A DNA stretch of 64,000 nucleotides from Azolla caroliniana (lineage: Eukaryota; Plantae; Polypodiophyta), in NCBI GenBank assembly GCA_043228905.1, contig JBHGNT010000022.1, forward strand, positions 5,828,001 through 5,892,000, written 5' to 3'. The notes below the pieces were generated by a model that ran no database searches, was not told where the DNA came from, and was given only the letters and a program-made list of their open reading frames with translations. Numbering within the stretch: position 1 is the stretch's first letter; each line of letters starts with the position of its first letter. Made by a program: the position numbers and the translations under genes. Of this stretch, positions 1-64,000 are shown in pieces.

Positions 1-1343
1 GTGGTCTTGCTCATCTCTTCCTTCTTTTTAAAGCTTCTTGTGTCATGTTTCTTAGAAGGGCCTTCATCTAGATCCGTCCTCTTCCGCTTCACATCTACAA
101 ACACTTCGCATCTGACCTCTATAGAGATCGTGTTGTTATCAACCGGATCCGCCCATCCCGGTAAGGTCTCGTACATGAAGGTTGGCTAGCTTTGCATCAT
201 CCGAATTAATCTTCCCTTTCTTTTTTCGTATTCGAGGATGGTCGACCAAAACCCCATTCCCGGTTTAATCATTCCAAGCTTCTCCTTCCTGATTCTTATA
301 CCGGCGGATGCCAGCATAGTGTATAGCTTCAACATGGCTTGCATCGGCCTCATCCATGTTTTTCTTTAGACCCCCCCCTACCAAACTTCACTTGCAAGGG
401 CTTTCAAGTATCCCTTGAGTGTATAATGTTGCCTTCCATATAGACGAAGTTTTGTCGAATTGCCTCTTGGTGGCTAGCACAATCTTTCCTTACATGATCA
501 ACACTATCACACCATACACATCTGTATGGGTCTTTCCTCTTCGGCCATCTACGACTCATATTATCTAACGAAATCGCTTCGAATTTTCGTGTCAATTCTT
601 CAATGACAGAGTTCTCCATCGCTCTTTCGATCGGCTCGCTTTGCTTTGTCATCTCAGTTGCTATTGGAGCCTTCTTTGGACTACCGGGCCCGCCATGTCC
701 GAATCATCTAGCCATCGACAACGTTTGTCAAATAGATCATATGATCTTCTTACCGCAACCCAATCCGTTATGAGAGACCATTGGGTTGTGCTTCGTCCTC
801 TAATAGACTACCTAGTTCTCGTCTATCTTTTGCATCCACTGCCTTTAAGAAGTACAAAACTTTATCTCCATCGAGAAGTGTTTGGTCGGTTCTCGGGAGA
901 CGGTTGTACATTTAGTCAAATTCAGTGTACACTCCCCATGTGTTCATGTTATTCCCCTTCTTCTAGATCCACTTCATCAATGTATGACGAGTCATCCTCG
1001 ATGCATTTTCAAGCATATATTCAGCCAAAAGCGCCCTTTCAAATCCCACCCATGTTGTTTGGGCGGCTTGAATCTCCCTTATACGGCCTTGTAACCCAAT
1101 TGCTACGACATGCTTGAAGCTTGATATTTGCTTCTCTTCGATGACATCACGTTGTTGCATCTCCGTCTTGTATGTAACGAGAAAATCCGTAATGTTTCTT
1201 CCACCAAATTGGCATGTTATCTCAACAGTTCAGTCGATGGCCTTGTCTAAGCTTGCATCATTATCTCAAGCCCTCATCATATGATCGACAATAGCCACCA
1301 ACTTTGCCACTTCGTTAGCTTGGGTGTTTGTTGAAGAAGCCAT
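1..1343 (-). pseudogene. Degenerate gag of fungal-like (FLDD-type) Gypsy element A, continuing off the left window edge
   Basis: ORF 404-652 has a CCHC knuckle (CVWCDSVDHVRKDC). ORFs 404-652 and 963-1160 are homologous to gag at 26680-27321. Probable ATG at 1343. Confidence 0.8.
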
Positions 1344-1360
1344 CTTCTAACCTTCTATTT

Positions 1361-1788
1361 TGTTAAAGATTGCTTGCGAAAGCGTTAGAAAGAACAGTAC
1401 ACAAAGAGAGAGAGAGAGAGTACTTGGGAGAGACAGAGAGAGAGAGACACACACACACTATTTTCCAAAATTATATGAATACTCTGTGCTCTATGTATCT
1501 ACAACGCGCTCATCAGTGCTATTTATACAAGTCCACACGGGACTATTAGAAGTACGATGTACTTCAATGCTCACACGAGCATCTGACACTAACTATGAGA
1601 CTATGAATGCCTAGTAGTCTAACCTATACTAGGCTTCCAGTTACGGATTGGATCCGGCATACTGGCTCCCCAGCTCACCGGTCCTTACTGTTTACTGGCT
1701 CAGTTGCTCACCGGCATACCGATTCATCTCGCTTACTGGCTCAGGCTTATTCAGCCGATCCGGCTCCGGTTGAGCTTGCCACTCAACA
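1361..1788 (-). repeat. 3' LTR of the Copia element
   Basis: TGTTAAAGAT...ACTCAACA. Direct repeat of 6902-7238, adjacent to the PPT. Confidence 0.95.
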
Positions 1789-2130
1789 CTCCCCCTCAAG
1801 CTCAACCTGAGGTAGAGTCGTAGTGTCAACCTCTGTGGCAGCCGGTTCTTCCAACCGACTTCTCCTAGTGTCGCTTCGCCTAGCTCGCGCTCCTTGTCCG
1901 GTCCGGTCCCGTTTGCCACGAACCCTTTGGTTCTGTGCACCTCGACCTTCGGCATGTCAGCTCAATAGGCCCATCTCAGCTCCTTCGCTGCTATGACTCC
2001 GGCGCTTGCCGATCCGTTTGTTCCTCCGTAATGGCATCGACTTCCGTTGCGTTTGTGTCTCCTTGGCCTCTCGTTGATCCGACTCATCCGGATTTGTTTG
2101 TTGATCCGAATCGGCTGTCTCCGAGTCGTT

Positions 2131-5100
2131 CTAGCTCTTGTCCGAATTGGTATCCTCTGATTCGATTTTCGGCTTCAGGCCTCTCACCACATCGGACCAC
2201 GTCCGGGTCTTGGCCTTCTCCGTGCTTCCCTTGGCTTCTTCAGCCGGTTCACCGAAGTCGAATTCTTCATTCGACTCCGCATCATGGCCATTACGATCTT
2301 GATGACCTCCGCATGGCATGCACTTCTCTTCCTGAGTGTACACTTCTTCTTCACAGCCGCTTACTTCGACCTGTTCGGATGTGCCGACTTCCTTCGTCGA
2401 CTCGGCTTCATTTTTCTTCTTGTCTCCACCTCTACCGGTTCTTCTCTTACCTACGGGTTCAACAGTTTTTTTGCCTTTGCCCGTTTTGGTAGTGTCTTTG
2501 CCCTTGCGTCTCCCCCTCAAGTGCGGCATGTCGAGATGCTGAACACCAAGCATTTCGGTAAAGTGCTGCAACTTGTCCGACCCGAGCGGCTTGGTGAAGA
2601 TGTCGGCAACTTGCCGATCCGTGTGAACATACCGTAGTTCAACTTCACCACTCAGGATAATGCACTTTTATGTGATAATGCACTTTTATGTGCTTTGTGC
2701 GAGCATGGAACACAGGGTTATTGGCGAGCTGCATGCTGCTAAGATTATCGCAGTAGATCAGGATCGGGGTCGGCACCTCGATCCGCAGGTCTTGCAGTAG
2801 TCGCCGAAGCCAAATGGCTTCGCAGGTGGCAACGGTCGTGCCCCGGTATTCAACCTCAGTGCTGGATAGAGCCATTGTTGGTTGCTTTTTGTTGCTCCAC
2901 GCAACAGCCGCGCTCCCAAGAGAAAACATAAAGCCGGAAGTTGAGTGACGATTCGTTGCATCGCCAGCCCAATCGGCATCCGTGTAGCCGACAAGCTCTT
3001 CGGTTATACCTTGCCGGTATAAGAGCCCCCGGTCCTTAGTGCCGCTTACATACCTCAGTATTCGTTGCACACACTGAAGGTGCTCCACGGTCGGCTTCTG
3101 CATGAATTGGGTTACCACTCCGACCGGATAGCTAATGTCGGGTCGGGTGATGGTCAAGTAGATCAGGCTTCCGACTATTTGTCGTAACCATTTCTCATCT
3201 CAGGCTGGTCCAGAGTTGGGACAGATCTTCTGATTCCGGTCCACGGGTGTGGAGACAGGTCGACATCCCGTCATGCCGAACTTGTACAACATATTCAACA
3301 CATAATGGCGTTGAGAAAGCAATATGCCGTTGGGGGTGTGGATCACCTCGATCCCCAAAAAATAATGAGGGTCCCCCAAGTCCTTCATATCGAATGCGTC
3401 CGACAACTGGGACTTGATGCGGTTGATTTCCGGAAGACCTGGGCCGATGATGACTAAATCATCAACATAGAGTAAGATAGATACCGGACCGTTTGAGCCT
3501 TGACGGATGAACAGGGAAGAGTCCGACTTAGAGGCACCAAACCCCATCTTTCACAACTGGTGCGTGATCTTAGCATTCCAAGCACGGGGGGCTTGCTTCA
3601 AGCCGTACGACTTCCTCAGCCGGCATACCGCCGACTTGTTCACCTCCGACTGAAATCCGGGGGGCTGAGTCATAAAGACTTCTTCTTCAAGATCTCCTTG
3701 AAGGAAGGCATTCTTCACATCCATCTGATGTAGATGCCACCCCCTTGCCGCAGCAATTGCCAGTATCACACGAACCGTCATCATCTTCGCTACAGGAGCG
3801 AAGGTCTCGTCGTAGTCAATTCTGTGGGTCTGCGCATATCCCTTCGCCACTAACCGGGCATTGTACCGGTTAACTGTACCGTCGGCATTGTACTTTACCT
3901 TGTACACCCACTTGCATCCAATCGGTTTACAGTGACGGGGAGGGTCAACCAGGTCCCAAGTTCCTTTGGCATCCAGTGCCCGCATTTCTTCCCCCATAGC
4001 GGCACGCCAATTTGCGTCCTTTGCCGCTTCTACAGAGCTCTCCGGCTCACGCACTTCCGCGACCTTGGTCATGTACGCATAATGATGCGCCATGTACTCA
4101 TTATACCTGTACCATTTAACGGGATCCTTCTGGCGGGTGGATCGGCATAACTCACCGTTACCCGGTATGAGACCCTTCTTGGCCGGTTCGGTCTTCGTTC
4201 CCGAAGATCTGCCTATGTCCTTGCTGAAGTCAAATACGCACCGATCCGACTCATCATTGCCGGTCTCGAATTCCGGCATCTTCTGCTTCCCTTTTTGTTT
4301 GTGTGTGAACCGTCTCCTTGGTTCCGTGCGCAGGGAGAGCACGACAGAGTCTCCACTACTCGCCATCTCATCATCTGATTGGTTGGACTGATCCAGTCTC
4401 TCATTTGGTCCGCTTAACCGGAATGTTTCCGGACTCTCATCTTGAGTCCCGGCTTCATCTTTCTCTACCTGGGCCGGTTCGGGCTCACTAGCCCCATCCT
4501 CCGACATCGGGTCGGGATCGGAAGTCGGAGTTGGTAAGGAATACCATGATGCCGATTCATCAAACTCGACATCTCGGCTGACTCAGACCTGCTTCGTCCG
4601 GGGGTTATAACACTTATACCCCTTTTGCTCTTGAGCATAGCCGACTAGGATGCATTTTTCCGATTTTGCATCCAGCTTTCTCTGCTTCTCATCTGACACA
4701 TGTACATAGGCTATGCTGCCGAATATCCGGAGGTGTCTCAAATTCGGCTTGCACCCGAAATATAGCTCGTGAGCTGACACCTTGTCCCCCATCCGGTTCT
4801 GGATGTAAACGACCGTTTGGACCGCCTCCGCCCAGTAGAACTTGGGCATGCTCTTTTCCTCCAGCATTGTCCTAGCCGCGTCAATTAGTGACCGATTCTT
4901 CCTTTCGGCCACACCGTTCTATTGCGGTGTGTATCTGTAGCTGAATTCTCGCCGAATTCCTTTTTGTTGCAGATAGCTGTTGAATTGGCTGGAAAAGTAC
5001 TCTTTTCTGCCATCCGACCGTAGGCATTTGATCTTCCTCTCCGATTCCCGTTCCACCATCTTCTGGAGGCTCCAGAAACACTCGAAGACTTCGCTCTTCC

Positions 5101-6850
5101 GCTCAATGAGGTAGATCCACGTATGCCGCGTGTAGTCCTCGATGAAGGAGACGAAATATCGATCCCCGCCAATGCTAACATTTTGTGTCGGTCCCCACAC
5201 ATCCGAATGGATAAGATCGAGCTTGTTACGGCTTCAATTTCTTTCGGTGGGGAATGGAAGCCGGTGTTGCTTCCCGAGTTGGCAGGCTTCACAAATCTGG
5301 GCTCTCCGGCCGCTAAACTTCGGCAAACCGAAAACGACTTGTTCTGTTTGCAGGTCTTGAAGCCTCCGGTAGTTGACGTGCCCGATCCACTTGTGCCACA
5401 GGTCGATATCCGACTCGACCTTTTGTCCTTTGGTGAACAGTGCGGTGCTGACATCATTGGTGTTGAGGATAAACATCCTCCCATCTCTGCGCCCTTGCGC
5501 AATAACTTCGCCCTCATCCTCAATGAAGCACCCGAGGTGTGTAAACCGCACCTGCATCCCCTGGTCGACGATCTATCCAACCGACACCAGGTTCTTCGTG
5601 ATCGTCTGAACATGTAATACATTCATCAGCTTCCCCCTCTGTCCGACGTGGCTCAAAGGGACTTCTCAGACGTGCACGATTGGGTGGGGAGTGTCGTCTC
5701 CGGTTTCGACAACTCCCGGTTGATTCGGCTTCTCCAAAAAGGATAACCACTCCTCATGGCTCGTCATGTGGTTTGATGCGCCGGGGACAACGTACCACAC
5801 TTCCTCCTTTTTGGAAGTGGTCTTCTTCATTGAGTTTGCCTTGTGCTTCATCACCAAGGCTGGCCCCTTACCGTTCTTGGATCCTCCCGATCCGTTTGCG
5901 TAGTGCGAGCTTTGCCGGCCTTCCTTACCGGTCTTTCCGTATCCGGATTTGTCTGAATCGGCATGCTTTCTCCAACACTCGCTTTCCCTATGGCCCTTTT
6001 TGCCACAATACCAGCATTCCATAGCGGATTTGTCTTGCCGGCCTCCGGCACCACCTTGACTCCCTCTGCTTGTGGAAGTCCCGGAACTACTGTCGGCACG
6101 CTCACTGTGCCTTCGTTCCTACTCTTTCCGGCCGCTTCCATTGCGTGCCGACCTGCCTCATCCACCACGCCCGCGGGACCGATCCGCTCCCGTGTACAAC
6201 ATCCGACTGTCTGGGGATGCACTGATAGATGCACCGGCGTGGTTCTCCTCTACAAGGAGCATCGACTGTAAGTCGAAAAATGAGGGCGTATTCTCCCTTG
6301 TACAAATCGCAGTTCGGAAAGCTCCGAACTTGGACGCCAGGCCTCCAAGACAGACCTGCACCATCTCGTCTTCCTCTACGGTGACGTTAATAGAGGCAAG
6401 CGAGTCACAGATCCCTTTGATCCGGGCTGTGTAATCTGCCACCGACATGTTCTTCTGTCGAACATTGCTCAACTCCTGTCTGAGTTGCAGCTTCCGGGCA
6501 GTGGTGCTTGCGGCAAAAACCTTTTTCAAGTTTCCCCAAGCATCCTTCGGTGTCTTGGCGTCACGGATATGGCTGAGTAGCTGGTCACCGACACTGGACG
6601 CGAAGTAGTACATCACCCTGCTTGCCGCCTGTTCCCACACTGGGAAGTCCTTGTGTGTCGTCTCCGGTGCTGAGTCGTTCACTCTGTCGACATAACTCCA
6701 GTAGCCATGCCCAAGCAGGTACTGGTGCATCTTGTATGACCAAGATGCATAGTGGGTTCTGTTGAGCTTCTCCACCGGGAGTGACGTAGCCATACCTCTG
6801 TCAATTTCTCCTTTTGTGTCTGTTTTCTGATCTGTTAGGGTTTCCTTCAC
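2131..6850 (-). pseudogene. Copia gag-pol polyprotein with frameshifts and stops
   Basis: gag 6158-6850; CCHC CWYCGKKGHRESEC and protease region (GASNHM) 5666-6022; GAG-pre-integrase/integrase 4583-5557; RT 3200-4507 ([16 protein letters not shown]); RNase H 2645-3157 (YTDADWAGD, CDN, HARTKHI). Confidence 0.95.
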
Positions 6851-6901
6851 AAATGTAGATTGACTACAGCAAAGATTCTCAACCCACGTGCTCTAATACC
6901 A

Positions 6902-7238
6902 TGTTAAAGATTGCTTGCGGAAGCGTTAGAAAGAACAGTACACAAAGAGAGAGAGAGAGAGAGAGAGTACGCGGGAGAGACAGAGATAGAGAGACACACA
7001 CTATTTTCCAAAATTATATGAATACTCTGTGCTCTATGTATCTACAACGCCTATAAATGCCTAGTAGTCTAACCTATACTAGGCTTCCAATTACGGATTG
7101 GATCCGGCATACCAGCTCCCCAGCTCACTGGTCCTTACTGCTTACCGGCTCGGTTGCTCACCGGCATACCGATTCATCTCGCTTACCGGCTCAGGCTTAT
7201 TCAGCCGATCCGGCTCCAGTTGAGCTTGCCGCTCAACA
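6902..7238 (-). repeat. 5' LTR of the Copia element, with an internal ~93-bp deletion
   Basis: Matches 1361-1788 but lacks the segment 1508-1600. Adjacent to the PBS. Confidence 0.95.
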
Positions 7239-7271
7239 TATTTCAAGCACTTGATCCTTCCTACCGCCTCT

Positions 7272-7288
7272 TCACGTCGGGTTCACCA
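7272..7288 (-). promoter_or_regulatory. Primer binding site complementary to the tRNA-Trp 3' end (Gypsy element A)
   Basis: Minus strand TGGTGAACCCGACGTGA, matching plant tRNA-Trp ...TCACGTCGGGTTCACCA as recalled. It lies 8 nt from the LTR end at 7297 and is contiguous with gag once the Copia insert is removed. Confidence 0.8.
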
Positions 7289-7296
7289 CTTTATTA

Positions 7297-8542
7297 TGTC
7301 GTGAAAATCTGTCACTATATGTGGATCGTGAGGCGGAACCGCCGGGGTTATGGACGGAAAGGAAATAGGGCTCACACACACAATAGAAGGAAGGCGTACA
7401 CAAACAAGGCATGAGTATTCGAACGTGTTTGCGAAAAGGAGAGGTGCATGGGCTAGCCCGAATCAACCCCTACTCACAAGGCCAATGAATGCACGTGAGG
7501 AAGGCTTACACACGGACACACGAGGAAAAGGCTTACTTACACACATGAGAGACAGAGTTTCGAATGCCTTTGTGAAAAGAGAGGTGCATGAGCAAGTCCG
7601 AACACTCCCTTGTTACAAGACACACGTACAAGCAAGCAAGGTTTACACACGGGCGACACAATTTGGAACGCCTTTGTGAAAGGAGAGGTTCATGGGCAAG
7701 CCCGAAGGCTCCCTTGCCACAAGTCACACGAACACACAAGCAAGATTTACACTAACACGCAAGACACGATTTCGAACGCCTTTGTGAAAGGAGAGGTACA
7801 TGGGCAAGCCCGAAACTCTCCCTTGTCACAAGACACACAAACAAATAAGCACAAATGACTATAACATATAAGACACGTAGCTGAAACCTAACATTAGTTT
7901 ATTACAATATAATAGATTCTTTTATAAAATAAGAATCAATTTTACAACGGGTTTGATATGATAATGAGAGATAATTTATAAAGGAAGGGGGAAGAGAGGT
8001 GGAGGAATGAAGAGAGTGGAATATAGAAGAAGGTGATTCTTTGTTGATGATGCCTCTCGATGTTGTTGATCCTTCTTCTTTTGCCATCCAATTGAGTAGA
8101 GCTTCTGCGTTCCTTCTCCCTCCCCCCCTTCTTCACTAGAATAGGCTCTTAATTATAGGTTTAGGATTGATGGCTTTTTCCCCTAAAAAAAAGCTTGTCT
8201 ATATGAGTCGACTTTCCTTTTCCTCTCTATTTCTGGTTTCTAGCCCCAAAATTCACATGCAAGATATTCTTGGAAAGCTCTTTTGGTTAGCTTTCTTATG
8301 CACCTTTTCATTTCTAATTTGGACATCTAACGAGGAAATTATGAGCTTTTTTCTCTACTGTGCTCCTCATATCCACGCGTGCTTTTTCTTTTCTCTCCAT
8401 TTTTTTCTCTACTTTTGTCTACTATTGAAAACCGCCTCTAACTTAATATTCATCATTATTTATTGTAAGATTCAATCCTTTGGTATTATCTTTGGCAAAA
8501 TGAAAAAGTATTTTTGCTAGCAATATAGTTGACTTCACAATA
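7297..8542 (-). repeat. 5' LTR of Gypsy element A (~1.25 kb) containing internal tandem repeats
   Basis: Ends TGTCGTGA...TCACAATA (probably decayed TCACGACA), the same termini seen at 27650 and 29924. PBS on one side, interrupted protease of another element on the other. Confidence 0.65.
7418..7850. repeat. Four-copy tandem repeat with a ~44-bp conserved core inside the LTR
   Basis: Core TTCGAACGCCTTTGTGAAAGGAGAGGT.CATGGGCAAGCCCGAA starting at 7418, 7559, 7663 and 7771 (spacing 141, 104, 108 bp). Confidence 0.85.
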
Positions 8543-10166
8543 ATGATATTTATAGGAAAGGCGGATGGCCAATGGAAACAAATCATGGGTTGAGGGTAAA
8601 ATCGGCTAATTCAACTATTCAGGAACTTCATGGAGCTTGCCCAAACATCAAACTTACGATTGGAGATGTGCCAAAGGAGAAACATTTCTTTATCGAAAAA
8701 ACCTGTTCGTACCCAATGATTCTTGGCTAACCATATATCACATCTTCTAGGATGGAGACGAAGGTGCTTGAAGATGGCTCGACGTATGCTAGGATTCAAA
8801 GTACTGATGGTAAAAGAAGTGTTCAATTTCTTAATGTTAGGCAGGAGCATGATAGAAATAAAGATGAATTCCGAATTAACTCATGTGAGCATGATATGTC
8901 ATCATATGAGTCAGATTTTTAAATAGGATCATTGATGGGCAGGGACACAATGGTCCCAAAGCTTTTCTTTCATTGCAAAAATGTTTTCTAGTTAATAAAA
9001 TAATCAATACTTTCTCTAATACAATAGATGGATTCACCTGTTACTTTGGTGTGGAAAGTGATGCACAAAATAAAGGGAGCAGGAAAATGTTGTCCATGCA
9101 TTGTGAACTTCAGGGATGATTGAAAGGGATGACATAATTATTTGTATGTTTCTTGAATATTTAGATGTGGATGTCAAAATATTAGAAAATTGCTTGAATG
9201 AGAAAGAATGCGACAAGAGATTTGTTTATGTTATTCTACTGATATGTACCTTCATATTGTTGATTTTATTTAAAAAAATGGTTGTATAGCTAATAGTGAG
9301 ATAGTTGGCAATAACTATCATGAAATAACTAAAAAAGCAAGTAAAAATAACTATGCAATAATAGTTGACACTAAATATAAAACAATAAACAAAAAGGTCA
9401 AGCCCGTGGCCCTGCATCTACCTATGGATAGTACTGAAATGAAAAAGAATGTCGCGTTTGAGCCAATATTACTGGATTCTAAGGTATTGGTCATAAGTTT
9501 ACAAATGCTACTTTAGATCAACTAAAAATTGGTGAGAATGATTTCCTTTTGCATGTTGAGATACAATGTTTTCGAAACATGATTGCTAGTCATGGGAAAG
9601 CATTTGCATTTGAGTCGAGTGAAATTGGTTGTGGAACCAATGATTATATTTACAGTTCCGCATATTCCTTGGAATTTAAGGCTTATCCCTGTTCCTCGGG
9701 CCCAAATGATGCAAGTAATAGCTTTGCTTAAGGAAAAAATAGAAATGGGTATCTTGGAGCCATCAGATGCCCCCTACTCGAATAAGTGGTTTAATGTACA
9801 CAAAAAGAATGGTTCATTAAGGATTTACAATCCTTCAATAGAGTTACAATTCGAAATATTGGTGTTGGACCGATTGTAGATGCATTTGTAGAGCTATATA
9901 TTCTATGTGTGATTTGTATTCAGGATATGATCAATTTCAACTTGCTATTGATAGTCATGATATAACTACTATAAGAACATGGATTGGATTGATGCGAATG
10001 TGTACATTGCCTCAAGGTGCTACAAATTCTATAATGCATATTGTGAATGCTATGAATAAAATTTTAAGAGATTTTGTGCCAAAAGTAACTATGCCTTTTC
10101 TAGATGTTGTTCCAATTAAAGGATGCTCGATGAATAAGAAGGAAGAAAAGCTCATGCCAAACAAAT
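8543..10166 (+). mobile_element. AT-rich degenerate FLDD-type Gypsy fragment (protease end and RT)
   Basis: EPMIIFTVPHIPWNL...ILEPSDAPYSNKWF (9583-9879) and DLYSGYDQFQL...LPQGATNS...MPFLDVVPIKG (9905-10130). Homologous to 23878-26285. Confidence 0.85.
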
Positions 10167-10693
10167 GTACCGGCTTTTGTCCATACATAACCTCCGTCGG
10201 CATATACCCTGTCACCGAGCTGTGTGTCGTTCTGTCAGCCCACAAGGCATAGGGTAATAGTCGTGGCTAATTCCCGACTCGTCCGTTGCATGCTCCTACA
10301 ATGGCTTTGATGATAGGTCCATACCCTCACTCGATCTTCCCATTCACTTCCGGATTGTAGGAAGTTGTGAGGGAGAGCTTCACGCCTAGTCATTCGAAGA
10401 GCTCCGTCGCTTCGTGCGCATCCAACTCCCCTCGGTCGGCCACTATCTTCCCCACACATCCGTATAGTCAAACAACCTCTTCAAGCAAAAATTTGCAAAC
10501 AGCTGAAGTCGTCTTATTTGTCAAGGCTCGTCCTTCCACTTGATTTGTCAAGTCTTCCCTTGCCAGCACTAAGTACTTCATTTGTCCCACCCCCATTGGC
10601 ATCGAGACCAAATCCACCATCCATTTTAAGTGTATGGTGAGTGGGTATGTCGGCCTTAACTCATCACGATGATGTATATTTGAATATATTTGG

Positions 10694-11127
10694 TGTCAGG
10701 AACAGTACTAAGACAGAGAAGGAATTAGTACTAAAAGAAGTATTAGTATTAAGAGAGGTGAAGAACTCTCGAGAGAAGGAGAGAGTGAGTGAGAGGGAGG
10801 GAGAGAGAGATCGAGAGAGAGAGAGAGAGAGAGATGATAAGAAAAGATATATATTATGTGAAGAAAATGTACTATAGCTAGGAGGCTTAAGACTGGCGTT
10901 GAACTGATTTGGTTCGAAATAATGCCTTGTGCCTCCTTTTATAGTGTTCTAAGGAATACTCCTGAAGTTTCTAGAATGTTCCAGAGAAATCTGGAATATA
11001 CATCAATTTTCTATAATAAAACGTAAATGAAAATAATATTTTATGTATTACAATGTATAGTCTAATGGTCAAGAGCTTGACCCATGTAGTATAAGGTCAT
11101 GGGTTCGAGTCTTGCCATATCATGACA
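10694..11127 (-). mobile_element. Solo LTR of a Tcn1-like chromovirus family
   Basis: TGTCA...TGACA with near-perfect TSD TTTGG/TTTGA. Reverse-complement homolog of the LTR at 36743-37191. Confidence 0.85.
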
Positions 11128-12050
11128 TTTGACAAGTTTCGCATGTGGACATGAAATGGAGTACATCTTTGTACATGCTTGGCCACCAGTACTTCTCCTT
11201 CAACTTTTCGAACGTCACCCATGTTCCTCTATGACCTGCCCAAGCACTCTCGTGGAATTCGGTCATCAGCGTCTCTTGCCCTTCTTTCTTCACCACCACT
11301 CGACGTGGTATTCCTGTCCTTCTTTTTGGATGTCGCCAAAGGAATCCTCCCTTCAAGAAATGTCGGTAAGCTTTCTTCCAGATTCGTAGGGCCTCCTCCT
11401 TTGTCAACGAAGCATCTGTCGTCAATGTTCTTAGGAATCTACCGATGAGCAACCACTCTCCTTCGTACTCGTTCTCGTTGAAGGCATGGAGGGTTTGCGT
11501 GTCCTGGTCTTCCGCCGACAATCGAGCCATCTTGAAGAAGTTGAGGGGGACATCTTCATCTTTCGAAACCATTTCGCTTCCATTTTCAAATCTTGCCCTC
11601 GACAACATGTCAGCCATGGCGTTTTTCTTCCTTGCAATGTGACGGATCTCTGGGTTTAAAGACTTAATGTAGGCGATCCACCTTAGCATAGCAAGATTTG
11701 GGGTCGCACATCCCGAGACCATTCTGAGAATTGGGAGACAATCTGTCTCTATTATCAGTTCGGACCCGATCGGGTAATCTTTGTCTGTCTTCACTACTGA
11801 CACAATACCCCAAAGTTCCCGCTTGACTTGGGCATATCTTTGTTGCCGTTCGCTGAGAATCTTTTCTCCGAACCAGACGACATATCGTGCATTATCTTCT
11901 CCTTCTTGATTGATGACCCACCCAATTCCGGTTGGGCTCGTATCTACGGTCACGTAAATCGGCTTTCCTTCGGCATAGTCGGCCTTCCTTAGTGCTGGAG
12001 CTTCAAGAAGCAGTTTCTTCAATCTTCGCATCACATTTGTATGCTCGCTT

Positions 12051-12511
12051 TGTTATATCCTAGGGCCGGACAATAGCCTAACACAGGGTGTCCACTCAAG
12101 ACACTTCACCAAAGGGTGATACGGCAAGATGACTTACGGCACAACGCTTAATTAGACCTTAATCGATTACTTAGCACACATCACTAACACGCGTAAGATA
12201 TAACAATGAGTACAGAACGGTAATCAATGCTGAAAGATTAAAGCAATAAGTTCTATTAATTATCCGCTCTCAATCACATTGTAACAGGGCCTTTATATAG
12301 GTCTCCGGTGCGAAATTCAAAACAGTGCCAACCGACACCTTTTCGGGATCGGTCTGGATCCGGATCGGCATACCGATTCCGGTCCGTCCGTCCACATCTT
12401 CTCATATATTCCTATATATTTTAAGACTACTAATTACAATAGTTCCCGAATAAATTATTCCTTTCACACTCTGGTTTGGACCTCCTTAAGCCTTCTTGCC
12501 AGTCGGTAACA
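12051..12511 (-). repeat. 3' LTR of Gypsy C
   Basis: TGTTATATCC...GGTAACA, direct repeat of 23409-23870. Confidence 0.95.
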
Positions 12512-12599
12512 CATGGCACGCCTGTGGGACAGTACCTGGTACGTCGAACCCATTATCCGGCCCTTTTATGCTTCATCCAAAATGTCCAGAATGCTTTGT

Positions 12600-15597
12600 T
12601 CCAAAATTTCCAATGGCTCGTCAGGAATCTGTTGTTGTTGTTGTGGCTGCTGTTCCTTTTGTGGCTGTGGCTGCTCCGTTTGTGCTTTCTCCGTTTGGGG
12701 CTGCGGCTCCGTTTATTGCCCTGGCACCGGCGTTTCCTTCGTTGGTTCCTCCGTCGGAGTTGTTTCTGGCTGACTGACCCTGGCCTAGTCCCCGTTTGGT
12801 CCTAGTACCGGCGACGGTTTCTCATCACTAAGGTTGACCGTTGCCGCCTTTCTTGCTTTTTCTTCCCGAAGCTAGGACCACTCATAGCTCTCAAACTGGA
12901 TTTGAGCCTCCAGCCGATCGTCATCCAGTTGAGCTACGAGCTGTCAGACCTGCACCAATTGTTCATCCGCCAGGGCTGTGAAATCTTTAGCCAACTCATC
13001 CCTTATGGCGGTGAAGTCCTCCGATGTCAGCATATAACAATCATCACCCTCCTTCCGCCGGTTTTCCACGTCCGCCCTGAGCAATTGGAGTTCCGCCGTA
13101 TTCTGCGCCCATTTCGTCCACCAACGCAAAGAGCTATCGTCAATCAAGCTTTTGGTCTTAGTGAGCCATGATCGGAGGATGCACTGGATCCGTTCGGCTC
13201 CCATCCATGATTTATTTTCTACGGCTTGTCGCTCCTCTTTCAATTGCTTGATGATTCGGACCTTGTCCGCCTCCTGCTCCCTATAATGCAACAATTCATT
13301 TTGATAGGTTGTTTGCAACCTCTGTAATACCATTGTCGCTCTTTCCTTGTCTTCATGGTTATGTTTGTGGAACTCCATCCGGTCATTTGCCGCTTCCTCC
13401 AATAGCTTGGAATTCTCAGCTCGTTCTTCGGCGAGTGCCGCTGTCACCCTATCAACTTCTTGCCGGAGCTCGGCCATCCGTTCCTGCTGTTGCTTATACT
13501 CCGTCTCTAGCTACTTGTAGTCCCGATGCAGATGATCAAAATCATCGGTCTTCTGCTTCAGCCTCTAGTTGATCTGCCGGCACTCGTGGTCCTCCCAGTC
13601 CTTCTGTTCACGGAGTTCCTCCTTCAACCTCTCGATTTCTGTCTCCGCCATCCGTCGCAGCTTGTCTTTTTCCTCCTTTAGCCAATCATACGCATGATGT
13701 CCTTTACGCAGGTTTTCCTCTGCCCGGCGGGGGTTCTCAACAGTCTTTTTTAATTCTTCTTCGGCCGCCTTCTTCAAGTCGCGTTCGCGGCTCCGTAATG
13801 CTTCTTGTGCGGAAAGTTCATCTCATAATTCCGCAAGCTCTTGGGCTTGCGTCGCATCTTTCTCCGGGATAGTTTGTGTCTTCGGGGTCTTATTCCTTTG
13901 TACATCAATCGGAGCCACCGGTGCTTGGATCTGCGTTACGGTTAAGGCCATTTTGGCCATGTCTTCGGTAATCCAATCCAAGTCTTGTTCGAGGCACCGG
14001 ATCCTTGACCGGGCCGTCTCCAGTTCATCGGTTGTGACGAGCAACCGTTCCGTTTGCGCTCTTTCTTCCGCCTCTATGCATCCGAGTACTCCAACAATTT
14101 GTTCTCCTATCCACCGGAGCCATTGGCTGCCGGTGCACTGTTGTTGCGCTTGCACGGAGGGTTGGCTGATGGGTTCACTCGCCGGTGGCTGGTCCCGCCT
14201 TACTGCGTCGAGTTGCACTCCAGGTTCTGCCAGCTAACCACTTTGTCGTTCCGGCTCTGACTGTGTTTCGGCTAGCCACCCCTTGTCTGCTTGTTCTTGG
14301 CCGGCTGGGAAGGTTGGACTTTGTATATCCGGCTCTTGAGTTACGGGGCTTGCCGGTGCTGCCTGTTGTGTAGGGACTTCTGTGATCGGTTCCATCCGAA
14401 CCGGTTCCGGTGCCTCCCTTAGCGTGGGATGCTCAGTGTGAGTTGCGGGCGTTCCATCCTTCTGTAGGTCCGAATGCTTCCCGGCTGATTGAGCGGTGCT
14501 CTTCACCGGCCGCCGCTAGAGGTGCTCCATGGGTTCTTCCTCCATTTCCTCCGCCTGAGTCCTAGCATTCATTCTTGCCGCCAGGGTGTCCGTTTCTTGC
14601 TGCACCGGTTGGTGGAGTGGGCTCTTCAGGGCCCGTGCCGGTGTCTCCTCATGTGTGTCCGTCAGCCGCTTCCGGCTGGCGCGCTCCTTTGCCGCCTTTT
14701 CTGCGTCAGCCGTCTTCCCCTCAGTGGCCTTGGAGGCCAACAACTGTTGACATTTCGAAGCAGGTTTCGGGGTGCCGTCCGTTGCTCTTCCCCGCTTCTT
14801 GGTCTGGACGGGCTCGACCGGCGGCACCAATAGGGTGAGCCATTGCGTCACCGCATGCCATATTTTCCGGCCTTCCTTGCCGTCCTTTCCTCTACTATAT
14901 CAATAGCCGTACACAACCCGTCGGCGATAAGCACCGGCCAATCCACCTTGACCCCTTCGTATGTTGCGATGATCAAGCCTGCTCGGTTCTGAGGCATGAC
15001 GGGGGGTTGAGGGTACACGTGGCCAAACTCATGGAGCACATGGGCAATTTCGCAGAATAGCATATCTTCGCCGCCCTGTGTCCTATAGCCCTTGCTGGCG
15101 AGAGAGTACCCACCGAAATATTTGATGATTTGCTCGGAGGTAGGATTGTCGATCGTGTAGATGCCTCCCTCTGGAAGGCCTATTAATGCACGGATCGCCT
15201 CCTCCGTGATCACCTTTGTTTCGATTTCTTTGATAATCTTTTCGGCCTCCTTGTGTGGCGCCACCTCCATGATCGTTAAGAAACCCTCCAGTCCGTGCTG
15301 CCGTAGCCATTTCTTGGCGGCTTCAGACAGCGTTTGGCAGTCCATCTCTGCATCGAGGTCGGAGAGCGTTGGTGAGGTTTGGTGGTCGGGAGAGTGTGAG
15401 AGAGAAAGTTCTGAGGGAGGGGGTTCTCTGTTTGCGAGCTCTCTGCGATTGATCTTCACGCGTCTGTCTACGTCTGTTCTCCTTGGTTCGCGATAGGAGA
15501 AGGTCTCGATGCGTGGGGGTTTTTCTCTCTGCATCTTGGCGCCTTTTTCGAGCCTACGCATGTGCAGGTCGTGTACTATAATAGCATTGCGTGCCAT
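12600..15597 (-). pseudogene. Extra ORF of Gypsy C between integrase and the 3' LTR (globular N-terminal part, Pro/Thr linker, long coiled coil), broken by stops
   Basis: Consecutive same-strand ORFs 14848-15597, 14516-14851, 14234-14506, 13823-14218, 13565-13777 and 12944-13477, the last two E/K/R/L-rich. A homolog of GLIIATYEG..DW occurs near 36095-36200. Confidence 0.7.
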
Positions 15598-15899
15598 GTG
15601 GCCCCTTGTACCTTTTCAACGTGCCTCTTTACTCCTCGTTTGCATGGCCGTTTCCAGCACTCCTTTTCATGATTTATTTGATTCCATTCTTTTTTCTTTT
15701 TCTTTTTTGAAAGTTCATTGTGTGGTTACTTTTTCTCCGGTCCCCTTACCCAAATCGCGCACCTTGCCGGCCTCTTGACGGTTTGCCGTCGTTATGCATT
15801 CCCCGGTTGCCGGCTCGTGCTCCCCCTTACTGGCTGCAGGCGTTTTCCTCACGGGTATCCGTCATGGTTGCCCTGCCGGCGTCTGATTCGGTGGCGTTC

Positions 15900-18800
15900 C
15901 TTCGTTCAAATGGGTTCTTTGGCATATAGGTCCTTTGTATGGCTTTAGTCTAAATCCGTTGACCCATTTACCCTGCACTTCGCCAGCAGGTGTCCCTAAC
16001 TGGTAGGATCCATTGAACTCGTGTGTGATCCAGTACGGTCCGGTTCATCTAAACCATAGTTTGCCTGGCATTTTACCCATCCGGGTCTGGAACACTAGTA
16101 CCGACTTGCCGATTTCGAACATTTTCTCGTTTCCCTTCCGGTGCCGATCTACAATTGCTTTCCGTCACCGTTGTTCCGATTCCAGGTGCATGATGCTCGC
16201 CAGTCGGTGTTCTTCTAGTTAACACAGAGCCTTTAACCGAATTGCCTCTGATTCCTTTTCATTGAGTCGTTCCCGAATCTGAATCCGTAAGCTCGGTACC
16301 TGGAATTCGACCGGCATGACTGCCTCTAATCCGAATGCTAACCGGAACGGCGTTGTTTGGATGCTTGTTTTGTACGCTGTCCGGTAAGCCCAGAGTGCAC
16401 TATGCAGCTTCGTGTCCCAATTTGTCGGATTCTCATTGACGATCTTGCGCAGGATATTCTGTAACGTTTTGTTTGTTGACTCCGCTAATCTGTTGGCTTG
16501 TGGGTAGTAGGGGGTGCTCCGTCTATGAAATACCGCATTGAATGATGTCAAGCTCTCCACTACTTGTCCAAGAAAGTGCCCTCCTTGGTCGCTTATCAGC
16601 TCTATGGGGCATCCGTACCGGCACCAAATGCATTCATATAAGAATTTTGCCGTTGACGCCGCGGTGTTATTTCATAAGGCTTTGGCTTCCACCCATTTAG
16701 TGTCGTAGTCCGTCGCAACGATCACATACCGGTTGCCAGTTCTCATTGCCGGTGGTTTAAATGGTCCGACAAAATCCAATCCCCATTTCTGAAATGGTTC
16801 TAGCGGTAGTACTGGCTTGTTCCATTGGCTAGCCCATTTGCTGGCATAGATCACACTCTTTCGCATACCGGACTGCGTCCTTCAATGTAGTCGGCCACCA
16901 TAGGCCACTTTGCCATATCTTCCTAACCGTATAGCATCCCCGGCATAATGGCCTCCGGCGACTCCGCAATGTGCTTCCCGTAGTATTACCTCTTTCTCGT
17001 CGCTGCGCACCGCTCGTCGCCATATACCGTCTGCACCTTTGTGGTATAGCGTGTTCTGTAATAAACAGAAGTGCCGGCTTGTACCGCCAGGCGCGTCCTC
17101 TCGTCCCGGTTCATCTCCTTCGGAGGCAATCCAGTACTCAGAAATTGGTGTATATTCGTTAGCCACTTATCTTCTGGTGCCACCGTTTCATCTGTTGCTG
17201 TTTCCGCAGTGACTCGAAATAGCTCAGCATTCGGAAACTCGTCTGGTACTCCGTCGTCGGTTTCGCCGGAATCTAACCAGCTTAAATAATCTGCTACCGC
17301 ATGCTTTATGCCGGGTCGGTGGAATATCTCGAATTCTAACTCCTGCAATAGCAAAGTCCACCAGGCCAACTTACCGGTAAGTGACGCTTTGGACACTAGG
17401 TAGAGGAGTGCCGAGTGATCTACATGGAAGGAAAACTTTCTTCCCAACAAATAGTGCCTAAATTTTGTTACGCTGTAGACCATGCCTAAAGCTTCCCTTT
17501 CCGTGGTGGAGTAATTTCGTTCGGCTTGGGATAACTTCCGACTTGCGTAATATACGGGCCGGTACAATCTTGGCTCTATAAGTTGCATCAGCCCACTCCC
17601 GATTGCAATGTCGGACGCATCCACGAACACATGAAATTCCTTCACCCAATCCGGGGGTTGCACTACTGGCGCTTGCGACAATAGAACTTTGAGTGCCCGG
17701 TACGCCTTATCTTCGGTGTCGGTCCACTGGAACGGTGTTTGGTGTACCGCAGCATGCAGTTGTGTAGCTAGGTCCGCCAAATACCGGAGCATTCGGCTAT
17801 GCCAACGGATTTGTCCTAAGAAACCGCTCAATGCCTTTGCCGTTTTTGGTGCTGGTGCCTCCTGGATCACTTTTACTTTGTCTAGATCCATGGCAATGCC
17901 TTTCTTGCTCACAATATGCCCTAGTAGCGTTCCGCTGGACACTCCAACTACACACTTCGCCGGATTCAGGCTTAACCGGTATGCCCTACACTTCTCTAGA
18001 CATAGTCTGAGGTGCTACAAATGATCTTCTTCTTGGCTATAGACAGCGAAGTCGTCAAGGAACACCTGCATAAAAGTTGGTATGTATTCGCCAAAGATCT
18101 CCATGATGATCCGTTGGAATGTTGCCGGTGTCGTTTTTAGTCCGAACATCATCACCACGGCAACAAACACTCCCCATTCGTTACGAAAGCCATTTTCTCT
18201 TGATCATCAGGGTGCATCCGGATCTGATTATACCCGCTGAATCTGTCTAAGAAACTGTAGACTTCATGGCCGACGACGGCATCCAAAACTCCATCTGTAA
18301 ACGGAAGTGGAAATGCATCCGTTATCGTTGCCGCATTGAGCTTCCGGTAGTCAACACAAACTCTAATTTTGCCGTTCTTCTTCGATACGACTACGATCGG
18401 GCTCAGCCATGTAGATTTCTTTACAGGACGGATGAAGCCAACCCTCAGCAATTTGTCGATTTCCTCCTTGACTTTGGCGGCGTAGTTTGGATTCATCCGG
18501 TACCGACGCTGTGCTACCGGCTTGGCGTCTTTGCTCAGATGTATCTGGTGTTGATACAACTGAGGATCTAGCCCTCTCATATCCTCATAAGAACAAGCAA
18601 ATACGTCGCGAAACTCGTTGAGGAGTGTAATTATCGCCGTTTTGTTCTCTGCATTCATTTCTTTGGCGATGTGCACCAGTTTTGCCTCCGTCGTTCCTAG
18701 ATTTACCTCTTCTAATTGAGACGCTTTTACGTGCTGTTGATCTTCGGGTTCTCCAGCAAGTATTGATCTTCTTCTTTGTCTGCTAATCCTTCGAGCATAT

Positions 18801-19135
18801 TGACGCACTCCGCATATAACGGTGTCAGATCCTTGCCGGTGCCCTTCCTTGGTTGTGTTGGTACCCGTACCTTCGCTTTTCCCCGCCGGAACGTAATCAT
18901 ATTCCTCCTCCAGTTCTGCTTGATGTGTGTCTTCTTTAACCAAGGGCGTCCCAACAATAATGGGTACGCTCCTTGAGCCTGCAACTAGAGAACTATAGCT
19001 GAGATTCGGAATGTGTGGGCCCCAATGGTTACTTCTAAGTTCCGTATTAATCCTGTCGGTCACACCGAGCTTGTGTCCGCCATTCGGAGCCAGAACAGAC
19101 ATGGCTCCCACTCTTGGATTCCAAGAGCCTCGCAC
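15900..19135 (-). pseudogene. Gypsy C pol (RT, RNase H, integrase)
   Basis: RVCVDYRKLN and FLDRFSGYNQI (RT); VDASDIAIG and ERNYSTTEREAL (RNase H); KWGLDFVGP and STPYYPQAN (integrase). Confidence 0.93.
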
Positions 19136-21573
19136 GTCCGGAGGCTTATTACATTAACGCCGGAGCCTCCGTCTATTATCGTGTCGGGGAGTTCTTTCCC
19201 TTTCACAATGGCCGTAATTGTCGGACTGTTGGTGTCCACCACCGTCGGTCCTTCCTCCGGATTTGAGAAGAATGCCGGAGCCGGTGGTGTGCCGCCTGTC
19301 TTCATGCCAGGGTTGAGTCCGTTTGTGAATCTTGGTACTAGCTGCAAGAGTCGTCCTAATGGCAACGTGATGTGGCATTCCTGCAATGCCTGCGATGTCC
19401 CGTTTTCGGACTGATTGCCGCCGGCGAGCTCTTCAGTGTTCTCCTTTTGTTGCGCAAGTTCTGCTACACTTCGCTCATTTGCCTTTTTCACCCATTCCGT
19501 TGCCTGTTTCTGGATGGCCTCTTGTATCTCCCATTCCGTCGTCTTCCCCTTCGACCTTGTGGTGACTTGCTGTAGGTCTACGACTTTGGCGACTACCATG
19601 TTTACTGTCGGTCGCTTATCATAGCTCTTTGCCGGACATTGATTACTATAATGTCCTTCTTGCCGACAATAATAGCAATATGCTTTCTGGGTATTGCTGG
19701 ATTCAGCATTGTTTCCTATACCCGGTGGAGGACCTGTGGTAACCGCGGGGCTCTGGTCCAATTGGCTGCTTGAGGCGCCTTTTTCCGGTCCACGTGGGTG
19801 GCTCCCGTTTTTGAAATGCCGTTTTTTATTAAAGTTCTTTTTGTTGCAGTACCCTTGCCGGGATTGGTCATCATATCTCCCGTAATCTTCCCGTCGTTGG
19901 TGATACCCGAGGGAGTGATCCTGGTTGTGATGCTCGTACCGCCCATTGTAATCTCGGTACTTGTCATATCTCTTGTACCGGTCATAGTTTTCTCGCCAAT
20001 CGTCGTACCGGACATCCTGTGCTGGTCGATATCGCTCCTCTCGCCGCCATCGTACGTCTTCTTCATCTCGACTGCTACGTGGCTCGATTTTCTGGACTGG
20101 TGGTGCTTGCCGATTCAATAAGTTATATTCACACTGGTCCATCGTGTGGCTTGTAGATTGGTAGAGTAAGCAATGCGTCCGCATGGTGCACTCCAGTGAC
20201 GAGTGTCCGGAATTCAAGCAGGTCGTGTATTGGATTGCTTGCCGGAAACGGGGATCTTCATCGGTTGGTAATGCTCGTTGGAGGGATCCCATTGTTAGCC
20301 AAGAGCTCGTTTTCTCCATTTCTCTAACCCGGTCGATGACCTGGTCGACGGTGCTTGTGCGAAAGTCGATGACCGTGCATACCGTTCGTAGAGGTTCCCG
20401 GAGCGCGGCTAAGAATATAGCCCGTGTTTCTTCCTCCGGAGGTGCGCGGGTAAGCTGATTGTGCATCCGTTGAAACCGGATGACAAACTGCGGAATGCTC
20501 TCCCCGGGGTCCTATCGGATGGTATAAAATAGGCCCACCATTTCTCTCTGGTCCACCTCCTTCTGAAAGAAGTGCAAGAATTTATCTTTCAGGTCCGCAA
20601 AGGTTGTGATGGTGTTGCGATCCTGTGTCCGATGCCATCTGGCGGCCGGTCCTTCCAATGTCATGCCGAATTCGGCTATCTTAGATCCTTCCTCTTCTGC
20701 CGCGGTTAACCGTTGTGACACATGGTTCGCCTCCCATGTTTGTTGAAACGCGTGAACATGAGCCTCCGCGTCCGGATCCTCCCTATACTTGGAGTACTGG
20801 AACGGCATGTCGTCGTCTGGTGTCGATACGTGGGCTGGTGGTGTCTGTGGTCTTTCCTGGTGTTCCGTCGGCGTCAGAGGTCTTTGCGGGTCTTCCTTTG
20901 CTGTTTCTGGCTCGACTTCCGGTTTTGGAGGTTTTTGCCGGTCTTTTTCCGTCTCCGGAGGTTGCTCCATGTCTAGTGCTGGAGGTTCCCGGTCTGCCAA
21001 CTCTGGTTCCGGTGTCGGTAATGTATCTGAATCCTCGTCCTCCGGTTCTCCTGGGGTGTCATTACTACTGCGATAGTTCGTGTGCGCACTATAACCCCCT
21101 TCCGAATCTGATTCCAGTGCTGAAAATGCTTCGTATTCGCCGTCTCTTCCGGCCAAGGCCTGGAGAAGGGTTTCCGCTTCCTAGAGATTGCTTAAGCTGC
21201 TTCCTTCGTCCGGGTAGGTGTTTTGTTGCAAACGAAGCGACTCCTCCGCCACTTTTCGGATCACTTTGGAAAATGATCGATCTGTTCGGATTTCTTCTAC
21301 TGCTTGCTGGAAAGCCTCTCACCACCTTCTCCGTTCAGCAAGTCTTCGTGCTCTCTCCGTAACCGGGTCGTCTGTTGGCCTAGTCATCCATTCCTGCCGT
21401 TGTTCACTACGATTGTGCAGGAATCGTGGTTTTAGGGTTAGGGTTAATGATAATGATAAGAATAGGGCTAGCAATGATGGTAGATTGATAATGAAGATAG
21501 ACATAATGTAATGGTAAAAATGATGATGAGTATGAGATTGATGGCGAGAGAGATCATGTGCATTGAGAAGCAT
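19060..21573 (-). pseudogene. Gypsy C gag-protease
   Basis: ORF 21319-21573 is in frame with 20512-21156 across two stops. ORF 19060-20466 holds zinc knuckles and the protease motif IIDGGSGVN. Confidence 0.85.
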
Positions 21574-21661
21574 TGCGGGGTGGGGGGTGGTGCCTAGAAT
21601 GGCTCCACCCCCCTCCCAAGGGGATTCAACGTTGAGTTGGAGAGAGAGAGAAAGAGAGATG

Positions 21662-21696
<35 letters not shown>

Positions 21697-23386
21697 TGAT
21701 TATATGTTTCATTCATTCCCCATAAAGGGGTTAAATAGTACAAGAGGGGGTAGATACAAAGGGGTGTAAGCCCCCTAGAGCATTCATACTGGACACTCAC
21801 TCACACCTCCTCGTATCCATCCACATGCACACACGTGTGCATGTGTTCACATATGTATCGACTCACAATTACATTTATGCCCCCTACACACACACAACAA
21901 TCATCATGATAACATTTGACCCTCGCTCATCACATTGACTCTCCGTACATCTCATACGGGGTAACACAATATGGCACGCCCGTGGGAAAGTGCCTTGCAC
22001 GTCGATCCCACATGCCTTGATGATGATATTTCTTCGACCAGAACTTCCATCGGTCCTTTCAACGATCGACTCCCTCGATCGGAATGCTTGACTCGAACAT
22101 CTTTGTCGGTCAACAAATCGTCCGTGACACAAACATTCTTGTTCTGTTGGCTTACGAACTTCGTCATGGGTCCAAAATCATGTCGTATGTATGTGTGTTC
22201 TTCCTTTGTTTTGAGTGTGTGTGAGTAGTCTTGGGGATTTTCAAAATTTTGGTGGTGCCCTCTTGTTTTTTAAAATTTTGATATGTACCCTCGAGGTTTC
22301 ACAATTTCATTCAGCACCCTCAGGGTTTCAATATTTGTTACATGCCCCCCCCTTTTTTTTTTCTTCTTTTTCCCTCTATTTTTAATTTTATTCTAGGTTT
22401 TTCTCTTTATTTCTTCTTCTTGCTCTTGTATCTCTGTCTCTCTCGTGCTCGTGTTTGTCTCTCTATGCCTTTCTCTTCTTCAATTTTCTGCTTTCTCTTC
22501 TTCTTTCTCTCTTATACCACTACTGCCTCTTTTTCCTTTTTCTTTCCTCTTCCTGTGTGCTTTCGTTCTTGTCTTCATCTTTTTGTTTTGACGTATCCCG
22601 TCGGCCTCCTGTCAGGTCTCCTCCTGTGATGGTTGTCGGCTCTGTCGACGGTGTTTGTCTCTCTATGCATACTGGAAATTGATCCAGCCACTATCCAGTG
22701 GTTGCCGCTCTGCCACTGCCGTTGTACCACCGCCGCTCCATCCGATCACTGTCTCTATCTGACCCGATGGCTGCTGGTCGGCCACCAGTCTAGCCGTTTG
22801 GTATGTGGCCACCGCCGTCCGATCGTCGTCCCGACTCCATCACCGTTCCGATTGTTCAGCCCATTGCAGTCGTTGTTTGGCAGTTCTTTGTCCAACCCAT
22901 CTGGCCACTTCTGTTCCGGTGACGGTCAGCCACTACGACCACTCTTTGGTCGCTCTCCGGCCTCTCCTCTGTCGATGTCACTGGTCTAGCCATCGATCTT
23001 TCTTAGTACGGCTCGTTCCAGTCGGGTTCGGTTGTTGTCCAACTGCTCCCATCTATGTTCATTTCCCGCACACGCACATTGCTAGTTCTCGTACACTCGC
23101 ACATCCGTATCGTCGTGTCTCATTTTGTGATTTACGCTAGCACATTGTGATCACCATTTACCGCACATCGTCGATCCGATTTCTTGTACATTCCTTCACT
23201 GCGTCCCTTCATTGATTTCTTTGCGGACATCGTCATCGCATATCATGCTTCAACTTCGTCTTGCACTTTGCCACCATCATTTGTCGCTAACCACACACTC
23301 GCACATCGTCATCGTTTCTAACCGCTTAGTCACTATGTCTTGCATCAAGGCATATCATCCTTTGACTCCGTCTCCAAAGGGTGTCG

Positions 23387-23401
23387 CCATCGTGGTTGCC
23401 A
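23387..23401 (-). promoter_or_regulatory. Putative degenerate PBS of Gypsy C (tRNA-Arg-like)
   Basis: Minus strand TGGCAACCACGATGG, 7 nt inside the 5' LTR end. Resembles the complement of tRNA-Arg(UCG) 3' end as recalled, with mismatches. Confidence 0.45.
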
Positions 23402-23408
23402 AAAACTG

Positions 23409-23870
23409 TGTTATATCCTAGGGCCGGACAACAGCCTAACATAGGGTGTCAACTCAAGACACTTCACCAAAGGGTGTTACGGCAAGATGACTTATGGCAC
23501 AACGCTTAATTAGACCTTAATCGATTACTTAGCAACACATCATTAACACACGTAAGATATAACAATGAGTACAAAACGGTAATCAATGCTGAAAGATTAA
23601 AGCAATAAGTTCTATTAATTATCCGCTCTCGATCACATTGTAACCGGGCCTTTATATAGGTCTCCAGTGCGAAATACAAAACGGTGCCAACCGGCACCTT
23701 TTCGGGATCGGTCCGGATCCAGATCGGCATACCGATTCCAGTCTGTCTGTCCACATCTTCTCATATATTACTATATATTTTAAGACTACTAATTACAATA
23801 GTTCCCAAATAAACTATTCCTTTCACACTCTGGTTTGGACCTCCTTAAGCCTTCTTGCCAACCAGTAACA
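23409..23870 (-). repeat. 5' LTR of Gypsy C
   Basis: Direct repeat of 12051-12511, followed by TSD CGCTT. Confidence 0.95.
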
Positions 23871-26800
23871 CGCTTTGCTATTCGAACTTCATTCTTTTCT
23901 TTAGTAGTCCATATAACGGTTCGGCGACATGAGCGTAGTGAGGAATCCATATATGATAAAACGTGCATGCTCCAAGGAACCTTCGAACCTTTGTTTGGTT
24001 TTCGCATTCTTCTCTCATGTCTTGGATTGCATTCACTTTGGATGGCGAGGGCTTCCGGACATATGCTCCACACAAGTGACCTACCACCAAGATCTCTGGT
24101 TGCCCGAATGCGGATTTTTCTCCTGAAAATGTCAAATTCGCATCTTCGAGCCTTTGAAGCACCTTCTCGCAATCGTTCATATGATCCGCAATGAACTTTC
24201 TACAACCTCCCTTATCTTTCAATTCATCTTTCTCTTCATCTGAACATCCTTTTATCGGAATATCATCCAAGAATGGCATCGTGATGTCCGGGATGCAATC
24301 CTTCAAGACTTTATTCATGGCATTCACCATATCAGCAACCGAGTTCGTTGCGCCTTGGGGTAAGGTACACATCCACAGAAGCCCGATCGGAGTCCTCATG
24401 GTTGTAATGTCCCGACTGTCGATCGCCAATTGGAATTGGTCATATCCGGAGTAGAGATCGCCAATGGAGTAGATGGACCGGCCTGCAAACGCTTCAGCAA
24501 ATTCGTCCATGCTCAGACCGATTCCGGCATTTCGAATTTTCATCTTGTTGACGGGTTGAAGATCTTGGATGAATCACAATGATCCATTCTTCTTCGACAC
24601 CGTAAACCACCTATTGGAATAAGGAGCATTCGACGGTTCTAGAATTCCCATACTCACCTTCTCCTTTAAGAGCTCGATCAGGTTCAAAAGGTGTGCTCTC
24701 GGAACTGGTATCGGTTTCAAATTCCAACGCACATGAGGCACCGTGAAGATCACCATCGGCTCTATAACCTTCGGGTCGGCACATCCGATTTCTCATGGGA
24801 AGAATGCGAAAGCCTTCCCATGTCTCTCAAGCATATAGCGAAACATTCCCTCCTCTTCAGGGAGAAGGAAATCCTCCTTTCCAACTCGTCGCTTCCCCTT
24901 CGTCTCTTCGGTGAAGACATGACCTATCGTCTTCAAATCTCTTAAGCTTGGATCGTTAGCAGCTTCCTTCATCTTTTGCCAGCTATCTTCCGGTAGCGGA
25001 ACCGCAACTGGCTTGATCTTCTTATCCACCGTTTTATATTTCGTGTTGATGTCAGCTTCCTTCTTCGAGATGCCACGACAGTATTCATCGATGATAGCCT
25101 ACATGTTGATGGAGTTAACCGAAATCACGCGTTGGTCGTGAAGATAGTTCAAGTCCACGACTTCCTCGATTTCGCCGATGGTGTCGTTAAATGAGGCTTC
25201 TTCCATAATATCAGTCACGAACTCTCCTTCTTCTATTATGTTTTCTTCTTTCAGCATCTTCTCGAGTTCTTGTATCCGAAGCTTGTCCTTCTTCTCGGGT
25301 AGTACTAGTTTACATGCGCCACTAGGTGTGACACATGTTGCTTCTCCTCGCAATCCACGCACTCTTCTTTCTTGTGGGGTCTTGTGATTGTTCGGACTAT
25401 TTGTGCCCCATGCTTCAATAGTCTGCTCTAAAAATCCGAGGATTCGCCTCTGAGACTCTCTCAATTCCTTTCATGATTGGCTCGCACCATTAGGAATTGG
25501 ACTGATCTTTGGTTTTCAAGACTCTTTATTCGTGCGAAGGCTGCTCCATTATCAAACACTTTGGTCTCCATCCGAGATGATGTGATATAAGGTTTCCCTA
25601 GGATGATAGGATGCGACGTCGATTCTTGTACGAAGAAGTGTTGATCCATCTCCACATCCGCGATCGTGACTTTGACATTGGGACAAGCTCCGTACAAGTC
25701 CTCTGTAGACTTTGTTGCCGCACGAATCTTCCATCTGTGGTTTGTATTGATTGGCCATCTTCCTTTTTTGTAGAAGTCGGTTGACATGAGGTTGATCTCC
25801 GAGCCGTGGTCGATCAAAACTACCACGGTCTCTTTCTTCTCCCCGATCTTCACCGGCGTCTCCATTGTCACTCGTGCCCAATGAGGTCGAGTATAGTGGT
25901 TGTCCATCATATCTTCATCGACTTCGTCTCTTGCCATCGTTATGGCATTCTTTTTTGCTTTTTGCAGCTTCTCTTCTTCCTCGTCCGATTGTTGTCTTTT
26001 TCTCTTTACAAGGTCCACGATCGTGTCATGGAACTCCTTCGTAAATCCAAGCAATTCCCTCAAGTACAAAGTCACATGACTATCAAGAACTTGTTCTTCG
26101 AGAATCTTCTTTAGGTCCGTCGTTTGCTCTATGTCTGACCTTAGCTTATAGGTAGGCATAGTCCTCGTCCTCCGAGTGGGGTCTTCGACACCAACCTTCA
26201 CGGGCCGAACCGTTTCTTCAACTCGTATGCTCGGCTCCCCTTTTCGGCTTGATTCTCGTTCCTCCGTTTGTAAAGGTCGACTCATCTCCGCATCGTCCTT
26301 CTTTTTCCCGTTCTTCGTTTCATGCCTTTTTTATAGGCCTTGCTCTTCTATTCTTTTTCTCTTTTCTTCGACGAACACCTCATGGTTGTCTCACATCACC
26401 TCTGTGAGTATGGTGTTGTTGTCCACCGGATCCGACCACCCGGTTAGGCTTTGCACGCTTCGGTCTGCAAGCTCTACCTCGTTCGATGTGACCTTTCCCT
26501 TCTTCTCATATTCGAGAACGGAAGTCCAAAAACTTTGCTCCCGCTCTAGCAGCTTCAGTCTTGTCTTTCCTGACTCTTATTCCGGCCGACGCAACATAGT
26601 GCATTGCATCCACATGAGTCGCATAGGCATCCTCTGTAGATTTCTTCATTCCTCCTCTTCCGAAATTCACCCGTATGGGTCATCTAGTCTCACTCGAGCA
26701 GATCATGTTGTCATCTATGTACACGATATTTTGTCGGATCGCCTCTCGAAGGCTCGCGCAATCCCTTCTCATGTGGTCCATGCTATCGCACCACACGCAT

Positions 26801-27650
26801 CTAAACGGTTCTTTTCCTTTGGGCCCCCGACGATTCATGTTGGCTAGCGTGACCTTCTCGAACTTCTTCGCCAGTTCTTTGATGACGTCATCACCAACCT
26901 TCTTTTCTTCCACGTCACTTTGTTTTGGTGGCTCAACTACTTTCGGTGGTCTTGCTTTCTCCGTGACAGTTGATCCCGTCACGTCGGTGTCATCAACCCA
27001 TTGGCAAAGCTTGTCGAGCCTATTGCATGCCCGCTTCACCGCAATCCAGTCTACTACGAGCCCATTTGATTGGGTATCGTCTTCGAGAAGAGTCCCTAAC
27101 TCCCGTCTATCCTTTATGTCCACGACCTTCAAGTAGTACAAAGTCTTGTCCTCTTCAAGCAACACTTGGTCCGTGTTGGGGAGACGACTAAACATCTGGT
27201 CAAATTTGTCATACACCCTTGAGGCGCTCATCTTCTTATTCTTCTTCTCTATCCACTTCATCAGGGCATGTCGAGTCATCCTCGTTGAGTCTTCAGTTAC
27301 GAGTGGCAAGGCCACCTCCACTCTTAGTTCAAGTTACCTTGAACTCTCTATGTTCAACACATAAACACAAAGATAATAGCTTTTGCTCTACCTTATATAT
27401 GATGAGAGCCGTATTTGTCGTGCCTATGTGGGATATCTCACAGTTTTCTCTTTTCCTTTCACAAACTTTATACCCTCATATCTTGACATTTAGTTGTTCG
27501 TTTCTCATGTAATAAAGTGCATTCGAAAGCTCTTGAAGACCTCCATCATTTTGTACTTAGATACTTCACTAATTATTTTTTTATGTGATTCATACTCGAT
27601 TTTGTATGTTTTATGTGATTTTCACACCATTGCCGAAAATCTTCACGACA

Positions 27651-30150
27651 ACGGAAGGCTAGGTATGATACTGAACACCCCATCATTGTTATTGTGGATA
27701 CAAGTCTAATCAAGATTGGTTGGCCTGTTAACCAAGAAGAGAAGGATGGGTTAAGATATGCAGTTCGATTTGGTGCAAAAAGCTTAATAGAACGCCAAAG
27801 AGATTACCCACGGATTAAAAGAGAGTTATGGGGTATGTGAACAGCTATTAAAATGGATCGTGAATACTTAATTGGTGCTGAAGTTGTGGTTGAAACAGAT
27901 CGCAGTCCATTGCTAGGAATGATTTCAAGTTGTGAAACATCAGATATAGCTATGCTTAGATGGATAGCTTACATAAAATCACTATGTCCTGAAATCAAGC
28001 ACATTGCAGGAACGGATTACCTAGTTGCCGATATGCTCTCAAGAGCGAGGTTTAAAGGTAAAAATACAATGGTAATGATTGATGAAGAAGATGATAGTTT
28101 TGATTTCTTTTCCATAAATTGTAACTTAAAGGGGTCATGTGATTTGGGTGTTCATGTTATTCTTCGTGAATCTGAGTATGATGGGGAGATGTTGCAAATT
28201 GGAAAATACTTGAGTACTAATCTGAAAGATGGAACATGGTCAAGTGAGCTATTTCATAAAATAAGAAAGAAAGCTTATAAGTTTTTTCTTCATGAGTGAT
28301 ACCTTTGGAGACATCCAAAAGTTGTGAAAGGGATTCCGCAAAGAGTGATCGGAAAAAGGGAAGAACAACAGAAACTAATATTTGAATTTCATGATACTTT
28401 ATGGGCAGGTCATCGTGGAGTTTTGGCCACCTACTCGAAATTAAAGGAGAAGTTTTGGTGGGCTGGAATGTACAATGATGTTGCAGATTATGTACAATTG
28501 TGTGAGAACTACCAAATGTATTCGAATATTCGGCATCGTGATGGGTTGCAACCTACTTGTTCTTTATCTCTACATTATAAATGGTTTGTGGATATTGTAA
28601 TGATGCATGTAGGGATTTGGCAAATGAGATATCTTGTATTGGCGAGAGAAGTTTTGACAAATCAAGTGGAAGGTCGAGCCCTACGCCAAAAAACCACTTC
28701 AGCTGGTTATAAGTTCCTTCCTAAAGATGTGATATGTAGGTACAAGTGCATTGGGAAGATTGTTGCAGACAGAGGAGAACTAGATTCAAACGAAGTTGAA
28801 CAAGTGTTTTCAAGAATGGGAACTCAACTATCCTTAACAACGCCATATAACCCTAAAGCTAATGGGAAGGTTGAGCGTGGACATGGCCCTATAGTGAAAG
28901 CTTTGGTGAAATCTTGTGATGGCAAGATGGCTAACTGGCCTCATCTATTACCGTATGCACTATGGGCTAACCACACTACTCACAGTTCCGTGACAGGCTT
29001 TATGCCATTAGAATTGATATTTGGTCAAAAAGCCAATTATGTTAGTAGAGCAATTAGTATTTTCTTGGGTTGCCTTGCCATGGGCAGATGAAATGAGTTG
29101 AGAAGATTTCCTTGCTCTTAGAATAAGACAACTAGAAAGAAGGGATGAAGATGTTCAAATAGCTACAGAAAGGATGAAACAATGTCGACTACAGAACAAA
29201 GAAAGATTTGATAAAACCCATCGCCTTCGACCAACAAAGCTCCAAGAAGGTGACTGGGTCATAGTATATGATAACAGCTTGGATAACCAACATAGTACTT
29301 CCCGTAAGTTCGCCAAAAGATGGTTCGGCAATTAGTAGAGCAATTAGTATTTTCCTGGGTTGCCTTGCCATGGGCAGATGAAATGAGTCGAGAAGATTTG
29401 CTTGCTCTTAGAATAAGACAACTAGAAAGAAGGGATGAAGATGTTCGAAGATGTTAGTAGAGCAATTAGTATTTTCCTGGGTTGCCTTGCCATGGGCAGA
29501 TGAAATGAGTCGAGAAGATTTGCTTTCTCTTAGAATAAGACAACTAGAAAGAAGGGATGAAGATGTTCAAATAGCTACAGAAAGGATGAAACAATGTCAA
29601 CTACAGAACAAATAAAGATTTGATAAAACCCATCGCCTTCGACCAACAAAGCTCCAAGAAGGTGGCTGGGTCATAGTATATGATAACAGCTTGGATAACC
29701 AACATAGTACTTCCCGTAAGTTCGCCAAAAGATGGTTCGGACCATATGTCATTAGACAAGTCAATAAAAATGCAACTTATTTCCTAACTGAAATGGATTG
29801 AGCTATTTAAGAAAAGGGAAGATCAAAGTGCGAACTTCCTCAACGAATATGAAATCCATGAACCTGAAGAAGGAGATGTTCATTGGCGCATGACGAAGGA
29901 TGCGCAGGTCTAGAGGGGGAGGATGTCGTGACGTTTTCGTGCGACGATGAGAAGATAAGCTCTACCAAATTATATGAACTGATTGAAATATTTGTAAATG
30001 GTTGTTTAGCTAACTAATAGCTAATAATTTCATAAGAACACTTGCCATAGGATGATAATGTAACAAATGAACAATTGGAGATAAAGAGATGGGGAAGTTG
30101 ATGAGATAGGGAGATCGAGAAGTTGATGACAATGAGTAAAAGTATCCATT
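27651..30150 (+). mobile_element. AT-rich FLDD-type Gypsy RNase H-integrase, PPT and start of 3' LTR; probably the same element as 8543-10166
   Basis: ORFs 27853-28299 (RNase H) and 28324-29091 (HHCC and DDE integrase). PPT AGAGGGGGAGGA at ~29912-29923 followed by TGTCGTGA. Right boundary uncertain. Confidence 0.8.
29042..29740 (+). repeat. Tandem triplication within the integrase C-terminal region
   Basis: TTAGTAGAGCAATTAGTATTTTC...GAAGATGTTC starts near 29042, 29332 and 29453. Copies are near-identical. Confidence 0.9.
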
Positions 30151-30229
30151 CCATGACTGGTGTTGATCTCCTTGATGTTAACATGGGAGATCAACGCTTT
30201 TTATACATGTAGTGATGCATGATAAGCAT

Positions 30230-30350
30230 GCTCATGCCTAGTCTTACATACTATAATATCAAGCATATTAATTCTTGCATGCCAAGTCTTACATATTGAG
30301 TCTTACATACTAAGTCTTACATACTAGGTCTTACATATTGAGTCTTACAT
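30230..30350. repeat. Short tandem repeat (GTCTTACATA core)
   Basis: About six copies, mostly in units of ~14-16 bp. Confidence 0.75.
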
Positions 30351-33300
30351 ACCACTCTTTATACAAAGGTTTGAAGTCTAAAGTTTGTCGAGGAGAAATA
30401 TATATATACAAGGTCCTAAGGTTCACATTAGAGTCGATGTTTATGACATTATCCTCCCCGTAAGTTCCAACTTCAAGAAGGTGCGGTTTTGTACGGATAT
30501 CGGAGATGAAAATCATGAACCACTTCCCGGGCATTTAGTAAATTTCTAGCGAGCTCCCATGTAGCCTTAGATATGGGATATCCTTTCCATAATACAAGAT
30601 ATTGGAGCTTTCGCCAGCCGTTCCGTGAGTCCATAATGGTCTTGACTTCATACTCATCCCCAATCACCAAAGCCACAGGGGGAGGTTGCTCAATGCTTCT
30701 TCCTGGAATTGAGGATGGTTGATAGAGCTCTAGAAGTGATGCATGGAAGACATTGTGAATTCGGTAGTGTGATGGAAGAGCAAGACGGAAAGCCACAAGG
30801 TTGACTTTATCAATGATGCAGAATGGACCCAAATTTTTGTAATCAATTTTGTTGCATGGGCGAGTTGTCAGAATATGCCCACGTAATAACCAGACCATGT
30901 CACCAACTTTAAAACCAGGCGCAACCCGTCGATGTTGATCAGCCTTCTCTTTGTGTCGTTCTTGAGGAATGGAGAGTTCTAGGGATAGGTCATGATGCAC
31001 TTCTTTCATAGACGAGCTCGTTCTTTAGCAAATGGATTCACAGAACTAGTAGGGATAGCTATGCTAAAGCGTGGGTGGAACCTATAATTTGCGAAGAAGG
31101 GTGTTACGCTAGTTGATGTGTGGAGAGTATTGTTGTAGGCGAACTCAACCATTGGAAGAAATTTGATCCAATCATCTTGTTGATAACTTATCATACATCG
31201 AAGATATTGCTCTAGGATCTGATTTACTCATTCTGTTTGGCCGTCTGTCTCAGGATGAAAGGTTGTCGAAAATTTTGTGGAAGTTCCAAGAGTCTAGAAG
31301 AGGCGCTTCCAGAAATGAGACATAAATTGGGAACCACGATCAGAGATAATGTCATCCGGTAAACCATGAAGGTGCACAATATTTGTTAACAATAGATCGA
31401 CTATTTCCATCCCTAAAATTGCTTTAGAACATGGAATAAAATGTGCTATCTTTGAGAATCTATCCACCACCACCAATATTGAATTGAATCCCTCAATGTC
31501 TGGAAGGTCGGTGATAAAATCCATCGAGATGGAGGACCATGGCCTACTTGGAATTGGCAAAGGTTGAAGTAGACCCTAGGGACGATGATGTACTACTTTG
31601 GCGCGGGCACATGTATCACATGTTTTCACAAATTGTTTAACAAGTTTCCAAGGTTGCGGCCACCAATAACTTCTAGAGATTAACTCCAAAGTTTTTGCAA
31701 CACCAAAATGTCCAGCTAGGGCGTCACCATGGAATTCCTTCATGATACAGATACGACAAGGACCATTTGGGACATACATTATGTTGTTCCAGAAAAGAAA
31801 ACCATCTCGAAACATAAATTGGTCTTGACTATTCCGTACCTCTTTTATGGTTGATTTGTTGACTCAATTCTCCTTAATTTCTTTTGCAAATTTGTCAGTG
31901 GCAGTATCTATGGCTATTGCGTTGAGTAATGATTCATCCGCACCCATATATGTTGCAAAGAGTTGCATCTGATGTAGTTGTAGGAGACAACGTGATTATT
32001 GATTGTAGGTCTCATCTCCTGGTCGGATTTCGAATTCCAAACGCCGAGATAGGGCATCGGCTTTACCATGTTGGGCACCTGGACGGAAAACAATTTCAAA
32101 GTCGTAGTCAGCTAGGAAGGTCGACCATCGCGCTTGCCTCCGGTTCAAAATGCGAGTAGTGGGGAAGTAGACGAGGTTCCTGTGATCAGTCACCACCTGG
32201 ACATGATGTTGGGCACCTGCTAAGTAAGGATGCCATTCTTCAAAGGCTGCAATAATGGTAGAGAGTTCTTTCTCATAAACTAGGTAGTTGATCTCGGGAG
32301 GTGTGAACTTCCGAGAATAAAAGGCAACAGGATGAAGAATCCCATTGTTATCTGATTGAGAGAGAATGGCACCGATGGCGAAGTCAGAGGCATCAGTTTC
32401 GATCGTAAATGGTTTGGTCAGATCTGGGTGTAGAAGTACCAGAGCCGAGGTAAAAGCTTTCTTTAGTGTCTCGAATGCTAGTTGGGTTGTAGGAGTCCAA
32501 AAAAAAGGGGAATCCTTCCGAGTGAGTGCTATAACTGGTTGCGCCAATGTAGAGAATCCTTGAATGAATCGACGATAGAAGTTGGCAAAAACCCAAAAAT
32601 GATTGCACATCCTTGACCCTGGTGGGGACTTCCACTCTTGAATTATTTCGACTTTCTTCTCTTCCATAGTGATCATCAGATGAAATGACATACCCGAGGA
32701 ATTCAATTGAGGTTTGATCAAACTCACAATTCTCGGGTTTCGCATAAAGTCCACGTTCCCGAAGTTTGAACAAGATAAGTCGAACGTGCTTTGTGTGCTC
32801 TATGTAGTTCTGTGAGAAGATAAGTATGTCATCAAGATAGATGACCACAAATTGGTCTAGATATTCTCGGAAGATGTCATTCATCATATGTTGGAAAATG
32901 CCATGAGCATTTGTGAGACCAAATGGCATTACCATGTATTCAAAATGCCCATACCTAGTTCGAAATGTCGTTTTCCCCTCATCTCTAGGCTTGATACGCA
33001 CCAAGTTGTAGGCGCCTCTAAGATCGATTTTGGAGAATATGCGCCTGGCCTGAAGTCGGTCAAGCAGTTTGGGGATTAGAGGTAGTGGATAGCGGTTTCG
33101 AACTGTGACTTGATTGATCCCGCGAAAGTCGATACATAGGCGTAACGTTCCATCTTTCTTTTTGACAAATAGAATAGGAGAGCCAACTGGAGATTTTGAG
33201 TGGCGAATGAATCCCTTTGCGAGATTCTCTTCAATGTATATTTTGACGGTCTTGAGTTCAGGTTCAGATAACCCATAGATAGGACCAAATGGAGGACAAG

Positions 33301-33499
33301 CACCATCTTTCAAGTCAATTGGACAATCGTATGGGCAATGTTCAGGCATGCGATCAACATTTTTCTTCTCAAATACATCAGAGAAATCATTATATTTTGA
33401 TGGAAAAGACCTAGTACATAGAGTAGTATCTAGAGTGGACATGACTGCCATGTCCTTAGAATTAGAAATGGATGCAATCAACATTGTATCGCTTACCCA

Positions 33500-33790
33500 A
33501 GCAAGAGTTGGAACTGTTTCCAAGGCCAACGCGGAACTAACTATCAATGTTGTTTCTATTGGAGCAACCGTTGACATGGTTCTCACTGAAGAGGAAATGG
33601 GAGCGACCGATAACCTGGTCCTCACTGGAGCAAAAACATGAGTGGGAGCGACCGTTGACGTGGTCCTCACTAGAGCAGAAACTGGAATCGGAGCAACCAT
33701 TGATGTGGTTCTCACTGGAGCAGAAATGGGAGTTGTCCCCAAAACATGAGTGGGAGCAACCGTTGAGATGGTCCTCACCGGAGTAGGTGG
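33500..33790 (-). repeat. In-frame coding tandem repeat (VRT.S.VAP...) between protease and RT
   Basis: Units GAGC(A/G)ACC...TGGT(T/C)CTCAC, about five copies of 39-63 bp. Confidence 0.8.
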
Positions 33791-34959
33791 CCAAATAAAT
33801 GGCGGAGCATTGGCTCGAAGAAGGGTGGACGTAATCCCTTGTGAGTGAAAATTTGAGGTGAAGTTGATGGAGCGAGATCACCAATCCACGAATGGATTGT
33901 GAGTCTCGAGCCATGATAACCCCGAGATGATAGGATGTTGAGGTGATGTGATGAGGTTAAAAGTGATTTCTTCCTGGTGGGCTCCTATGTGGAGACCTAA
34001 GGGAATTGTTGTATCTGTGATGGCACTAGAAGAGAGTGTTCGACCGTCGATCACTTCAATTGGAATCGAGACGGTTATTTTGTTGCTTGGAATGTTGTGT
34101 TTCCGTGCAAACATGATGTAAATAAAGCACGATGTAGACCCAGAATCCAACAAATCTTTTGTCTTCAGAGTGGTAGAGCCAAACTGAAGAGTAATCGGAA
34201 GCGTGAAGCTTGTTCTCGAGGAAGTTGGTTGATTGGGCCCTTGACATAATTGTCGACTCTTGTGGTCCAGATGCACAACCCCTACTACAACTAAACATTG
34301 GAGTTTTCCTATTGGCAAAAAATGTAAACCCCATCCACATAATGTAGTGTTTGATGGGGTCTCTTTTTTGGGCAAGAGCGGATCAAATGGTCAAGGTCGC
34401 CACAATAGAGACATAAATTGTTGGCACGTCGATGTTGTCATTGCGCAGTAGTCAATGGTTTGTAGCGAATTCGATCGATCTCCATTGGCGAGCTAGAATC
34501 TGTGGCAGGAGTTGAAGATGAGGTGGAGGATGACATGGGAGGCGGGCTCGTCAACCATGGTAGGTGACTTCGCGTAGCGGCTGGCCAAGGTGGATGGATC
34601 CGGTGAGGACATTCCTCTTGCCGGAACTCAAAGAGACGGTTATCACAGCGCACAACTTGGAAAATAGCCTCATTCAAAAAATGTGGGCTTAGGAAAGTTA
34701 AGTAAAAGATTTTTTATCTCACCTCGTAATCCTCGATGGAATTGATCAAGGAGGGCTTGTTCGTCCCACTCGACATCGCACGCGAGCTGACGAAATTCAG
34801 ATGCATAGATTGATGCCACACAATCTCCTTGATGTAACACATATAGTTTGTTGAGTGTGGCTCATCGTTTGTTGGTCTCCCCAAAAGTTTCCTCAAATTC
34901 AGTAAGAAATGCTTGGAAGTCATTCAAGAGAGGCGAAGAGGTTTCCACTAGAGGAGCAA

Positions 34960-35460
34960 ACTAAGCTTGTGACCTAGTGGTAAGTTGTCGTGCTACTATT
35001 ATTTGTGTTTTGGGTTCAATTCCTAACTTTCTCATATCCTCTTGTTAGTGTCATGGCAAAATTTTATGTTGGTGTCATGTTCCTTTTTCTTCTTTTTCTT
35101 TTCTTCTTTGTTATTAGAAATTAGTTCACCCTAGTGGTAAGTTGTTATGCTACTACTGCCTATGTCATGACAAAATTTTATGTTAGTGTCATGTTCCTTT
35201 TTCTTTCTTTATTTCTTTCTTTGTTATTAGAAATTAGATCACCCTAGTGGTAAGTTGTTATGCTACTACTACCTAGAAGAGTGTCCGCCTCATTAGGAGC
35301 ATTCACCTCATTCGAGTATTTACCATGTTTGGAGAATTCTCCTTGTGAAGAGCATTCGCCTCATAAAGAGTGTTCACCTCCTTCGAGCATTCACCTCGTT
35401 AGAGCATTTGCATTATGAAGGGCATTCGCCTCATGTGGAGCATCCATTAGTAGAGTCTAT
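34960..35460. repeat. Composite tandem repeats: a longer unit three times, then a ~17-18-bp GAGCATTC(G/A)CCTCAT minisatellite
   Basis: CCTAGTGGTAAGTTGT at ~34973, 35130 and 35243. About nine short units at 35279-35450. Confidence 0.8.
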
Positions 35461-35469
35461 GAGTGCATG

Positions 35470-36742
35470 TCCAAGAACGACTAAGTGAACGTGAATCAGA
35501 AGAAGCCCGATTGGCAAAATTGCTAGAACTAGAAGAACATCGGCTATAGAGCTTGATGCAACTCGAATTGGATCAACGTCGACGTCAAGCGTTTGTGGAT
35601 CGACACCGGAAAAGGAATGAAAAGTACTTCGGGATCAGAAAACCGGTGTTAGTGTTCTAGGCCCAGTTGGGGTTGATGATGGGTAAGCTAAAGTTTGGTG
35701 GACAGGACCGTATTGGATAATCAATGAGTTCAATGGATCTTATTAGTTGGGGACCTTAGCCAGGGACGTGCTCGAAAAGTGAGTCAATGGGTTTCAATTG
35801 AAACCATACAAGGATTGGTGTTGGCCAATCCATTTAAAGACTAGAAGAAAAAGAATCTAGGGGAAGGAAATAACAATGAGGAAGCCGCGGGTCAATAGAA
35901 CTTCAATCCGGCAGCCTCAGGTCCATAGAAAACCTGAAAACCAGAATTCTGGTCGAATACTTGGACGAATTTTCCATCACCAACAAAGCTTACTGCACAC
36001 AAGGAGGATCAGACCCTTTATTCAGAGAAGTCGCCAAGCTCTTATTGGAGTATGGGTTCATTCACCCACGGCTGTTGGCTATGCCAAAGAATAGAGCCAG
36101 ATTCATCATAGCCACCTATGAAGGGCTGAATATGGATTGAAGCGTAATCACGGCTAATGGATTACGAACAGCAGTGGCGACAATCGTAGACGGCAAGAAG
36201 GTATGGCCCGTCGTAGCTCAGTGGTTAACAATCTTAGCACCACCACCGCTGACCATTAAAGAGAAGAAGAAGAGGAACGAAGTAACGCCCCAGTAATCAA
36301 AATGGAAGCAATTGATGGCCCGCTAGACAACCGGTTGGCATGAAGGAAGCTCGCAACAAGTAACATCACCGCTAGCTGCTATGAGGGGAGCAGTACCGGA
36401 ACCGGCAAAGACATTGTGAATCAAGTTGAAACAGAAGGGCTCGGCACAAGCGCGACCAATAGAAGACATCCATCAAGAGACTGCATGGGACGAAGAAACC
36501 GCCGAAGAAGAAGAAGAATGCGACTCGAGGAACGGACAAGACTTGATGGATCAGGAGTTGTAGGTTATAGGGTAGGGTTAGTGATTATGATGAAGGATGT
36601 GATGGCGGAGATATTGTTAAGCAGTGCAGGGTGATAACATGATTGCGATGTGCATTGAGAAGCATTGCGGGTAGGGGGTGGTGCCTAGAGTGGCTCCACC
36701 CCTCTCCCAAGGGGGTTCAAAGAGAAAAGGTGTCAAAGAGAG
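35470..36742 (+). mobile_element. Rearranged relic of a Gypsy C relative (integrase C-terminus and extra ORF on +, gag start on -)
   Basis: 35470-35830 is homologous to 15900-16280 (LEEHRL...VDRHRK...GPYWI). 36090-36240 is homologous to ORF 14848-15597. 36648-36720 matches 21556-21629. Confidence 0.75.
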
Positions 36743-37051
36743 TGTCATGATATAGCATGGTATGGCTCCAAAAGGATTTGAACCCATAACTTTGTATCAC
36801 ATGAGTTGAAGCCCTACCATTAAGCTATACATTGTAATACGAAAAATATTGTTTTCATTTATTATTTCATCTAGAAAATCCATGTATATTCTAGATTTCT
36901 CTGGAACATTGTAGAAATGTCAAGAATACTCCTAAACACACTATAAAAAGAGGCACATGGCATTATTGAGAACCAATTCGGTTCAATGCCAGTCTTAAGC
37001 CTCCTAGTTGTTCTTGTAACTTTTTTCATATAATATAATATACTTATTGTT

Positions 37052-37097
<46 letters not shown>

Positions 37098-38383
37098 TTC
37101 TCACACATTCTTTCCCTTCTTAGTACTAATCCTCGTTCTTCTCCTCATTCTTTAGTACTTATTCTCCTTGCCTCTAGTACTATTCCTGATAGTTTGAACC
37201 GAATTGGTTTCAGCTTCGTATCCCTCCTTCCCTTCATACTAATCTTCTTATCCTTCCTTCCTCCAATACTATGGCAATTGTTAGCGATCAAGAATACCAA
37301 TATGTTTTCTCGGAGCTGCAGTGCTTGAAAGAAAGGTTTATCGCATTGGAACAAGAAAATCAACGACTCTTGGGGGATCTTCAACAAATCTCTTTAGAAA
37401 AGTAATAAGCGCAACAACAACATGGGGAGCTAGCGTTATGTGTGCAACAACTTGAAGCAACCATTATAGCATTGCAACAACAAGGACCAAGTACTCAAGG
37501 GATTCATAAAGAGCCCAAGATCGGCCTTCCTATGAAATTCGATGGAACGCATTCACAGTTCATAGGATTCTTTAATAAGGTACGATTATTCATTCAAATG
37601 CATCCTTCCCCATATCCCACCGATGCATCACGAGTGGGTCTATTAGGCATGTTGCTGAGCGGCTCAACTTTGGCATGGTTTGCCCCGTTGTTAGAAAAAA
37701 TATCTCCATTACTAAATAAATTTGAAGAGTTTATAAGCAAGTTTAAAGCCTATTTTGGAGATATTTATAGCATAAGGACGACAATCAAGAAAAACTGACG
37801 GTTACGTCAAGGTGATCGTCCAACCTCCTCTTATGCTGCAAATTTCGGTCTACTCGCCTCCGATATCCCTTGGGATGATCAAGCATTGATGGAGCAATTT
37901 CGATACGGCCTATGAAATGATGTCAAAGACTTACTCCCCACTTTCCTTGAAGAACCAAAATTGCTCAGAGAGGCAATCAGATGAGTGGTAAGATGCAATA
38001 ACCGGCTTTTCGAACGACTTTTGTAACGCCAGTTACAAATACCAATGACTAGGTCGGAGCCCACATAAGCCTCGCTCATATAATGCATCTTTGGCAAATA
38101 CTTCAACACCGATGGAAATCAACACCACACGTCGTCGTGGACCATTGTCGGAAGAAGAAAAGCAACAATGTCGAGCAAATCGATTATGTCTTTACTGCGG
38201 AGGACCAGGGGATATCGCAATAAATTGTCCACATAGGCCAAGAAGATAGGTAAATCAAATAGTAGCTTGTACTAAACCCGAGTCTATTTCAATAGGAGTG
38301 TCTGATAGTACTAATAGTACTAATAGCCCAAGTCTATCGAGCAAATTTGAAGTTCTTAATCAATTAGAAGAAGAGTTAAACGA
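36743..38383 (+). mobile_element. Tcn1-like chromovirus 5' LTR (36743-37191) and gag, truncated by a Copia
   Basis: LTR homologous to 10694-11127 with TATA CTATAAAAAG near 36941. gag EPKIGLPMKFDG...LAWF (37442-37798) and a knuckle-like CLYCGGPG near 38187. Confidence 0.85.
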
Positions 38384-41300
38384 CTAAACCATCATGTACA
38401 TCAAGCTCCCGACGGTAGAGGCATATGGTATCTTCATCATATACGTCTTCTCCGCCTTTGTCCTCGGGCTTTGTTTTCCGGATAGCTTGCAGTTTGCCGG
38501 AAGTGTCGATCCGACCGGTTTTGCCTCCGACATGTTGAACCTTTGGAGTACCTTTGTCACGTACTTCTCCTGTGACAACCACAACAACATCTTCGATCGG
38601 TCCCAGATAATGTGCATTCCCAATATCTATCTTGTCGGCCCCAAGTCTTTCATTGAGAATGTCTGGTTCAGAGCCTTCTTCAGTATTTGAATCTTGCCTT
38701 GGTCTCGTCCGGCGATCAACATATCATCTACATATAGGAGTATCAGGAAATCTCCTACATCAAATTTCTTCACAAACACACAGTGATCGGCCTGCGTCTT
38801 GTGGTACCCTTGGTCGGTCATGAAGGAGTCGAACTTACGGTACCATTGCTAGGGAGCCTGCTACAGTCCATATAGGCTCTTCGTCAGCCTGCACACCAAG
38901 TGCTCCTTCCCTTTCCTCTCAAATCCTTCCGGTTGATGCATGTAGATCTCTTCTTCGAGGTTGCCATGTAGGAATGTCGTCTTGACGTCCAGTTGCTCTA
39001 CCTCGAGGTCCATGCTTGCCGCTATGCCCAATACCGTCCGGATGGATGTCATCTTTACTATCGGGGCAAAGATCTCATTGAAGTCAACTCCTTTCTTTTG
39101 TTGGAAGGCCTTCACCACGATTTCAGCCTTATACCTAGGTGGATTTCCGGCATCCAAAAATCTCCAAGGGGCTCTTCTCTCTCGAAGAGGATATCTCTGT
39201 CCTTGGTTTCTAACTGCCGGTTCCTCTGTTTTTTCCGAATCTGAATCCGATTCGTGATCTTGCCCGGTTCCGGTGTCTTCTTCTTCTTCTTCTTCTTCTT
39301 CTTTCTTCTGTTGGAAGCCCTCCACCACGATTCGGGCCTTATACTTGGGTGGATTTCCGGCATCTCCCAGTTTCAACTTGTACACCCACTTGTTCCGGAG
39401 TGCTCTCTTCCCTTTCGGCAACCCCGTAAGTTCATATGTGTGGTTCTCATGTAGGGAATCCATCTCATCCTGCATGGCACTCAACCACTTGCGGCTATGG
39501 GTGTCTCTCTTTGCTTCTTTGAAGCTATCTGGCTCCCCCTCATCGGTTAGCAACAAATGCTCTGCATCCAAAAATCTCCAAGGGGCTCTTCTCTCTCGAA
39601 GAGGATATCTCTGTCCTTGGTTTCTGACTGCCGGTTCCTCTGTTTTTTCCAAATCTGAATCTGATTTGGGATCTTGCCCGGTTTCGGTGTCTTCTTCTTC
39701 TTCTTCTTCTTCTTCTTCTTCTTCTTTCTTCTGTTGGAAGCCCTCCACCACGATTCGGGCCTTATACTTGGGTGGATTTCCGGCATCTCCCGGTTTCAAC
39801 TTGTACACCCACTTGTTCCGGAGTGCTCTCTTCCCTTTTGGCAACTCCGTCAAGTCATATGTGTGGTTCCCATGCAAGGAATCCATCTCATCCTACATGG
39901 CACTCAACCACTTGCGGCTATGGGTGTCTCTCTTTGCTTCTTCGAAGCTATCTGGCTCCCCCTCATCGGTCAGCAACACATGCTCTGCATCCAGAAACCT
40001 TTGGGCAGCTCTTCTCTCTCAGAGAGGATATCTCCATCCTTGGTTTCTAACTTCTGGTTCCTCCGTTTGTTCCGAGTCCGAATCCGATTTGGGATCTTGT
40101 CTGGTTCCGGTGTCTTCTTCTTCTTCTTCTTCTTCGGTCGGTTCGGTTTCTTGTCCATATCCGGCCGGTTCGTCAAATGTCATCCGGTTACCGGCTAGCG
40201 TCCGGTTTTCAACTGGGTAAGTCCTTGTGTCCTCAAGCCAGTTTTCATTGAATGATCCGGAGTTCATCACCTTCTTCTCCGACTCCCAGTCGGCAATGGA
40301 CTTGTCTTCCATGAAGACTATGTCCCGACTCCGGAACACCTTCTTGTCGACCTTATCCCACACCCGGTAACCAAAGTCATCATCGTCGTATCCAAGGAAT
40401 ATGCATGGCCTAGACTTCGGATCCAACTTTGCTCTCTTGTCCTTTGCAACATGCACATATGCGAGACACCGGAACACCTTCAGATGCCGGTAAGATACAT
40501 CTTTAATGGTCCATACTTTCTGAGGTGAGTCTCCTTCCAAGGGTGATGAGGGTGATCTATTTATCACATAGGTCGCCGTCGTCAGCGTCTCAACCCAAAA
40601 TGTCTTGGGTAACTTTGCATGTGCTAGCATGCTCTGGACTCTCTCCATTATGGTTCAATTCATCCTTTCAGCCAACTTGTTTAGTTCTGGCATCTTCGGC
40701 ACAATAAATTCGAGCCGGATTCCCTTCGATCGGCAGTACTCCTCAAACTACTCCCGGTATTCTCCTCCGTAATTTGCTCAAACCACCTTCAGCTTCAGGC
40801 AGGTTTCTCTTTCCACTCTCGCATGGAGCTCCTTGAAGACGGATAACACCTGATCCTTCGTCTTCAGTGGTGAGACCCATAGCTTCCGGCTATGGTCATC
40901 TATGAATGTCACGAAGTACTGCGATCCGGCATGTGACTTCATGTCCACTTGACAAACATCGGTATGCACCAGCTCCAGTGGTGCATTCCGTCTCATCGGT
41001 GGTCTTGACCGAAAGGAGGTTCGGTTTTGCTTGTTGGCCAAGCAATCCATGCACTTCTCAAGTTGCACGTCCTTCACCAGAATGAGGTTGTCTTCGGCGA
41101 GCCTCTTCATCCCCTTCTCACTCATGTGACACAGTCTTTTGTGCCACAACACACCGGCAGTGTCGGATGCTACATTCACTTCTTCCTGGCATATCCGGGC
41201 ATTCATCAAGTACAAAGTGTTGATCTTCCGACAAGGTTTAACTCATTCTCCTCGGTAATGAGCATCAGTTCTTCTTCACTTGTCGCGATCACCGACGGTC

Positions 41301-42700
41301 CTTTCCGATCCGAATTGTTTCATTCCGAACTCTTCTTCGAATCGGTAGTGCCGGTTTCTTTCTCTTTTCGGAAATGCTAACAGTCCTTTTGGAAGTGTCT
41401 TGGCTTCCCGCAATAGAAACACGTAGGCCTCCCCCTTGACTTCGACCTTGTCCCCGATTTGTCCCAGTTTTGGGGACTACTATACTGGCCTCCTCCCCGG
41501 TTTTGGTCATCTTCCGTGACCAAGGCCTTTGGATCAGTTCCGAACTCCCAGTCCTTCCGGCGAGCTTCTTCATCTAGCAAGCTTGACTTTACCCTTGCTA
41601 GGGACAATTGCTTTCCTTCCGGCCCGGCATTCCCTAGCGTGACAACAAACGTCTCCCAGCTATCCGGCAGGGAACCGAGCAAGAGAAATGCGAGTACGTC
41701 ATCGGCGAGAGGTACTTCCAACGAGGTTGCTTGATGTATTAGCCCCTGGAAGACATTCTTGTGCTCCGCCATACTTGAGTCGTCTTGGTACCGGAGCCTC
41801 ACTAGCTTCCGAAATACCGAAACCCGATTAACAACATTCTTGTTCTGGAACATGATGTCGATCTTCTTCCTGAGTTCATGAGCCTTGCTCTCTTCATTGA
41901 AGTTGTTGTACAAGCTCATGTCAATGAAGCACCAGATGTATGTCGTCGTCTTCATGTGCATCACCTCCCACACTGTGGCGTCGATCTTATCCAGTCTTTT
42001 CTCCCCAAACTGAACCGGCAACCAAAGATCTTTAACCACCAGCAAGTTCCTCATCTTCGACTTCCACACTGAGTAGTTGGAGCCGGTGAGCTTGAACATG
42101 CCACCGAACGATTCTTCCATTTCCTATGTTGTTCGCTCTGATACCAGATTGAAGAGAATAACGTGGAATATTGCTCGGCCACAACCGAGTCTTGAACACT
42201 TCTCTGAGAGTGAAACACAAAAATGGGAAGTGGAGAGTACACAAAGGAAATACACAGGATGTTTACGTGGAAAACCCTAAATGGGAAAAAAACCACGGGA
42301 GCCCACGGACTCCAACTATCACGATAGGAGAAAGGTACAACTAAAGCCTCGTAGGCAACAACCTCAAGCTCTGTATCTTCGCCAACCGGCGGTTACAACA
42401 GAGTATCGCTCTGTATCTCACTCTCTCTCTCTCTGTAGCTCTCTCTATTCAACAATATGACAATAACAACAACCTTACAAAGTGATTTCCCTAAGTCATA
42501 TTTATACTTATATGAACTTAGGGCTATTTAAAAATATATCCTCAATAGGCTTACTCAAAACATATTTACAAATATGTCTTCTCTTCCGGTTCTTACCAGC
42601 TCTCTTCCGGGTCTCCTCCAGTTTCCGGATCTCTTCCGGTTCTCACCAGGTCCTCTTTATTCATCATCGGATCCCATCCGGAGAGACCGATTCCCCAACA
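38384..42700 (-). mobile_element. Tork/Tto1-like Ty1/Copia element, 3'-truncated and internally rearranged
   Basis: 5' LTR ~42150-42700 (minus start TGTTGGGGAATC). PBS TGGTATCAGAGCG at 42134-42146. gag 41377-42120 with CFYCGK; integrase 40019-41215; RT 38384-39886 (QLDVKTTFLHG, LYVDDML). Confidence 0.92.
39110..40140 (-). repeat. In-frame tandem duplications (~420-bp unit) at the INT-RT junction
   Basis: The poly-E...RYPLRERRAP block occurs three times. KWVYKLK...KYKARIVV occurs twice. Confidence 0.9.
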
Positions 42701-43001
42701 ACTTCCAATTGGAAGGGATTCAAACTGTTACGGACACACCAACCATGGATTGGGACGGAGCATAGATACTAGATTTACAAAGTTGAACTCTAGAAGTTGT
42801 GAGCATAGTCCTAGTTCGCGCTTGGTGTGTTCGTGACACATAGAGGAAAACTTGGCGAATGGATTGATTCGACATTCAAAATCTCCAGCTAATCTCCAGC
42901 TAGCGCACGTATTTTCTTTGTAAAGAAAAAAGATGGATCACTTCGTCTAGTCGTGGATTACTGAGGCCTGAATAAAGTTACCATAAAAAATAGGTATGCA
43001 C

Positions 43002-43794
43002 TGTCACGAACACACCAACTACGGACTTGGATGGAGCACGGATGATGGGGCTATGAGCGTGGAACTTAAGAAGCTGGGAATGCCACAAGAGCATGAAGAA
43101 TGAGATGAAGAACCAGACAAGACGTAATGGAATAAGAATACTAGATTGATGTGTCAATGACTAGCATTGAATCCCTTCAAAGGAACCAAGGAGGTTACAA
43201 GTATATATACAAGTTCCGAGATTGAATATCTCTAGAATATACTCAAGAAATATCTCAAGAATATACCCTTCTAGAATATTCCATACAATATTTCTAGAAT
43301 ATTCTGATTTTGAAATGTACTATATGCTAACAACTAGAATATTCTGATTTTGAAATGTACTATATGTTAGACTATACAATACTAAACTATTATATATAAT
43401 ATATGCTCATATCAAAATGGTTGAGCATGATATCTTGTTGATGTGAAGTTGCAGGTTCAAGCCTCACCAACTACGTATTTGATGTCACTTTGTCATCACA
43501 TTATCCTCCCTTTTACGAATGCCTTTTCGAAAGTGTGTAGGGATGAACGGGAATTGGAGCACTGACGGGTGTGAGCAACCATGTGTTGCCCTCATCAAGA
43601 ACACGAATGGGCATGAGCGACCATGTGTGGCCCTCACTAGGAATTGGAACGTGCGCGACCATGTGCGGTCCTCACCAAGAATTGGAACTGGAACACGAAT
43701 GAGCGTGAGCGACCATGTGCGGTCCTAACCGGGAACTGGAACAACGAGCAAAGGAGTGCAGGTGAAGCGGTTGACTCGACTTCTTTATCATGAG
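43002..43794 (-). mobile_element. Chromovirus-type 3' LTR (43002-43500), PPT and repeat-rich 3' internal segment
   Basis: TGTCACG...CATCACA. PPT AAAAGGGAGGATAA (minus) at 43501-43514, the same type as at 30449. Repeats at 43560-43740. Confidence 0.65.
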
Positions 43795-44803
43795 TGTTGA
43801 GCACGCAAGCTCAGATGGATTCGGATTAGCTGAATAAGCTAGAGCCGGATTGGTATCCGGAACCTAGAGCTGGACCGGAGAACCGGATCGTACTCTGGAA
43901 TAGTGAGAACCGGTAGACCGTTGGAGCCTATGGTTCGAGCCTAGTACGTAGGCATATTCCTTGGAATTAGTCTCAGTCACTCGTATGAGGATGTCAGTAC
44001 TTCTGTCAGTCCTTTTAAGGACTTGTATAAAAAGTGTTCTGTAGGATATTTGTATGTAGAAAGTGTTATTATTTTGAATTGAGTTCTGTTCTACTCTCTC
44101 TGTCTCTCCCGTGTATTCTCTGTGTGTTTCCAAGTTTTCATTAAACCTTCATTCTGTGTTATGTTGTTAATCGGACTAGTCGTTTTGTCTACACTTTCGC
44201 CAATAGCTTTTACATGGTACCAGAGTGCGAGGGTTGAGAATCCTCTGCTACCGACGAGTGACGCTCACAGATAAACCCTAACATCCAGTAAAGAATAGGA
44301 AGGAGAGAATGGATTGAGGAATACTCACTCTCGACGAAGAAGCTCAACAAATCCAACTATGCATATTGGTTGTACAAGATGCACCAGTACTTGCTCGGGC
44401 ATGGCAACTGGACTTATGTTGACAGAGCTAACGATACTGCACATGTTGTGGCACACAGGGACTTCCCGGCTTGGGAACAAGCAGTAAGCAAGGTAATGTA
44501 CTATTTCGTGTCCAATGTCGGTGATCAGTTGTTCAGCCATATCCAGGACTCCAAGACGCCAAAGGAAGCTTGGGGAAACTTGAAAAAGGTCTTCTCCAAA
44601 GGCACCACGGCCCGAAAGTTGCAACTCCGACAAGAGTTGAGCAATGACAGATAAAAGGACATGTCAGTGCTGACTACATCGCCCGGATCAAAGAGATCTG
44701 CGACTCACTTGTATCCATCAATGTGACCGTCGAGGAAAATGAGATGGTGCAGGTCTGTCTCGGGGCCTGGTGTTGAAGTTCGGAGCATTCCAGACTGCGG
44801 TAT
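43795..44803 (+). mobile_element. Copia of the same family as 1361-7238: 5' LTR, PBS and gag fragment
   Basis: LTR 43795-44214, PBS TGGTACCAGAG at 44215, gag YKMHQYLLGHG (44370-44654). Confidence 0.88.
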
Positions 44804-45159
44804 TGTTAAGCGGCAAGCTGAACCGGATTCGGATCAGCTGAATAAGCCTGAGCTGGATCAGCATCTGGAAGGATGAGCCGGTGAGCAAGCGAGCCTGTGA
44901 GTTGGGGAGCCAGTTAGCCGGATCTAGCAGTAACCGGAAGCCTAGTAATAGCTTAGATTAGTAGGTAGTTATTGTCTCATAGTTAGTGACAGACGCTCGT
45001 GTGAGCATTGAAGTACATTGTACTTCTGTCAGTCCTCTCAGGACTTGTATAAATAGTGTTGTTGAGCACGCTTCCTATACAGAGAACTATTATTGTTTTG
45101 TAATAGAGTTAAAATGTTCTGCTCTCTCTCTCTGTCTCTCTCACGTACACTCTATGTGT

Positions 45160-45231
<72 letters not shown>

Positions 45232-48200
45232 CTCTCTCTCTCGTTCTCTCTCACTCTCTCTCTCTCTATTGCTATCCGGCAAGGCCTATTTGTCTAATGC
45301 TTCCGCACATAAACGTTCACATGGTATCAGAGCGCAAGGGTTGAAGACCTCTATAGCCGACATTTGCTTTCGCAAGACAAACCCTACAGGTTGTGACAAC
45401 AGAACAATAGACAAAAAATAAAATAAAAATGGACAAAGGTATAGCGAGTTCACTTCCTACAGAGAAGCTCGACCGGAGCAACTACGCGTCCTAGTCATAC
45501 AAAATGCCCCAATACCTACTGCGCCATGGGTATTGGAGTTTCGTGGAAAGAATGAATGAGGTAGCACTAGTGCCTGCACACAAGAACTTCCCGGTATGGG
45601 AGCAAGTAGCGAGCCAAGTATTATACTGCCTTGCGTCCTATGTTCATGACCAGATGTTGGGCTACATCAGGGATGCAAAGACGCCAAAGGAGGCCTGGGA
45701 AAATCTACGTAAGATTTTCGCTGCAAGTACCACAGCCCGTAAGTTGCAACTCCAGCAAGAGCTGAACAACATCCGACAAAGAGATATGTTGGTTACAGAC
45801 TACAGCACCAAAATAAAGGAGATTTGCGACGCGCTCGGGTCCATCAACGTGACGGTGGATGAAGACGAAATGGTACAAATCTTCCTTGGTGGTCTAGTGC
45901 AAAGGTACGAGCCAATCCGGACAGCGATCTGCACGCGGGAGAAACTACCGACCTTCTTCGACTTGCAATCGATGTTGATGGTCGAAGAAAACCACGCGAG
46001 TGGGTCCAGGACCAGTCAATCAGACAGCCAGATGCTATACACAGAGGCAGATAGGCCCTGTGGGTGTGGGGGATGAGGTGGGTCGGCACGCACTGGAGGT
46101 GGCCGGCAAGAGCAGGAAAGAAGGCACAGAGAACGTACCAACAGCAGTTCCGGGACTTCCACAAGCAGGGGGAGTCAAGGCGGCACCGAAGTCCGGCAAG
46201 ACAAATCCGCCACAGAATGTTGGTAAAAAGGGCCACAAAGAAAGCAAGTGCTAGAAGAAGCGTGCCGGTTCGGACAGATCCGGATCCGGTAAGGCTGGCA
46301 GAGAGAACTAGCTATACTCGCACTACGCAGAAGGATCGGGAGGATCCAAAACCGGAAAAGCCGGTAAAGGGGGCCAGCCTTGGTGATGAAACACGAGGCT
46401 AACTTGATGAAGAATACCACTTCCAAATCAGAGGAAGTGTGGTACGTTGATTCTAGTGCGTCGAATCACATGACGAGCCACAAAGAGTGGTTCTCCTTCT
46501 TGGAGAAACCGGAACAACCAGGAGTTGTCGAAACCGGAGGCGACACTCCTCACCCAATCGTGCATATCGGAGAAGTCCCTTTGAGCCACGTCGGACAGAG
46601 GGGGAAGCTGATGAATGTATTACACGTTATGACTATCACGAAGAACCTGGTGTCGGTTGGACAGATTGTCGACCAGGGGATGCAGGTGCGGTTTATGCAC
46701 CTCGAGTGCTTCATCGAGGAAGAGGGCCAAATCATTGCGTAAGGGCACAGAGACAAGAGGATGTTCATCCTCAACACCAATGACGTCAGCACCGCTTTGT
46801 TCGCCAAAGGACAGAAGATTGAATTGGATATTGATCTCTGGCACAAGCGGATTGTCCACGTCAATTACCGGTGGCTTCAAGACTTGCAAAAGAAACAAGT
46901 TGTTTTCGGTTTGCCGAAGTTTAGTGGCCGGAAGGCCCATGTATGTGAAGCCTGCCAACTCGAGAAGCAACACCGGCTTCCATTCCCCACCAAACGAAAC
47001 TGTAGCCCTAACAAGCTCGACCTTATCCATTCAGATGTATGGGGACCGACACAGAACGTGAGTCTTGGCGGGAGTCGATATTTTGTCTCCTCCATCAACG
47101 ACTACAGCCACCACACATGGATCTACCTCATTGAGCGGAAGAGCGAAGTCTTCGAGTGTTTCCGGAACCTGCAAAGACTGGTTGAACGGGAAACGAAGAG
47201 GAAGATCAAGTGCCTGTGGTTGGATGGCGGAAAAGAATATTTTTCCGCCCAATTCAACAGTTTCTGCAGCAAACAGGAATTCAGCAAGAGTTCAGCTGTA
47301 GATACACACCCGAGGAAAACGGTTTGGCTGAAAGGAAGAACTGGTCGCTTATCGACGCGGCAAGGGCAATGCTGGAAGAGAAGAGCATGCCCCATTTCTA
47401 CTAGGCGAAGGCGGTTTGGACGACCGTCTACATCCAAAACCGGATCGGTAACAAGGTGTCCGCGCATGAGCTATATTTCGGGCGCAAGTCGAATTTGCGA
47501 CACCTTCGGATATTCGGTAGCATTGCATATGTGCATGTGCCGGATGCGAAGCGGTGGAAGTTGGATGCAAAGTTGGAAAAATGCATCTTGGTTGGTTACT
47601 CACATGAGTAAAAGGGGTATAAGTGTTATAACCCCCAAACGAAGCAGGTCCGAGTTAGCCGGGATGTTGAGTTTGATGAGACGGCATCATGGTATGCCTT
47701 ACTGGCTCCGACTTCCGACCTCGACCCAATACCGGAGGATGAGGGTAGTGAGCCTGAACCGGTCCACTTAGAAGATGAAGACGTCGGCACTCTAGAAGAG
47801 AGTCCGATCTCATTTCGGTTAAGTGGACCGAATGAGCGACTGAGTTGGGATGACCAGTCGGATGAGGAACCGGTGAGTAGTGGAGACTCTGTCGTGCTCT
47901 CCCCGTGCAAGGAACCAAGGAGACGGTTCACACGCAAAGAGAAGGGGAAGAAGAAGATGTCGGAATACGAAACCAGGAACGTTGAGTCGGATCGGAGCGA
48001 ATCCGACTCCGGAAAAGATGAAGGCGGATGTTCGGGAACGAAGTCAGACCAAGCCAAGAAGGGCCCCAAACCGGGTAATACCAAGTTACGCCGGTCTTCC
48101 CACCAGAAGAACCCCGTGACACGATACAGGTACAATGAGTACATGGCGCATCACTATGCGTACATGACCAAGGTGGCAGAAGTGCGTGAGCCGAAGAGCT

Positions 48201-50707
48201 ACGCAGAAGCGGCAAAGGACGCACATTGGCGTGCCGCTATGGAGGAAGAGATGCGGGCACTTGATGCCAACAACACATGGGACCTAGTTGACCCTCCCCG
48301 ACACTGTAAACTGATTGGATGTAAGTGGGTGTACAAGATAAAGTACAATGCCGACGGTTCGGTTAACCGGTACAAGGCCCAACTAGTGGCGAAGGGATAC
48401 ACGCAGACCCACGGAATCGACTACGACGAGACCTTCACTCCAGTAGGGAAGATGATGACGGTTCGTGTGGTGCTAGCGGTTGTTCCGGCAAGGGGGTGGC
48501 ATCTTCACCAGATGGATGTGAAGAATGAATTTCTTCAAGGCGATCTTGAAGAAGAGGTCTATATGACCCAACCCCTGGTTTTCAGTCGGAGATGAACAAG
48601 TCGGCGGTATGCCGGCTGAAGAAGTCATTTTATGGCCTGAAGCAAGCCCCCCGAGCGTGGAATGCGAAGATCACGCACCGGTTGCATAAGATGGGGTTTG
48701 CGGCCTCCAAGTCCGACTCTTCGTTGTTCATCCAGAAAGGTCCGAACGATCCGGTTTGCATCTTGCTGTATGTTGATGATCTAGTCATCACCGGACCCGG
48801 ACTCGATGAAATCAGCCGAGTCAAGTCCCAGCTGTCGAACGCATTTGAGATGAAGGACCTGGGGGACCTTCACTATTTCCTTGGGATCAAGGTGATCCGA
48901 ACCCCCGACGGCATATTGCTCTCACAAAGACACTATGTGTTGAATATGATATACAAGTTCGGCATGACAGAATGTCGACCGATCTCAACACCCCTGGACC
49001 GGAACCAGAAGCTCCGTCTCGACTCCAATCCGGCCTGCGATGAGAAGCAGTTCCGACAAATCGTCGGAAGCCTTATATATTTGACAATCACCCGACCCGA
49101 CATCAACTATCCAGTCGGCGTGATCAGCCAATATATGCAAAATCCAACCATGGAGCACCTTCTGTGCGCGCATCAAATTTTGCAATATGTGAGCTGCACG
49201 AAGGACCGGCGACTGTTATACCGGCATGGTATAACCGAAGAGCTAGTCAGCTACACCGATGTTGATTGGGCCGGCGATGCATCGGATCGCTGATCCACCT
49301 CTGGATATGTGTTTTCCCTTCGATGCAAAAGCCAACCGCGGAGCAACAAAAAGCAGCCAATAGTGGCCCTTCCGAGCACTAAGGCTGAATACCGGGACGC
49401 TACCGTTGCCACCTATGAAGCCATTTGGCTTCGGCGATTGCTGCAAGACCTGCGGATCGAGATGCTGACCCCGATCCTGATCTACTGCGACAACATAAGC
49501 AGCATGCAGCTCGCCAAGAACCTCGTATTCCATGCTCGCACAAAGCACATAGAAGTGCACTACCACTTCGTGCGCGAGCGTGTCCTAAGCGGTGAAGTCG
49601 AACTTCGGCATGTTCATACGGATCGGCAAGTTGCCGACATCTTCACCAAACCGCTCGCATCGAACAAGTTGCAGCACTTCATCGAATTGCTTGGTGTTCA
49701 ACATCTTCACGTGCCACACTTGAGGGGGGAGAACGGGCAAAGGCAAAGAGATTGCCGATTGCGTCGGTGAGGGAAGAACCGACAAAGGGGGAGACAAGAA
49801 GAAGAAAGGAGCCGAGTCGACAAAGGAAGTTGACACATCCGAACAAGTCAGAACAAGCGACGGCGGAGGCAGATTCAAGAGGACAGAGCCGACCGGAAGA
49901 AGAAGGCCAAGACCCGGACATGGTCCGATGTGGTGAAGGGCCTCGAACCGGAAGACGAATCGGGAGGGCCTGATTCGGACAAGAGCTGGAACGAATCGGA
50001 AACAGCTGATTCAGTTCAATAGACAGATTCAAAAGAACCGGATTAATTCAAGGCCAAGAGGACGAGAAGGCAGCGAAAGTTGACGCCAACACAAAGGAAT
50101 CGGCGAATCGGCACACGCCGAAGTCACAGCAGCAAGGGAGTTGAATTGGGCTTGTTGAGCAGATGAGCCTGACCGAGAAGGTCGAGGTGCGCAGAACTAG
50201 AAGGGTCGCGACAAACAGAACCAGACTAGACGAGGATCGCGAGCGAGGCGAGTGACGCCAGAAGCAGTCAGGTGGAAGGATCGGCTGCCATGGAGACTGA
50301 CACTACGATCCGACCACAAGTTGAGCTTCAAGGGGAGTGTTGAGCGGCAAGCTCAACCGGATCCGGATCGGCTGAATAAGCCTGAGCGGTATTGGCATCC
50401 AGAAGGATGAGCCGGATTGGTGAGCGGGTGAGCAAGCAAGCTAGTGAGCTGGGGAGCCGGTTAGCCGGATCCAACAGTAACCGGAAGCCTAGTAATAGCT
50501 TAGATTACTAGGTAGTTATTTTCTCGTAGTTAGTGACAGACGCTCGTGTGAGCATTGAAGTACGTTGTACTTCTGTCAGTCCTCTCAGGACTTGAATAAA
50601 TAGTGTTGTTGAGCACGCTTCCCTGTACAGAGAACTATTATTGTTTTGTAATAGAGTTAAAACGTTCTACTCTCTCTCTCTGTCTCTCCCACGTACACTC
50701 TGTGTGT

Positions 50708-50766
<59 letters not shown>
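44804..50766 (+). mobile_element. Near full-length Copia of the same family inserted into the gag of the previous copy
   Basis: 5' LTR 44804-45321, PBS TGGTATCAGAGC 45322-45333, gag-pol 45429-49770 with stops, PPT ~50326-50337. 3' LTR starts at 50338 and breaks off at a (CT)n tract. Confidence 0.92.
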
Positions 50767-50770
<4 letters not shown>

Positions 50771-50910
50771 GACCGTTACTCTCTGTTTTGACCGTTACGT
50801 GGCCGTCATCTGCTGCCGCCGTCGTCTGCAACCGCGTCGCCTGCTGCCGCCGTCGTCTGCAGCCGCGTCGCCTGCTGTCGCCGCCGTCTGCTGCTGCCGA
50901 CGACGCCGCC

Positions 50911-51378
50911 TGTTGTCGCTGCTGCTGCCGTCGTCGCCGTCGTCTGCCGACTGTCGCCGCCGTCTGCTGCCGCCGTCTCCGTCGTCTGTCGACGGTCGTC
51001 GTCGTCTGCTGCCGCCGTCTGACGTCTGCCGTCTGCCGACTGTCGTCGTCGCCGTCACCGTTGCCATCTTCTTTCGTCTACCGTCGTTCTTGGGCGTGTT
51101 GTTTGCCGATTGTCGCCATCCTCGATTCTTGGCCGCTTTTATCGTGTTGTCGCTGCTGCTGCCGTCGTCGCCGTCGTCTGCCGACTGTCGCCGCCGTCTG
51201 CTGCCGCCGTCTCCGTCGTCTGTCGACGGTCGTCGTCGTCTGCTGCCGCCGTCTGACGTCTGCCGTCTGCCGACTGTCGTCGTCGCCGTCACCGTTGCCA
51301 TCTTCTTTCGTCTACCGTCGTTCTTGGGCGTGTTGTTTGCCGATTGTCGCCGTCCTCGATTCTTGGCCGCTTTTATCG
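50911..51378. repeat. CpG-rich (GCC/GTC) 234-bp direct duplication
   Basis: Units start at 50911 and 51145 and are nearly identical. Confidence 0.9.
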
Positions 51379-51551
51379 TGTGTAGCCGTTGCCCTTCATC
51401 GTGTACTTCACTTACCGGACGACATCACCGGCTGAAACAAGCATACATGTGCTTCTACACTCATATCTAGCGCGAAAGACATCGATGCTCGGCTAAGTTT
51501 TTTCTGTCCTTTTGTCTTTTTCTTTCTTTATCTTTTGAATTACAAGATGAC

Positions 51552-51651
51552 NNNNNNNNNNNNNNNNNNNNNNNNNNNNNNNNNNNNNNNNNNNNNNNNN
51601 NNNNNNNNNNNNNNNNNNNNNNNNNNNNNNNNNNNNNNNNNNNNNNNNNNN
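51552..51651. other. Assembly gap (100 N)
   Basis: Run of N. Confidence 1.
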
Positions 51652-52088
51652 AACACCTTCTTCACGTTTCCCCAAGCCTCTTTCGGTGTCCCAGCATCTC
51701 GGACGTGGCTCAGCAGCTGGTCTCCGACACTGGACGCAAAGCAGTACATCACTCTGCTTGCCGATTGTTCCCACACCGGGAAGTCCTTGTGTGCCGCATC
51801 AAGTGTTGTGACATTAGCTCCAGTACCCATGCCCAAGCAGGTACCGGTGCATCTTGTAAGACCAAGATGCGTAGTTGGTTCTGTCGAGCTTCTCCACCTG
51901 GAGCGAGCTAGCCATTCCTCTATCCATTTTGCTTTTCCTGTTCTTTACGAAAGTTTTCCTTTCAAGCTATGTCAGCTACAGAGGTTCTCAACCCTCGCGC
52001 TCTAATACCATGTAAAAACAAATAGTGTGCGGAAGCAATAGAAAACAGAAAACAGAGAACAGGTTTAATGGAGAGGTTAACAGTACGC

Positions 52089-52172
<84 letters not shown>

Positions 52173-52494
52173 AAGAAACTCTATTCAAAAAATTATATCA
52201 ACGCTCTGTACATCGTATGTGTTCAGTGAACACTTTTATACAGGTCCATACGGACTGACAGAAGTATGGTGTACTTCAATACTCACACGAGCGTCTGACA
52301 CTAACTACGAGAGTAATAACTCCCTAGTAGTCTAACTGCTACTAGGCTTCCAGTTACTGATGGATCCGGCTAACCGGCTCCCCAACTCACCGGCTCTTTT
52401 GCTCACCGGGTGCTCACCGGCTCACCGATCCGTCTCGCTCACCGGCTCGGGCTTATCCAGCCGATCCGGCTCCAATTGAGGTTGCCACTCAACA
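51652..52494 (-). mobile_element. Fourth copy of the Copia family: 5' LTR (52011-52494), PBS and gag start
   Basis: PBS TGGTATTAGAGC at 51999-52010. gag HKDFPVWEQSASRVMYCFASSVGDQLLSH. Confidence 0.9.
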
Positions 52495-53620
52495 AGAACA
52501 TCGAGAAGGCCAAGCGTTGGAATGATCCAAAGCTATGCACCACCGACAAAAAGCGCTTCAATCACCGGAAAGGTACATTTGCTTGATTATAGATGGCATG
52601 GATCAGAAGAAGACTTGTTTTCCACACTTTCGAAGGTTGCCAAAGGATATTGGAGATGAATGCCTTGTATAGATGCATTTAGTAGGTTGTTTGTCATATT
52701 GTCAAACAATAAGGCCTCAAGTCTTCCTAACTTATCCTAATATCCACAACGACCCTAATCTTACAGTCACAATCATGCAAAGAGTGTTACAGTCTTGGCA
52801 AGGTATTCTCCCTTTAGTAATATACGTGCAACTCGACAACACGGCTAGAGAAAACAAAAACTCGATTGTGTTTGGTTATTTAAGCATGCTAGTAGAGTGG
52901 GGCATTTAAACACTTCTAAGTGGATGGTGATGGGACTCAAAGTAGGGTTCTTGCACCACTTAATAATATAAATTTTAACCATGTCTTCCTCATAAAAAAA
53001 TAATTCTATGAGCAACAAGTAGACATTGTTGTATGCCAAACAATATTCGTCTAGTTCACAATGGAAGCCACAAGAGGGTTCTCGGCTCTTATTGCGTTTT
53101 CTAGATGCGGAAATCCATGGTGAAGAACAAATGTCGTATGACGACCATAAAAGATTCGCTCCCGGTAATTCGATTGATGAGTAAAAGATATATTGGATGT
53201 GATGCCTTGAAGAGAAATAGAAAAATATTGAGCACACCAAGAAGTATGCTGGTGATCAGAATGTTGAATGATGGGGTAACTTCTTCAACCCTCAACATAT
53301 GATTTTAGATAACCACTTTGCTGAATACTAGCCATTCCAATATCCATTCACATGGATATATTGGTGTACCATCAATGGTGTCCACAACTCATTATCAATC
53401 ACTAGATAATATTGAACTCAATCTAGTTCGCCCACAACACAAAGATGAACAAGGAGCATGTCTCATAATCACGATGACGTTGGATTGTAATTGGATGAAG
53501 ACAATGTGTTGGTTGCTAGTGATGATGAGGATGTGACCTCACAAAGCTCTTCTAGTTCATCGAATGGGTCTGAAAATGATGGCATAGATTTGGGAAGTGA
53601 TAGTTCTGATACATGAAATG
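52495..53620 (+). mobile_element. Relic DNA transposase of Sola-like type (DGMDQ...QLDN..ENKN)
   Basis: Frame from 52574 reads YICLIIDGMDQKKTCFPHF...*MHLVG...IYVQLDNTARENKNSIVFGYLSMLV. The expected downstream GHTH-type motif is not seen. Confidence 0.6.
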
Positions 53621-54293
53621 TAAATATTGCCTTTTACATTCCATGCCAATTCACAAATATGTATAAATATAGGTGGTAGTGTTTTTGTAAATTTTGTACA
53701 ATCATTCTTTTGTAAGTTTGGCATGTCCGTTATTTAGGCATATTTTTGGAAAGCCCTAAACTTTTGGACATGCTAAAAATCAATATATTTTTGGTCATTG
53801 TTGAAAAACCTTTATGCATGCGGCACCCTTTTTTGTGAAACAACCTATTTTGTGCCTTTTTTTGACGGACGGTTCTTAAAATGTGACATATTACCTGTTT
53901 CAAATGACCCAGTGTTTTAACTAGTTTGAGTTGGTTTGGCAAGGCTCAAGCCTAAGCCGAGCCGAGCTACTAAACCACTAAACTGTTTAAAACCGGTTTA
54001 GGCTTGAGCCGATCCCTATTTTTGATGTCTGAATTTGAGTTAGGCGCCTGGCTTGAGTCAATCGGGCGTATGATTTGAGTTAGGCGTCTAATTTGAGTCG
54101 AGCGCTTGCAGTCAAAGAGTAGGGCAATTGGTGACTGAGGCACTCAAAGTCTGGCATTTTTTCATGGCGCTTTTTTTGGATAAAGATCGGACGGTGCAGA
54201 TCATATGCGCTCTCAACTAAGCGCCATGCACCGTTGGTGGTGGCAATTCGCTCGTCATGCCTCTTCGTGATTTGGTAGCAGATAGACATGGGC

Positions 54294-54309
54294 TACATAC
54301 ATACATACA

Positions 54310-54340
<31 letters not shown>
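54294..54340. repeat. (TACA)n microsatellite upstream of the PDI gene
   Basis: About 11 TACA units. Confidence 0.9.
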
Positions 54341-54522
54341 GTACTTAAGAATCAGTGATCTCCTCCCTCACATCACTTTGGCAACATAACTTCGGTTCCC
54401 CATCACATATCCTGTGATTCTGTATGTATGTATGTATACATACATATATGCATCGTACATCATTTATGTACCTTGTTTTAAAGGAAACGAAACGTGGGCA
54501 TGGAAGTTCTGCCTCCATAGCG

Positions 54523-57500
54523 ATGGCCATGCCCATGGCGAAGCATTACCTCTGCACCGTCCTCTTCTTCGTCATCATCGCTAAAAGTAGCTTCTGTTCT
54601 CTGGGACGGAGTGACGTTCTGGAACTCACTGATTCAACGTTTGATGCCGCCATTGCTAAGCATGATTACATCTTTGTTGATTTCTATGCCCCATGGTGTG
54701 GCCATTGCAAGAGGCTCTCTCCTGAGGTATGCTTAACTATGTTTCATGATTTGATCTTCAGATATTATATGTTCGATCTTTCATAATTTTGTCTTCTCCA
54801 TTTATGCCAGATAGATATGTATGTATATATCTATATATAGATATAGATATAGATATAGAGTGTGTGAAGAGAGAGAGAGGGGGGGGACATAGTTGAGGTT
54901 GATGCATTAACTGTTTCTAGATGATGAGGTCAGTAGCTTGCTACACCAATGTGTCATGCAGTTTATGAAAAATGATGTATGGTGTAGCAAAGATATGCGA
55001 AAGTTAGGATTCATATCCATGTCCTTGTTTTCATAGCCTAATAGCTTACCACTATGCTAAGCCAGAGAGACAGAGAGAGTGTTTGTCCTTTGTGAATGAT
55101 TAGAGGGTTTTGTTCTATCTTCATTAAACCATTAGTGCAATTCTCTTTGGTGCTGTTTCTCTTTTATAGCTAGATTTAGCTGCTCCTGGGCTGGCAGAAA
55201 AGACTCCACCCATTGTTCTTGCAAAGATCAATGCGGACAGATATACCAAAATAGCATCCAAATATGGAGTTAGGTATCTTTTTTGGTTCTTTCTTTTTCA
55301 TATGATTTTGTTTGTCTGCAGTTTGTATATAAAATAATTCTGATTCTGGGAACATATTGTGTTCCATTTTAGTGCTTATCCAACACTGAAGTTTTTCATC
55401 AAAGGATTTCCATTAGACTATAAAGGCCCTCGCCAAGCATCATCTCTTTCATCTCATCTTGTGAAACTTGCTCGTCCTGATATAGAAGTGCTAAGAACTG
55501 AGGTCGAACTCGAAGATTTTATGCATAATAGAGATTCAAACCTTCCCATATTTATTTGTTTTGGGATTCAAAGCTCAATAATTTCGGATTTAGCCAGACA
55601 GCATAAAAACCAAGCATGGTTTGTAGTCTTAGAGAAGTTCTCTGAGAAAGCTATGGAGAACTATGACTTCGATAAAGGTCCAGCTATTGTTGTTTGTTCT
55701 GTTCATGGAGAACAAGAAGTCTATTATGGACCTTTCACAGGTACATGCCACGGTCACATACATACTCTTCTCTCTCTCTCTCTCTACTTCTTGTCTTGAT
55801 GGTTATATTGAAATATTTTGTATTGTAAATTTTGTACAACTGATGTGTATTATAGTTACTTTTATCAAGTTTTTGGTATTCTCGTAAATACTAAACAAAT
55901 TTGGAGTATTTGGATATATTTTCTTTTTTTGCTTTACTTTTCTAAAGAAGTAAAAGTAATTCCGAAAGGTCTGAGATGACTGAAAGACGCCAAAGAAAAC
56001 TAAAATGATCCTGCTGTCAAAAGAAAGTAGCGTCATACATTCTCCAATCATACTTTAAATTGTACGTTTATCACCTCTTGCATAGTAAGTTCTTGATGTG
56101 ATGGAGTGACACCATATTCATGTATTCATTTGACCTGCATGCCCCATCCGAATAAGATGAGATAGGTAAAAGGCTCTTAAATCACCAAGAAAATGATCTT
56201 GAATAAATTTTGCGTTTCATTTACAATCATTATCAAATAGTAAACAATAACTCCTTGGAGATTCATAAGTACAAGAAGGAACAATAGAAACTTGAGACAC
56301 TTCATGTGCAGCTTGGAGATCATAAGCAACTTTGTACAGAAATGTTCCACTGCTTCATGCCCCACCCTTCTCCATGTGGCTGTGATGGTTTCCCTGAATG
56401 TGAATTCTTTGCCAGCTGCTTACAAGTACCTGCAGGGCATACGTAATAATAGCATCTACAGGGTCAAACGATATATCCCATCCAAAGCATCACTTGTGTG
56501 TTAAAAGCTCTCCTAAGACCCCCAACCATCATTACTAGTTTATGCACATAATCAACCGAATCACATTGGCATAGTAAATTTCTTCTCCAATATAAGCAAA
56601 CTGTCTTTGCTCTGTGCTTTGAATATGGGTAGAGTAAGACAATGATCCACAAGTATAGACAGGTATACACCAAGAAATTGTGCGTTTTGCATAATATTCT
56701 AAATCCCCTTCAATTTTTAAATGCAGACAATTAGAAATTGAGGTGAACATCCTAAAATCTTGCTAGGACATCCTAAAATCCTTCTCTTTTGAGTCTCTCC
56801 ATCACTATGATGAATTAGAGAGGAGAAAGAGGAGAGTTGTGAACTTCGAAGTTAGAATGAAGAAAGGATTGAGAAAAATGGTGAAGCTGGATTGAAAAGA
56901 CAAGAATAATTTTATTATAGTTTTGATTTCAGAATAAACTGTGAAAAGGCCAAACATACAAGAAACGTAAGTCTATGAAGTCAAATTTAGAGTTAACAAA
57001 AACACAAAGTGCACCTGTTTTGAAACCTATTTCTGTACATCCCGTACATTGCCTGTATATTGCCTTTTTTGGACATGTGAAGAATCTCATAAAGGCCATA
57101 TTTCATTTGACAACTGAATGTCCATCCATTTTCTGCTGCCGTGCTTCCTTTCTTTCATGTTCTCTCTCTGCTCGTTGGCTTAGTGGTTACACAGTAGCAT
57201 AAAAGGTCATAAATTGGAGAGAACCGAGCTCATATCTACCTACCTGTGTTAAAAGGCACACTATTCAGCACTTCTCTCTAGCCTCGACTTGCTTGTTTTG
57301 TGGTTCAGAGTCCATAACCATGGTGAGAAAATAACTTTTTGTACTGTTTTAACTAATTTCAAGAGTTATTTTCGTTTCCACTCCATTTTAAGTAATCATT
57401 TGTTCCCCTGCTTGGTGATGTAAGGGAAGTCGTTCTAATGCAGCATGCCTCTGATGATTATAGGGGAGGACCTGGTACAGTTTGTGGGGCAGAACCTTTT

Positions 57501-58367
57501 GCCACGTGTAAATGAAGTGACACCAGAAGACTTGAGGAAATTGCGGAATGATGGAAGACCTATTGCCCTTGCCATCTTGAAAGAGGAATCTTCTACTCAC
57601 TCCTTGTTATTCATCAAAATGTTGAAAGCTGCAGCTCCTGCAAATCGAGCTTTCGTTTTTGCATATGTGGACTCACTTAAATGGCCTTCTTTTTGTCGTA
57701 CTTTTCATATTGATAAACACTCTAATTTTCCTGAATTCATTATATGGGATGGTAGCTCCACATATTTTGAGGTAAGCCATGCTTATGCCTTTGGCAAAAC
57801 CCCTAAACGCGGGGGCTTCTTCCATATTTAGTAAACTACCCCGAAGGCTTTAAAAATTTACCAGAATACCTCCTTTATGAGTAAACACTGTATCACAGAG
57901 GGATTATCTGGTAAATTTTGAGAACTTAGGGGTGTCCTAGTCATGTTCCAAAAATTTAAGTGTATTTTCATGATGAAATCATACTCAGTAGCTCTATGAT
58001 GACTTTTTTAACACATAGTATTCAATGGTATCCGTTATTTCAGAGTGCAGAAGGTTATGACTTCAGTGATGAGAGAGCAGGATCATACATCACATTCTTT
58101 CTTCAAGAGTTCAAGGAAGGGAAGGCAAAAAAGATAAATGTGAAAGGACCAACATTAACAGAATTTCTTCAGTCTCTTATCAGTGTAAGGAGTGTGTATA
58201 TACTGGTGCCGATAATTGCCATGATAATTTTTGCTCGAAGCATTTGGACGTCAGTAGGCACAGATGATGTAGTAGGCAAGAGAACAGTATATGATGATGA
58301 CACTACTAACGAGAGAAATCCACCGACATTCGCTAGTAATGATAATAGTTCAGTCAAAGAAGACTAA
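54523..58367 (+). CDS. PDIL5-2: Protein disulfide isomerase-like, PDIL5-2/PDI8 type (signal peptide, one WCGHC thioredoxin domain, b/b' domains, C-terminal TM)
   Basis: Five GT-AG exons in continuous frame: 54523-54726, 55170-55273, 55373-55740, 57464-57771, 58044-58367. Motif [34 protein letters not shown]. The start could also be 54529 or 54535. Confidence 0.9.
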
Positions 58368-59617
58368 TGGAATCTTAGGTTTGGCTATGAATGTATTAAA
58401 ATGTAGGCCTGCTGTAATTGACTTGTTATTGATTAATCGTTTTCTTGTATTTGATTAATCGTTTTCTGGTATCCTCTCCTCCCTATGACGGGGAATTTCT
58501 CAAAATATTTGCCAGAAAATGGAAGTAACTGATGATTCTTGTTGGATTTTATTCTTTTACCCTAATGGTTGAGCCATACGAGTAGAAATTTCCTTTTCAA
58601 GTTTGAAATGCTTAATGAACCTTGGGTGAGCATTGTCGCAACCTAACTAGCTGATGCAAAATCATGTCAATAGTATACTTGAATCACACTAAATTGCAGA
58701 ACTTACCATGAGAATTTAGGGGGTGTAATAAAAAATGGCAGCGAGGTGAAATCACTTTTTCACATGAAGCATTTTAATGACTGTTGCTGGTCAAATCATT
58801 TCGTGAACGTGGTGATTTCTTGTAGTTGGAAAAACGTGATTGAAAGTCTTGTGCCTCTGTGAAAATAATAGATAACAACAACACACTTGCTCAAAGCTGA
58901 AGGGGTGACAAAAGTATCTACCTTTCACACCACGTACATGCATCATTGACTTCATTATTAGGGAAAGGCATAAATAGAGATTACATTACAGTAGCCACAT
59001 TACTGCTATTTTTCTGAATCATGGTTTGGGGAACTGACAAGTAGGCCCTTCATTTTTTGGTTTTAATTTGATCTTTCCATATATCATCACATGTATATGG
59101 CAACGTTTTCTGACACGATATATTAGCAATCGTTCTCTCCTAATTTTGTCTATCGCACTTGGGGGAGGTACAAGAAAAATCCAAGAGACCTACGACAAGA
59201 AAAACAATTTGTTGTCTCACGCGAATCCATCCATCCACCAAACAACTTGTTACATAATTATTCCATGGTCTTAAGGAACCATGCACATTACAAACTCACC
59301 CATGGGATGTTTTTTTGTTGACATTCGAAATAATATTTGAACTTCTGAGCAATGTTAGCAAGGCATAACAATGTGTTTAGGTGCAATGTTGATGCATTAA
59401 CCATCTTCCATGCCATTATTGCTATGGTCTTAGTGTTGGTGGTTTGGTGTTAGCGAGAAAGAAAAAAAATCATTCCTTCACGTCAATCGTCAACCAGAGA
59501 GTGTTAGTGATATATATTTTCCATATGCTTGCAAGTAGCAACCAACTGAAGGAAAAGGAGCCTGTCTATCTATGTACAAGATAAGCGGCCTATATATTAT
59601 TTATGCCCTACTACTCC

Positions 59618-62600
59618 TTACTCAACGTTCTTAGAGTTTTCAGGAAATGTCTTCTTCTGTATGAAGTCCTGGAAGCGTTGGGAATAGAGACTTGGATTGA
59701 CGGCCGAAATAGAGAGTGCATCAAATTGGAGGGACTTGTATGCATGCTCCAGCTTTTTGCTAATGTCATACTCTTGCAATATGTCAATCACACCAAAATA
59801 TAACACGACGTCGTAGGAGTCTCCTACATTCGTGCTGTGATCAGCCCTGGCAGGCATGTTCACACCTAATTGTACCCTTAACCTGACAAAACAACAACAA
59901 ATTAAAACTTCATGTTCATAGATAGGCATGTGTGTGTCATTGTATGGTTATAGATAGGCATGTGTGTGTCATTGTATGGTTATAACTTATAAATGATTCA
60001 AACAAAAAACCTCGCAGTCCCCGGAAGCAAGAGATCAATCTCTTGTTCGTCGTCCCCACGACCTGCGGCAGCTTTTAAAGGACTCCCTCTCACATGAGAT
60101 CCCGTTGGTGGTGGTGTCAGACTAGTATCCGGCTTGTGTGCAACAAGAACCAAGCCTTCTTCAGAAGCAGCAGGAGCAGCAGCTACACATACATTTTGAC
60201 ACAAACAATGCCATCCATTCTTCCATGGTCTATTACTAATAAAAATGAGATAGATTGCATACAAACTTGCATACATACATACATACATACATACATACAT
60301 ACATACCATCTTGCCTGCAGACAATCGCAGGAAACTGTGGAGCTCTGAAGTGCACACCCAGCAAGAAACTGTAATCCATTATGTGTTGAGACTCCAGAAA
60401 CTTACAATCACATTCAATCTGCCTGCACTTGGTAACAACGGAAATACCATATATTATGACCATCATCATAGACAGACTTATCTCTCTCCCTGTTGTAGCC
60501 CAAAATGTTTCACAACATAAGAAAAAACACAAAGCGACAACAACATCCAGCATGTGGTGTGTGTGCCGGTTGCAACATCTATCTACACATCCATCCTTTA
60601 CCTTAGCAAAGCTTGCCTCCAAGAAGGTTCAAGTCGGAAAACAAAGTCCAAATCCAAGTCCTTGAGTGTAGTATTTTCATTTATATCCATCTTGTCTGCT
60701 GATCTTCCTTGAGAAGATCCTTTCAGATCAAACCGGCGATGTATCCGGAGTTCTGTGCAGAACATGTTCCCCATCACTACAAAACGAACCTGCACACAGA
60801 CACAAATTTGCCACATGATACAAAAGTTCAATACAAGCAAGCATTCATTTAAGCTATGCTTAGAATATCAGACAAGATTTCACCGTATTAAATTCATATA
60901 CATGCATACGGTCTTATAAATGTACAACCATGCATTCATTTAAGTTATGCTTTGAATAACAGAGACGATTGCACCCTATTATATATATGCGCACACCTTT
61001 TGGCCTCCTTCAGGTTTGATTCGATGAAGACCAAAAAACTTGGTTATAAGAGTGTTTTCATATGCCTGGACATGTTTGAAATAATTTGGAAGCATTGCGA
61101 GTAAGACCTAGAGTGAAGAAAAAGAACTTTTAAACTCCAGTTTCTGAAATCATTGTTGTGAATGGAAGAAATGTATATGCTTTAAGCATTATCATGATAA
61201 CAGAGACTGGCATAATAACAGAAGCAGAGTTATAGTTTGGAATAGGTAGATTGACGCCACCACCTTGACCTCGGCCTTGCGCATGGTCTTGATCATGAAT
61301 CGATCATCGTGGGAGAGATAGAAGACACTCCCGCTCTTCCCAGGGGATGAGAGTTCCCTCAATCCACTATTCCCACAAATGGAGAGCATATAATCTGCTG
61401 TGTCTATCTGGAACATCTCCCTCAAGTGCCTGTACAACAAGTTAGTTACATGCACATACATCAGGCTCAGGAATTATTTGGGGGGAGGGGAGTAGGGCAT
61501 ATTTCTTTCAATGTTCTACACCAATGATGTAGGTATGATCATATATATATATATATAAGGGAGAATTTACTGTGTGTTTCTTGTGTGTATACATTTTCTT
61601 CTCTCCCAGATACCCCTGACTTTTTTTATTATTTCCCGTCATGCTTCCCCCAAATGCACAGAGAAGTGACTGAACATATACAGTTAATTGTTCAAGTATG
61701 TAGCACATATTTCTGCAATATTCTGGGGCTCCCTCCCGTCTAAGGCAAAAAGGGGATGGATTCACGACTATGACGACACATGCCATGCGATTGATTGCAC
61801 TTCACACTAACCCAACAACAAACACACACTTCACTTGGGGGTTATTCGGGCAACGACAAAAGAGAAGCTTGCGGTGTTGATTTTCGGCCGGCCCCACTAC
61901 CGGAGTGTTGTTTGTTGATTCAGTAAATTTTATCACAAGTAGCAGTTAAAGAGAAACACAACAAGGAAGGAAGGTAGGACACACACACACACACCTGAAA
62001 ACCACAGGGCAGTAGTCTTTCCACTTGAAGTCAGTGGACTGATGATGCGGTGGTGTGAGCTGGGAGCCTTGTCTCGGGAAATTCATCCAGATTCTCGCCT
62101 TGGGCCCGAAATCAGAGGAAGGAGAGATGTCTCTCATTGGCTCGGGAGTGATCTTCCCCACCGTGTACCTTATCCCCAGCTGCAGGTTCAGCATCAAATC
62201 ATAGCTGTGGTGCCCCTTGTATATCGTCTCCCCGGTCCCGGCCCCGGCCCCGGCCCTGACCATGCCGCCTCCTCCTCCTCCTCTCAAACGTTGCTCTCGC
62301 CTTCTGCTGCGCTGGCATTGCTGTTGTTTCCATCCTCCCTTTCTTCCCACATTCCGGCCTTCTTCGTCCTTCACGGCCACAGCCGCCTCGTTTACAAGCA
62401 CACCATGCACATACTCCCTTTCAAACACCACCACTCTCACTACTCTCACTCCCACACTCTCCTCCTCCTCCTTCCCAGAGCTGTTGCTATCCAACAACAG
62501 ACACTTATCCCCTACATTGGAATTGGAGGAGGAGGAGGAGGAGGTGGAGGAAGAAGAAGAAGAAGAGAAAGAGGAGTCAAGAAGAGATAGGCAATCCGGC

Positions 62601-63472
62601 CACAACCCTGTATCGGAAGTGACAGAGCTGTCACCACTGCTGCATTCATTCGTCGTTAGGGGAGCATTAACATCATCGGATAAAGAAGATGAAGATGAAG
62701 ATGACGATGAGGAGCAGGAGCAGGAGGAATGAGAGGATTTGAGATGAGACGCCAAAGAAGCACCATCATCATCATCTTCTTCTTCCTCATCATATGGTCC
62801 ATGGATATTATTATGATTACCAGCATGATGAGCAACATAATAATAATATATGCCTTTCCCGTGTTTGAGGCCGTTGGCCCATGTGCCGACGTAGGAGCTG
62901 CCATCGGCCCCCCATGTGTATACACCATGGCCATGCGGTTGCCCATCTACCCACTGCCCATCATACGTATCAGCAGCGTTGGAGTTGGAGTTGGAGGAGC
63001 ACCATGTCATGACCCCTCTCCCCCACATAACTCCTGCTTTCCAATCCCCAACATAACACTCCTTCCCATTACTACTACTACTACTAGTAGTAGTACTCCA
63101 CATGTACCTCCCAACACCTTCTGCCACACCTCGCATCCATGAGCCTTCATACACATCTCCATTAGCATACGTCTTGGTGCCCAGCCCTCTTTTCTGGTTC
63201 ATATACCATTGGCCAGTATAGGTGTTGCCGTCCGCACCTGTAAAGGACCCCATGCCATGGATGTAGCCACACATGAACTCACCTTCATATGTGGCTCCAG
63301 AGGGCCATGACATCTTGCCCTTCCCTGACTTCTTGCCTCTCACCCATTCTCCTTCATACATACATCCATCACGCCATACATATTTCCCTTTCCCGTGGGG
63401 CAGGTTACATTGCAACGACCCAACGAAGATATCCCCATTCGGAAAAAACCTCTCCTCTTCCGCCCTACCCAT
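59618..63472 (-). CDS. PIP5K: Phosphatidylinositol-4-phosphate 5-kinase with N-terminal MORN repeats (plant subfamily B)
   Basis: Exons 63472-61995, 61429-61264, 61107-60997, 60789-60602, 60422-60307, 60182-60011, 59882-59618. MORN repeats (YEGEW..G...G.G), [37 protein letters not shown]. Confidence 0.95.
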
Positions 63473-63651
63473 TATTAATATCGATCGGGGAGGGGGGGAA
63501 TCCAGATTGATTCCTCCACAGTGATGGTGATGAACTCGGATGATGGTGTCCTGAGACTAGCGGTTAGTATGTAAACCTCTTTCGGTCCATCCTCTCGGTA
63601 CAGATAGATACATACATACGTAAATTAAATGAGAGATAGATGAAGGAGTAG

Positions 63652-63685
<34 letters not shown>

Positions 63686-63840
63686 GGCATTGGTTAATGT
63701 TGCAATTGAGCATTCTCTTGTTACAGTTAGAGTTAGTTTATAAAAAACATAGTCGTAATTAATAGAACTTTTCCTCTGTTTCTTTTTGTTTATCAGAATT
63801 GTTGCACTGTTATGAAATCTTGAAACATTTTTGAATTTCT

Positions 63841-63874
<34 letters not shown>

Positions 63875-64000
63875 AGACTAATAATAAGAATGAGACTGAT
63901 AGGTGTATGTATGTATGGTATGTACGTGATGCGGGCGGCGGCAGGAAGAGCAAGCAAAGCAAGAAGAAGAAGAAGAAGAAGAAGAAGAAGAGTAGTGCAG

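Follow-up and report, generated by a model that had tools for sequence, protein, structure and literature searches.

Priming of the plus strand from a polypurine tract (PPT) is, to our knowledge, treated as near-universal in LTR retrotransposons and retroviruses. The Ty3/gypsy element described here, element C, shares with the canonical replication cycle, as set out for Ty3 and HIV-1 in parts of PMC5371799 and PMC2665208, its LTRs, its domain order, a tRNA-primed minus strand, a primer site directly upstream of U3 and integration with target-site duplication. The difference lies in the nature of that primer site, which is a PPT in the canonical case and a copy of a tRNA 3′ arm with a hairpin in C. 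A PPT is ascribed to "most" Ty3/gypsy elements in a section of PMC6317226, so an element without one can still belong to this group. Bipartite or second primer-binding sites (PBSs) are described for Ty3 and Drosophila gypsy in excerpts of PMC5371799 and PMC1635307; on the genomic RNA, these form the complement of the tRNA; they place no primer end against the LTR and coexist with a PPT, whereas the sense strand of C is identical, not complementary, to the tRNA. The Helenus TRIMs, in the portion of PMC10886601 consulted, are like C LTR elements with tRNA-derived sequence; unlike in C, their tRNA-like part serves as a promoter within the LTR, they possess a PPT and the author excludes a priming role. 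Searches of open-access text turned up no account of a tRNA site standing in for a PPT, and the arrangement in the C lineage is apparently undescribed.

Element C and its 3′ junction

The window, that is, the whole analysed stretch of 64,000 nucleotides of Azolla caroliniana contig JBHGNT010000022.1, carries many nested LTR elements. The gag, RT, RNase H and integrase domains of C were assigned by Pfam and all lie on the minus strand, which makes the repeat at 12051–12511 its 3′ LTR; the protease was called by eye from the ORF list, and the order gag, protease, RT, RNase H, integrase is found. The TG...CA ends and the 5-bp duplication indicate that C integrated normally, and its insertion point is the RT/RNase H region of another Gypsy. 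The extra 3′ ORF (ORF2) gave no Pfam match in the two pieces scanned, and its homologues serve to orient the 3′ site in other loci. Elsewhere in the window, a one-family Copia pair (2368–6994 and 45217–49849; 79% alike, in opposite orientation) with an ordinary tRNA-Met-type PBS and normal PPTs provided controls. Two related solo-LTR-like inserts (10694–11127 and about 36743–37190) begin with what resembles, by eye, an antisense tRNA fragment in the manner of Helenus, and Rfam reported nothing in the insert at 10694–11127. A host gene with introns and eight MORN repeats lies on the minus strand at 61000–63556 and is, we assume, probably a phosphatidylinositol phosphate kinase.

Table 1. Coordinates of element C, its 3′ site and the nested unit D in the window
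Feature	Position	Strand	Basis or remark
Element C	12051–23870	minus	Ty3/gypsy LTR retrotransposon, non-chromovirus
Left target-site duplication CGCTT	12046–12050	.	directly outside the 3′ LTR of C
3′ LTR of C	12051–12511	minus	TG...CA ends; 435/462 columns identical to 5′ LTR
Spacer, tRNA-like CCA to LTR TG	12512–12513	minus	2 nt
3′ site of C, proximal part	12514–12530	plus	complement of tRNA-Arg(UCU) nt 76–59, partner of nt 66 missing; minus-strand cDNA polarity
Inserted 4-bp hairpin	12532–12542	.	opposite tRNA positions 58/59
3′ site of C, distal part	12544–12553	plus	complement of tRNA nt 58–49 (T loop, T stem)
Extra 3′ ORF (ORF2) of C	12570–15600	minus	broken in the window copy; ends ~15 nt upstream of the 3′ site
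gag–protease–RT–RNase H–integrase of C	15900–21390	minus	Pfam matches and ORF list; stops and frameshifts
3′ LTR of nested non-autonomous unit D	21431–21966	minus	matches LTRs in L032, L056, L001, L063
3′ site of unit D (second 40-mer)	21972–22011	plus	5 nt from the LTR of D
Internal part of unit D	22012–23386	minus	no coding match found
5′ PBS of C	23387–23401	minus	14/15 nt complementary to rice tRNA-Arg(CCG) (part of PMC5492330); 7 nt from LTR
5′ LTR of C	23409–23870	minus	sequence comparison with the 3′ LTR
Right target-site duplication CGCTT	23871–23875	.	5-bp match to the left copy

Inspection of the LTR junction revealed no polypurine tract ahead of the 3′ LTR of C. Within the 200 nt upstream, purine runs reach at most 8 nt in C, and at most 9 nt in its relative L124 (see below); neither of these longest runs abuts the LTR. 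The first-pass annotation had proposed that a tRNA-end-like element stands in this place, and such an element is indeed found there, 2 nt from the LTR. Both 40-mers that it described are present exactly as written. Of their 40 bases, 33 agree, against a score of 23 for the best other 40-mer of the window, and the 16-nt core has exact matches in the window only within these two copies.

The proximal part of the site was compared with the tRNA in locus L002 and with rice tRNA-Arg(UCU) (PMC5492330). By this comparison, the 3′ motif reads as the 3′ arm of tRNA-Arg(UCU) minus nt 66, plus a ~13-nt hairpin-bearing insert at nt 58/59. The proposed likeness to the T arm and CCA end of tRNA-Arg(UCU), one base short, thus holds for a host-type tRNA. 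The distal part can also close an outer stem with 12524–12528, and the window copy has private variants at 12523 and 12538. ARAGORN and Rfam reported no tRNA in the window or in 10000–25000. Folding energy does not set the hairpin apart (z 0.39 and −0.94 for the two copies; −0.94 to 0.70 over six stretches folded as single sequences), and RNAalifold predicted only a 3-bp stem without covariation, not the inner hairpin. Support for the hairpin comes from the covariation described in the next section.

A complete tRNA-Arg(UCU) including CCA is found at L002:1190–1265 (Rfam 71 bits, E 6.4e-14; ARAGORN), and its last 28 nt are identical to one rice isodecoder in the listed part of PMC5492330. The copy stands in PBS polarity, joined to an ORF2 tail, in a short deletion derivative. 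The simplest reading, and a likely one, is that RT once copied a whole primer tRNA; a tRNA gene with a chance CCA behind it is a conceivable alternative, as the contig stops 1 nt later. Sequence like this tRNA is found with varied flanks in all four host-type sequencing runs. When L002:1190–1266 was matched to these runs, many joints at which the sequence goes back on itself were observed, again with varied flanks, which point to tandem or SINE-like copies of a tRNA-Arg-like sequence. A C/T dimorphism at motif position 10 mirrors two rice tRNA-Arg(UCU) isodecoder types (PMC5492330, in the part available). It is plausible that the 3′ site originated as an inverted PBS copy extended by tRNA read-through, as in L002.

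The second 40-mer had been noted as a copy of identical length; the sequence is as written, and it proved to be the 3′ site of the nested non-autonomous unit D and not a second site of C. Its assignment to a second C LTR was rejected, as it belongs to D, which has an LTR of its own. In locus L046, the C LTR and PBS run straight into window position 21430, which marks 21431–23386 as an insert. The 5-nt spacer of D recurs in L032, L041 and L100. The U5 end of the D LTR is fused to the post-PBS sequence of C at a 3-nt overlap, and we infer that a template switch at the shared PBS likely produced this fusion. Short non-autonomous units that stand in tandem with autonomous elements, or are fused into them, at the PBS or the 3′ site were seen at window 21431–23386 and in L052, L053 and L056; they share the PBS type of the autonomous partner, and their recurrence suggests habitual template switching at tRNA sites. 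The LTR of D also contains a 74-nt GC-rich inverted repeat (21556–21629), which recurs at an unrelated place in the window, 36648–36720 (93% alike), and in many D-type LTRs.

Conservation and covariation of the 3′ site

Metagenome data were scanned with a pattern made of the LTR end and the first 16 nt of the motif (20 of 64 parts covered), which yielded at least 122 loci. Together with the two window copies these give 124 sites, of which 7 were too short, 85 were placed in the family and 32 were set aside, the family set being adjusted by hand (L081 and L102 moved in; L008 and L010 moved out). The 3′ site is therefore present in at least 83 metagenome loci, the family sites less the two window copies. 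Because the first 16 nt are fixed by the search pattern, the unbiased evidence consists of the hairpin, the distal part and the single locus L124. The family sites fall in 20 LTR clusters (61 sites with enough LTR scored), in autonomous and non-autonomous families alike; the 49 family loci with listed records all come from one assembly series, a narrow host range. The 32 sites set aside lack a distal match, and no retroelement frame was seen in the eight viewed by eye.

The spacer measures 2 nt in 75 of 85 sites of the automatic classification, and in 85 of 88 sites the 40 nt ahead of the LTR contain no purine run longer than 4. Where ORF2 or integrase homology was matched (15 loci), it lies inside the site and on the opposite strand in every case, which places the site at the 3′ LTR. 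The converse reading, a plus-orientation LTR with the motif as an ordinary 5′ PBS, was rejected because the coding homology is all on the other strand.

A perfect inner stem is present in 61 of 85 family sites versus 3 of 32 sites set aside, and occurs in seven versions (GTGC/GCAC 36, GGAC/GTCC 11, GGGC/GCCC 7, GTAC/GTAC 3, GCGC/GCGC 2 and two singles). The compensatory change noticed between the two window copies extends to all four pairs of the inner hairpin, each of which shows two-sided changes among 66 distinct rows. None of 500 shuffles reached the covariation score, and in slid controls the two-sided cells drop from 42 to 9 or fewer, these counts referring to related sequences and not to independent events. 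The outer stem is 89% paired without any two-sided change, its 5′ arm being fixed by the search pattern.

In four runs carrying three organism labels, depth in the bin with the motif exceeds that of the adjacent internal bin 7- to 14-fold, and 34–43 contigs end loose at 12552 in each run. Both the depth peak and the loose ends are as expected for what the motif is, an island common to unrelated families.

To reach relatives independently of the motif, a protein alignment was searched in genome contigs, giving 39 loci, among which L124 is the sole close full-length relative (54% identity). Its 1.65-kb LTRs are 93% alike and its pol frame stays open over 2,444 codons. L124 shares 93% identity with P0128, a member of an 8-row clade that also contains C (support 99, quick tree). 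Before the 3′ LTR, L124 has no PPT but an 8-bp hairpin, then 15 nt that match the tRNA-Arg(UCU) end at all but one position, then a 2-nt spacer. The hairpin starts at the same distance as in C, and the 9-nt tRNA end occurs once in the 22.8-kb locus. The target duplication of L124 is imperfect, and an assembly error nearby is possible. The locus sits in a bacterial assembly, with bacterial genes far to the left and AT-rich plant-like DNA to the right, likely a mis-assembly or mis-binning. More distant Gypsy relatives (L123 and L142, 32–38% identity) have ordinary PPTs; L125 and L129 end before the 3′ LTR, and the other pattern matches in these assemblies fall in bacterial-type sequence. Viral contigs contained one distant relative, with no integrase match and no motif match.

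Collectively, the 3′ site is real, conserved and lineage-wide. The first-pass annotation had named beforehand what would speak against it, namely normal PPTs in most intact copies, a motif without conservation or covariation, or a host without a matching tRNA; we found relatives without a PPT, a conserved and covarying motif and a matching host-type tRNA-Arg(UCU). It is true that the window copy is broken and that aberrant copying of a tRNA does occur, as in L002, and a functionless, one-off copying accident in dead copies could be imagined from these facts. The 20 LTR clusters with compensatory changes, the spread over autonomous and non-autonomous families and the open frame of L124 make this reading almost certainly wrong.

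Candidate routes to plus-strand priming

In position and polarity, the 3′ site mirrors a PBS in the place of a PPT. Inward-facing PBS-like sites had been proposed at both LTRs, and both are present, although the 5′ one matches tRNA-Arg(CCG) and not the UCU isoacceptor. Every PBS read in the lineage is of tRNA-Arg type, namely Arg(CCG), Arg(ACG) or Arg(UCU). The relative L046 has a perfect 13/13-nt match to tRNA-Arg(CCG), and L124 an 18-nt match to rice tRNA-Arg(ACG) (PMC5492330, in the part available). C and D, both with Arg(CCG)-type PBSs, and L124 all keep a UCU site at the 3′ end, with which their PBSs share only 4–5 initial bases. In the loci with an Arg(UCU) 5′ PBS, the isodecoder base at position 10 is the same at both ends in 13 of 13 (7 C, 6 T), which amount to about five families (3 C, 2 T) and would arise by chance about 1 time in 10 (p about 0.1).

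This agreement would also fit pairing of the 3′ sense copy with the 5′ PBS of the same RNA, by which the genome might circularise or the minus strand prime itself. The two sites are complementary in the UCU-PBS families, and Ty3 and Drosophila gypsy bring their 5′ and 3′ ends together via tRNA sites, according to passages of PMC5371799 and PMC1635307. Such pairing fails in C, D and L124, which keep the UCU site nonetheless, and the missing PPT stays unexplained; we regard this route as very improbable.

The genomic RNA carries the tRNA's own sequence and so cannot bind the tRNA at this site, whereas the minus-strand DNA can. The explanation we prefer, with a probability of roughly 0.55, is that tRNA-Arg(UCU) of the host anneals to the minus-strand DNA at the 3′ site and primes the plus strand. 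Briefly, tRNA-Arg on the 5′ PBS would start the minus strand as usual; RNase H would clear the template, and the minus-strand DNA would fold as an irregular hairpin with ~10 nt free. The 3′ end of the second tRNA would then pair with the DNA over 11 bp, a one-base bulge at nt 66 and a further 6 bp, with the small hairpin looped out opposite nt 58 and a possible continuation of pairing along nt 57–49. RT would extend the tRNA across the 2-nt spacer into U3, and an RNase H cut at the tRNA–DNA junction would leave a 2-nt end for trimming by integrase. On the DNA strand, the outer stem is predicted in 33 of 63 distinct sites, with the first 10 nt free in typical cases, and in both C and L124 the hairpin begins where an 18-nt PBS would end.

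A second route to priming would need no packaging of another tRNA: the element RNA itself might fold like a T arm, escape RNase H, keep ~10 nt on the cDNA and, after a cut behind the CCA, prime the plus strand as a built-in mimic. In polarity and location, the sense RNA would suit as a substitute for a PPT, and RNase H does cleave at the 3′ ends of tRNAs (within the consulted part of PMC5371799). For this strand, folding predicts the outer stem in 25 of 63 sites and the inner stem in 22, leaving an unpaired 3′ tail that ends in CCA, and position 57 is a purine in 56 of 63. The T-loop signature bases of the sense strand, on the other hand, are not kept, the equivalent of A58 being changed in 20 and that of U55 in 18 of 63 sites, and the T loop is broken by an insert of 12–16 nt. 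These losses favour the second tRNA.

The pattern of change within the site bears on the same choice. The positions facing tRNA nt 55 and 56 are both unpaired in the self-hairpin, and among 63 distinct sites they show 1 and 0 transversions, respectively. The position facing nt 58, by contrast, carries a non-pairing base in 20 sites, in 12 of them through a transversion. We take nt 58 to be m1A, which cannot pair, so that free variation opposite it would be expected. The few transversions at the former and the free variation at the latter argue for a real tRNA, as do the L124 sense strand, on which folding predicted no T arm, and the shared base at position 10, which an RNA mimic does not predict. 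In one family, a fixed change in the outer stem is a wobble on DNA and a mismatch on RNA (9 G-U cells, pair 15–39), a count to be read with the search pattern in mind, as it hid the reverse case. Changes that wobble pairing tolerates are transitions too, and they do not tell the two models apart; non-standard pairs of the inner hairpin are about equal on both strands and favour neither. A real tRNA and an RNA mimic are thus only weakly told apart, and we consider the mimic a possible but doubtful alternative.

Two difficulties attend the second tRNA. C, D and L124 would have to package a second tRNA species without pairing to their RNA. In addition, sections of PMC2665208 report that HIV-1 RT engages a non-PPT RNA annealed to DNA in the orientation for RNase H, cleaves it and extends it poorly. 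A tRNA on DNA must consequently escape cleavage, either because this RT differs or because the hairpin redirects it, and the same burden falls on the built-in primer. The RNase H motifs look intact in P0121 and P0123.

Finally, the site may act as a structural or protein-binding signal derived from a captured tRNA copy (an RNase H guide, a packaging signal or a strand-transfer aid), with priming from another nearby fragment. The covarying part is a self-hairpin and not tRNA-derived, and some families extend their self-stems against the tRNA (6 of 63 sites at nt 54, 7 of 63 opposite nt 59), both of which suit a signal. It leaves unexplained the fixed 2 nt from the CCA end to the TG, in the families and in L124, and the survival of tRNA identity over ~45% protein divergence, and the short purine runs ahead of the 3′ LTRs of C and L124, neither of them abutting the LTR, also speak against it. 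We hold this explanation to be improbable.

Whether a second tRNA or a built-in tRNA-like primer is at work, each of the two leading models would be new. The success of this lineage, with its several families and no PPT, represents another way to set the left cDNA end. If a tRNA is indeed used, RT would extend it on DNA without destroying the primer, which canonical RTs avoid. The case is relevant to PPT evolution and to what decides whether RT cleaves an RNA primer or extends it; 3′ tRNA fragments would also gain a second target on these elements. In annotation, software that relies on PBS and PPT for orientation can place elements of this kind the wrong way round or lose them.

Affinities of the lineage

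The nearest named RT–RNase H relatives of C come from Adiantum, Riccia, Marchantia and Calypogeia (41–52% identity). In a quick tree, built without REXdb reference elements and with its deep forks open, the C clade falls together with proteins of ferns and liverworts and is separate from those of pine and angiosperms. Slightly better than even, in our estimate, are the chances that C represents an old non-chromovirus Gypsy clade of non-seed plants that would use two host tRNA primers, one on RNA and one on minus-strand DNA, a structured DNA PBS having replaced the PPT.

The label "Tat/Ogre-type" had been suggested for the PBS-like reading of the motif. It fits the tRNA but not the lineage: the Tat lineages (TatI–III, Ogre and Retand) possess an archaeal-type RNase H in the account excerpted from PMC6317226, unlike C, as no RVT_3 or RNase_H domain is listed for P0121, P0123, P0125 or P0128. 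The distance from RNase H to the integrase zinc finger is 102 residues in P0121 and P0123. Phygy differs from C in its 4-bp NCGN duplication, its tRNA-Trp PBS and, as far as the same part of PMC6317226 describes it, the lack of an extra ORF, against a 5-bp duplication, tRNA-Arg and an extra 3′ ORF in C. Athila is set apart by a tRNA-Asp/Asn/Ala PBS and a conserved PPT junction (portions of bioRxiv 10.64898/2026.03.20.713144); like the C lineage, it shows no chromodomain or extra RNase H among the domains listed in PMC6317226 (in part). The features that C has in common with Athila, Tat, Ogre and Retand, in the sections of PMC6317226 available, are the 5-bp duplication, a length of ~10–12 kb and the extra 3′ ORF, and with Ogre/TatIII, from the same sections, it shares the tRNA-Arg PBS.
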